Assembly: GCF_004010195.1 (NCBI RefSeq)
Contig: NC_057717.1
Location: forward strand, 56,431,126 to 56,495,125
Direction: 5' to 3'
From: Chiloscyllium plagiosum
Taxonomy: Eukaryota
DNA: 64,000 nt
Shown piece by piece: positions 1-64,000 of the stretch (its first letter is position 1; each line of letters begins with the position of its first letter). The notes below the pieces were generated by a model. That model had not been told where the DNA came from, ran no database searches, and was given only the letters and a program-made list of their open reading frames with translations. The position numbers and the translations under genes were made by a program.

Positions 1-180
1 GTTTCTACATTGTTATTGCACTGTTAACATGGTTGGTGACAGTGAACCGCTCCAGTTATCTCATTCAATGCAATCAGCATGCCAGTTGAAACTTCATAAA
101 GTCTAGTATTACATGAAAGGTAAATCGCAAAGTTTTGGAAATGAAGGAAAAACAGATACATTAGGGTGCGATTTTTACTG

Positions 181-322
181 AGAACATAGAACATAGAACA
201 TTACAGCACAGTTCAGACCCTTCGGCCCTCGATGTTGCACCGGCCTGTCACACCAAGCTGAAGCCCATCTAACCTGCACTATTCCATGTACGAATATATG
301 CTTGTCCAATGATGACTTAAAT
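181..322 (-). mobile_element. CR1 LINE 3' end fragment
   Basis: (agaacat)n tail followed by the reverse-complement CR1 3'UTR (acagcacag..cccttcggccctcgatgttg). Confidence 0.75.
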
Positions 323-874
323 GTAATGAGAAGTAATAATTAAGGATTAATCTAATCCACTCTTTACAATCCAAAGTCAAAACTCAACTATCCAGTTCAA
401 TCACAAGGTCTGTCTTCCAAACGTTTACAAGTCATAGAGAAATATAAATACAATTTCAAAAGTATGTTGTTCTAATAGTTCTTGCTCTTGAGCAAAGATG
501 TCATGACTATGTTATAATGAGTCAAGAATCACTTTTCAATTCCGCTGTACACTACACACAAGTTTTCTGGCTGTTAAAGATCATTGGTAAAGTCCATTTG
601 GAAATTCTGCCCAATTCGATAAAGAACAGATCAGTTTCACTGCTTTGATCAGTTTCACAAATAACTTGAGTTAATTAATTGTTATGTCCCTGATTAAACT
701 GGAATTGCAGGAAAAAAATAAAACAGTGACTGAATGATTTCATCTGCACAGTGCTTTAGGTGTTCCCAATCCATGAGTTTTAAATTAATAGTTACATTTT
801 ACAACAAAATATCAACTGAAGAGTCATTTTTTCGGAAACAACTACTATATGGAATTATATGACCAAGGCTTCTT

Positions 875-1080
875 CTGTGTGCTCCAGTTTTCGCCAACCA
901 ACCCCCCACATCCCCCCCCACCAAAGTCACAAAGATGTTCAGGCTCGGTGAATTGGCTGTGCTAAATTGAAGATAGAGTTCAGGAGTAAATATAGGGTAG
1001 GCGGAATGGGTTACTTACTGTTCAGAGGGTCAGTGTGGAATTGTTGGGCGTAATGGCCTCTTTCCATACTGTTGGAAATC
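875..1080 (+). mobile_element. HE1/V-SINE, 5'-truncated
   Basis: aaagatgttcagg..gtgaattggctgtgctaaattg V-domain and ggcctctttccatactgt 3' end. Confidence 0.75.
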
Positions 1081-1299
1081 TACTGTAAAACAGTAGGAAT
1101 GCTTGTTGCGAACGCAGAGAACGTATTTTACATCAATGTGTTCAGACATATGCAGAGTTCAAAAATTTGCAGAAGACATGAACGAGAGGATAGCAGAGCA
1201 CGTTGTTTATTGAAACTGAAAATGGAGTATTTTTTTGTAATTAATGTACTTGACCAATTATTGCAATGTACCTAACATTAGTTAAGTGTAGCGATCATT

Positions 1300-1610
1300 C
1301 AGATTCGATTTCCTACACTATGGAAACGGGCCATTGTCCCAGCAATTACACACCGATCCTCTGAAGACTAACCCACACAGACTTATTACCCTACCCTATA
1401 TATACCCCAGAGGAATGCACCTAACACTATGGACGATTCAGCATGACCAATTCACTTGGCCTGCACATCTTTCGATTGTGGGAGGAAACCCACGCAGACA
1501 CAAGTGAGAATGTGTAAACTCCACACAGACAGCCACCCGAGGCTGGAACCAAGCCCGGGTACCTGGATCTGTAAGGCAATAGTGCTCACCACGAAACCAC
1601 CGCGCCGCCC
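1300..1610 (-). mobile_element. HE1/V-SINE
   Basis: Reverse complement of GGGCGGCGCGGTGG..agcactattgcc tRNA head, V-domain and 3' tail. Confidence 0.85.
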
Positions 1611-4600
1611 ACATTTACTTAAACATCAGTTAAAGTGGGCAACTCCAGACAGAAGCATGTTTTCAATTCATGCATTTTTAAAACGTTTTCGTACGTTACA
1701 AAACAGCTAACAAGAAACTGAAACTCCCATTGTAAAGAAAACCTGATAGTAAATACTTGCCCTAATTGTTTTAACAGAAATGCATTTCCACACTGGGATG
1801 CAGTATTGGCTTTGTCGAGAATATGCGAAATCTTCAAGTACAAGAAATGTTTTAAGAATATGTAAAAATAATTTAGAGAATAATCCATTTCCTCTGGACC
1901 AATGCATAAATTTGCGATATTTCCCACCTCAATAATTTTGTTAATTATAATGACTTATTAAGTTGATTAAATCGGTGATTATCTATGTTCATTGTGAACA
2001 CATTCTCGTTCACATTAATGGGTATCCTCTGGTTCATTCCTACGATGAATGTTCAATTACAGTGAATAAATTGGACGTGAGGAATTGAGCAGATATATCT
2101 GCAAAGAACAAGACTGTTGTATGGTATGTTTCAGTGCTATCTCCGACTAACTTGTCAACTGGTCCTGACTATTTGTAAGTTGTCCGGTTCCAATACCTGA
2201 ATCTCCGACAGTTCAATTTCATCTCGCGCTTCGAAACCACACTTATCTGCCAGAAATGCAATATTTGACTAGGTGCCTCAGAATTGAGAGCCCTGGCCAT
2301 GTTGCCCTATCAGAACGAACACTTCAGTAACAAAAGGCAGATTGCAAGAGTTTTAAAATTGGTTGTTGGCAACAAGGGATATATGATTGAGCGAGGCAGA
2401 GGAATATATGCTGCTTATTTTCTTTGTGCCTCGGTTGTCCGGGACGTGTTTAGCGGCACAATGTAGGATCAGAAGTTATTTTGCATCGTATTATTTGAAA
2501 ACCGTTTGTCGGCTTTTAATGTCACTGGCAATTGTTATAATACATTTCAAAATATTTTAATCTATTTCAAACTAAGTAGACCATCTGGTGCAGCAACATT
2601 AAGGAGTAAGAGGAAGGGAGTTCAACGTTGAAGTCCAGTGACAGTGAATTTATGGCAGTGCAATTCCTAGTTTTATTCCTCTGTAGTTCCCATAGGCTTT
2701 GGACAATTCAGAACTGCAGTTAAAGTATTCCTGGAGAATTGTTGTAATGTTACTTTCATTGTGTAAACATTCTGGAACAATCCTTGTTTGTTGGAACGTG
2801 TTAATAATTAGCATGGTTTATGCACTGTCAAACAGATGGGCTGTATTCTCCGGTATAGTGTCGAGCTCATTGTTTTCAGGTCTGCTGTGATATTGTAGTA
2901 GTGACCCTGACTCCATGCCACGTGGCCTGTGTTCACTTACAACCTTTTAGAGACGTTTGTGACATCATCTCTAATCAGTTTAATTCGGTGCAAAAAAGCA
3001 GATCGAGTCGTTTGGGTATTTGTTGGAATTCCACTCACAGAAGCCAGTGAAATCTATTCAATAGCAGTCCTGATTTGTGTCTCTTAGATATTAAACAAAC
3101 TTTTGGCGGTTAGCCGCTTTTTCCAAATCAATATTTGTTCACAAGCTTTTGGACATCGCTAGCTGGGGTTAATGGAGTAACTCCTCAAATAAATCCCAGC
3201 TTTTAAATTACTATTCTAACAATATCATGTATAACTAATCCAGAATGAATTGATTTGAAGCATATTTGATGAGATTATGCCTAGGTTGTTTTATTTAATA
3301 TTAAACCAGTGCTGTGGCTGAATTTGATTGTTCAGTACAGTGGGGGTTCCGCTGAATCCAACACTTCCAGCAGATGGTGGTAGCCTTTCAACTGGTCTTC
3401 AGTTGCTATCTCACATCATCTAGTACCTCTGCTAAGAATCCTTTTTCAACAGCAGTCAAGCAAACGTAATCGCTGTCTAATTCAGCAGGTGTGAGTTCTT
3501 GTGCCAAAAACATGAAAACATTTTTCTGAAGAGGGCGTCTCGGAACGTGAAATGTTACCCTGTTTGATGAAACAAATTGTTCAGAGAGAAGATGCATTTG
3601 AAGAAATTGAGAATGTTCAGAGATATTTAATATCAGAAAATCATTGAATGTGAGTGCCCTGATTTCAAGCTGTATTTTCACAATAAACTGTTTCGTGAAG
3701 TAACAACACATTCCAGAATGCAGTGACTGCTGTAATTGGGTGGGAGTTGTTTTGATCACTCAAATAGAGAATGTCAATCCTCCCGTTCCAAATAATCAAC
3801 AGATTTTTTAAGAATGTGTGAAACAATTAATATGTTAAAGTATTTTAATAAAAAGTGTTCAGTGTCAGTGCGAGCCTAATGAAGGACACAATTTTAGAAA
3901 GGTGCAGGAGGAGGGCACTCAGCCCCTCGAGCTGTTCCACCATTTACTTAGATCATGGTGCATCTGCGCGCTAATTTCTCAGGCCTCTCTTTGGCTAAAA
4001 CTCTTTACCATCTTTGACTAGCAAGCAAAAACTAGCCCTGGTTCAATGATTTTACTTCCTTTAACAAAGGGAGAAACCATTGTTTAAAGACATTTCTGTG
4101 AGAAGTTAAAGTGACCCAATGAGGCTAGATTTAACTGGTCATGAAAGTAAGCTTTAAATATTTGATAACTTGCAGTTTAAACATCCCAGTCATCACATTC
4201 CATTAATTTAAAATTATATTTCTTTATTCCAAAGAAGTATACTGCGTGATTGCTGCGCTAAAAAATGAGGAAATCTTCATTCCCATTATATGATTAAGAA
4301 TTAACACTGTTTGTTCAGAGAAAAAGAAGGCAAACCACACAGAAGGAAACCATTCACAATTCCCGTAAATACTTTTCAATGCTTCCAGTGATTATCTGCA
4401 TCTCTAGATAGGTATGGAAGTGTCAGACTTTTCCTTGAGAAACTAATCATCATCAGCTTACTTGAATTGCTAAAGTTTGTGTCGGGCAGTGTTTTGTCGA
4501 GGAATAAGACGGTGTTGATTTCAGCGTCTGTAAATTATGAAGGAGCAAAAAATGCCTTTAATAGAGTGATATGTGCTCCTTGTCAGATGTGGGAGTTTAA

Positions 4601-7600
4601 AGAGAGATTAAGCATTATTGCGGATTATAAGTGCTGTTGGATGCGAATCTTATCAGATCGAATGGATCGGTTGGAGAGACAGTTACAAGCAATGAGGAAA
4701 TTGCAACAGCAACAGTACATTATGGATGGCAGTTATAGGAAGGGGGAAAGTCTCAGATACAGTCACATAGATGGGTTAACTCCAGGAAAGGTAAGATAAT
4801 TAGGCACCTAGTGCAGGAGTCTTTTGTGGATATGCACATTTCAATCAGGTATGCTGTTTTGGAAAATGAAGGGGATGATGGAATCTCAGGGAACATAGCA
4901 CGAACAGCCAAGTTTCTGGTATTGAGACTGGCTCTAATGCAACGAGGGGTACGTCGGCTTCCAAGAGATCAATTGTGTTCGGGGATTCTGCAATCCGAGG
5001 TGCAGTCAGACCTTTCTGTGGCCAGCAGCGAAAAAGCAGAATGGTGTGTTGCTTCCCCGGTGCCAGGATCAATGATGTCTCAAAGAGTATGCAGAATGTT
5101 CTCACGGGGGAGGGGGGACAGCAAGAGGACATTGTTTAAAGACATTTCTGTGAGAAGTTAAAGTGACCCAATGAGGCTAGATTTAATTGGTCATGAAAAT
5201 AAGCTTTAAATATTTGAAAAGGTTGAGATGATGAAGAGAGATTACAGAGAGTTCGGCAGAAATTTAAAAAGGAGTTCCTCGAAAGTAGTAATATCTGGAT
5301 TACTCCAAGTGCTTCGAGCTAGTGAGGGCAGGAATAGGAGGATAGAGCAGATGAATGCGTGTCTGAGGAGCTGGTGTATTGGAGAAGGATTCATATTTTT
5401 GGATGATTTGAATCTTTTTTGGGTTAGAAATGACCTGTACAAGAAGGACGGATTGCACCTAAATTGGAAGGGGACTAATATACTTGCAGGGAAATTTGCT
5501 AGAGCTGATCAGAAGGATTTAAACTAGTAAGGTGGAGGGAGGGGCGGTGGTGGGACCCAAGGAGATTGTGAGGAAAGAGGTCAATCTGGCACTAGTACAG
5601 TTGAGAACAGAAGCGAGTCAAACAGTCAGAGCAGGCAGGGACAAGGTAGTACTAATAAATTAAACTCCGTTTATTTCAATGCAAGGGGCCTAACAAGGAA
5701 GGCAGGTGATATCAGGGCATGGTTAGGAGCATGGGACTGGAATATCATAGCAATTACAGATACATGGCTCAGGGATTAGCAGGACTGCAGACTAATGTTC
5801 CAGGATACAAATTAGAGGGAAATTGAGAAACAAACGTGTAAAGAGATTTCAACTATCTGTAAGAATAATATGGTGGTTATGGTAGGCGATTTTAACTCTG
5901 TAAACATAGACTGGAAATGCCATAGTGTTAAAGGTTTAGATGGAGAGGAATTTGTAAGGTGCGTACAAGACAATTTTCTGATTCAGTGTGTGGATGTATC
6001 TACTAGAGAAGGTTCAAAAGCTGACTTACTCTTGGGAAATAAGGCAGGGCAGCTGACGGAGGAGTCAGTGGGGGAGCACTTTGATGCCAGGGACCATAAT
6101 TCTATTAGATTTAAAATAGTGATGGAAAAGGATAGATCAGGACTATAAGTTGAAGTTCTAATTTGGAGAAAGAACAATTTCGACGGTATTAGACAAGAAC
6201 TTTCGAAAGCTGATTGGGGGAAGATGTTCGCAGGTAAAGTGACAGCTGAAAAATGGGAAGCCTTCAGAAATGAGATAATGAGAATCCAGAGAAAGTGTAT
6301 TCCTGTTAGCGTAAAAGGAAAGATTAGTAGGTATAGGGAATGCTCTATGACTAAAGAAATTGAGGGTTTGGTTCAGAAAAAGAAGGAAACATATGTCAGA
6401 TATAGACAGGATAGATCGAGCGAATCCTGAGAAGAGTATAAAGGAAGTAGCAGTATAATTAAGAGGGAAAACAGGAGGGAAAAAAGGCGACATGAGATAG
6501 CTTTGGCAAATTGAATTAATGAGAATCCAAAGGGTTTTTACAAATACATTAAGGACAAGAGGGTAACTAGGGAGAAAATAAGGCCCCACAAAGATCAGCA
6601 AGGTTGCCTTTGTGTGGAGATGCAGAAAATGGGAGAGATACTTAATGAGTATCTTGCATCAATACTTAGTGTGGAAAAGAATATGGAAGATAAAGACTGG
6701 AGGGAAATAGATGGTAACATCTTGCAAAATGTCCAGATTACAGAGGAGAAAGTGCTGGATGTCTTCAAACGGTTAAAGGTGGATATGTCCCCAGGACCTG
6801 ATCAGGTGTACCCGAGAACTCTGTGGGAACCAACAGAAGTGATTGCTGGGCCTCTTTCTGAGATATTTGTGTCATTGATAGTCACAGGTGAGGTGCCGGA
6901 AGACTGGAGGTTGGGAAACGTGGTGTCACTGTTTCAGACGTGTGGTCAGGACTAGCCAGGGAACTATAGACCAATAAGCCTGTCGGCGGTGGTGGGCAAC
7001 TCGATGGAGGGAATCCTGAGGGACAGGACCTACATATATTTGGAAAGGCAAGGACTGATTAGGGATAGTCAACATGGATTTGTGCGGGGAAATTATGTCT
7101 CACAAACTTGATTTATTTTTTTGAAGAAATAACAAAGAGGATTGATGAGGGCAGAGCATTAGATGTGAGCTATATGGACTTCATCAAGGCGTTCGACAAG
7201 GTTCCCCATGAGAGACTGATTAGCAAGGTTAGCTCTCACGAAATACTGGGAGAACTCGATATTTGGATATTGAACTGGCTCAAAGGTAGAAGACAGAGGG
7301 TGGTGGTGGAGGGTTGTTTTTAGACCGGAGGCCTGTGACCAGTGGAGTGCCATAAGAATCGGTGCTGAGCCCTTTACTTTTTATAATTTACATAAATGAT
7401 TTGGATGCGAGCATAATAGGTAGAGTTAGTAAGTTTGCAGATGACACCAAATTTGGATGGGTAGGATACAGCAAAGAGGGTTTCCTCAGATTACAACGAG
7501 ATCCTGACCAGATGGGCCAATGGGCCGTGAAGTGGCAGATGGAGTTTAATTCAGATAAACGTGAGATGCTGCATTTTGGGAAAACACTTCAAGGTAAGGT

Positions 7601-7748
7601 CATAGCGAGTGTTGCTGTACAACGAGACATTGAGGGGGAGAAAGTGAGGACTGCAGATGCTAGAGATCAGAGCTTAAAAATGTGTTGCTGGAAAAGCGCA
7701 TCAGGTCAGGCAGCATCAAAGGAACAGGAGAATCGACGTTTTGGGCAT

Positions 7749-7786
7749 GATTCCTGAAGAAGGCCTTATGCCCGAAACGTTGATTC
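7749..7786 (+). ncRNA. Minimal hammerhead ribozyme motif, duplicated copy
   Basis: gattc CTGAAGA AGGCC ttat GCCC GAAA CGTT gattc (one stem II mismatch). Confidence 0.6.
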
Positions 7787-8108
7787 TCCTGTTCCTTTGA
7801 TGCTGCCTGACCTGACCAGTGGAGTGCCACAAGAATCGGTGCTGAGCCCTTTACCTTTTATAATTTACATAAATGATTTGGATGCGAGCGTAAGAGGTAG
7901 AGTTAGTAAGTTTGCAGATGATACCAAATTTGGATGGGTAGGATACAGAAAATAGGGTTTCCTCAGATTACAACGAGATCCTGACCAGATGGGCCAATGG
8001 GCTGAGAAGTGGCAGATGGAGTTTAATTCAGACAAACGTGAGACGCTGCATTTTGGGAAAACACTTCAAGGTAAGGTAATACCGAGTGTTTCTGAACAAA
8101 GAGACATT

Positions 8109-8324
8109 GAGCAGGAGAAAGTGAGGACTGCAGATGCTGGAGATCAGAGCTTAAAATGTGTTGCTGGAAAAGCGCATCAGGTCAGGCAGCATCAAAGGAA
8201 CAGGAGAATCGACGTTTCGGGCATGATTCCTGAAGAAGGGCTTATGCCCGAAACGTTGATTCTCCTGTTCCTTTGATGCTGCCTGACATGCTGCGTTTTT
8301 CCAGCAACACATTTTTAAGTTAAG
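8109..8324. mobile_element. Short foldback Penelope-derived element with 11-bp TSD
   Basis: About 75-bp inverted arms (gtgttgctggaaaa..cgtttcgggcat / atgcccgaaacg..ttttccagcaacac). TSD aaagagacatt at 8098-8108 and 8325-8335. Same sequence as the end of the Penelope element at 51460. Confidence 0.8.
8225..8262 (+). ncRNA. Minimal type-I hammerhead ribozyme motif (Penelope-associated)
   Basis: gattc CTGAAGA A GGGC ttat GCCC GAAA CG TT gattc: core boxes, stem II, palindromic ACGT stem III, GUU cleavage triplet. Confidence 0.7.
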
Positions 8325-9259
8325 AAAGAGACATTAAATGCAGATTCATAGCTCGTTGCAAGTGGAGTAGAATAGTGAATAAGGCGTTTGGTATGCTTTA
8401 TTTTATTGGTCAGAGTATTGAGTACAGGAGTTGCAAGGTCATTTTGCGGCTGTACAGGACATTCGTTCGGCCACTGTTGGAATAATGCGTGCAGTTCGGG
8501 TCTCCTTCCTATCGTAAAGAAGTTGTGAAACTTGAAAAGGTTCAGAAAAGATTTACAAGGATGTTGCCAGGGTTGGAGGATTTGAGCTATATGGAGAGGC
8601 TGAACAGGCTGTAGTTGTTTTCTCTGGAGCGTCGGAGGCTGAGGGATGACCTTATAGAGGTTTACAAAATTATGAGGGGCATGGATAGCGTAAATAGGCA
8701 AAGTCCTTTCCTGGCCTCAGGGAATCTGGAACTCGAGGGCATAGGTTTACGGTGAGAGGGTAAATATATAAAAGAGACCGAAGGGGCAACTTTTTCACAC
8801 AGAGCGTGGTACGAGTATGAAATGAGCTGTCAGAGGAAGTGGTGGAGTCTGCGACAAATGCAACATTTAAGAGGCATTTGGATGGGTATATGAATCGGAA
8901 ATGTTTGGATGGATATGGGCTGTGTGCTGGCAGGTGGGATTAGATTGGGTTGGGATATCTGGTCGGCATGGACGTGTTGGACCAAAGGGTCTGTTTCCAT
9001 CCTGTACATCTCTATTACAGTAAGATGGAGACTAATTTGGAGGAAAGCTTTCAGGTGAAACATTTAGATGTGTACACGCCCTTATCCTCAAAGTTCACAG
9101 ATTTGGAACATGCTGCCGAAGCGACATTTCAACATGCAAATTAAAATCGGAAGAAGGCACCTAGAATCGTATTCCATTCATGGGATCATCATAAATCCTG
9201 CTGCTCACCAGCCTTTCGAACACCCGATAAAATTGAATACGATTGTAAACTGTTCAACG

Positions 9260-10010
9260 AAAGAATGGTGAACCTTGAATTCTCTGCCACAGAAATTAAT
9301 TGAGGTAAAAACATGAAGTGATTTCAAGAAGAAGATAGATTCCTTTAAAAAATGCTACATGTATGTGGGGAAAAGGCAAGCAGGGTACAATATTGGTTAA
9401 AAGCCATGAAAACATATAATAGGGCATGTTTTGTAAGTTTGCACATGACACCGAAATTGGTGCTTTAGTTGTCAGTGAAAGTTATCTGAATGTACAAGAA
9501 GATGTTGATCAGCTGGGCCAATGGGTTAAGGAGTGACAGATGGAGTTTAATTTAAATGGATACGACATGTTGCTTTTTGAGAAGATAAATCAGGTCACAA
9601 CTTACAGAATTAATGGTAGGGCACTGGGTAGTGATCTTGAAGAGAGGGAAGGGGGAATCAGACTCATAGATTCTTGAAAGCATTGTCTCAAGTAGCTAGC
9701 GTGTCGAAGGTGTTTGGCGCATGTGGCTTCATTGGTCAGAGCATTGAGTGCAGGCGTTGGGGCTTCATGTTGTAAATGTACCAGATATTGGAATGAACTG
9801 CCAGAGGAAGTGGTAAATGCAGAAAAATTTACAACATTTAGAAGACATTTGGACAGGTACAGGAACAGGATCGGTCTGGATGGATATGTGATAAAGGCAG
9901 ACAAATTAGTGTAATTTGGAAACTCTGGTCAGCATGGATGGGCTGGACCAAAGTAACTGTTTCTGTGCTACATAACTTTATGACTGTCTGACTTTATGGT
10001 GGAGTAGACT
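9260..10010 (+). mobile_element. Degenerate CR1 fragments
   Basis: Remnants of the KFADDTK region, WNELPEEVV..FRRHLD, and 3' tail. Confidence 0.75.
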
Positions 10011-10029
10011 CAAAGTTGGAAGCTGGTGA

Positions 10030-10650
10030 GCAAGTGAGGGGATAGATTGGGAATGTGGGAGAGTTTGGGCTGGTAGGCTGGGAGGTGTTGGCTTGCTGCG
10101 GGTTAAGCTTGTATGCACCCCATCTGCAGGCTGGCATCCAGGCAAATGGTAATGGTCACAAGAATAATTTGGTCGAATTGTGCTTGGTAGGTGAGGGATA
10201 GTCTGAGTTGAAATGCCTGAGGGATTTCTTTGCCAAGCTTGCTAGCAGAGATGTCAGCAAGGTGCTAGTCTGGTTTGTGGAGAGGTGCGCAGGGTGCCAG
10301 GCTGATTAGTGCAGAGGTGGGCAGTGAGCCACTCTGTTTCAGTGGTAGAAGGTCACTGTAATGAAGTAGCAGGTGGACGTGATGTCAAAATGCAAATCTG
10401 AGAGTCTGGAAAAATGGCAGGTGGTAAAGGACAGATGCAAAAGGAGCTAGGATTCAATTTGCACAGGTTGACTTGGGTTAAATGAGAGGTCAGTGACCAA
10501 GGGCTGAAGTAATGTCTGGGGGAGTGGGGTTCTGACAGAAACTGTGCAAATGATGGTGCCAGGTGCTGTCAAGGCCAGATTCAAAATGGACCACGTGCAG
10601 GGTGGCAGCAGTGGAATTGAGTGAAAGGAATTGAGATTATCTGTCCACCT
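10030..10650 (-). mobile_element. Old L2-like LINE fragment (probably continues at 11355-11540)
   Basis: Minus strand shows degenerate endonuclease-like text (ctgcacgtggtccattttgaatctggcc); purine-rich + strand. Weak call. Confidence 0.35.
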
Positions 10651-10653
10651 GGA

Positions 10654-11355
10654 ATATAGAACATGGAATGTTATAGTCCAGTATAGGCCCTTCAACCCTC
10701 GATGTTGCACCGACCTGTGGAACCAATCTGAAGCCAATCGATGCTGCACTATTCCACTTTCATCCATATGCTGATCCAATGACATTTTAAATGCCCTTAA
10801 AATTGGCAAGGATACTATTGTTGCAGGCAGTGCATTCCTCGCCCATAGTACTCTCTGAGTAAACAAACTACCTCTGACATCCGCCCTCTATCGCTCATCC
10901 CTCAATTTAGACCTTTGTCCTTCTCCTGCTAGCCATCGCCAGCCGAGGAAAAGGAGTCTCACTGTCCACCATATCGAACCCTCTGATTGTCTTATATGTC
11001 TCAATTAAGTCACCTCTCAATCTTGGTCTCTCAAACAAAAACAACCTCAATCCCTCATCAAACCCTACCGCCACACCAGACAACATTCTGTTAAACCTCG
11101 ACTGAACTCTTTACAAAGCTTCCACATTCTTCCTATAATGTGGTGACCAGAACTGTACACAATAGTCCAAGTACGGCCACACCAGAGTTTTGTACGGCTG
11201 CAGAATGATCTCATGGTTTTGAATCTCAGTCCTTCTTCCAATGAAAGCCAACTCAAAGTATGCCTTCTTAACAATCCTATCAATGCTACTGGCAACCTTT
11301 AGGGATCTATGTACATGGACACAGGGGTATCTCTGCTCATCTACACTATCAATAT
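10654..11355 (-). mobile_element. CR1 LINE 3' part
   Basis: YKTLVWPYLDYCVQFWSPHYRK, FTQRV..RNALP, agaacat tail. Confidence 0.88.
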
Positions 11356-11809
11356 GGATTGCCTTGGATGAGTTTCTTGTGATAGGGGTGCTGTATTCCG
11401 GGCATGAATTGGTGAGTAACAGGGTAGGGTTTGTCAATGTGTATGGAAATTTATGTCTAGACAGAGAGGGAGAGCAGTGGTTTGTCTGTGACAGATGAGA
11501 GCCTTGATGGTGAACTGCGTGTCAGTTTGACATTTATTAAAGTTAAAGATTACTAGTTAATTTTTCAAATCATATTTACGTACATAGTCAGCTCAGTTAG
11601 CTGCAATGCTCCAAAGTCTCTGAAACTTTATGGTCCTCCATTTTTCAGATGCCTCCAGGATTCAGATAATTGTAAGTTAGAAGTTTCGACTTCCAGACAA
11701 TATGCATAAGGTCAGCTGTGACAGACATCCTCCAGTCCCAGTGCTCAGCTCCTGTTTGTGCTGCTGCAGCGACATTCTTCCCAGAGAGGACATTCTGCCT
11801 TGCATTGAT

Positions 11810-11925
11810 AAATGAGGAAGGATCACTGGACCTGAACCGTTCACTTGGATTTATCTCCAGAAATACTGCCAGCTTTCGGGGTTTTCAAGCAATTTCTCGC
11901 AATTTTGTTTCTGATTTCCAGCAGT
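11810..11925 (+). mobile_element. Penelope-terminus-derived short repeat (second family), degenerate
   Basis: gaggaaggatcactggacctgaaccgtt..tttgtttctgatttccagca; reverse-complement relative of 28895-29045. Confidence 0.5.
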
Positions 11926-11937
11926 ACGGTACCTCGT

Positions 11938-12230
11938 GGGGTGGCACCCTGGTTACGTGGTTAGCATTGCTGCCCCACAGTCGTAGGGACACTTGTTCGA
12001 TTCCAGCCTCGGCTGATTGTCTGTGTAGAGTTTGCACTTTCTCCCCATGTCTGTGTGGGTTTCCTCCCAAAGTTAAAACATGTGCAAGCTGGGTGAATTG
12101 GTCACGCTGTGTTCAGGGATTGGGAGGTTAGGTCCATTAGTCAGGGTGAAATGTGTCTGGATGGGTTATCTTTCAAAGGCTGGTTGTGGACTTGTTGGGT
12201 CAACTGTCCTGTTTGCAAACACTGTCGAAT
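11938..12230 (+). mobile_element. HE1/V-SINE
   Basis: gggtggcac..gtggttagcattgctg..gttcgattccagcctcgg..V-domain. Confidence 0.85.
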
Positions 12231-12580
12231 TTTGATGAATCCGGATTTCCTTGGTTTGTATTTTGTGAAACCTCTCTGCTCTTCACTTGCAACCCAGTGA
12301 AAGTGTCAGTTGGTGAGATTTTCAAATAGTTACTGGCCGTTGGATCAGGATGTTCTTCTTCATACATTTTATGGTAATGGTCAAGGTAGAGGGTTTGTTT
12401 CTGAAGAGGAAACCAATAGAGCATGATCAACAACTGGTAAGAAACAAAAATAAACTCCAGTTATGCTGTAGACTTCAGCAGGAGCATACTGGCAAACGTT
12501 TATAGCTGAGGATACATTTGAGTAACTGATAAGGACAAATTAACAGTACCTAGTGTGCTCAATTGGTCATTATATCCTAG

Positions 12581-12882
12581 AGACACCGTCTCCCCCCACG
12601 CTTTATGGCTTGGTCTCCTCCTGTCAGGACCACAACAACGGTTCTACGATCTTCGGTTGTTTGGCGATGGACTATTTCCCTGAAATAACCAAGGTAACCT
12701 TGAAGAAAGGTGGGGAGCTAATCACGACTGGATTGAAGACTTACCCATCAGTGATATACAACAAGGGAACCTACACCCAGAGCAGCCAGTTAACCCTGCC
12801 CGTGTCAGCAGTAGATTGCCCCAGCAAAATCTACTGGTTCAACAAAGCGGGTCGCACAAGAGCAAAGAAATTCCATGTTAAG
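12581..12882 (+). pseudogene. IGHM: Immunoglobulin mu heavy-chain constant domain 1 (Cmu1/CH1) exon, shark type, frameshifted
   Basis: Acceptor tatatcctag| and donor AAG|gtaagt. Translation [79 protein letters not shown] closely resembles shark IgM CH1 ([36 protein letters not shown]). The core Trp is Leu (TTG). An inferred 4-nt deletion at the second canonical Cys makes the exon 302 nt instead of 306. The ancestral frame continues [14 protein letters not shown] then TAA. Confidence 0.9.
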
Positions 12883-13489
12883 GTAAGTGTTGTGGGAAAT
12901 TAGATAAACAGAACATCTATGATTAATATGAATAAGGCATTATTTATAACAGTTTTCACAGAATCACCTTATACAGCACAGGAAAAGACTCTTTGGTCCA
13001 TCCAGTCCACACTTATAAATAACAGCCACCCAACTATCCACAGCCTTGTGTGTCTTGCCTTTGCAAGTATGGATCTAAATAATTCCCTGTTTTGTTCTTG
13101 CAGTTAATAGAGCATATTAATTAGCCCTGTGTTGGTAATAATTTTTATCTATCTGTCATTCGCCGTTTAGTTGTTACAGTTACTGTATGGATTACTGCAC
13201 CTCTCTAGGTACGTAAGCAAAAGTTCAAAACTAAGTATTGTCTATAATTATTACAAAAATAGTTAGCATTTTAAAGACACCAAATGTGAAGAGGAATGTT
13301 GAAAGATAGATAACACTGAGGAATACAAGAAGTTGCAAGCAGTCATTAATTAATTTCCAGTATGGCCAAATAATTAGCAAATGAATATCCACACACTCAT
13401 AAACGTAAGTTGTTACATCTTGTTCAAATACGCATGTCTAGGTGAGTGAGTCAAACAAAGGGATCTCAGACAATTACATCAGTCACTAA

Positions 13490-14090
13490 CAATTTCACCA
13501 CAGGTTCCGAAGACCATAAAAATGCAAACACAGCTCTAAACTTTATCTCTAAAGTGATAGATTTGAAAGGAGGGTCCTTATAAAAATTAGTTGACTACAA
13601 TTAATGGTATTGCCTGCAGTTCCAGTTGACGCATTATAGAATGCACGAGAGGGAGTGAAGAGAAGATTTATAAGATGATAAACAAGTTTATGGCTTTTCA
13701 GGGAATAATTGTTGTGCTGTTCACTTCTCTCTTGAATAGAAGGCTGATAGTTCTAAAATTATGAAAGATTTTGAAAAGGGAAGGTACCGAGAAAACATTT
13801 CTCTATGGGGTAGAACTTAATTAGAGGCTATAAATATAAGACAGTGCCTCAGAAGAAACCTCTTCACTGAAAGCATGATGAGAACGGGGAATGTGTGACC
13901 AGACGGAATAGTTTAAATCAATCGTTTAGATGTATTTCAAGGAAACTTGGTGAGCACTTGGAAGGAATGGGAATATTGAATTGCAATGGGCGACTTAGAT
14001 GACAAAAGATGTGAAACAGCTTGAGTGGAGCATAACCACTGGCATGAACTGATTGCGCAAAATGCTCTGTTTCTGTTCTGTATTTCCTTT
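13490..14090 (+). mobile_element. Old CR1-clade LINE 3' fragment
   Basis: Degenerate YC.QF.S..Y, agaagattta and 3'UTR ctgtttctgttctgta. Confidence 0.6.
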
Positions 14091-15741
14091 GTCATTCTAT
14101 ATAAAAAAACCACCATTCTTTGAAACAAATACTGCATTAAGAACATTTAGAGGAATTACAAAGTATTTCACAAAAAATGGCACAAAAGTATACAGCACTG
14201 AATGCAAATGATTTTATCACATGGCCATTCTTCACTCTTTAATTGATTGCACTGAAACAGCAGTAATCACAATACACTTACTAGGAGTAGGAGTAATCCG
14301 TTGTCCATGAACCAATTGGGGGATTTTATTGAGTCATTAATGGCCTCAGGAGGGCCTGCCAACCTGGTCCTGGGAATGTTGTGTACTCTCGAGGCCTCAC
14401 GGCATCTTTCACTCACATACTTTGATTTCCAGTTCCTGTAATGATCGCTACCATGGACAGGAGACTGTTCCAGTATGCAGATGGGCTACCCTGTTGTGAG
14501 CCATGAGGTACTTCTTTAGGAGGGGCATCCTGCAGGCGTGCCTCCAGGATGCAAGAGGAGGTCTCCCACACAATGGAAGACCCACTTGCTGCAAGTAAGC
14601 TGCCAGCATTGGCGGGAACAAACTCTACAATGACCACCTGAGTGGCCATCCTTTCCCTAATTTGTGATCAATAAAATATTACGGACGTGGTAATATGAGA
14701 GGCACTGAAGCTCCTTCCTTCCCTAGTCTTCTTCCACCCTTTTATCCACCTATTGACCGTGCAGCCTATCCCGAGAGGGCTGATAGAATCCAGTCCCATT
14801 TCAATTTTCAAGAACACGAAGGGCTGGCAAACTGGTCAAAATTGATTAGGATCAAGATAAACAATCTTGGCCTGACTGTCAAATTCCAAAGGGAAACTTG
14901 ATATGAGTTCACCAAAAATGACGGAAGTACAGAAAAACCACTTACATCCATCAGAAACAAATTTCTACGAATGGCAAACGGGTGGTTTGCTATTTGGAAT
15001 GGAGCAGTGCATTTGAAAAGTCAACGAGGAGCAGCAATGTCTTGTGTCGGGCGTATGCACAGTTTGAAGCTGTTTGCTGGTTCTGTTTTGCTAAAGGTTT
15101 GGCAGATACATTCCAATATGAATTAATTAAATCTGCCAATGTGGACATTAAATACTCACATTTATGAGTAGCTTTAACTGGAAGAGGATGCACCGAATGC
15201 CAAACAGGACAAGGTTGTTGGCATGTATGAGAAGACATAATCTTGTGGGATAGCCAGACAGCTGTTTTTATGAATTTTAAAAAATACTAATCTTTATAGT
15301 TATCCTGCTGTTCCAAGAATAAGTAAGTGATCAAACCCAACAACAGAGAAGAGGATGATATGTTGGAGCATTCTCAAAGGCTGTAATGGGAGTAGAAAGA
15401 GCTGCATAACACAACAGAACTGAAGTAAAAGAATGCTCTCTATGACTCTTCGTTATGGATTATTTCAGTGTTAAACAGGTGGTGAAAATCTAATTGAGGA
15501 TCTTAAATATTTTGGAAAAGATGGGCATGGAAATTTGGATGTGGTTCCTTTCACAAAAGAAACCTTGAAATGTTGGCCATTTTCACTTCCGAAGAATAGT
15601 TGAGAAATATTTCCATGAACCATCAAAAGTATTTTCAATCCTACAACTGCAAATCTTTTATTTCTGGATTTACTTTTGCCACTAGGAAGTGTTGAATAAA
15701 TAAGCTAATGTTATAAATAGGCGGCACAAAAGAATATAAAA

Positions 15742-15956
15742 TTAGATTAGATTCCCTAAAGTGTGGAAGCAGGTTATTCGGCCAAATTAATCCACACAGA
15801 CCCTCCGAAGAGTAACACACCCAGACCCATTCCCCATATTTACCCCTGACTAATACACCTAACTCTATGGGCAATTTAGCATGGCTAATTCACCTGACCT
15901 GCACATCTTTGGACTGTGGGAGGAAACCGGAACATCCGGAGGAAACCCACACAAAC
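15742..15956 (-). mobile_element. HE1 SINE, 5'-truncated
   Basis: (tagat)n tail, ccctccgaagagtaac, aattcacctgacctgcacatctttggactgtgggaggaaacc. Confidence 0.88.
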
Positions 15957-16059
15957 TCAAATTAATGTCTCGGCTGTACTTTCACTACACATGTAGTCAC
16001 ATTCTGTTTTTTTTTTAATGCTCACACATTGCATTTGAACAGGAGAGGTAACTTACTGA

Positions 16060-16370
16060 AGTTTTATTTTATTCGTTCACCAGATCTTGGTGTTAAACAT
16101 CCCTAATTGCCCTTAAAGGTCCGTTTCCATGCAACAACTTGCTCTCCGACATAGAAGGGCAGTTAAGAAGGAAAGACACAACAATGATCAGATCCGTCAA
16201 GGACAGATTTCAATCCTTGGAGGACACTACTGAATAGTTCTGTTTCTGGGAAAATCTTACAGCTTCACAAGAAATTCATTCAGACATCACTTTGGGAACT
16301 GAATCCAAGCTCTCAAATTGGATTATTGTCTGGTCCTCATGATTACGATTCCAGTTATTAAATCACTGCA
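16060..16370 (-). mobile_element. Shark SINE-like repeat (same family as 45670-45945)
   Basis: catccctaattgccctt, agggcagttaaga, ggacagatttc..cctt..ggacact. Confidence 0.5.
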
Positions 16371-16801
16371 GTGTACTCTTACATAATCGTAGTACCTTGT
16401 TATGTTTTTGAGCAGTTTAAAATGCTTCACGAAAAACTATGTTGGTTAAAGTGGAGTCACTGTTACTTTTTACATTACACCACTGTCAATTTGTTTGCAG
16501 GAAGGACCATCTAAATTTTTTTTATTGGATTTCTTTGAGGGATAAATGATTTTCACAGAAAGAGTGGAGAGTTTCTTATTTTTTGTTGAAAGGTGCCATT
16601 GAATCTGATGCCAATCTAAGCATACAGCTTAAATTCATGCGTAATGCAACTTTTCAAACTGTAACCTGGTTGTTTTAGTGAAAGTTTGAACCAAGGTTTA
16701 ATTTTAATTTGAGATGTGTGTACAAAGAATACCATGGTACTATTTCAATTGTTTTTGGCATATTGCAAATATTAGCCACTAAAGGTATCCCTTGTCTAAG
16801 A

Positions 16802-17475
16802 GCACGGTGGCTCAGTGGTTAGCACTGCTGCCTCTGCACCAGGGATTCTTGTTCGATTCCAGCTTCAGACGACTGTCTGTGTGGAGTTTGTACCTTCTCG
16901 CCGTGTCTTCGTGGGATTACTACGGGTGCTCCAGTTACCTCACACAATCAAAAGATGTGCATATTAGGTGAATTGGCCATGCGAAATTGCCCAGAGTATT
17001 TAGGGATGTGTAGGTTAGATGTATTAGTCATTTATAAAAATCACAAAGAGCAGAAGTTCCAACAATCAGAGGATCGGTTGGGACGAAGTTGTTGGCTGCT
17101 TCCGCAATGTATGGATTCTATGATTGTTTTAAAAGAAATAATAGATTATCCAGTCACTATCGCACAGTGCAATGGCATTTCTTGAGTTTAAAATTGCTAT
17201 CTATTTGCAGGTTTGTCTGTTGTTTCAAAAGGCAGCACCTCAATATATTTGCTGGGTATGCGAACCAGTGTGTTGAAGTTGCTCAGTTTTCTCTGATTTG
17301 CATAGCAGAATGTTGTAGTAGCATTAATTTTAATTATTCATAAGTTATGTGTATTAAGTCAAAGGGTAAATACAGAGTAATAGGTTTGCTGGATGTGTCT
17401 GGGAGGGCTACTCTTCAGAGGGTCAGTGTGGCTCTTTTGAACAAAATGACCTGTTTACACACAGTAGGGATTCTA
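16802..17475 (+). mobile_element. HE1 SINE interrupted by an insert of about 330 bp
   Basis: Head gcacggtggctcagtggttagcactgctgcc and V-domain to about 17030; tail (ctcttcagagggtcagtgtgg..acagtagggattcta) at about 17360-17475. Confidence 0.8.
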
Positions 17476-17536
17476 CAAACCATTCCAGTGCTTAAAGCAG
17501 ATTTTGGCCCAATTAGGTAAAATTGCCAACTTTTTA

Positions 17537-18025
17537 GGTGAGCCACGAAGAGCAAGCTGTCTGGATGAATCACTTCTTGTTGCGGCAACTGTACCATTCA
17601 AGATCTGAGATGGTTACAGAGAGTAGCGAATTCGGCTCAGACAACGACAAAGGCACACCTTCCATTTATAGAATGCATCTACAAGGCCCGCTGCCAAGGA
17701 AAGGCCACCAGCATTCTTAAAGAGCCATCCCACCCTGACAATGCGTTTCTACAACCTTTACAATCGGAGAGAAGGTACAGAAGCCTGAACACACGCACCA
17801 GTCAGTTTCGTAACATTTTCTGTCCAACTGCTGTTAGAATACTGAATGGACTCCCAAAATCTTAACATTCGCCTGTACCTGTGTTCTTGTGTTTGGTGCT
17901 GTTGACCTATTATTTACTTATCTGTGCTACTGAACTATATAATCTGCCAGTATTGCTCGCAAGACAAAGCTTTTCACTGTGCCTCGGTACATATGATAAG
18001 AAATTCAATTCAATTCAATTCAATT
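17537..18025 (+). mobile_element. Rex1/Babar LINE 3' end
   Basis: Degenerate C-terminal ORF (..GNCTIQDL..LQRV.NS), ttttcactgtgcctcggtaca and (ttcaa)n tail. Confidence 0.7.
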
Positions 18026-20290
18026 GGGAAACTGCCTCCTGCGATTAGTCAGGTTGAAGCATTTATTAATTATCCACATGATAACTGAATTAGTGTTTTT
18101 CCTAGCGTTGTACTATGGAATTCGAATAAAAGACCATAGGCCTGGTGCTAAGAAAACGTTAAATTACAGCATTTGTGTCATTCCATAACTTGTAGATGAA
18201 CTCCTTTGTTATTGCATTTTCCCCATTACTTCATTTGCTTATGTAGCAGTATTTTCTGAATGGAGAGTTTCTTATTTCATCCAAAAGAACTGTGTGTAAT
18301 GAATAGAATCCTTGATCTCTGTACTGTCCTTCGAATCCATGCTTGTTTTCCACGGGTTCTTTATGTGCTCACTTCCAAAGTCAAGTCTTTCAGTTAACTT
18401 GTTATGAAGTCAAATTCAAATTGTTTGCAAGTAGATTTTCGAAACCCTTTGTAGAGCTGTGGAAATGCATTTTTTCAAAGGTTGTACAGGTTATTTATTG
18501 TCTCGTATCTCTGTTGCAGTCCAGCTTTTAGATCATCGAGTCAAGGACATGATGTTGTTTGATATTTAAGACATAATTTCTGTTTATTAGTTGCCAATTT
18601 CCTCTGCTATCCTCAAACGTACTGTACTATGGGCCATGGACCAATACAGTACTTCCTCAATTCCTCAACTGCATTCAAATGAAATAGCTTGAGGATGGAA
18701 GAAGAACAAGATGAAGATGGGTTTAGCAGCAGAGCAGTGGGTCCTGTAGATAGGTTTGATTTGATGGGTGAGGGTAAGGAGGGAGAGTAGAAAAACGGCT
18801 CTCAAACTTTAAGGGCTGGTTTACATCAGTAGCAGTGCATTACTTGTTCAATGCAGACCATCAGTAAAATGATATTAGTAGAGAAGATTTAATTCCAGTA
18901 CTGATAATGATAGCCAAGATCACAAAGAATTAGACATATAAAAACGCAAAGTTGATATTTTTTATTCTGCTTGAGGATCAATCGTTAAACTGTCTGTCCA
19001 GTAACTTCGTAGTTCATATCTTCAGATTAGTGCTACTGCGTGGCATAGATAGGGTACAATCATTTCCAACTATCGCCCCTTGATAGAATGTGTACTTCTT
19101 GATTGACAGTCTCACTTGAGTCCACAAGACACAATGCCGTTGGAAAGCTGCACATTGCTGAGGCATGATAGCGCAGGATTAAACAAAACAATAATTTGAA
19201 CAGCAGACAATATTGTGATCTGCTTGGTTTGAGTTCAAACCATTATGAAAGCTTATTTTAAATTATAGAATGCTGCTGCATCAATGAAGGCCACAGTCCA
19301 TCTTGTTCATAATGTATTTTAAAAAATATAATGAAACAAGAAAAATGAAATTGGTAATGTGAAGAGATTTGTGTGTGCAACAAAAGTGTGCATTTGGAAA
19401 AAGGAGCAGGTGACAACTAGCTTTTACAGGTGCTGAAACAACGTGACAATTCATTGCATTACATCTAAACTTAACAACTTTGGTAAAACCTTCTTGTCTT
19501 GACATTGTATCTCAATTCTTGTGATAAGCTGTGATGAAACATGAGATTGAATGAGATTGAATAAATAGAACAAACACCACATTGATTGTAACTGATGACT
19601 GAATTCTAAATGTTATGAGCAGAAATCAATTGCACCAGGATATTAACTGCACAATTTCTGGTGAATTAATCAGTCTAGATTAGTCTTCCACTATCTCTAT
19701 CCCGAATACTACTGCTGTCCTTCTGCAGAAAGAAGCAAGACCTTGCAGCTTAATTGTTTCCGGACTTTATTGGAGGAATGACGTTAGACTTGGCAAGGGT
19801 CCAAGTTAAAGGTACTATCTGCAATCAGAGACAATGGGACTGCATTTCAAAAAAAAAATAGGACGTTCTTTAGTGTCACAAAACTAGTCCTTGTTTGGTA
19901 AAAGTTATTCATTGTCTCAAGGAGACTCTGTCCTTGATTTTGTTTTGGCGGGGGTGGGGGGTTGGGTGCAGGTTCCGATCAGTGTGGTTTGCTACAGAGA
20001 GAAAAAGGATTTCAGAGGCCTTTTGTTTACGTATAAGCAGATGAGCCTTCAGGCTAAAGTGGTCATGCTTGACAAGTCACCTACACAATGAAAGGGGAGT
20101 GCTCAGCTCTTTAGCTGAGCTTGCTGAGCTAAACTGAGCAGGTTTGCAGTTGAGTTTGAACTGGAAAGTTCAATAGGGAGCTCTCTTTTCAGCCCTTCAA
20201 CTTCAACTTTAAGCATCTGTTCCATTGAAACTGTTTTTTAACGGGAGTTTGCTTAATGGAGCTGTTGTATTCGGAACAGCATAATTAAGT

Positions 20291-20580
20291 GGGCGGCAGG
20301 GTGGCACAATGGTTAGCACCAGAGTCCCGCATTCAATTCCATCCTCAGGCGACTGACTGTGTGGAGTTTGCACGTTTTCCCAGTGGCTGCGTGGGTTTCC
20401 TCCAGGTGCTCCGGTTTCCTCCACAGTCCAAAAATGTGCAGGTTAGGTGAATTGGCCATGCTAACTTGCCCGTAGTGTTCGTTGAATGGTTAAATGTAGG
20501 GTAGTGGGTCTAGGTAGGTTGCGCTTCAGCGGGTCGGTGTAGACTTGTTGGGCCGAAGAGCCTGTTTCCACAATGTAAGT
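20291..20580 (+). mobile_element. HE1 SINE
   Basis: gggcggcagggtggcacaatggttagcac head, V-domain, cctgtttccacaatgtaagt tail. Confidence 0.9.
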
Positions 20581-20679
20581 CATCTTATCAGTAAGTCTAG
20601 CTGGATAGGTTGTTTTCTATAGTGGTTCTTTGTGTAATGTTGTGAATAATGTTTTTGCCTGTGTAAAATCTAGTAGTTA

Positions 20680-20948
20680 AAAACAAGGACTGCAGATGCT
20701 GGAAGCAAGAATCCAGATTAGAGTGGTGCTGGAAAAGCACAGCAGGTCAGGCAGCATCCGAGGAGCAGGAAAATCGACGTTTTGTACAAAAGCCATTCAT
20801 CAGGAAGATAAGCATGAGCCCCTCTTCAGGAAACTCATGCCCGAAACGTCGATTCTCCTCCTCCTTGGATGCTGCCTGACCTGCTGCGCTTTTCCAGCAA
20901 CACATTTTCAGCTCTGATCTCCAGCATCTGCAGTCCTCACTTTCTCCT
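20680..20948. mobile_element. Foldback Penelope-derived element with degenerate hammerhead motifs
   Basis: ggactgcagatgctgg..cagcaggtcaggcagcatcc / ggatgctgcctgacctgctg..ccagcatctgcagtcc inverted arms. Confidence 0.8.
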
Positions 20949-21581
20949 ACGCCGAGATGAGGCTATCTCACTCCAGTAATTTTGACTGTACACCTAACGA
21001 AGTATATTGCAAAGTTATGCTTGGACTGCCTGCTTAAGAATGTTGTGAGTGGTCAAGGCTAGTTCATAACATTAGTCATTGCAATGTTAATGTAATTGCA
21101 GTTCCCGATGTTTTAAACAACTTTATAATAGTCTTAAGCTTGACAGTTTCAGGAAACAATTATGCGTTATTACTATGCGTTATTCAGTGGATTATGTTAA
21201 TTACTGAAAATATTTGATGAAAGTCAAAATTGTTTCCTGAACTTTTAAGATGACTTATATTCCCATTTAAAGGTGATGATACTTTGCTGTGAAGTGAAGG
21301 CTGAATCTGCTGTGATCATTTTGAGTATGGCCGTTTGCAGAGAAACGCCTTTAAATTCTATATCAAAGGAACACTTTATTGATTGAGAGCGTGGACTTTG
21401 GAGTGACATAATTAAGATTCACTTAGCGATTTCCCACTTGGCATATAGAGCAAAACATAAGTGAAATTCAACAGACCAGTTGACGAGAGATGGACATGTA
21501 TGTGACAGTCTCTAAACATTGTAACAATAAATTTAGAACTTGTTCAATCTCAGATTACTATGTATTATGTTATGTAATAAA

Positions 21582-21800
21582 AAGATTAGATTCCCTACAG
21601 TGTGGAAACATGACATTTGACCCATCAAGTCCACACCGACCCTCCAGAAATTAACCCACCAGACCAACTTCCCTCTCACGAATGCGCCGAACACTATGGG
21701 CAATTTAGCATGACCAATCCAACTGACCTACACATCTTTGGATTATGGGAGGAAACTGGAGCACCTGGAGGAAACCCATGCAGACACGGGGAGAATGTGT
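21582..21800 (-). mobile_element. HE1 SINE, truncated
   Basis: agattagattccctacagtgtggaaaca..ggaaacccatgcagacacggggagaatgtg. Confidence 0.85.
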
Positions 21801-22004
21801 AGCATTCTGGTATGGAACCCAGAGATAATTGGGCAAATTCAACACACTGCTTTGTACACCTAGCAAATACTTTCAGGTGCTGTCTTTCTCAACAACAGAG
21901 ACAGACCTGTCATTAGATAGCAACTTTAAACTCAAGAAATTCCAATACAATCTGCGATAGTGACCGGATAATCTATTGTTTCTTTTAAAAATCATAGAAT
22001 CAAG

Positions 22005-22270
22005 CCATTGTGGAAACAGGCACTTTCGGCCCAAGAAATTCACACTGAACCTCCAAAGAACAACCCACCCAGAAAATTTCCCTATCCTATCTCTCTACAT
22101 TTTACCGCTGTCTAATGCACCTAACGTACACATCCCTGAACACTCTGGGCAATTTAGCACGGTCAATTCACCTAACCTGCACATCTTTGGACTGTGTGAG
22201 GAAACCCACGCAGACACTGAGCGAATGTGCAAACTCCACACAGTCTCCTGACTGAGCCACCACGCCGCCC
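22005..22270 (-). mobile_element. HE1 SINE with internal deletion
   Basis: aattcacctaacctgcacatctttggactgtg..actgagccaccacgccgccc. Confidence 0.85.
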
Positions 22271-23694
22271 AAGTATTTTAACAAAAACAGTAAAACACTT
22301 CCATATAATTGGTGCTGTCTTCCATCTTGTTTAACTAACGAATGGTATTGTTGTTGGAGTGAGGTCTAGCTAAAGACTAAAATTGTTCTTAATATTGACT
22401 GCAGCCAAATCAAGGTATTTAAAGAGAGAAGACTTGCTCACTTATGTGACAAAGGATCGTAATATATATCTATTGTTTGAGACATTGGATTCTAAAGCAG
22501 TCGAACAACCTTTTGTTTCATTACATCTCTTCCCTGGATTTGTGCATAAAATCAGAGTATTTCAAATCTGATGCTTGTAACTTCAGGTATTGTGGGTGTG
22601 GAGAGACAGGAAAGAAAATTGAAACTGTCATGGCTAACAAACACAGTTGAACAGGGTTGACAAATTTAATTACACATTTCATTGTACTTCTTTTGCATAA
22701 AAAACAGTGACAGTGGAATTTATTGAAACAATCAGGAGAACTTAATCCTATTAAAAAAGGAATTTCATTTTCATTCAGATATTCAACGAGTTTGAAAGAG
22801 CTTTTTTTTTTCCCAGCTAATTCCTTCTTATAATTTTTTTCTCTCTTCCATGTCTTCCTCTGTTACTTTGAATTGTTTGTTCTTATCTTCATTGGAGATT
22901 CCAAAATTTAGCTGTTCTGGTTACTTGAATGTTGTGTGGTGCTGAGCTGGTTGAAACTTTCCATTTGGAGATGTTAGGTATGTTGAGATATCTCTCAACA
23001 TTCTTTGCTCCGTCATTTTTAAAAAAAATTTAAATGATTTTTATTTTCCATCAAACTGTATCATTTGCCAGGAATTTATGCCCTGACAAGATTAGATATA
23101 ATTTCTTCATTGTTAAAGCAATTCATGTCGTCTTTATGGATCTGAAAATGTAAAGATGTTAACTGTTCTTAACCATTCAACAGTATTGTTGTGTCGAAGG
23201 GGCTTAACTGTGGACATGTATTGATGCAGAGAACAGCTTTGTGGTATAATGTCGTCGATTATTTTGATATTGAGCTTCAAAAGATTAAACTCAGTACCTA
23301 TAATAGAGGCTTAAACTTGTGCATTTTAATGAGGTGAATAGCCAGGAACAGGTGCGTTCCTGTTGGAGATGCCTTTTTTCCCAAGAGATATTAAACAGAG
23401 GGCTGCTCTACCCCTGAGACGAACATTAATCATTCAGTGGTAATATTTTTGTCACAACAGAACTTAAACTTTTTACACCACAGATCAACTTATCCCAAAG
23501 AGTTTCACACTATTATAAATACTGTAAGAATAGTTTTTCCATAGTCATGTAAAGTGATGATCACGTCGATGGCCAACGGCTCCTTGTCAGAGGTAGGCTT
23601 GAGGACTTATGTGATAAGAGAAAGGCAAAGACGTTTTTGAGGGAATTTCAGAATTTAGACACATTCCCACAATTCTGGAGCAATTACACTTGAC

Positions 23695-23816
23695 CTGAGA
23701 GAATGTGCAAACTCCATGCAGACAGTCACCCGAGTCCAAAATTGAGCCCAGGTCCCTAGTACTTTCTGGAATCGAACCCGGGTCCTAGGTACTGTGAAGT
23801 ATCAGTGCTAACTACT
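23695..23816 (-). mobile_element. HE1 SINE 5' fragment
   Basis: gaatgtgcaaactccatgcagacagtcacccgag..gtgctaactactg. Confidence 0.7.
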
Positions 23817-24483
23817 GGCCAAAGTGGAGTGGGGGACGGGTGTTGGAAGGGTGGAATTAAAGTAAGAGCCTTGCAATATTTTCACTCCAAATAAAATGTC
23901 CCTGTTTCAGTAGCATTCATTTGATTCCAAAATTAACATCACAATCGAGCACTTGATCTTTCGCTGTGTGTTGTCAGGGAATCGCTAATTTCAGGAGTGA
24001 GGAAAGGAGCAAACTCTTTTCTCATATTAGCATACTATGTTTTGATCAATGAATGTCGTCCATATAGTGCACTGGCTAACATCAACTCTGTGGATCTATT
24101 AGTTTAAAAGATGAAATGCAAGGCTATTCCTAAAAGTGAAAACAGCTTTTAAGAACCTTTTCTTGTTTAATTATGACAGTTTCTGCATTGACTATCAACA
24201 CAAAATGAACATAAATAGATTTCATTTCAAATTTGGAAATGGTGATAATTTGAATTTTTGACAATGTAATTAATGTTGCAAACTCTCCTTAAAATGTGCA
24301 AGATGTTCTGTGAACATTGCTGCAGAATATTCTAATTGCCAAAGCATGACATGAAGAAGGCAAAGTTTGCTCACTCTTCTGCGTGACTATATATAACTTT
24401 TTATATTTGCATTCTCGTTGCAAATTCGGAGCAAATTATCCATTCAGAGGGATTGACACTGTTTCCTTTTTTCTCTTCTGCAG

Positions 24484-24597
24484 TACGAGCAGTGGCCCAA
24501 CTAGGCCTGGGAGATAGAAGGAGTTATTGTGAGGTGTTCTTCAACAGAGACCAAATGAAACCAAGCAGACAACAAGGGTGCAAAATTGTCGGGGCAA
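24484..24597 (+). CDS. Candidate internal exon of an unknown gene (phase 1-1)
   Basis: ttttttctcttctgcag| ... |gtatgg; open frame RAVAQLGLGDRRSYCEVFFNRDQMKPSRQQGCKIVGA. Confidence 0.4.
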
Positions 24598-25024
24598 GTA
24601 TGGTTTGTTTCCTTTCTGCCATTCCTTCTTTTATAGATAACTAATCTGTCTGTATTTTAAGTATCTGTGTTGGGGATATGGCCAGGCCTATTAATATGTT
24701 AGAAATTAGCTGAAACTGTCCATTTATTTGCATTAAAGTTGAGGCCGAACTGAGATCTACCATGATTATATTAAAGGGTGGAGCAGGCTTAAGGGTCTGA
24801 ATTGCCTCCTGCTCCAAGTACTTGTGGTCAAATCAGGAGTATTTTTATCCAAACTCTTCTGAAGGTTAATTGTGTATCAGAGATTAAAAGGAAATGAGCA
24901 AGGAGAATTTCTTACTTAATTTTACTTTCTTTAGAAAATAGCTCAAGATGTAGCATCAAAGCAAGCAATAAAATTTTAAGAATTCCTTCCCTTACCAAAT
25001 ATTGCAGATGTGCTTGCATTAGAT

Positions 25025-25276
25025 TTGCTACACTTGGAAACATGCCATTTAGCCCAACATGTCCACACCAACCCTCCGAAGAGTAACCCACTCAGACTCT
25101 TTCCCCTCTGACTAATGAAACTTACACTCTGGGCAACTGATCACGGCAAATTCACCTAAACTGCACACACGGAGAATGTGTAAACTCGACACAGGTAGTT
25201 GCCCGAGGCTGGAATCAAAGCTGCGACCCTGGTGCTGTGAGGCAGCACTGCTATCCACTGAGCCACCATGCCGCCC
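25025..25276 (-). mobile_element. HE1 SINE
   Basis: ccctccgaagagtaaccca..gcagcactgctatccactgagccaccatgccgccc. Confidence 0.88.
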
Positions 25277-26074
25277 TATCATTTCATTCAAAGCTATGAA
25301 AGGTTTCCAAAATCAAACCGCGATCGATTGCAATCATCCATCTGCAATGTGACCAGTTTAACAAAAGCAGATAAATACAGACTGCAGTACTGAATCCAGA
25401 GCCTTCAGCCATTCCAATAGCTAGCACGCATTTGCAGATGAAGGCAAACACTAATTGAAATGACTAAATTTACCTTGTCTGACCAATTGCAGGCCAAACT
25501 GCAATGGAGCTGCAAAACTATGCTTATCCAGACATGAGACAATCGTGAAAAAGTACATTTGAATACATGATGTGACAAAGATTTTGCTTTCATTCAGACT
25601 ACAAGGAAGTGAAATGAAATTGTTGCTGAACTAGTCCTTACTATGAGATAACACAGGGATTCCTCATGAAAACATCATACAGCAGTGCGGTGACCACCAT
25701 TCCAGAACAACATACTGCCTCTCTATTATTTGCATAATTCTTTGGGGTTCAGAGTTTCCTTTAAAAAATTGCATTAGGTTATGTCATCGAAGACACTTCA
25801 GTGGAAAGTTGCTTGCTTCTTTGTGTTGAATTTAGAATTATTTATCTGTGACCTTTTCTAAACTGAATGTGAATATATTCAAGAAATAGGTTCCACATTT
25901 CTCTCTATCAGACTTAACACTCAGTCTCCTTCAAATATCTGAAAGGGTTTGAAGAAAACAAAAATCACCATTTACCTCAGTCATCCATCTGGAATGTGAC
26001 CAGTTTAAAAAAAACACAGCTGACGAAGGATTAAAATACTGAATCCAGAGTCTTCAGTCATTCAAACAGATGAT

Positions 26075-26615
26075 AGACCATAAGCGATGGAAGAGCAATT
26101 CTATGCCATTCAGCCCATTATGTTTACTTCACAATTGATCATGGCTGATTTATTTGGCATCTCCATTCTACTGCCTTCTCACCATCAACTTTGATCCCTT
26201 TACGAATCAATAACCTCTGTCTTGAATACACGGAATGAATTGGTCTCCACAGCTTTCTGCGGTAATGCATTCCACAGTTTCACCCACCTCTGGCCAAACA
26301 AATTCATCCACATCTCAGTTCGAAACTGTGATCCCTTCACTATGAGGGTGTGCCTTTGTGTTCTAATATCTCTGATGAGTAGAAACATCTCCAAATCATG
26401 GATTGAGGGCCTCTCAGTATTCTGTAAATTTCACTCCAAATTACCCTCTCATCCTTCGAACATCAATCGAGTACAGACCCAGAGTTCTCAACTGCTGCTC
26501 ATAGGAATCCCAAATGGAAGAGTGTAGGTTAGATGGGTATCAGATTGGTTCCATAGGTTGACACAACATCGAGGGCTGAAGGGCCTGTACTGCGCTGTAA
26601 TTTTCTAAGCTTTAT
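26075..26615. mobile_element. CR1 3' fragments (26075-26495 on -, 26510-26615 on +)
   Basis: VKLWNALPQKAVE..FKTE on minus; acaacatcgagggctgaagggcctgtactgcgctgta on plus. Confidence 0.75.
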
Positions 26616-26855
26616 GAAGGAACCGTTTTCTCTTTTTATCCTCTTCTGTCTTTTCCACCCCCTCTCCCACTCCCAGCATCTCCATATCTGTACTACTATC
26701 TGCGCAGTCACTGACTAACTTAACAAAATTGGTTGATCAGGCTTGAAGTACTGAATCTGAAGTCTGTGAATGTTTTTTTGTTAAATTGGTTTGGATTTAA
26801 TTCTGGAAGAGTCTGCTTGTTTTAAATGACTTTATTTGTGCTCTTTGATCAATAG

Positions 26856-26936
26856 CATTTCTGGAAACATTGACAGTGCAAACGGTGAGGAAAATGGACG
26901 TGCATGTTCTCCACCAGCATTTCAAGTAATTACAAA
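26856..26936 (+). CDS. Candidate exon (phase 2-2)
   Basis: ctttgatcaatag| ... |gtaagt; ISGNIDSANGEENGRACSPPAFQVIT. Confidence 0.35.
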
Positions 26937-26984
26937 GTAAGTTTAATTGCATGGGTGGCTAAGTTAGTCATTATTTAGAATACG

Positions 26985-27582
26985 AGAGAAAGTGAGGACT
27001 GTGGGTACTGGAGCTCAGTAAAAAAAAGTCTGGTAATGGAAAGCACAGCCGTTCAGGCAGCATCGAAGGAACAGGAGAGACGATGTTTTGAGCATAAGCC
27101 CTTCATCAGGAAAGTGCGGGTGGCAAGGAGGCTGGGAGATAAATGGGACGGGGTTGGGTCTGGGCGGAAGGTAGCATGGAATGCCATAGTTAGATGAAGG
27201 TCGGGAGTGATAGTTTTAGGTAAAAGTGGAGGATGGATCAATGTCGATTTCATCAGTTTCCTCATCTCCTCTTCCCCCACCTTATCCCAGATCCAACCAT
27301 CCAGTTTTGAACTGCCCTCTTGAACTGTCCTACCTGTCCATCTTCTTTCCCACCTATCCGCTCCACGCTGCACTCTGACCAGTTACCATAAACGCCTACC
27401 CTCGTCTACCTATCACATTCGAACCATCTGCCCCCAGCCCCTACTCCCTCCCATTTATCTCTCAGCCCCCCATGGCCCTTCCCCACATTCTTGATGAGAA
27501 GCTTTTGCTTGAAACGTCGACTCTCCTGCTCCTTGGATGCTGCCTGAGCAGCTGTGCTTTTCCAGCACAACACTGTTTGACT
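26985..27582. mobile_element. Inverted (foldback) Penelope 3'-end element
   Basis: Both arms match the 51460-51900 Penelope terminus; inversion point near 27240; degenerate hammerhead motifs near 27080-27110 (-) and 27488-27520 (+). Confidence 0.8.
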
Positions 27583-27699
27583 CAATATTCAGAATTTTAA
27601 ACTGTTAGGAAATAGCTGGAGAGCTGGTGGCTTTTGAAACTTTAGACACTCTTCAAAGGGCAACAGTTCAGAGGCAATGAATTAATCATATTTGTAACA

Positions 27700-28290
27700 G
27701 CTGTCAAAGGAACTTGCCTATGTTCACTCCCAAGTCCTATTACTATGTGATACTGCAAAACCTCTCCTTTAGAAAATTGTAGTTACTTTTTGAAGATCTC
27801 AGTCACTGCCTCCACCACACTATTAGGCACAGCATCCAGTTCCCAATTATGCTATTTTTTAAAAAAAAACATCCTTTTGTTTGTTTTTGTTTGTTGATCA
27901 TCTTAAATCAGTGTCCTTTTCTTCTCAAGCCTTCTGTCATAAGGAACCGTTTTTTCTTATCTGTCCTATCCAAATACCTCATGATTTTGAACATTTGTAA
28001 AATACCTTCTTAGTTTTCTTTTCTCCAAAATAGGACCCCAGGCTTCTTCAACCTATTCACATAATTGTCTAACTGCTCATCCCTGGTACCAATTTTGTGA
28101 ATCTTTTCTGCGCCCTCTTAGTCCACTTCCTGAAGCGTGGTGTTCCAACTAGAGTTGAGGTAAAATCTGTATTTTTAAATTTAATAATTGTCATTACTTC
28201 GATGTGTGGCATGCAATGCTCCTATTTATAAAGCTCAGAATCCTAACAATATCTTTAACCTGTAATGCCAGCTTCATAATTTGAGCGCAT
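27700..28290 (-). mobile_element. Old CR1-clade LINE fragment
   Basis: Degenerate reverse complement of ctcatgattttga, ccctggtaccaattttgtgaatct, cttcctgaagcgtggtg. Confidence 0.55.
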
Positions 28291-28894
28291 ACATAAAATA
28301 TATTAAGTTACAGACAGAGATCATTTAAGGAAGCACTGGTCATTGTATCAAAAACTATTAGCTTGGCAATAGAAGGAACAAAAAAAAGCAAAATAATTCT
28401 GAATTGGTGGAGGGCCGATTTAAATGGGGCAAGAGGGCATTTGTAGCAAGTGAATTTGAGCACTGTAGTGAAATAATAGTTTGCATTACAAGAGGCGATT
28501 GTTCAGCTACGGTCTGAGAATATTTCCATAAACAGTAAATGGTGGCAAAAACAAAACTCTCGTTCCCTGTATGATGATTCAAGGGAAATGTATTACTGAT
28601 AAACTTCGTGAGAACCAAACTAAATATAGGTAGTTTAGAGGGGAAGTAAAGAGTAAGGGAGAGCGGCAACTAACTTTAAAACTGAATCCAAATGTCATCC
28701 TTAGTCACAAACAGTGAAAGGGTAACAAAAGAGTGAGTGGGGCCATTTATCATAAATTTCCTGTTTAAACTGTATAGGGGCAGCGGCCTGTCTGAGGCAT
28801 TATGAAAAGGAAGTTGATGCCCAATCCATGGTGGGAAAAAAATGAAGCTAGTTGAGACTTGAATGAGTTGAAGTTTGACAGAATTTTAGAAAGG

Positions 28895-29045
28895 CTAAAA
28901 TAAAATAGAATTGCAGATGCTGGAAATCTGAATCAAAAATGAATTGCTGGAGAAACTCAGCAGGTTTGGCAACATTTGGGTGAGAAAGCAGAGTTAAACG
29001 TTTTTGAGTCCTGACCCATTGAGTTTCTGCAGCAATTTCTGCTTC
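28895..29045 (-). mobile_element. Penelope-terminus-derived short repeat (second family)
   Basis: tgcagatgctggaaatctgaa..tgctggagaaactcagcagg..gagttaaacgttt. Confidence 0.55.
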
Positions 29046-29451
29046 AGTTAGAAAAGCTGATTGTTCTTGCTGTTGGGAAGTAAAAATCAATGAATTGGAG
29101 ACACCTGAGGATGCTGAGATAAATAACCTTGAAGCTGGAATGGTACTGTCCACGATAACCTAATCCTGTACAAATACAGGGGTGGATCAGAGGACTGGAA
29201 AATTACAACATTTGCAATGTTTTTTTGTCGCGAGTGTGTGGATAAATCCAGCAACTAGATTCATCTTAGTGGTAGGAAGGCTTCTAAGGAACTGTAATCT
29301 CAGCTTCAAGCAACAATATTGCGGAGCATGTAGCCTAACTTTTTATGCTGTCTAAGAAATCCTCAACAGTTCGTATGCAAAAATGTTTACTAGAATCATC
29401 TGATGAAGGCTTATAATTATAATTCTTCACTTTTCATGTGTATTTTAAAGG

Positions 29452-29786
29452 GAGATTAGATTAGATTAGACTCCCTATCGTGTAGAAACAGGCCCTTCGG
29501 CCCAACATGTCCACACCGACCCTCCGAAGAGTATCCCACCCAGGCCCATTCCCCTAACCTATATTTACCCCGACAAATGCAACTAACGATATGGGCAATT
29601 TAGCTTGGCCAATTCACCTGACCTGCGCATCTTTGGATTGTGGGAGGAACCGAAGCACTGGGAGTAAAACCATGCAGATACTGGGAGAATGTGCAAAATC
29701 CATACAGACAGTTGCCTGAGGCGCGAATCGAATCTGGGACTCTGGAACCATGAGGTAGCAGTATTAACCACTGAGCCACCATGCTG
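29452..29786 (-). mobile_element. HE1 SINE, full length
   Basis: (agatt)n tail, V-domain, accactgagccaccatgct head. Confidence 0.9.
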
Positions 29787-29908
29787 ACCCGAAGTTGTAG
29801 CGTTTAACTGTAGAAGTAAGTGCTTGCACGAATCTCTTACTTTATTATTTGTGTTCAGTTGCAGCTGTGAAACAAACATGAAGTCCAAACTCTCCCCAAT
29901 TTCTGCAG

Positions 29909-29954
29909 AAGTTAACAATTTAAATTCACCAGAAAAGGAAGTGACAGTCAAGAA
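29909..29954 (+). CDS. Candidate micro-exon (phase 1-2)
   Basis: ctccccaatttctgcag| ... |gtaagt; VNNLNSPEKEVTVK. Confidence 0.4.
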
Positions 29955-30616
29955 GTAAGTTTCATCCATCGTATGACCATGTTATGTTTTGTGTGCAATA
30001 CATTAATGTGAAAAGGAAATTTCAGTAGCGCTGGTGACTGTATCTCAGATTGTCAGAAATGTCTTCATGAAGATGTAAATGTTTCCCTGCTGTATGACTG
30101 TGTAAGACACACCATAAAAACAATGACATGAACACACCTGATCATAGACCATTCATGAAAAATGGCTTCTCAATTCTTTGCATAGTTTCTCCCGAATCCT
30201 TAAGGACAAGGAATGTTCCGCACTTAGTGGAGGACAACCAACTGTTCAATGTGAAAATGTTGAGTCTATCTCAGGTTGACATTTCTATTCTATGTAGCAA
30301 ATATAAGTTATTGAAGGAGTGCTTCATTCCTTGCCCATTTTTTCTCTGCATCATCATCTGCCACTGTCACTGCTGGCACGTTGCTTTGGCCCTCAGGGTC
30401 ATTTCTTGTAAGTTTCCCGAGGAATCTTAAAGATGTTTACACAATTTTGTGGAACCTTACGTTTGGATATGACCTTGTTTAATGAAATTAGCTGATCAGG
30501 GTGTGAAATGCTGCATTTTGAGACTTCAGTATTTCATTTTAATGGCTGGCAACCAATTATATACTCAAACACCATTTTAATTTGCTTTTTATTTTGTGGT
30601 TTATGATCAATCGCAG

Positions 30617-30688
30617 AAGTTTAACTGCCCAAGCATTCAAGAAAATGGTCGACTCGGTTCTGAGGGAATGAAAAGCACCGATGAAACA
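30617..30688 (+). CDS. Candidate exon (phase 0-0)
   Basis: gatcaatcgcag| ... |gtaagt; KFNCPSIQENGRLGSEGMKSTDET. Confidence 0.35.
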
Positions 30689-30860
30689 GTAAGTTTGATT
30701 TGACACATTGCTAAATTGTATTTTTGTATTCGGAATTTAACAACGTGACAGGAATTGCTGGAGAGTGAGAATTTAAAGTAGAATAGTGTCGAGATTTTCT
30801 CATGAAGACATCCCCCAATGCAATGTGCCAAACAGCACTCCAAACCATCATAATCACATT

Positions 30861-32032
30861 AAAGAAGCTGCTTGATTCGCAACTCCAATGATCGCATTAT
30901 TCCTAGAGAATGATTTGATTCGACTTTCAGTGTAGTTCATGCAAAACTCTTCCTGTTAATTATATGTCCTACATTATCAGAATTTTGGAGTTGTTCATCT
31001 CGGATTGTCATTTGTCAAGTTTGTGGTAATGATGCATTAGGGATGGGATGGTTTCCCTCTTCACACTACTTCACTACAAGCTATGCTGCAAACTCCATGT
31101 GAATGTGTGTTTGAAAAGGAATTACACCAATACATAGCACAGTCATATAATGCGTATGTGTTTTCTTCCTGGCATCCTGACTTTGGTAGCCCTCCCATTC
31201 CATTCTGCTGTTGTATGATGTTCATTTATTCTAATTTGCACAGCTTCCTCCTGAATCCAAGAAATCCAAATGTTCTTCTGAAACGAGTTTTCATGTTTGA
31301 AATGTGATAGAGGATCTTTCAAAGATATTTGACTGTGGAAAGCATTGCACAAATGCAATTCCAAACCATTGTTGGGAGATTGCTGAGGTTGTTTTACGGC
31401 TCTGAATAATGTCAGTTAATACTTTGGAAGCATGAGAATCAAAAAAAAAGAAGCTGCTGATTCGCAACTCCAATGATCGCATTATTCCTAGAGAATGACT
31501 TGATTCGACTTTCAGTGTAGTTCATGCAAAACTCTTCCTGTTAATTATATGTCCTACATTATCAGAATTTTGGAGTTGTTCATCTCGGATTGTCATTTGT
31601 CAAGTTTGTAGTAATGATGCATTAGGGATGGGATGGTTTCCCTCTTCACACTACTTCACTACAAGCTATGCTGCAAACTCCATGTGAATGTGTGTTTGAA
31701 AAGGAATTACACCAATACATAGCACAGTCATATAATGCGTATGTGTTTTCTTCCCGGCATCCTGACTTTGGTAGCCCTCCCATTCCATTCTGCTGTTGTA
31801 TGATGTTCATTTATTCTAATTTGCACAGCTTCCTCCTGAATCCAAGAAATCCAAATGTTCTTCTGAAACGAGTTTTCATGTTTGAAATGTGATAGAGGAT
31901 CTTTCAAAGATATTTGACTGTGGAAAGCATTGCACAAATGCAATTCCAAACCATTGTTGGGAGATTGCTGAGGTTGTTTTACGGCTCTGAATAATGTCAG
32001 TTAATACTTTGGAAGCATGAGAATCAAAAAAA
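30861..32032. repeat. Near-perfect 585-bp tandem duplication
   Basis: Units start aaagaagctgc at about 30861 and 31448; ORFs 31083 and 31668 are near-identical and offset by 585. Confidence 0.95.
31244..31294 (+). CDS. Candidate exon (phase 0-0), duplicated at 31829-31879
   Basis: tttattctaatttgcacag| ... |gtttga (weak donor); LPPESKKSKCSSETSFH. Confidence 0.3.
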
Positions 32033-32071
32033 ATATTCCGTGTTTTTAGCTGATGAAGAAAGGACATTTAT

Positions 32072-32815
32072 TCAATTCATTTTGTAAGGTGGAATTTGAA
32101 TGCAGGTTACAGGGTTAACGACAGGACTCTTGGCTGTGTGGAGGAACCGAAGGATCTTGGAGTCCACATTCATCGATCCCTCAAAGTTGCCACCCAAGTT
32201 GATAATGTTGTTAAGGCATATGATGTGTTGGCTTTCATGAGCGGGGGATTGAGCTTAAGAGCTGCAAGATTATGTTGCAGCTCAATAAAACCCTGCTTAG
32301 ACCACATTTGGAATATTGTGTTTAATTCTGGTCGCCTGATTATAGGAAGGATGTAGAAGTTTTAGAGAGTGTGAAGAGGAGGAACTATTAGGATGCTGCC
32401 TGGACTGGAGGGCATGTCATAGGAAGCAAGCTTGAGAGAGCTCGGATTTTTCTTATGTGGAGTGAAGAAGTGTGAAATGTGACTTGATAGTGGTGTACAA
32501 GATAATGAGAGGCATAGATAGAATAGATAACCAGACATTTAACTAGGACACAGATGGTTTTCAGAGGACATAACTTGAAAGTGATTGGAACAAGGTTTAG
32601 GGCTTTACAGAGTGGTGGGCGTCTGGAATGCACTCTCAGAGGTGGTGATAGAGTCAGATACATTAAGGGAATTTAAGTGACACTTGGTTCGGCACATGGA
32701 TAGTAGTAAAATGAAGAGTATGTCGGTTAGTTTGATCTTCGAGTAGGATAATAGGTCAGCACGACATCGAGGGCCAAAGGGCCTTACTGAGCTGTACTAT
32801 TCTCTGTTCTATGTT
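32072..32815 (+). mobile_element. CR1 LINE 3' part
   Basis: DLGVHIHRSLKVATQVD; 3'UTR acgacatcgagggccaaagggcc..ttctatgt. Confidence 0.88.
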
Positions 32816-33579
32816 GCAACAAATGAACCCAGGCTTCTTTCTCATGTCATGTTTCCAACGTGTTTCAGTTTAGATTCACTGTTTCCTTTAGCTGAAGTAA
32901 TTTCCTTTGTTAAAGGAGTAACATTTCCATCATCTTGCCCCCTCCACCTTTGAAACTTCTTTGTATTCGATATAGAGATTTCTCTTTTTTTAGTCTAACT
33001 TCACTTTTTTGTCTCGCACAGAGTATTTGTCTTGCCGTTGCCAGCCATGCTTCCAGCTGCTTAGACTCCAAACTTTGAAATACACGCTATGCTTCTCTCC
33101 TTTCTTAAAGAAGCCTGCATAAAAAACTTCCTCTTTTATCAAGTTTTTGGTAAGTCTGCTGACTTCACTGAGTTGCAATCTTCTGACATTTCCACGAGTT
33201 AGTCATTTCATTTCAAAATTTCTAACTTTCAATTGTTAATATCATTCAACAACTTAACAATGTGGAGCAATTGTGTTTTAGAATCATGGCAGAAGAGTAT
33301 TACTTGGACTAACTGACCTGAAAGCAGGTGAACTAAAAATGATCCCTCCAGTGTAAATAATTTCTAAGACGAAGTAGTATATTTTTTCCTCAATCAGCAT
33401 GAGGCTATTACTGCATATGGCACTGCAGGAGCCGAGAAGCCCATACCAAACACTAATAAGAATTGTTCTGGTTGGTCGCAGTAAAGTCTTGATGTCTCTG
33501 TATAATGTTTCACACAATATATTTCTGTGCTATAATGATAGATTATTAACAGCTTTAAATGTGCACCCATCTGTTCCAG

Positions 33580-33665
33580 TTGGATGTGATAAGCAGCAAA
33601 GGTCTGTAGATATGGAAATTCCTAGCAAAAAATTAGAACAGCATTTTCAGCATAATTCTTTCCAT
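33580..33665 (+). CDS. Candidate exon (phase 1-0)
   Basis: ctgttccag| ... |gtaagt; GCDKQQRSVDMEIPSKKLEQHFQHNSFH. Confidence 0.4.
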
Positions 33666-34435
33666 GTAAGTTGGCTGCAAATTAAACAAATCATGTTTGA
33701 GACTTTGTAATGTCAAAGTTTCCTCATGTGTATCCCATCATAGACCATACCTGGAGCTCAGTCCATCTCCTATTTCACACCAAGACTGATGTTTGCAGGC
33801 CAGCATTGGCTTCTGGTCCACTGATGCCTGCATTTAGATTTATTTTACAAAAGACCTTCTCGTGTTCACACCCCTTTCATATTCTCAGTCTCCCTCTGTC
33901 TGGAATTACTTGAGATCCCAAACTTTTCCTGTAGCATTTTTGTTCTACCAAGTCCAGTCTGTTATACATCTCTCGATTCCAACATCAGTCCCGCCACCAT
34001 TAGTGCAACTTCCTGCAGATGGATAATTACTTACCCCAAACAATACCACCTCTGAAGTTTTAAGAATTTGATGTAAAATCCTATCTGAATATCCCCCCTT
34101 TAATGTCAGTTCGTGTATGGGTAACCTGCTGTGAAGTACCATGGGGAAATTTTCAGTGCAAAAGGTTCTATTTCAGTTTTGTGATAACTGATATCATTCT
34201 GTAAAAAAAAAATAACCATTGATTTGTCTGTGAAATAATGCTGCATTAAACAGGTAGTTAATATAAGTGAGTTGCAAGCTGATGATATTGGAGAATCTCA
34301 TTGGTCATCCTCAAATAGACCAAACTTGGCCTTTTTACTGGGGTGCCTTAAGCATTGGCAATGCTACCACCAGAATTCAGACAAACAAATCATCTTCATC
34401 CTTGTGTTTCTTTTTCATTCTTTGCTTGATTTGTC

Positions 34436-36700
34436 ATAGAGATGTATAGCACGGAAACAGNNNNNNNNNNNNNNNNNNNNNNNNNNNNNNNNNNNNNNNN
34501 NNNNNNNNNNNNNNNNNNNNNNNNNNNNNNNNNNNNNNNNNNNNNNNNNNNNNNNNNNNNNNNNNNNNNNNNNNNNNNNNNNNNNNNNNNNNNNNNNNNN
34601 NNNNNNNNNNNNNNNNNNNNNNNNNNNNNNNNNNNNNNNNNNNNNNNNNNNNNNNNNNNNNNNNNNNNNNNNNNNNNNNNNNNNNNNNTGTACAACCGCA
34701 ACATGACCTACCAACTCCTGTACTCAATACTCTGACCAATAAAGCAAAGCATACCAGACGCCTTCTTCACTCTCCTATCTACATGCGACACGAATTTCAA
34801 GGAGCTATGAACCAGCAATCCAAGGTATCCTAGTTCAGCAACACACACTAGGGCCTTATCATTAAGAGTATATGTCCTGCTAAGATTTGTTTTCCCAAAA
34901 TGCAGCACCTCTCGTTTATTTAAATTAAACTCCATCTTTCATTTCTTAGCCCAGTGACCCACCTGATGAAGATCCCATTGTAGTCTGAGGTAACCTTCTT
35001 CGCTGTCCACTACACCTCTAATTTTGGTGGCATCTGCAAACTTAATAACTATATCTCTTATGTTCACATCAAAATCATTTATAAACGATGAGAAGTAGTG
35101 TACCTCGCACCGATCCTTGTGGCACTCCACAGGACACAAGCCTCCAGTCTGAAAAACAACCCACCACCACCCTCTGTCTTCTACGTTTGAGTCAGTTCTG
35201 TATCCAAATGGCTAGTTTTCCCTGTATTCCATAAGATATAACCTTGCTAGCCATTCTCCCATGAGGAACTTTGCCGAAAGCTTTAGTGAAGTCCATATAG
35301 ATCATGTCCACTGCTCTGCCCTCAACAATTCTCTTTGTTACTTCTTCAAAAAACGTGATCAAGTTTGTGAGACATGATTTCCCACATATACAGCCATGTT
35401 GACTATCTCTAATGAATCCTTGCCTTTCTCAATACATGTGCAATCTATCCCTCAGGATTCCCTCCCACAACTTACCCACACCGACGTCAGGCTCGCTTGT
35501 CTTTTGTTCCCTATTTTATTCATACCGCACTCCTTAAGTAGTGGCACCACGTTAGCCAGCTTTCAGTCTTGTTATATCTCACCTGTGACAATCGATGATA
35601 CAAATATCTCAGCAACGGGCCCAGAAATCACTTCCATAGCTTCCCACAGAATTCTCGCGTACACCTGATGTGGTCCTCCTCTGTAATATGGACATTTTTC
35701 TAGATGTTACAATCTATTACCCTCATTCTATACCTTATACGTCCTTTTTTCCCCACATTATACACTGATACAAAATACCCGTTCGTTATCTACCCATCTC
35801 CTGCGATTCCACGCAAACCCCGCCTTGCTGATTTTTGAGGGGCCATATTCTCTCCCTAGATACGATTTTGTTCCTCATGTATTTCTAAAAAACACTTTGG
35901 ATTCTCCTTAACACTATTTGTCAAAGCTATCCCAATACCCCTTTTTGCGCTACTGATTTCCCTCTTAAGTATACTCCTAATGCCTTTAAACTTTAAGTTT
36001 CCATTTGGACTGTCTTGTCTAGACGTGACATATGCTTCCTACTTTTTCTTAACCAAACCAAAATTTCTTTAGTCATCCAGAATTCCCTATACCTACCAGA
36101 TTTTTCTTTCACCTTAACAGGAATATACTGTCTCTGGACTCACATCTCATTTCTGAATGCTTCCCATTTTCCACTCATCTATTTACTTTCAAAATCTGCC
36201 CACATCTGCTTTTGAAAGTTCTTGCCTCATACCATCAAAATTAGCCTTCCTCGTATTTCGAACTTCAACTTTTAGATCTTGTTTATCCTTTTCCATCACT
36301 CTTAAAAATAATAGAAATTTGGTCACTGGCACCAAAATGCTCCCCCCACTGACACCTTCATCACCTGCCCTGCCTTATTTCCCAAGACTAGGTCAAGTTT
36401 CTCTCCTAGTTACATCCACATCCTGAATCAGATAATTTTCTTAAACACACATTTCACAAATTCCTTTCCATCTAAACCCTTAACACTATGGCAGTCCCAA
36501 TCTATGTTTGGGAAGATAAAATCTCCAACCATAACCAACCTATTATTCTTACAGATAACAGGCCTCCTTACAAATCTATTTCTCAATTTCCCTCTGACTA
36601 TTAGAAGAGTGTATAATGCAATCCAATAAGGTGATCATTCCTTTATTTTGCAAATCAACCGAAATAACTTCTCTACATGTATTGCCGGAATATTCTTCAT
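34436..36700 (-). mobile_element. CR1 ORF2 (endonuclease-RT), spans an N gap
   Basis: KFADATK, MEFNLNK..HFGK, DF.KAF motifs on minus. Confidence 0.88.
34461..34688. other. Assembly gap (228 N)
   Basis: Run of N. Confidence 1.
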
Positions 36701-36752
36701 TAGTCATTACAACTGAATTTCCTTCTCAAAGTAGTGTTCCAAGATGTCAAAA

Positions 36753-37582
36753 CATAGAGTCATAGAGTTGTAGAGATGTACAGCATGGAAATACGCCCTT
36801 CAGTCCAACCCGACCATGCTGACCAGATTTCCCAACCCAATCTAGTCCCACCTGCCAGCGCCAGGCCCATATCCATCCAAACCCTTCCTATTCATATACC
36901 CATCCAAATGCCTCTTAAATGTTGCAATTGTACCAGCGTCCACCACATCCTCTGGCAGCTCATTCTATACACATACCACTCTCTGCGTGAAAAAGTTGCC
37001 CGTTTGGTCTCTTTTATATCTTTCCCTTCTCACCATAAACCTATGCCCTCTAGTTCTGTACTCCCCGACCCCAGGAAAATACTTTGTCTATTTATCCTTA
37101 CACGGCCCTCATAATTTCGTAAACCTCAATAAGGTCATCCCTCAGCCTCCGACGCTCCAGGGAAAACAGCCCCAGCCTGTTCAGCCTCTCCCTGTAGCTC
37201 AGATCCTCCAATCCTGGCAACATCCATGTAATCTTTTCTGAACCCTTTCAAGTTTCAAAACATCTTTCGGATAGGAAGGAGACCAGAATTGCACGCAATA
37301 TTCCAACAATGGCCTAACCAATGTCCTGTACAGCCGCAACATGACCTCCCAGCACCTGTACTCAATACGCTGACCAATAAAGGAAAGCATACCAAACGCC
37401 TTCTTCATTATCGTATCTACCTGCGACTCCACTTTCAATGAGCTATGAACCTGCAACTCCAAGGCCTCTTTGTTCAGCAACACTCCCTAGGACCTTACCA
37501 TTAAGTGTATAAATCCTGCTAAGATTTGCTTTCCCAAAATGCAGCACCTCTCATTTATCTGAAATAAACTCCATCTGCCTCT
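36753..37582 (-). mobile_element. Young CR1 (HER1-like) 3' part
   Basis: LYRTLVRPLLEYCVQFWSPSY..LERVQKR; (catagagt)n tail. Confidence 0.92.
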
Positions 37583-37994
37583 TACATGCTGTTGAATGTG
37601 TGACTTCAGTATCTAGTTCAGAATGCGTGTTGATGAAATCTTCAGTACTGGCCATTTTTGTGAATGAATGGCATGTAAAATGAGTCGCCTTTGAGAAGAC
37701 CGAAAACCATTTGTAAATTAGTTTTGAACCTCTGCATTTTGAGTAGTGTTTGTGGGTTAGAGCTTAAATGTATGGGCCCAGTGACTTGTTAAAAGTATCC
37801 TATACTATGCTGTGTTCCCAGATGTCTTCTGGAGTGGACATCAGCCATGAGATCAAGTCTTCCAGTATAGTCTGCAAGGTGCCTAGGTATATTCGTAGTC
37901 TTAGGCTTGAGATGGAACCTCAGCTTTGAGCAAATGAAACAGTAGTGTTTATTACAGCATTGGGTGTGACACCACAATGTAAGTCGTCCTCTAG

Positions 37995-38086
37995 GTCTCA
38001 AAAAACCCATCTTGGTAAACAAAATAGATGGTAGCATTCCGAGCAGGTGTGCTTCTATCTCGTCTGCAAGTGATCATTTTGTAAAA
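37995..38086 (+). CDS. Candidate exon (phase 1-0)
   Basis: cgtcctctag| ... |gtaggt; LKKPILVNKIDGSIPSRCASISSASDHFVK. Confidence 0.35.
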
Positions 38087-38225
38087 GTAGGTATTGGTTA
38101 TGGATAGCTACTTTTTTGCACGTAGTTCCAATGGCAACAGTATGTGTTCACTGAGTCTATATGATGAACTAGCACATTAAGTCTGATTGTGTGACAGAAT
38201 GATGTCGTCAGGCATTTTGGGCAGG

Positions 38226-41200
38226 AAACATAGAACGCAGAACAGTACAGCACAGTACAAGCCGTTTGGCCATCTATTGTGCCAATCTTTTATCAGACTC
38301 TAGGATCAAACTGACCTACATAGCCTTAAGTTTACTGTTTTTCCATGTGCTAGTCCAAGACTCGCTGAAATATGCTTTATGTCTCTGACTATACTGTCAC
38401 TGCTGGCAGTGCATTCCACGCAAACCAACTCACTGTAAAGCACCTACCTCTGACATCTCCCCAAAACCGTCCTCGAACTGCCTTAAAATTATTGCCCCCT
38501 TAGAACATAGAACATAGAAAAGTACAGCACAGAACAGTCCCACGGTGTTGTGCCGAGATTTTATCCTCATGTAAAATATAGTAACTTAACCTACGCACCC
38601 TGAACTCACTGCGATCCATATGCATGTCCAGCAGTCGCTTAAATGTCCCCAGTGACTCTGCTTGTGATAGAAATTTCCGCCTTGGTAAAAGCTTTATGGC
38701 TATCCACTCTATTTATGCCTCTCATCAAATTGTACACCTCTAATCACTCTGCTTTCCAAAGAGATAAATCCCTAGCTCCCTCAACTTTTCTTCATAAGAC
38801 ATGCGCTCCAGTCCAGGCAACATTCTAATAATTATCCTCTGCACCATCCCAAAAGCTTTCACATCTTTCCAGTAACGAGGTGACCAGAACTGAACACAAT
38901 ATTCCAAGTGTGGTCTAACCAGGGTATTATTGAGCTGCAGCATAACCACGTGGCTCGTAAACTCAATCCACCTGCGAATGAAAGCCAACACACCATATGA
39001 CTTCTTAACAATCCTATCAACTTGTGTGGCAAATCTGGGGGATGTATGGAAATGAACCCCAAAATCCCTCTATTCCCCCACACCACCAAGAATCCTACCT
39101 GCATCTGCATTTGAATCTGCATTCAAATTCGACCTTCCAAAATGAATTACCTCTCATTTTTTTTCCAGGTGGCACTACATCTGGCAACTTGACAGCCTAG
39201 CACGGTATCTTGCCAATGTCCCGTTGCAACCTACTACACGATCCACAACTCCACCAACCTTCATGTCATTGGCAAATTTACTAACCCACCCATCTACTTC
39301 CTCATCCAAGTCATTTATAAAAATCACAAAGAGCACAGGTCCCAGACTAGATTCCTGCAGAACACCAGTACTCATTGGGCTCTCGGCTTTATACTTGCCA
39401 TCCAATACCATCTTTAATCCTCTATGGGCCAGCCAATTCTGTATCCAGACAGACAAATGTCCCTGGATCTTTACTTTCTGAATGACCCTATTATCTGGAA
39501 CCTTATCAACTGTCTTCCTACAATCGATACACACCACATCCATTGTTCTGCCTTCGTTAATGTGTTTTGTGACATCCTCGAAGTAATCAATAAGGTTTGT
39601 GAGTCATGACATGCCCCTCACAAAGTCATGCTGACACTCTCTAATCAACCGATGCTTTTCCAAAAAATAAATTTTGTCTATCACAATTCTCTCCAATAAT
39701 TTCCTTACTACCAACATAAAACTGACTGACTGACTAGAATTCCTTGGGTTATTCTTATTCCAAGTGAATTCCGAAGCAAAGTGTTCAGTAAGGATCTCTG
39801 CTAACACCTGCAACTCAACCACAAATTCCTTCCGCTATCCCGGATCAGTCCTGCCCTCACTCTTGCCTTACTCTTGTTCCTCACGTATAGAATGCCTTGG
39901 GGTTTTCCTTAAACCTACCCACCAAGGCTTTTTCATGCCACCTTATAACTCTCCTGCTTCCATTCTTCAGTTCCTCCCTGGCCATCTCTACAGCACTATC
40001 TGATCCTTGCTTCCTCAAACTTGATCTTCTTTTGTTCTCTTGAATAGATGTTCCACATCTCTTGTCATCCAAAATTCATTCAACCTACCACTCTACTTTG
40101 CCTCAGTGGAATAAAATGATCCAACATTTGCAGCAAGTACTACTGAACCAACTCCACATTTCTGAATATCTGTTCCCAATTTATGCTCCACAGCTCCTGC
40201 CTAATAGCATTACCGTTCCCCTCCCCCAGTTAAGTACTTTCCCATGCCATCTGTTCCTCTCCCTTTGCAAGTCCATAGCGAAGGTTAGGGAGTTGTGATC
40301 ATTCGCAGTTATGCTCTCCATCTGACACCTGACTGGTTCATTGTCAAGCACCAAGTCCAACACGGACTTCTCTATATCTACTTATTGAGTCAGGAATCCT
40401 TCCTGGACACCTGAGAAATGCTGTGCCATCCAAACTATTTGAACTAAAGAGGTCCAAATCAATATTAGGGAAGTTAAAGTCATTCAGACAACAACCCTGT
40501 TACTTCTGCAACTTTCTAAAATCTGCCTCCGAACTTGCGACTCGGTATCTCTATTAATATTCGTAGAAATCTCCTAATAGAGTGACTGCTCCTTTCCTGT
40601 TTCAGACTTCCACCCATACTGACTCAGTAGACAAACTCTCCTCCATGATCTTCCTTTCTGCATCTGTGATATTATCCCTCCTTAGCAATGCCACTCCCCC
40701 ATCTATTTTACCTCCCTCCCTAATCCTTTGGAAACACCTGAAACCCGAAATATTCAGCAACCATTTCGGCCCCTGTGGTATCCAAGTCTCCATAATGGCC
40801 ACAACATTGTAGTTACAATTATTGACCAATGCTCGAAGTTCATCACCCTGATTCCTCACACCACTTGCATTAAAATAGACACAGTTCAACCCATTACAAA
40901 GACTGAAATTTTCCCTGTCCACTGTCTGTCCTTCCTTAGACTCTCTGCATGCTTTCTCCGCTTGTTCGCCAACTAGCCCATCCACTGATCCGTAGTTGCG
41001 TTTCCAATCCCACTGCCAAACTAGTTTAAACACTCCAAAAGCTGTTGCATAGCATTCCGCTCAGGTTATTGGTGGCCTTCCAGTTCTGGTGCAACCCATC
41101 TTCCTTGTACAGGTCCCACCTTCCCCAGAAGATATCCCTATGATCCAGGTATCTGAAGTTCTCCCTCCTGCACCACCCTGTAGCCACATATTCAGCTGCA

Positions 41201-41410
41201 CTCGTTCTCTGTCTCTCTCCTCACTTGCCCGTGGCACCTGTAGTAATCCTGTGATCACAATTCTGATCGTCCTGCCTTTCAGCTTTAAACTAATTACCTA
41301 TATTCAACATTTCACGTTCTCGTCCCTTTTTTCTGGCTCTGTCATTGATATTGATGTGTACCACAACTTTAGCTGCTCACATTCCCCTATAAGAATCCCA
41401 TAGACTCGAT
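38226..41410 (-). mobile_element. Decayed near full-length CR1 with a nested CR1 3' tail (about 38500-38662)
   Basis: ORF1 esterase (ITGLLQVPRASE), VYFNA..ETW, LDLVL, DHNSL, GPVLFVIFINDLD, LVRPHLEYCVQFWSP. Confidence 0.9.
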
Positions 41411-41411
41411 C

Positions 41412-41867
41412 AGGGGCAGCCCATCGTGGTCTCTTTAGAGGGTCATAGCTGCTCATCTTGGAAAGTAAATTGACTTGACTTAACTTTTGGCAAGAACAAA
41501 GAAAGGAGCATTATTTAAATTCTGCAAACTTGACCCCAGTGCATTCAGGTACATGCCTCAATGTAAAGGGGCATCTGAGCATTGTTCAGATACTTGCCCT
41601 ATACTGTTTCTTATCACGCTCTCAAGGGCAATGACTGGCAAAATTCAAGTTGTTATTCTCTCATTCCCTGGTCTTGGACAGAACAGTTCTTTAGCTTTTG
41701 CTGAGTTCGACTATTGCAGGGTCGAGTTGAATGTTTACAAATTTCAAACAGAGACAATCTGGCTGAAAACCTCATCAAAGTATTGTTTACAAAGCTCAGT
41801 ACATCATTAAATTATAGAAAAACATTCTCTTTGAAATTTCATAGTAAATGGATAATTTCCCATTACA
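41412..41867 (-). mobile_element. Putative ERV 3' LTR (distal end uncertain)
   Basis: On minus, TGTAATGGG begins directly after the polypurine tract downstream of env. Confidence 0.6.
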
Positions 41868-41881
41868 TTTTCCCCCTTTTT
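41868..41881 (-). promoter_or_regulatory. Retroviral polypurine tract
   Basis: Minus strand AAAAAGGGGGAAAA immediately followed by TG. Confidence 0.75.
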
Positions 41882-42099
41882 GTCATTTTATGACAATAAG
41901 GATAACTACAGCAACAAAGGAAAATACAGAGCCAGAATACCTTTACATCAGAAAATGCTTAGGGAACAGCAGACGTTTCCTCAGACACCACCTACTTGTG
42001 ACACAGCTCTGTTGTGCTATCGTCACTTGCTCTGATGTGCCCTGTACACAGCCCATGTTCACACGTCATTCTCGTCAACGTCATGGTAGGGTGGGGTAC

Positions 42100-43372
42100 A
42101 CGCAATCGGACCTTCCTGCCGTGGGGCCACAGATGATTTTGCCATTTGGTATCCTCATGCCCTCATAAGCAAGTGGCGTAGGCAGGTACACAAGCACGGT
42201 CCTATACGCAACACTATGAGTAAGACCTTTCCTACAACTAGTAGGATGTGTTGGATCCAATAATCCCATCCTCCCCAAAGGGATGTGACCTATCAGAACC
42301 AAGAGTCATCTGCTGGGGGAGGCGGTCGTATCTCTGCCTTCATATGACTTATAACACTAGCGATATTTTGGGACTCATCAGGAATATTTAAACAGAATGA
42401 GGTAACTAATATATTTTGCAGATGCCCCCTCTCTCGGCCGTCAATATGTCTAGCACGAATCGATTTTGTATCACTGATTCCCTAACTGCCGTTAACTCAG
42501 TGTTAATGAGTGCTAGGCCTTCCTCCATCTCATTTGCTAACAGCAATACAATATATGCGAGGTCATTAATCTTGTTTTTTGCCACTGTTGTCGCTCTCCC
42601 AAAAGAATGGAACACCCAATGCTCGCTCCTGTTGTCGTCCTGGGGTCTGTTAGTGTGTACCCATTCTCATGCCATGGGACGCCCCTTTCGGTGCGTCTGT
42701 TACCGGCCCTTGGGACGAACACTGTTGTGCCAGTGGACAGTATCGCAGGGTAGCAGCACCCCTTCCATCCTAGGGAAAGGTGGTGGTTTCCTTTATCTCC
42801 ATAGGCCCATATTATACTGGCTATCATGGTCTGAGAATTGATAAAGGAACAAACAATGTTTATCAGCGTACCATTTGCATATGTTGCTCAACAAGAATTA
42901 TTGTTCAAGTTTAGATTCATAGTGCACTGGGAGGTCCCCAAGTGGAGTCGCCACCCGATTGATGCAAATATACGTTTCTCCCCTGCTTTCCACATAGTGT
43001 TCGGCAGCACGTCAGCCTTGGGACTGCAGCTGGCCTCGAGTTCGAGTGGTGTCGCGAGATTTGCCCTAATTGTTCCCCTATCAGGGTTAGGGTAGCAGAC
43101 AGCCTTGCCAGGCTCTCTGTAATTGGTTCGGCAGTCTACCGTTGGGCTGTGTGTAAACATATCCAAAAAGGGTAGCCAACGTCTAATCTCCGGTGTTGTA
43201 CTTGAGTCAAAGCACATGCTGTGTTCCCTTCACATCTCGCAATAGCCCTTCGCACTTCCCAACTTACTGGCATCGCATTTACGCAATTTATCTCCTGCAG
43301 GGCTAATTCCACTACCGAGTCAGACTCGCTATCAAGCCCCGGTCAACTCCCTCCGGATTCAGACGTGCCATA
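42100..43372 (-). pseudogene. env: Endogenous retrovirus env (gamma-type TM), frameshifted; 5' end runs into the gap
   Basis: SU C-terminus GWKGCCYPAIL; cleavage-site remnant RRTER; heptad NKINDLAYIVLLLANEMEEGL; immunosuppressive domain QNRFVLDILTAERGGIC; after a 2-nt shift KILVTSFC (CX6CC remnant) LNIPDESQNI; then WGGWDYWI and a hydrophobic TM. Confidence 0.88.
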
Positions 43373-43872
43373 NNNNNNNNNNNNNNNNNNNNNNNNNNNN
43401 NNNNNNNNNNNNNNNNNNNNNNNNNNNNNNNNNNNNNNNNNNNNNNNNNNNNNNNNNNNNNNNNNNNNNNNNNNNNNNNNNNNNNNNNNNNNNNNNNNNN
43501 NNNNNNNNNNNNNNNNNNNNNNNNNNNNNNNNNNNNNNNNNNNNNNNNNNNNNNNNNNNNNNNNNNNNNNNNNNNNNNNNNNNNNNNNNNNNNNNNNNNN
43601 NNNNNNNNNNNNNNNNNNNNNNNNNNNNNNNNNNNNNNNNNNNNNNNNNNNNNNNNNNNNNNNNNNNNNNNNNNNNNNNNNNNNNNNNNNNNNNNNNNNN
43701 NNNNNNNNNNNNNNNNNNNNNNNNNNNNNNNNNNNNNNNNNNNNNNNNNNNNNNNNNNNNNNNNNNNNNNNNNNNNNNNNNNNNNNNNNNNNNNNNNNNN
43801 NNNNNNNNNNNNNNNNNNNNNNNNNNNNNNNNNNNNNNNNNNNNNNNNNNNNNNNNNNNNNNNNNNNNNNNN
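43373..43872. other. Assembly gap (500 N)
   Basis: Run of N. Confidence 1.
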
Positions 43873-44819
43873 GACCAATAATAATCAGTATATGATGAAT
43901 CCACCAACTGTTTCAGGTTCGTATGTGATGCTTGTTTGGACCTTCTCCAAATATTGCGGAAAAGACATTTAGAAAAGACCATGCGAATCTTCGGTGAAAG
44001 CAATTTCCAAAATCTACCTGTCAATCCAGGATGAAATACACAAGTATCAGATGGTAAATTTTAACTTTCATGTTCTCTATCCACCATTGTTGCAGGTTCT
44101 TAGGGATTTGTCGAACAGATTCTATTCCTCTTTAAAAAATTATATTGGCCATTTCCTTTGGCTTCACAGGAAGCACAAATGCTCCCTGATGCTGACCTTC
44201 CCTCAATTGGATTAGTCGTATTCGATTCGATGGTGACGCTGAACCAGGGTCATAAAAACTGCCCTGAGTTTCCATTTGACTGATCAGAGCCACAAACCTT
44301 TGGCCACATTATAGGTGATCCCATGTGATAATAGGATCTGAATGACTGGATTTGCTTTATTTTCTTTCCTTATCTGTCGCTGTGTCTCATAATTAAGACA
44401 TGGGATGTGAAAAGCTAAAACACATTGATGGACAAATTGTCTCCATGCTTATAAATAGGCTGCACGTGTTGGAAATCATTCCAAATGTTGTGCCTTACAA
44501 AGATTCCTCTCCACCATCCCTCTCGGGCCCTTAAAGTACCCCGATTAAGATAACTGGTGGGGTGGAAGCCTGGAGCTGCCGTCCCATTTAAGGAAAGCAG
44601 GAGCTCAGGAGTTCCTTGTTAGGATTTTAATATATGCACAAGAATGATTAAACGTCGCCCGTCTCCCTGCCAGATCCATTGTATTCTGCGACGCATTTCA
44701 TTTTCAAAATCCGTGGCGCCGAAAATAATCCGTCTGTCTCTCGCCGACTCAGTGCATGATCCGTTCAGCATTCTTTGTTGTGTCTGAGCACTGCTTGGTG
44801 AATTTTCGGCAAGAGACAT

Positions 44820-45532
44820 TCATGAACAGAGATATCTCGGTGTCCATGTGCATTGATCCCTGAAATTTGCCCTCAACCATCCCCTCCGCTGCCCAGGTTG
44901 ATCGGCTTGATAAGAATGCATATGGTGTGTTATCTTTTATTTGCAGAGGGATTGCGTTTCATAACCAAAAGGATATGTTGCACTTGTAAAAAATCTCTGT
45001 TGAGGCTGCACTTGGAATATTACATACAATTAAGTTCACTGCATTATGCGAAGAAAGTGGAAGCTTTGGAAAGGGTGCAGAGGAGGTTTACCAGAATGTG
45101 ACCTGTTATGCAGGGAAGTTCTTTTGAGGAAAAGCTGACGGACTTGAAGCTGTTTTCGTGTAGGGAGAAGAAGTTTGAGAGGTGATTTAATTGAGAACTA
45201 AAAAGATAATTAGACAGTTCGATGCAATGGACCGTGAGAATCGTTTGCTTTGGATGGTGATGGCGAGCACGAGGGAGCATAAACTAAATTGAAGGCTGGT
45301 AGATACAGGACAGATATTCGAGGTAGTTTCTTTTCTCAGAGAGGAGGAGGGGCGTGGAACACCCGGCCTGTAACAGTGGTGAATCGTCAAATTTAAGGGC
45401 ATTTAAATGGTCATCGGATAAACATATGGATGAAATTGGAATAATGTAGGTTAGAGAGGTTTGAGATTGGTTCGACAGGTTGACGGACCATCGATAGCCA
45501 AAAGACCTCCATTGTGCCGTAATGTTCTATGT
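44820..45532 (+). mobile_element. CR1 LINE 3' part
   Basis: LRLHLEYY..ALERVQRRFTRM; ttctatg tail. Confidence 0.85.
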
Positions 45533-45669
45533 GAAACGCGCACAGGATGCTGCGTAGCTGATCCGCCATGGATTTGTATATTTTTCCCTTAATTTCGTGT
45601 TTTTTATGATATCTTTCTGGAGGGGCAAACCTTGAAGAATGTCGATCTCTGAGGGGTATTATTGCTGGA

Positions 45670-45945
45670 CTGTTAATCTCGAAACCTAGGTAATGTTCTG
45701 GCGAGCTGGGTTTGTGTCGTGCCACAGCAGATTGTGGAATTTGAATCCAATAAAAACCATTGATGATTTGCAGAGAAATCAGTCCGGTTCATCAGTCCCT
45801 TTTAGCTAAGCAAGTCTGTCATCTGTATCCGTCCACTTGCGATTCCATAGTCGCAGAAATGTTGTGACTCTGGGCAATTAAGAAATGGACAAAACATGTT
45901 GGCCCAGTTTCCCTGGGTCTTTACCCTGTGAATGAATAATTTTTT
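45670..45945 (+). mobile_element. Shark SINE-like repeat
   Basis: ggttcatcagtccctttag, gggcaattaagaaatgg, gtgaatgaat end; related to 16060-16370. Confidence 0.5.
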
Positions 45946-46779
45946 TAAATCCCTCTCTCAAAGCATTTTGTTGTCCCGAGCGAACACAATGCACACCAGA
46001 GTGTCTTGCCTTCCCACACACCATAACGAGAAAGACCAACAATTTAAGCCAAGGACTTGGTAGATCCTCAGAGATTAATGACGTACAACCTCTAATATTG
46101 CTTAGCCTCCTCCTGACATTCCAGCTTGAATGTATTATTTTATTTGTACATTTTAAAAATGACAAATGATTCCTCGTGATTTCCAGTGACACTGTTTAGC
46201 ATTCTCATAAAAAGTGTATTAAAATATGTATAAAGATTATGTATCTGTATTCAATTCTGAGGTGTAGAATGGAGTTCAGAAAATCCCTTCGGGAATGCAT
46301 TTTTTGACAATGTACAGCAAAGAGAGGATTAGCATTTCTGGTCGTTCTTGAATGGAATGAAGATGGCCTGGTGACACATTATGTCTTCCCACAATCCTGC
46401 CCTTCCCGCATTCTTCCATCTCTGTGCTAAGCTATAGTTTTCCTTGTTACCACTTCCTTTACCACCGTGCACACATCTCAGAGGAACTCTTCCTGCTAAT
46501 TCAAAGTGCTTGCCACGACATAACAAATTCCCCTCTCCATGAAGACTTCATTATGTTATTTTCCTGTGTGTCACCTGACCCTCACATTTAATATCACCAT
46601 AATCACATGTATATGATTTTCAGACTTCAATATCATTCCGTTCAGCAAGTTCACATATTGTCTTTGGAGATATAAGAATTACCAATTTTCCTCCACCTCC
46701 CTCATAGGCCATGGCTCCAGGTATCTTTGGCTGGTGATTTGTTGCTTTATTTATACTTTAGCCTAAGCTAACTTACTGT

Positions 46780-49730
46780 ATTTGCTACTCACAATGCAGT
46801 CTTCACTTGCTCCCTCACTCTTACTCCAGGTCCCTCACAGTAACATTTGCTTCATCCCAGTTACACTCACTCCTTCACAATCACACTCACTGCTTCATAG
46901 TCACCCTTGCTCCGTCACTACCACCCCCTCGTTTTCTGACTGTCGCTATCACTCCCCAATGTGACTCTCACTCCTGTAATCGCACTCTCACTCCTTCACT
47001 GCAAACCTCACTCAAACACTGGTGGCCTCAATTACTCATTCTTCCACTCACTCCCTCACTCTCACTCCTTCTCTGTAACAATCACTCACTCAATGTCACT
47101 CTCGCTCATTTACTGTCAGTCGAGCTCCCTTATAGACACATAGCCTCACTCCCAGTCATATACAATCCCTCATTGTCACACTCACTCCCTCAAATTCACA
47201 CTCACTCCCACACCACCAAATTTCCCTCCCTAACTGTCACTCCCCTCCTCAATATCACTCACCCTCCCTCACACTGACTTACACTTATTCGCACTCACAT
47301 GTACTCCCTCACAATCACCCTCACTCCTCACTGTCACTCTCACAAATTCTCCTTCACTATCAGTCTCGCCCACTCAATGCAACTCTCGCTCTTTCACTTT
47401 CGTTCCATCACTCTTATTTTTGCTCCCTCATTGTAAATCTCGCACGCTCACTCTCGCCGTCTCACTGTGACTCTTGCTCACTCTCTCACTTCCACTCTCA
47501 CTCGCAAATCTCACCCTTGCTCCTACTTTGTCACACTTGCTTTCAGACTGTCACCCTCTCTCCTCACTCTCATCTCAGCACCTCACTCATTCACTCATTC
47601 CGTCACTGTCATTCCTTTACTTTGATGCTCCCTTCCGAATTTTCATGTATTCTGCCCCTCTCTCACTCTAGCTCATGCACAGTCACGTCCATTGCATCAA
47701 ACTCATTCCCACGCTGTCGCACTCAGTCCCCCACTATCACTCCCTCACAGTCACTCCCTGTTTGTGATTTAATCACTCTCAATCTCTCAAACTCACTCTC
47801 ATTCCCTCAATCTCACTCACGTCTTACTTCACGGTCGCACTCATTCCTTCACAGTCATATTTCACTCCCTCAGAGCCAGACTTACTCCCTCACTGTCACC
47901 CGCTCAACCTCACTCCTTCATTTCACTCTCATATACTCAATCTGAGGCTCACTCCCTCACAATCACACATAACTCCTCACTGCTAGACTCACTTTCGATG
48001 ACACTGCTTATGTCACCGTCAATCTCACTCCTCCACAGTCACATTTCTCCCTCACCCGCACATTCACTTTCATTGTCACACTTACTCTCACTCCCACTCA
48101 GACACACTCAGTCCCTGTGTCTCACTTGCACTCCATCAGTGTCATGTTCGTTGCCTTACTGTCACGTGCAGTGGCGTACAGACACACTCTCCCTCATTCC
48201 ACCACTATCTCTCACAGTCACTTTCATTTCCACATTGTCATGCTGAATCTCTCACGGTAACACTCACTCCCTTACAGTCACACTAACTCACACTGATTCC
48301 ATGACTGTCAATCTCGTTCTCGCAAACTCACTCCCCAATCTCACTCCTCCACTCTCTCTCTCCCCTCACTCCTTTACACTCATTCTTGCAGTCACACACC
48401 CTCACTCGCTCATTCTCATTCTTTCACACTCAAACTCACTTCCTCACTCTAAGTCTAACTACCTTAATCTCACTGTCCCTTAATGTCATTCTCACTCCGT
48501 GACTGTCTCTCTCACTGCCTCATTGTCATACCCACTCTCAACGTCACTCTCACTTCCTCACATTCGCAGTCATACTCTTACAGTTATTCTCACTTCCTCA
48601 CAATCACACTCACTCCCTCCCAGCTGCACTCTGTCCTTCATAGTCCCACGCACTCCTTCATAATCTGTAATATTCTGCACAGTTCTGATCTCCTTACTTG
48701 AGGAATGACATACTGGCTTTGGAGGTGATGCAGAGCAGGTTCACCAGGTTTACACAGCAGATGAATGGGTTACCCAATGATGAGAGGTTGAACAGCCTGG
48801 AAGTGTACACACTAGAATTTAGAATAATTAGACGCAATCTCATTGAGACATGTAAAATAATAAAAGATGATAGGTAAGGTAAAGAGAGGTAATTTGTTTC
48901 TAATGGTTGTTGAGACTAGGACGAGGTATATGGCCTTTTGGGTAGATTTTGGGCAGAGATAAGGAGGAACTTATTTTTCCAGAGAATAGCGTATCTGTGC
49001 AGTTCTCTGCCCAAGTAATCAGTGGAGGCAGCATCATTAAAAATAATGAAAGATGGGTTTGTGCATGGCAGTGTACTTAAGGATTATGTGGATATTGCAG
49101 GGAAGAGGAGCTGAGACGACGGATAGACAGCAGTAATCTTAATGAATGGCTGTGCAGGTTTGACGGACCAAGTGGCCTACTCCTATTTTAATGGCATGAA
49201 ACTATGATACTATTGTCGCACTTGCTCCCTCATTGTCGGACTTATTCTCCCGCAGATACACTCACTCCCTCACTCTCACTCTTACTCCCTCACTGTCACA
49301 TTCACTCCCTTACTGTCATGTTCACTTCTTCACAGATACGGTTACTTCCTCACAGTCAATCTCACTACCTCACAACCAATGTTCTCCCTCAATTTCACTC
49401 TTACAAGGTCGTGCTCTTTACTTCATTTACTCACTGCCTCACTGTTACACTTGCCCCCTCACGCTCACGATGATTTCCTCACTGTCACACTCACTCTTTC
49501 TCTGTCACAGTCACGTTCCCACTGTCACACTCATTCCTTCCTAGTCACGTTCATTCTCGCTCCTTCATAATCACACTTGCTCGCTCACAGTAACACTCAC
49601 TCCCTCATAGTGACACTCACTTCCTTAATGGCGCCCTCACAGTGACACTCAATTCCTCATGATCGCACTCGTTTTTGCACAGTTGCACTCGCTCCCTGTC
49701 ACTGTCACACTCAGTCAGTGTCACACTCCA
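46780..49730. repeat. Cryptic (ctcact/cact) low-complexity array, G-poor, split by a LINE
   Basis: Recurrent cactcactccctcac and cactgtcacactc motifs at 46780-48660 and 49210-49730. Confidence 0.9.
48672..49205 (+). mobile_element. CR1-clade LINE 3' fragment inside the low-complexity array
   Basis: ttctgatctccttacttgagg..gcagagcaggttcaccagg..tggcctactccta. Confidence 0.8.
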
Positions 49731-49809
49731 TCTGTGATATTAGTCAATGCGTCAAGGTGTTTTGTTCATTTGAAAATCCGATGATTCATTCTTTCCTGTT
49801 TTTCGATAG

Positions 49810-49887
49810 TAGAACGTTTGAAGCCACTGCAGAAGATCGTGGGCTTTAATAATTCCCAGTTTTCGGAATGCAACATGCCTGACGCAG
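49810..49887 (+). CDS. Candidate exon (phase 1-1)
   Basis: ctttcctgtttttcgatag| ... CAG|gtaaat; ERLKPLQKIVGFNNSQFSECNMPDA. Confidence 0.4.
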
Positions 49888-51458
49888 GTAAATCTCTGTC
49901 ACAGATTCAGAATAAGACCTCACTATTGCAGGTTAGTGGTTGATCTGATATGTTACATTTTGTACATTCCTATTGCTTAGCCCATGCGAAGTTTGTGAAG
50001 TTAGACAGACACTGCCAAAACGTTTAATTCTCTCAGTGAAGTAGATGAGATCAGATTTTGTAACTTGCATCTTAATGAATCGAAACTTGGACATCTTTTC
50101 TCGCAGAGTTCTCCATATCATATTTCTCCAAACAAACTAACATTTTTTTGCAATTCAGGAATGTATGAATGAAATCAGGTTTTGACACATTCACCCCTCT
50201 CCTGTGCTGACAGAATGCTAGACCCAAACTGAATCTTTCTGTGCTCCTGCGCGCTGTAGAACATTGTACTGTTTAGTTTATATTGTCTCTCTTCGATCTA
50301 ACATCCAGCAACATGGCTCACATTTTGCTGTATTTCATCTGCAGGTGATCGAGAGATGTACAATATGTGAGATATTTCTTTATTTATGTGCAAAGCCGGG
50401 TTGTATGATTCAGAAGTTGTCAGGTAGTCATTTTTTAAAAATTTGGTACTGGCTGCCATTTCATGTTAGCACAGGACTGACTTTGAGTTTATTAGAGTGA
50501 GAGGAAAGATGGAGTGGGGACCTGGGGAGTCCGTGAGTATTTTAATGCAGTTTAGATTTACCAGAATGACAGCTGGACAGCAACGATTCAGTGATAAGGG
50601 AAAGAAATGACACAACTATAGTCTGTTATTCCTAAAAGATCGAAGGTAATGGATGTTTCTAAGTCAATAATGAAATCTGTTGAGATACACATTAAAAGGC
50701 TTCTTGCTGCTTCTGGATCTAGATCTAGGATCATCAGCTAAATGTATAACAATAGCCTGAAATCGTTTTAAGAGTAAAACGACTGATAAAACATTCACAT
50801 TTCTCTGCGTGTGAGGAGATCAGGTGAGGAACATAAAATTCCTCCCGAATTTGGCATTATTACGTCAGAAGGATTTTTCCAACAATCTGTGGATTATGGT
50901 CTCTGTGGACTTCGTTCACCCGAACTCCACACTGCTCCGCTACCAAGGCATCGCAGCCCCACCCTCTCTGTTCCCCAAGCAACAGCTCATTGTATCCCTA
51001 ACAATGGCCTGCTGCCTCACACCCATTCATTTCCCCCAGCAACAGCCATTTGTAGAACATCTAATCTGTTCTCTCAGCAGTGGCCAGTGCACTTGCTCGA
51101 TTCTGTTCCCGAACAAAGAGCAGTGGTCCTACTCCCTCATTGTGCTCCTAGTAATGGCCAATGGTCCAACACAATTCAATTCTATGAACAATGGCCGTCA
51201 GACCCTTTTGCTTTCTGCTCATCTAGTGACAGTCTTTGGCCCAACCCCATAGCTGTTCCCAAGCAATGATCTGATACACCGAGTCCATTCTGTTGGCTGA
51301 ATTGCTTCTGACCTCATCCACATTCTGTTCCACGAGCATCATCCGAGAACCCAACAGCAACGATCTCCGACCACACCAGAAGGCCTGGGACAGGGACTGG
51401 GATAGTACAGTCATTACCAAAACACGGCTATGGGAGGGTCAGGACTGGCAGCTTAATG

Positions 51459-53895
51459 CGGGAAAAACAATGACTGCAGATGCTGGAAACTAGAGCCGAG
51501 ATTAGAATGGTATTGGAAAATTTCAGCCGGTCAGGCAGCATCTGAGAAGCAGGAAAATCGACGTTTCGGGCAAAAGCACTTCATCAGGAATAGAGGCAGG
51601 GTGCCTGCAGAGTGGAAAGATAAATGAGAAGGAAGTGTGGGTGGGGAGAATGTAGCATAGAATACAATAGGTGAATGAGGGGGGAGATGGATGTGATAGG
51701 TCAGCGAGGAGGGTGGGGGAAGGTAACAAAAAGTACAATAGGTGAATGGGGGTGAGAATTAAGGTGATAGGTCAAAGTGGAGGGTGGACTGGATAGGTGG
51801 AAGGAAGATAGGCAGGTAGGACAGGTCATGGGGACGGTGCTGAGCTGGAAGTTTGGAGCTGGGGTGAGGTGGGGAAGGGGAAATGAGGAATCTGGTGAAA
51901 TGCACACTGATGCCATGGGTTTGAAATGTTCTGAGGTGTAAGATGAGGGGTTCTTCCTCCAAGCGTCGGGTGGTGAGTGAGCGGCTCTGGAGGAGGCCCA
52001 GTATCTCATGTCCTCGGAAGAGTTAGAGGGGGAGTGGAAATGTTGGACCACAGGGCGGTGGGGCTGATTGGAGCGGGTGTCCCGGAGATGTTACCGAAAG
52101 CGCTCTGCTAGGATGCGTCCACTCTCCCCAATGTAGAGAAGACCGCATCGGGAGCAACGGCTACAATAAGTTATATTGGTGGATGTGCACGTAAAACTTT
52201 GATAGATGTGGAAGGCTCCTTTGGGTCCTTGGATGGAGGTGAGGGAGGAGGTGTGGGCGCAGGTTTGCAATTCCTGCGGTGGCTGGGTAGGGTGCCTGGA
52301 TGGGAGGGTGGGTTGTTGGGGGGAGTGGACCTGACCTGGTAGTCACGGAGGAAACGGTATTTGCGGAAAGCAGAAATGGGTGGGGAGGGAAATATACCCC
52401 GGGTAGTGGGATCCGTTTGGAAGTGGCGACAATATCGTTGGATAATGTGGTTTGTGCGAAGATTGGTAGGGTGGAATGTGAGCACCAGGGGCGTTCTGTC
52501 CTTGTTACGGTTGGAGAGGTGGGGTTTGATTGCGGAGGGGTGGGATGTGCACGAGATGGGTTGGAGGGCATTTTTAACCACGTGATGAGGGAAATTGCTT
52601 TCTCTAAAGAAGGATGCCACCTGGTGTATTCTGTGGTGGAATTGGTCCTCCTGGGAGCATATACGGTGGAGGCGGAGGAATTGGGAATATGGGATGGGAT
52701 TTTTTCAGGAGATAGGGTGGTAAGAGTTGCAATCCATGTAGCTGTGGGTTTCGATGGATTTGTAAAAAATGTCAGTGTCAAGTCGATCGCCATTAATGAC
52801 GATCGAGGGGTCCAGGATGGGGAGGGATTTGTCAGAGATGGTCCAGGTGAATTGAAGGTTGGGGTGGAATGTGTTGATTAGTTGCTCAAACTCCTCGCAG
52901 GACCACGAGGTTGCACCAATGCAATCATCAATGTGGTAGAGGAAGAGGTGGGGCGTGGTGCCGGTGTGACTATGGAAGATGGGCTGTTCTACGTAGCCAA
53001 CAAAGAGATAGGCATAGCTGGGGCACATACGGGTGCTCACCGCTACCGTTTTGGTCTGGAGGAAGTGGGAGGATTCGGAAGAGAAATTGTTCAGGGGGAG
53101 GACCAGTACAGCCAAACGAATGGGAGTGTCGGTGGAAGGGTACTGTTGGGGACGATGGGAGAGCAAGAAACGGAGGGCTTGGAAGTCCTTGTCATGGCCG
53201 ATGGAGGTAAAGTGGGATTGGATATCCATGGTGAAGATGAGGTGTTGGAGGCCAGGGAAACTGAAGTCTTGGAGGAGGTGTTATCTCGAACGTAAGCGGG
53301 GAGTTCCTGGACTGGGGGGATAGGGCAGTGTCGAGGTAGGCAGAGATTAGTTCGATGGGGCAGGATAAGGCTGAGACAATGGGTCGGCCAGGGTGGGAAG
53401 GCTTCTGGATCTTGGGAAGGAGGTAGATTCGGGCAGTGCGGTGTTCCTGGACTATGAAGTTGGAAGCTGTGGTTTGGAGATTTCCTGAGGTGATAAGGTT
53501 CTGTATGGTCTGAGAGATGACGGTTTGGTGATGGGGGTGGGGTCATGGAAGATGGGGCGGTAGGAGGTGGTGTCTTCGAGTTGACGTCTGGCTTCAGCAG
53601 TGTAGAGGTCAGTGTGCCAAAATACCACTGCGCACCCTTTACCTGATGGTTTGATGGTGAGGTTGCGATTGGAGCAGAGGGAGTGGAGGAATGCGCATTG
53701 TCAGGGTAAGAGGTTGGAGTGGGGGAGGGGGTAGATAGGTTGAGGTGGTTAATGTCTCGGCGGCAGTTGGAAATGAAGATATCGAGAACAGGTAATAGGC
53801 TAGCACGGGGTGAAAAGGTGGATGGAATGTGCTGGACCCTCGGGTCCTCGGAAGGTGGGCCGGAGTCCTGATTGTAAAATAAGCACGGAATCGGA
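51459..53895 (-). mobile_element. Penelope-like element (RT plus GIY-YIG), 5'-truncated, 12-bp TSD
   Basis: NNFS..HFLQ..MCPSYAYLFVGYVE, YHIDDCIG, TDIFYK..SHSY, PLVLTFHP; GIY-YIG remnant (CSRCGLLYIGE) near 52120-52160. TSD ggcagcttaatg at 51447-51458 and 53896-53907. Confidence 0.92.
51555..51592 (-). ncRNA. Minimal hammerhead ribozyme motif in the Penelope 3' repeat
   Basis: Minus strand ttc CTGATGA AGTGC tttt GCCC GAAA CG TC gatt; GUC triplet. Confidence 0.7.
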
Positions 53896-56800
53896 GGCAG
53901 CTTAATGTGCCAGGGTCCAGGTGCTTAAGGCGGGACAGAGAGGGTGGAATGCGGGTTAATGCATATAATTTTTGATTAAGGCGAATATCACAGCAGTAAT
54001 GAGAGATGAATTAATTGAAGGATCTTCAAGTGAAGCTTTATGTGTGGAGCTAAAAATTAAAAGGGAATGATGACTTTATTGGGGTTGTTCGATAAGCCCT
54101 CAAATAGTCAACAGGAATTATAGGAACAATATGCAGGAAATTTGGGGAAGCTTGGAGGAGCAATCGGGTTGTTATAGTAAGGGATTTTAGGATTCCTAAC
54201 AGAGACTTGGACAGCTGGATCGTTAAGGGTTTACATTGGGTGGAATTTGCAAAGCACGTTCAGGAAAATTTGTGCAAGCATTATGTAGAGAGTCCGACAT
54301 GGAAAGGGGCATAAATTGTGGTAATATTGGGAATCCGTGGGGGGTGAGAATGGGGATGCAGGTAACAGTGGGGAGTACTTCGTCACCAGTAATCATAGTC
54401 CAATAAGTTGAAAAATAATTTTGGGGAGGTACAATACTGGTTCATATGTTCAAGTTCTAAATTTAGGCAACGCGACGTTTGGTAGAATTAAAAAGGGACA
54501 TGGACAGGAACAGGGACATTAGACAGAGATAGTGAGGCTTTGAACAGAAAAACAAAAACAATGAGGTGTGGCTCAGATACGGGCAGTTGGGATGAAGGGA
54601 TTCCTTCGAGGTAGATAAGGGATGCACGATTTTACTGTCGAAGGAAAACAGAGGGCGAAAGGAGGGTCCGAGATAGCTTTGGCTAAGAATGTTGGGGTGA
54701 ATCCAATAGGTTCTTTCAGGATATTAAAGGAAAAAAAAGAATAACTAGAGAGAAAATCGGATGTCAGAAGGGCCAAATTGGACATGTATGTGTAGAACTG
54801 CAGGAGATGTGCGAGGTCTTAAAAGAATATTGGAAAGAGACAGGTCAGTGCACAGGTAAAGAGTTATCGATGGGGCAAGGGCACTTATGATGCGATTAGG
54901 CAATAGGATGCATAGAATGGAGTGGCAAAATGCAGGGTGTGGGGTCAATGGAAATGTGGAGCTGGTTTAAGGAACAGATACTGCATGTCCTTGATAGGTA
55001 TGTCCCTGTCAGGCAGGGACGAAGTGAGAATGTAAGGGAACCGTCGATTATTACAGAAATTGCATCTCTTGTTAGGCAGAAGAAGGAGGCTAATGTGTTG
55101 ATGAGACAAGATGGTTCAGATGAGAGGATGGAGCGTTACTGATTATCCAGGAGGGATTTTAAGAGAGCGTTAGGAAGAGCAAAGTGAGGATATGAGCGGT
55201 TTTTAGCCGGTAGAATAACGGAGAACCCTAAAGCTTTCTATAGGTATGTGAGGAATAAATAGATAATTAGGGTAGGAATAGGGACAGTCAAAGATAAAAG
55301 TGTGAAGTTGAGTGTGGACCTTGTGGAGCTCAGAGAGGTGCTAAATGAACATTTCTCAGCGGTTGTCACTTAGGGAAACGAGAAAATTGTAGAGGTGAAG
55401 AATGAGACACGATATAATAGTCTAAAAATGATTATGGCTCGTTAAGAAGAGGTATTAACAATTCTAGAAGGAATGAAAATAGACAAGTCCCCTCGGCCGG
55501 ATGGGATTTATCTGGGAAGCGAGGGAGGAGATAGTTGAGCCTTTGGCTTTGATATTTGAATCGTCGTTGTCTTCAAGTTTAGTACTGCAGGACTGGAGGA
55601 TTGCAAATGTTGTGCCCTTGTTCAAGAAGGACAGTAGAGCTGACCCAGGTAATCATAGACCAGTGATCCTTGCTTCTGTTTTAGGAAATGTTTTGGAAAG
55701 GAACAATTTGATTTCAGGAAGTCAAAATGGCTACGTCAAGGGCAGGTCATGTCTCACAAACCTCACTGAGGTTTTAGAGAAGGTGATCAAGCATATAGAT
55801 GAAGATAGGGCAGTTCACGTGGTGCACATGGATTTCAGTAAAGCTTTTGATAAGATTCCACATGGCAGGCTTTCAGAGCAAATGCAGAGACATGGGTTTG
55901 AGAGTGATTTCGTAGTTTGGATTAGAAACTGGCTTTCTGATAGAAGGCAGCGAGTCGTGGTTGATGGAAAATATTCAGCATGCCCGGTTGCCAGAAGTCC
56001 GGTTACCAGTGGTATGCCACAGGAATCTGTTTTGGTATCACTGTGGTTTGTCATTTTTATAAATGACTTAACGCAGGCATAGGTGGATGAGTTAGTAAGT
56101 TTGCAGATGACACGACAGTCGGTGGAGTAGTGGACATTATGGAAGAATGTTGCAGGTTGTAGGTGGACTTGGATGACCTGCAGAATTGGGCTGAGGTGTG
56201 ACAATTGAGTTCAATGCAGATAAATGTGAGATGATTCACTTTGGGAAGAATAACAGGAAGGCAGAGTACTGGGTCATTGGCAGAGTCTGGGCAGTGTGGA
56301 TGTGCAGAGAGACCTGGAGTCCATGTACACAGATCCCTGAAATTTGCTATCCAGCTTGATAGTGCTGTTAAGAAGGCATACGGTGTGTTAGGTTTCATTG
56401 GTAGAGGGACACAGTTCCGGAGCCGCAATGTCACGCTGGAATGATGCAAAACACTAATGTGGCCGCACTTGGATTATTGTGTACAGTTCTGGTCACCCCA
56501 TTATAGGAAGCGTCTGGAAGCATTGGAAAAGGTGCAGAGGTGTTTGTCCAGGATGTTGCCTGGTCTAAAGGCTATGAAATAATTCGGGAATGGTAAGGAT
56601 TTTTTTTTAAACAAGTATTGGCTGAGATATTTATCTGCATTATCACAGTACCGATATTGATCAATGAGATCCCATGAAAGCCCGAGTGTCCGTCGAAGCG
56701 CACAGTTGTGGTTGACTACTTATAACAATCGTGTTAACGTCCGCTGGATGTAACCCTGCAAAGTTTCAACTCCTGCCAAATGTGATGGTGTTTCCTGTTG

Positions 56801-58029
56801 TTTCACTGCTGCAAGGGCTTGCCCCTTTGCCGGCTGGCACAAATCTAACAACTTTAGCGGTACTGTTCAAGAATGTTTGCTGCTTTTAATGGCTCATTTC
56901 ATCGTCTCAGCCGGGGTTCGAATTTTAATTTCGAAAGCCAGACAACTTGACCACGCTCCCAAATCACTGCTGAACTTGCTATAGTTTGCATGTTTACAAT
57001 CGCTGCAATGCATCACGAATGGATGAGAAGAAAAGTCCGGCTTGAACCTTGATCCTGCTGTAAGACACCATCGGGGACAGCCAACCCACGGCACCAATTT
57101 TGCACGACAGCCCTCCAACGCATCTTTCAAAACAGAACAATCCACGAGATATAATGTGAGGGAAAATGACAACATTTCTGAATCGGTGCATTCTGTTTGA
57201 ATTCAATAAAATACAAATGGACTTTGCAAGATTTCTCAAATTTTGAAAGTCACTTTCCATGTTATTTTTTCCCTTTACTTACAAAGGAAGAACTTGCATG
57301 TTTGAGGCGAAAGTTCAGAAGGCGAGAGTTTTCCATTCTGGAAGGCTTGATTCTGCCCACTGTTCCAATGTGTTTTGTTAATGTGGGGCATGTGACCGTG
57401 GCCGTACACATGGAAAGGCTCCAGTGCAGAACCGCGCATAATCTGAGTGCAAAATTATTGATGCTACATTAAAATCAGCGCAATGTGTGCTGTAGTCACT
57501 TGTTGCCAAATCTAAATGAAATTTGCTCTTATACTGCAAATCTTTTCGCCAATATTTGCTGTTAAACAGGGCAGAAAATACAATTTCAATTACTTGCGAT
57601 ATGTAATTTTGTTACGTTTCTCACCTCGCCGCATCCGAGTAACAGATAAGTTATATGGTACTGACCACGATTTGCAAAAAGGCAGCTGATATGTCGGCTT
57701 CTGTTTGGTTGTGTCCAAGCAATCGCTGTATAAATGGACGGTCGTTTCAAGGAAGCTAGCAGAAGCATTTCCCGGAATTGTTGGTGTGGAAATCAGATTG
57801 TTGACTTATTTGGGCTGTTAAATGTTGTTTCGAGAAATAACTTGGCAAAGCTTCTTGCACGAGTGCATGTTTTATGTGCGCCTGAAACAGACGTTTTGGC
57901 CATGAAAGAAAAAAAAATAGCTTTTGAGTGGTAAGATGACAGCGGAGAAGGCACACTCGAAGCTTTGTTTGTTCCCCATCGCATGTTAGTACGTCCGAAT
58001 CACAATTTGTCAGGGCAGGTCATGCCTCA

Positions 58030-59965
58030 GAAGTCTTATTGAGTGAACTGAGATTTTTGACGAGACAAGTTGATGAACGTCGAGCAGTGATCTTGTGAAT
58101 ATGTATTTCACTAAGACATTTGTTTATGTTTCACAATGTTAGCTAATTCAGAAAGTTAGGAGGTAAAGGATACAGAGAAGCTTGGCTGTCAGGATACAGA
58201 ATTGGCTGGACGAAAAAAGACAGCAAGTGGTAGTGAGTGGAAAGTATCCTGCCTGGATGTCAGTGACCAGAGGTGTCGCGCAGGGATCTGTTCTTCGGAC
58301 TCTGCTCTTTGTAGTTTTTAACAAATGACTCCGATGAAGAACTGGAAGGGTGAGTTAGTAAGCTCAATGATGGCACAGGTTGCTGGGGTATTACAGAGTG
58401 ACATTGATAGGTATCAGAACTGGGCTGAGAGGTGGCAGATGGAGGTTAACCAGGATAAACATAGATTACCTACAGTGTGGAAACAGACTATTTGGCACAA
58501 AAGGTCCACACCATACCTACGAAGAATAATCCACCCAGATGCATTCCCCGACCCGATACTTATCACTAACTAATGCTCCTAATAGTATTGACAATTTAAC
58601 ATGGTCAATTCACATAACCTGCACATCTTTGGATTGTTGGTAACCGGAGTACGCAGAGGAAACCCACGCAGACACGAGGAGAATGCGCAAATTCTACAAA
58701 GACAGTTGTCTGACATGGTAATCGAAGCCTGATCCCTGCTGGTGAGAGGCAATGGTGCTAGTCACTGAGCCACCGTGCTGTCCTGCGTAGTGAAACACTT
58801 TGGAAGTTTAATTTGAATTCTGTATACAGGGTTAAAGACTGGATTCATGGCTGTGTGAAGAATCACCAGGATCTTGTGTTCCATATGCATAGATTCCTCA
58901 AAGTTGGCACCCAATTTGATCGGGTTGTAAAGAAGGTTGTTGCCTGGAATGGAGCATAGGTCGTACGAGGATAGGTTGAGATTGCTAGGCATTTTCTCGT
59001 TGGAACGGCGAAGGATGAGGGGTTACTTGATAGACGTTTATAAGATGATCAGAGGAATAGATAGAGTAGACAGTCAGAAACCTTTTCCCCGGGTACAACA
59101 GAGTGTTACAAGGGGACATAAATTTAAGGTGAAGGGTGGAAGGTATAGGGGAGATGTCAGGGGTGGGTTCTTTACCCAGAGAGTGGTGGGGGCATGGAAT
59201 GCGCTGCCTGTGGGATTTGTAGAGTCAGAATCTTAAGTGACCTTTAAGCGGCAATTGGATAGGTACATGGATGGGTGTTTAAGCTAGGACAAATGTTCGG
59301 CACAACATCGTGGGCCGAAGGGCCTGTTCTGTGCTGTATTGTTCTATGTTCTATGTTCTAAGGTTTACAGGGGCATTGAGTATAGGAGCCGCGAGGTTTT
59401 GCTGCAGCTCTATAATCCCCTTGCAGAAGACACTTGGAATGTTGTGTCCAGTTCTGAACGCCTCATTACAGGCAGGATGTACATGCTTTAGAGAGCGTGC
59501 AGAGAAGATTTACCTGGATGCTGCCTGAATTGGACTGAAGGGAGACTGAGTGAGCTAGGGCTTTTCACACTGGAGAGCAGAAGGAACAGAGTTGCCTTGA
59601 TAGAGGTGTAGAAGGTAATGAAAGGCATAGATAGATTAAATCGCCAGAGACATTTCCCTACTTCGGAAGCGGTGGCAATGAGGGTTCATAATTTTAAGGT
59701 GATTAGAGGAAGGTACAGGAGTGATGTCAGTGGGATAGATTCGTTACGTAAATAGTAATGGATGCGTGGATTGCACTGCCAGCGATGGTAGTAGAGTTAG
59801 TGTCATGAGGGACATTTAAGCAACTGCTGGACAAGAACATAGACGGCAGTACATTGAGGAGCTGTGTGGGTTAGGTCGATCTCAGATGAAGATACATGCT
59901 CGGAACAACATCGTGGGCTGAAGCGACTGTACTGGACTGTACTGTTCTGTGTTGTCTGCTCTATG
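58030..59965 (+). mobile_element. CR1 with nested HE1 (-, 58460-58780) and a younger CR1 3' end (58939-59359)
   Basis: Host RT remnants on both sides; nested CR1 MLPGMEHRSYEDRL..WNALP with (ttctatg)n tail and TSD aaggtt (58933, 59360). Confidence 0.85.
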
Positions 59966-60329
59966 AAAACAACTCAGCTCATTGTTGTGTCATTTAGACT
60001 GGAAACTTCCTGAATGACGACAAACGACAAGACAACACGAAATGGGGGAAATTGTTGGTAACGATGCTTGTTTTCAGACCTTGAACGATGACTAACTCGG
60101 CAGGAATTCATTCAGAAACAGAAGTCTCCAGAACATTATTCATGAGGATTCAAACGTGCGCAGGGAAACTCAACGGATTGCTAATCACTTGTTTAACCAC
60201 TTGTTCACGACTACAACACGGAACCACGAAGTAATATTTCCAGTAAAATATCATGCAATAATTCCATCAGGAAAACTGAACTTGGATCACCCGGGTTCAT
60301 TCTGCCACAAACTTGATGGAGAGATTATC

Positions 60330-63300
60330 AGAATCTATAGTGATGGCAACAATTCGATTGCAAATGAAGCAGCTTAAGTTCGAGATGAGAGCTAAGGAAA
60401 CGACAGCTGAAATGAAATGTTTAATTTATGATCAATAGTAGAAGAGAGGGAAAAAGAGATAGCAGAGAAAGAAAAAGGAGAGAGCTTTTGAAATTTAAAA
60501 ACTGATACTTTAAAGGAAAAGCCACAGTAAAAGGCTGAAGATAAAGGCTTATGATAGAGTTTGTGTAGAAGACAGTGAGGATGAGCAAGCCCCTGGTCGT
60601 CAGAAGCCAAGTACGAAAATGTCCAGTAATGTTCAAACATTGCCTAAATTTGATGGGAAGAATGTGAAAGCCTTTATCATCTCATTTCAAAAGATAGCTA
60701 AGCAAATGCAGAGGCCAGTGGCAACGTGGGTCTTGTTGATCTAGACATAACTTATAGGGACGGCGAGTGATGTGTCCGCATCACTATCAGAGGATATCTG
60801 GAGAATATCAGGAGAAAAAGAAACATTTTAAGTGGATATGAGCTTGTCACAAAAACTTATCAACAACTTGTCAAGAACCGAATGAGGTACACTGGTCAAA
60901 ACTATATTGACTTTGAAAGTATCAAACACAGTAATTTCGATAGGTGGAGAAGGGCTTCAAAAATCGAACAAACATATGATGCACTTAGAAGGGTAATTAG
61001 TTTGGACGAATTCAAAAATTCACTGCTGAAGAAATGCGAGCTCATTTGGAAGAACCGAGAGTTAACACAACAAGATTAGCAGCTGAAGTGGCTGATGATA
61101 ATAAGCTTGTTACAAAAAGCACGGTTTGGTTTCCAGAATCAATTTCAGTCTGTGAGGGACAGAAATTGTGGCAAAAAGAATTCCTCAAGTGGAAAGAGAA
61201 AAGTAGATATCTGTGAAGACTGTAAGTATAACTTGACACAGGGTGAAAAATAAACCTTTGATGACGACAAAGGAGTTAAAAAAGCTTCGGTGTTTTCATT
61301 GTAATAAAGTGCTGGTGAGCCAGAAGAGAGCCAGATGTCGGCAAACGAGAGCAGCCTGGAAGTTTTGTTGGACGAGTAACAAAAGGCACAAGGAAAGTTT
61401 GATAACTGCCTCAGAATGTACAAGATGATCAGAGGTTGGTTAAGAATGAAGTGCTTAAAAATATATGTGCAAGGGTAAAGTTTATTTATATAGGTCAGGA
61501 GAAGGAAGTAAGGAGTTTACAGCACTAATGACCAGTGTATGTCTGTAATGAACAAAGGTGAAAGCGAAGGAACAGGACCTTCGGCTCTCCAAGCATGAAC
61601 TGATCCAAATCTACTTTCTAAACCTGTCACCCAATTCTGAAGCATTTGTATCCCGCTGCTCCCCACCGACTCATGCATCTGTCCAGACGCATCTTAAATG
61701 AATCTACCGTGCCTGCCTCTACTACCTCTTTTGGCAACGCGTTCCAGGCACTTACCATCCTCTGTGTAAAGTAGTTGCCGCGAGGATCCCCCTTAATATT
61801 TTCACCTCTCACCTTGACAACTGACCTCTCGTTATTGGATCCTTCACCCTGGGAAACAGCTTATCTCTAACTACCCTGTTTACACCCTTCATGCTTTTGT
61901 AGACCTCAATCAGGTCCTTTCTCAAGCTCCTTCTTTCTAATGAAAACAAATCTAACCTGCTCAACCTCGCTTCATAACTAGCACTTTCCATACAAGGCAA
62001 TATCCTCGTAAAACATATTTGCACCCTCTCCAAAGCGTTCACATGATTTTGGTAATGTGGCGACCAAAACTGTACACGGTATTCCAAATGCAGCTGAACA
62101 AAGCCTTGTACAATTTTAACATGACTTGCCAGCTCTTATTCTCAAAACCCCGTCTGTTGAAGACACGCATGCCAAATGCCTTCTGGACCACTCTATCCAC
62201 CTGTGCAGCAAACTTCAGGGTACAATAGATCTGAACTCCCAGACATCTCTGCTCATCAACTTTTCCCAAGTCTCTTTCGTTTAGTGTATAATTCGGTCTA
62301 GATTTAGACTTTCCAAAATGCATCACCTCGCATTTGCCTGAAGGCTTAAGAATGAGGAGATATGTACTCCTCAGAGACTATTGCCAGAAAAGGTACTGGT
62401 AACAGAAAGTCATGTGAAACAAAAAAAGTACTCAATTATGTAAACTGAGGCTCGAGAGTCCAGAGAACCATGGAGAATCTGTGTTAGAGTATTGGGCTAC
62501 CTCTCAACTCCTATGAATGCAATTTGTCCTTGCAAATAATAAAGCTGATTCGCCGGTAGGTTTGATAGCTATTCAAGTTGAAAAGCCAGTGCCGATGCAG
62601 GTAACTGAAGTGGCAACTAGATATCCAGAGGCAAGCACATTACGGAACATCACAGCTAAAAGGGTTGGAGAAGAATTGCTCAGTTATTTTAACTAGACAT
62701 GGACTAAAAATAGAGTTCCAGTCAGGTCAAGGATCAATCTTCATATCCAAACTCTTCAAGGAGGCTATGGATAACTTGGGAATAATGCAATTTAAATCCA
62801 GTGTGCACCATTCAGAATCTCATGGAGGGCGAAAGAGATGGAATAAAACACGAAATAACATGTTAAGGGCTTATGATCATGATTATCACAATGATTGGGA
62901 AAAGGAAGTTTTGTTTGTCCTTTTTGCGATCAGAGATGAACCAAATAAAGCGACCAAATGCAGTCCATTTGAATGAATTTTGAGGCAGGAAGTAAAAGAA
63001 TATTAGAATTGATTAGGGAGAAATTAAACATGCAGAATTTGGAGATCACCCATTAGGTTTATTGTCAAATTTTAGAAAACAATTAAATAGAGCTGGAGAA
63101 TTTGCGAGGTAGCATTTAAAAAGTATCACAGCATACATTGAAACAGGAAGCGCATAAGAAATCAGAAATTCGCGATGTTGCATATTGGGATAAGACATTT
63201 CTGTTATTACAAGAACAGGTGATCCTTTAAAAGCAAAGTTAAGCGGACCTTATCAAATCGAGAGGGTATTGTGTGAAGTGAACAACTTGATAAAGACTCC

Positions 63301-64000
63301 AGACAGGATGAAATCCAACAGAGAGTGTCATGAGAATATGCTGTTCTTGATCGGAAATGAAAGCAAGAGGAGAAGGTATTAGTCATTACAGCATAGAAGG
63401 AAGAGCTAAGTTCACAGTTGGACAAAGCTCAAATAAAATTGGACAATAAGGACGTTGTCCAAATTTGTGACAAATTATTAAGTTATCTTCCACAAGGAAA
63501 TCGAAATGTCCTGAAAAAGTCATTGCTATCAAATGGGGAGATATGTGGAAATAAATTAGGAAGTACTAAGCTAAATGTGCATGATTTCAAGATAGGTGAT
63601 TCTGTTCCAATTAAGCAGCATTCTTATCAACATAACTCTCTAAAGTTGGCACAGCTTCAGCAGGAGATTGAGCACATGCTACAAGATGGCATAATCGATG
63701 TGATTTATCGTGAATGGAGCTCATCCATAGTCATGGTGCCAAAGCCAGATGGTACCCAAGGGTTATGAGTGGACTATCGCAAAGTCAACGCCGTTACAAA
63801 GATTGATGCATATCCAGTTACACGTTTGGAGGACTTTATCAAAATAGTGGGACATATGACTTACATTTTGCAGCTGAACTAGCTCAGAGGCGACTGGGCA
63901 AGTTCTTCTGTTAAAGAGTGGAAAGGCAATTTCTGCTTTTGTAAAGGTAAGTGAACAATATCAGTTCGAAGTCATGCTGTTTGGTGTGATAAAATTCTCC
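60330..64000 (+). mobile_element. Decayed Gmr1-like Gypsy LTR retrotransposon (gag-PR-INT-RT order)
   Basis: gag LPKFDGKNVKAF, YELV, CFHC knuckle; integrase TRYPEA, QSGQGSIF, VLFAIRD..SPFE, GPY (about 62610-63260); RT PIKQH..WSSSIVMVPKPDG..VDYRKVNAVTKIDAYP (63600 onward). Confidence 0.88.
61545..62340 (-). mobile_element. CR1 3' part inserted in the Gypsy element
   Basis: EYRVQFWSPHY..LERVQ, FTQRMVSAWNALP. Confidence 0.9.

What the first reader, a model, noticed from the sequence alone, without database searches (positions are those of the whole stretch)
12581..12882. Orphan IgM CH1 exon whose frameshift keeps it open and changes its splice phase
Seen: a single shark Cmu1 exon with intact AG and GTAAGT sites. 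The core Trp is Leu, and an inferred 4-nt deletion removes the second canonical Cys. The ancestral frame has TAA just before the donor, but the shifted frame is stop-free to the donor, turning a phase 1-1 Ig exon into a phase 1-0 exon. I could find no V, D, J, RSS, CH2-CH4, secretory tail or TM exon in about 12.5 kb upstream or 51 kb downstream. Known: shark IgH genes are compact V-D-D-J-C clusters, many of them pseudogenes. Inference: this is either the relic of a deleted cluster or a displaced Ig exon inside another gene's intron, where it might be spliced in as a non-Ig-folding cassette.
Basis: partly seen in the sequence, partly recalled or inferred. Interest (0 to 1): 0.7.

Follow-up and report, generated by a model that had tools for sequence, protein, structure and literature searches.

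The report
Broken shark antibody gene, tail deleted
The lone antibody exon is ordinary: it still sits in its own shark IgM gene cluster, which lost its back half in a roughly 13 kb deletion, likely has its front half hidden in an assembly gap, and is likely decaying as a pseudogene.

Summary
The exon is real as described: 302 nt, AG/GTAAGT, Trp to Leu, and a 4-nt deletion that 28 of 29 other fetched Cmu1 loci lack. It is not displaced. Window 1-13052 is collinear with the J-Cmu1 intron and Cmu1 of other IgM clusters. A 2,971-N gap directly before the window lies between V-upstream DNA and the J intron, exactly where leader-V-D-D-J belong (2.6-3.7 kb in two reference clusters); these segments were not seen. 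Downstream, gap-free sequence jumps at 13076-13085 from the Cmu1-Cmu2 intron to the flank about 4 kb past the TM exon. That removes 12.4-13.3 kb (Cmu2-4, tail, TM) at a 6-bp exact, 9-of-10 microhomology. The open shifted frame needs no selection. The same deletion leaves 17 of 26 paralogues open, and the 96%-identical partner copy has an in-frame TGA. The lineage shows 14 replacement changes to 1 silent, against 37 to 29 in intact paralogues. A 302-nt exon would frameshift any host gene. No host exon and no locus-specific RNA read were found, but both tests were weak. Reads did not confirm the junction. Verdict: a truncated IgM pseudogene beside a second one. Low interest.

The parts
1..12580 (+). 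J-Cmu1 intron of the IgM cluster; its first ~1.6 kb, plus predicted leader, V, D, D and J, fall in the 2,971-N gap just before the window
   Evidence: Collinear at 79-88% with the J-Cmu1 intron of cluster C8:41.80 Mb and of the neighbour cluster. Gap at -2970..0. DNA at -5555..-2972 matches V-upstream DNA. The 97% partner contig C74428 runs into the gap to the bases right after a J donor.
4483..9021 (.). LINE fragments inserted in the J-Cmu1 intron
   Evidence: Break in collinearity with the reference intron; Pfam Exo_endo_phos_2 at 5816-6148 and RVT_1 at 7356-7757.
12581..12882 (+). Degenerate IgM Cmu1 exon, 302 nt, intact AG and GTAAGT, phase 1-0
12700..12702 (+). Core Trp codon changed to TTG (Leu)
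   Evidence: Alignment. Shared with C61845. The Trp is also lost in three other loci: L026 (Leu), L011 (stop), L024 (TAT in an already frameshifted exon).
12835..12836 (+). Site of the 4-nt deletion that removes the second Cys and shifts the last 15-16 codons (exact placement ambiguous by a few bases)
   Evidence: gap in the window and C61845 only; 28 of 29 other loci have the 4 bases.
12879..12881 (+). TAA in the ancestral frame
   Evidence: shared with C61845.
12883..13075 (+). Remnant (~190 bp) of the Cmu1-Cmu2 intron; read-through meets TAG at 12901-12903
   Evidence: 85-87% to the same intron in 4 reference clusters, with gapped matches in 2 more.
13076..13085 (+). Deletion junction with microhomology (6 bp exact, TAAATA; 9 of 10 bp); Cmu2, Cmu3, Cmu4, secretory tail and TM removed
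   Evidence: Junction aligned with C77239 (5' side) and C82064 (3' side); deleted span 12.35 kb by the neighbour cluster and 13.27 kb by cluster C8:37.71 Mb. No N at the junction.
13077..15416 (+). Post-TM 3' flank of the IgM cluster
   Evidence: 80-81% to the flank 3.5-4.1 kb past TM in two clusters; 92-94% to C82064 and C40052. Of 39 other genomic matches, 35 start at query base 137 or 138, one at 140 and one at 163; none covers the 5' side.
26692..30649 (-). Further cluster 3' flank, inverted
   Evidence: Collinear inverted matches to the neighbour and C8:37.71 Mb flanks.
51460..52436 (-). Further cluster 3' flank, inverted
   Evidence: 81% to the neighbour flank, directly continuing the part that ends at 14934.

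Best explanation
The exon is the Cmu1 of a shark IgM minicluster that sits in its native place and has lost Cmu2 to TM in a 12-13 kb deletion, and it is likely a dead pseudogene decaying without selection. Inferred history: (1) a local inverted duplication gave two head-to-head clusters; (2) this copy lost purifying selection and took Trp to Leu, the 4-nt deletion and the TAA, all shared with the partner copy C61845; (3) a deletion, likely by microhomology-mediated end joining, fused the Cmu1-Cmu2 intron to the post-TM flank; (4) LINE insertions and an inversion of the flank accumulated. The order of steps 2 and 3 is not known. Leader-V-D-D-J are predicted in the 2,971-N gap before the window and were not seen. 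The open shifted frame is a by-product of the ancestral sequence. Any transcript would have no in-frame constant or TM exon to splice to and would end in a non-folding domain.
For: Shown: collinearity with other clusters on both sides. The gap sits where V-D-D-J belong, and 97% partner contigs enter it from both ends. The junction with microhomology lies in N-free sequence. The tree puts window + C61845 together (100/100), sister to the neighbour cluster + C77239 (100/99). Lineage changes are 14 replacement to 1 silent, against 37 to 29 distinct changes in 16 intact-exon paralogues (Fisher p=0.007), and do not differ from the neutral 76% (p=0.14). 17 of 26 paralogues are open after the same deletion (the script's raw count was 18 of 27; L024 was dropped because its own 4-nt insertion put the printed tail in another frame). 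C61845 has an in-frame TGA. A contig in another sample's run carries the Leu base and has 162 letters over 161 places, so a 1-nt insertion is inferred (X5 record 11). 11 of 27 paralogous Cmu1 exons are also defective. The neighbour cluster is a pseudogene too.
Against: V, D and J were not observed. Reads did not confirm the junction: runs X1 and X5 have no depth at 13098-13250, which fits absence of this allele, or the tool's filter. No laid contig was shown spanning the 4-nt deletion; its independent support is contig C61845 from the same assembly. The 14:1 ratio rests on 15 changes and is formally also compatible with positive selection. The flank after the junction has no 97% partner in my searches (best 92-94%), so a fusion of two sister clusters, or a deletion on one haplotype only, cannot be told apart from a simple fixed internal deletion. 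Four N gaps in the 151 kb downstream (228, 500, 486 and 1,035 N) were not inspectable.
Confidence: 0.9

Rival explanations
1. The cluster has no usable constant region, but its predicted V-D-D-J would still rearrange. It could then act as a VDJ donor to other clusters' Cmu by switch-like recombination, or give short VDJ-Cmu1 read-through transcripts.
For: V-upstream DNA and the whole J-C intron are retained and the acceptor is intact. A review states that isotype switching can occur between shark clusters (PMC5192425 passage). Transcripts of non-functional rearrangements are cloned from shark B cells (PMC2435157 passage). An AATAAA lies at 14670.
Against: V, D, J and their RSS are unseen. Rearrangements in nurse shark IgM pseudogenes were not observed by Southern blot (PMC2435157 passage). 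A cell that rearranged only this cluster would have no membrane IgM. 3 of 3 RNA reads over diagnostic sites were paralogue-type, a very shallow test.
Confidence: 0.06
2. The downstream loss, or the whole arrangement, is an assembly artefact or a variant of one haplotype, and an intact 3' half exists.
For: The assembly is fragmented. Four other Cmu1 exons without a following in-line Cmu2 that I examined all have N gaps within 4 kb downstream. Reads did not cover the junction. The closest 3' flank copies are undeleted.
Against: This junction has no N and shows a clean microhomology, far shorter than an assembly word. The undeleted copies C82064 and C40052 are 97% to each other and only 92-94% to the window, so they look like a sister cluster. 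Cmu1 would be broken in any case.
Confidence: 0.03
3. The exon has been co-opted as a spliced, non-Ig-folding cassette of an unrelated host gene.
For: Both splice sites are intact and the frame is open to the donor.
Against: The exon is not displaced. 302 is not a multiple of 3, so inclusion in any existing intron frameshifts the host (and phase arithmetic). The open frame is lost in the closest copy. No non-transposon Pfam hit in 53 window ORFs of 110 aa or more or in 146 unmasked ORFs of 70 aa or more in window and flanks; short exons would be missed. No database protein of 187-2000 aa matched residues 61-106 (weak).
Confidence: 0.01

Closest known systems
Elasmobranch IgM miniclusters (VH-D1-D2-JH-Cmu) and their pseudogenes, e.g. 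nurse shark Groups 6-8 and G2C
   Same: Same layout, same Cmu1 (an intact paralogue is 75-77% identical to nurse shark mu chains and 93-94% to Chiloscyllium punctatum proteins). Pseudogene clusters are documented (PMC2435157 and PMC5192425 passages).
   Different: This copy lacks Cmu2-TM through a mapped deletion. It lies head-to-head with another cluster about 12 kb away, whereas the passages give 120 kb or more between nurse shark mu clusters. I could not read the primary papers describing nurse shark pseudogene lesions (not held).
IgM1gj of nurse shark
   Same: An IgM cluster that lost a constant exon.
   Different: IgM1gj lacks only CH2, is germline-joined and is expressed (PMC5192425 passage). 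Here all exons after Cmu1 are gone and Cmu1 has lost its Trp and second Cys.
Zebrafish VDJ-Cmu1-TM splice form
   Same: A mu chain with only Cmu1 as constant domain.
   Different: It is an RNA splice form of an intact gene with TM exons (PMC5192425 passage). Here TM is deleted and the donor is phase 0.

Membership tests
Elasmobranch IgM minicluster (as a locus) | Cmu1 exon homologous to shark mu chains | tested here: met
   81-82% over residues up to the deletion against Chiloscyllium proteins P0003 and P0004; C1-set.
Elasmobranch IgM minicluster (as a locus) | J-Cmu1 intron and V-upstream DNA in cluster order | tested here: met
Elasmobranch IgM minicluster (as a locus) | Leader, VH, D1, D2, JH with RSS | not testable with these tools
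   They fall in the 2,971-N gap; partner contigs stop just short on both sides.
Functional IgM gene | Cmu2, Cmu3, Cmu4, secretory tail and TM exons downstream of Cmu1 | tested here: not met
   None in 151 kb downstream by tblastn; no Cmu2 match for this cluster among 56 genome-wide; junction mapped.
Functional IgM gene | Cmu1 with both Cys, core Trp and phase 1-1 ends | tested here: not met
Unprocessed (duplicated) pseudogene | Disabling lesions with introns retained | tested here: met
   Frameshift, lost exons, retained intron.
Unprocessed (duplicated) pseudogene | Loss of purifying selection | tested here: met
   14:1 against 37:29, Fisher p=0.007; neutral expectation not rejected, p=0.14; only 15 changes.
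Unprocessed (duplicated) pseudogene | No functional transcript | tested here: inconclusive
   Five reads laid from X21 (about 2% of the run read), all 90-95% alike, 3 of 3 at diagnostic sites paralogue-type; none from X22; both one sample.
Co-opted cassette exon of a host gene | Frame-preserving length (symmetric phase) | tested here: not met
   302 nt, phase 1-0.
Co-opted cassette exon of a host gene | Flanking host exons on the same strand | tested here: inconclusive
   No non-transposon Pfam hits; short exons or very long introns would be missed.
Co-opted cassette exon of a host gene | Open frame conserved in close copies | tested here: not met
   TGA in C61845; inferred 1-nt insertion in an X5 contig.

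The most novel reading that the evidence does not exclude
A shark IgM cluster stripped of its constant region keeps a working V-D-D-J and serves as a pure VDJ donor, passing rearranged variable regions to other clusters' Cmu by switch-like recombination. That would be a natural step from cluster towards translocon organisation.
Probability: 0.05. Interest if true: 0.5.

Novelty: new member of a known kind. Interest (0 to 1): 0.08.

Why it matters
As it stands it matters little: it is one more dead IgM cluster among dozens, with a neatly mapped deletion that illustrates birth and death of shark IgH clusters. It also shows that an 'orphan' Ig exon at a window or scaffold edge can come from an assembly gap. 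It would matter if the hidden V-D-D-J were intact and used, since constant-less clusters acting as VDJ donors would bear on how separate V and C arrays arose.

Tried and rejected
Host gene: Pfam on 53 of the 62 window ORFs of 110 aa or more (the 8 that overlap N gaps and the exon's own ORF were left out) and on 146 of 165 unmasked ORFs of 70 aa or more in the 264 kb (9 had been scanned, 10 upstream ones were not scanned) gave only LINE and LTR-retrotransposon domains. A protein search with the exon's residues 61-106 among longer proteins gave 3 candidates and no hit (weak). Sequencing runs: no RNA holder listed; the best DNA share was 0.37. The one lay obtained was too shallow to test splicing and did not cover the junction. 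A regex scan for RSS found none in window 1-13000 but was crude. Searches for the missing V-D-D-J on unplaced contigs found 97% partners that stop short of the promoter and just after J. The idea that Cmu1-only units are a common real structure in this genome was not supported: the four other cases examined all have N gaps within 4 kb downstream. Earlier scan notes near this place: none. Literature searches listed no paper describing this locus or cataloguing IgM clusters of bamboo sharks; three primary papers were not held and no supplements were read, so a published annotation may exist. No structure was predicted.

Full report
Observation. The exon runs 12581-12882 between AG and GTAAGT. 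Its frame from 12583 is stop-free to the donor, and 302 nt makes it phase 1-0. It matches Pfam C1-set and antibody CH1 domains in the PDB. An intact paralogue from the same genome is 93-94% identical to proteins labelled Chiloscyllium punctatum and 75-77% to nurse shark mu chains, so the genome is likely from a bamboo shark or a close relative. A search of the own genome gave 75 matches, a lower bound. Of the 29 best other loci aligned, only the unplaced contig C61845 shares the 4-nt deletion; 28 have the four bases.

The 5' side is a gap, not a loss. The window is G000:C8:56431126-56495125, and a run of 2,971 N ends one base before it. Window 1-13052 is collinear with the J-Cmu1 intron and Cmu1 of other clusters, apart from LINE fragments at about 4483-9021. 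Position 1 maps about 1.6 kb after J of the reference cluster. The DNA just before the gap matches V-upstream DNA and stops about 0.5 kb short of the V exon. The span between these points is 2.6 kb in the neighbour cluster and 3.7 kb in the C8:41.80 Mb cluster. Two unplaced contigs at 97% identity enter the gap: C40461 by 160 bp from the left, and C74428 from the right as far as the bases that follow a J donor. Leader, V, D, D and J are therefore predicted in the gap. I did not see them.

The 3' side is a real-looking deletion. tblastn with six shark IgM proteins finds no Cmu2-4, tail or TM in 151 kb downstream, and a genome-wide Cmu2 search has no match for this cluster among 56. Homology to the Cmu1-Cmu2 intron ends about 200 bp after the donor. 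From 13077 the sequence matches the flank 3.5-4.1 kb past the TM exon of two other clusters. In a genome-wide search with a junction-spanning query, none of the 39 other matches covers the 5' side, and 35 start at query base 137 or 138. Aligned with the closest undeleted sequences on each side, the junction at 13076-13085 shows 6 bp of exact and 9 of 10 bp of near microhomology, and the lost span is 12.35-13.27 kb. There is no N at the junction. Four other Cmu1 exons without an in-line Cmu2 that I checked all have assembly gaps within 4 kb downstream. Microhomology-mediated end joining is inferred from the signature (recalled knowledge). Against this: the two DNA runs laid have no depth at 13098-13250, so reads do not confirm the junction; the tool warns that a hole proves nothing. 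The closest flank copies, C82064 and C40052, are undeleted, 97% to each other and 92-94% to the window. I read them as a sister cluster, but a fusion between sister clusters is not excluded.

The open frame is not special. The shift covers only the last 15-16 codons. Removing the same four columns from complete paralogues leaves the tail stop-free in 17 of 26 (raw count 18 of 27, with L024 dropped because its own insertion changes the frame, and L019 incomplete). C61845, 96% identical and sister to the window copy (100/100), has TGA at codon 70 of that frame. A contig of depth 28 in run X5 carries the window-type bases at 12684-12687 and 12701 and has 162 letters over 161 places, so a further frameshift is inferred in that allele or sister copy. 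On the lineage since the split from the neighbour cluster I count 14 replacement and 1 silent change before the deletion site. Sixteen intact-exon paralogues show 37 and 29 distinct changes (Fisher p=0.007). The lineage does not differ from the neutral 76% (p=0.14). The sample is small. Eleven of 27 paralogous Cmu1 exons carry defects of their own.

Co-option. An intron has one phase, so a cassette exon must be a multiple of three to keep a host frame; 302 is not (established splicing logic). In the paralogues Cmu1 ends in phase 1 (306 nt), so a phase-0 donor would join the normal downstream Ig exons out of frame. Read-through adds six residues and stops. Pfam scans of 53 and 146 ORFs found only retroelement domains; short exons would escape this. 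RNA evidence is thin: 5 reads from X21, all 90-95% alike, 3 of 3 at diagnostic sites of paralogue type, and none from X22, the same sample.

Context. A second cluster lies head-to-head on the minus strand: V at -14390, J at -15116, Cmu1 at -27086, TM ending at -36447. Its Cmu1 is the nearest chromosomal relative (100/99). It is also a pseudogene: Cmu1 donor CT, Cmu3 frameshift, stop at the end of Cmu4. Its V, D1 and D2 are germline-joined. A local inverted duplication followed by decay of both copies is inferred.

Known biology. Shark IgM is encoded by 15-200 miniloci, with pseudogenes among them, and rearrangements in nurse shark pseudogenes were not seen by Southern blot (PMC2435157, passages). 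A review notes partial germline joining, IgM1gj, switching between clusters and spacing of 120 kb or more (PMC5192425, passages). PMC12227049 (passages) describes minicluster organisation and linkage to TCR alpha/delta. PMC7677710 (passages) has no mention of IgM in its main text; I did not read its supplements. PMC3360817, PMC2590587 and PMC3190574 were not held and are known to me only as citations in the review. Five searches (listings only) showed no description of this locus.

Verdict. A truncated IgM pseudogene in its native place, confidence 0.9; a new member of a known kind; interest 0.08. The boldest reading still open is a constant-less cluster that donates VDJ to other clusters (probability 0.05).

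Noticed in passing
L032-L034; G000:C8 about 56394679-56416900, minus strand (window-relative -36447..-14250): A complete IgM cluster lies head-to-head with this one, about 12 kb between the V regions. Leader and V are open. V-D1-D2 are germline-joined while the D2 3' RSS and J stay unjoined. Cmu1 donor is CT, Cmu3 is frameshifted and Cmu4 ends in a stop.
   Followed up: partly
window 26692-30649 and 51460-52436: The cluster's 3' flank continues in inverted order after about 15.4 kb, which suggests an inversion of tens of kb with repeat expansion; two N gaps lie inside it.
   Followed up: partly
L069 (C61845), L070 (C77239), L082 (C40461), L097 (C74428), L095 and L099 (C40052, C82064): Small unplaced contigs pair with chromosomal IgM stretches, or with each other, at 96-97% identity; likely second haplotypes, which would inflate cluster counts.
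   Followed up: partly
L115-L127 and L057-L062; G000:C8:41.65-41.84 Mb: Dense IgM pieces (5 V, 4 Cmu1, one Cmu2-4 set) with 25 N gaps in 190 kb; either tight tandem clusters or scaffolded fragments.
   Followed up: partly
window 56920-63992 and window-relative 129591-137169 (L047-L048): An inverted pair of long repeats, 82-86% alike; LTR-retrotransposon RNase H and integrase zinc-finger domains lie just before the downstream copy in L047.
   Followed up: no
window 30861-32033: Two adjacent 588-bp copies at 99.3% identity; a recent tandem duplication or an assembly duplication.
   Followed up: no
P0005: A predicted Chiloscyllium punctatum protein reads V-J-Cmu1-TM without Cmu2-4; it may be a gene-model artefact or another truncated cluster.
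   Followed up: no
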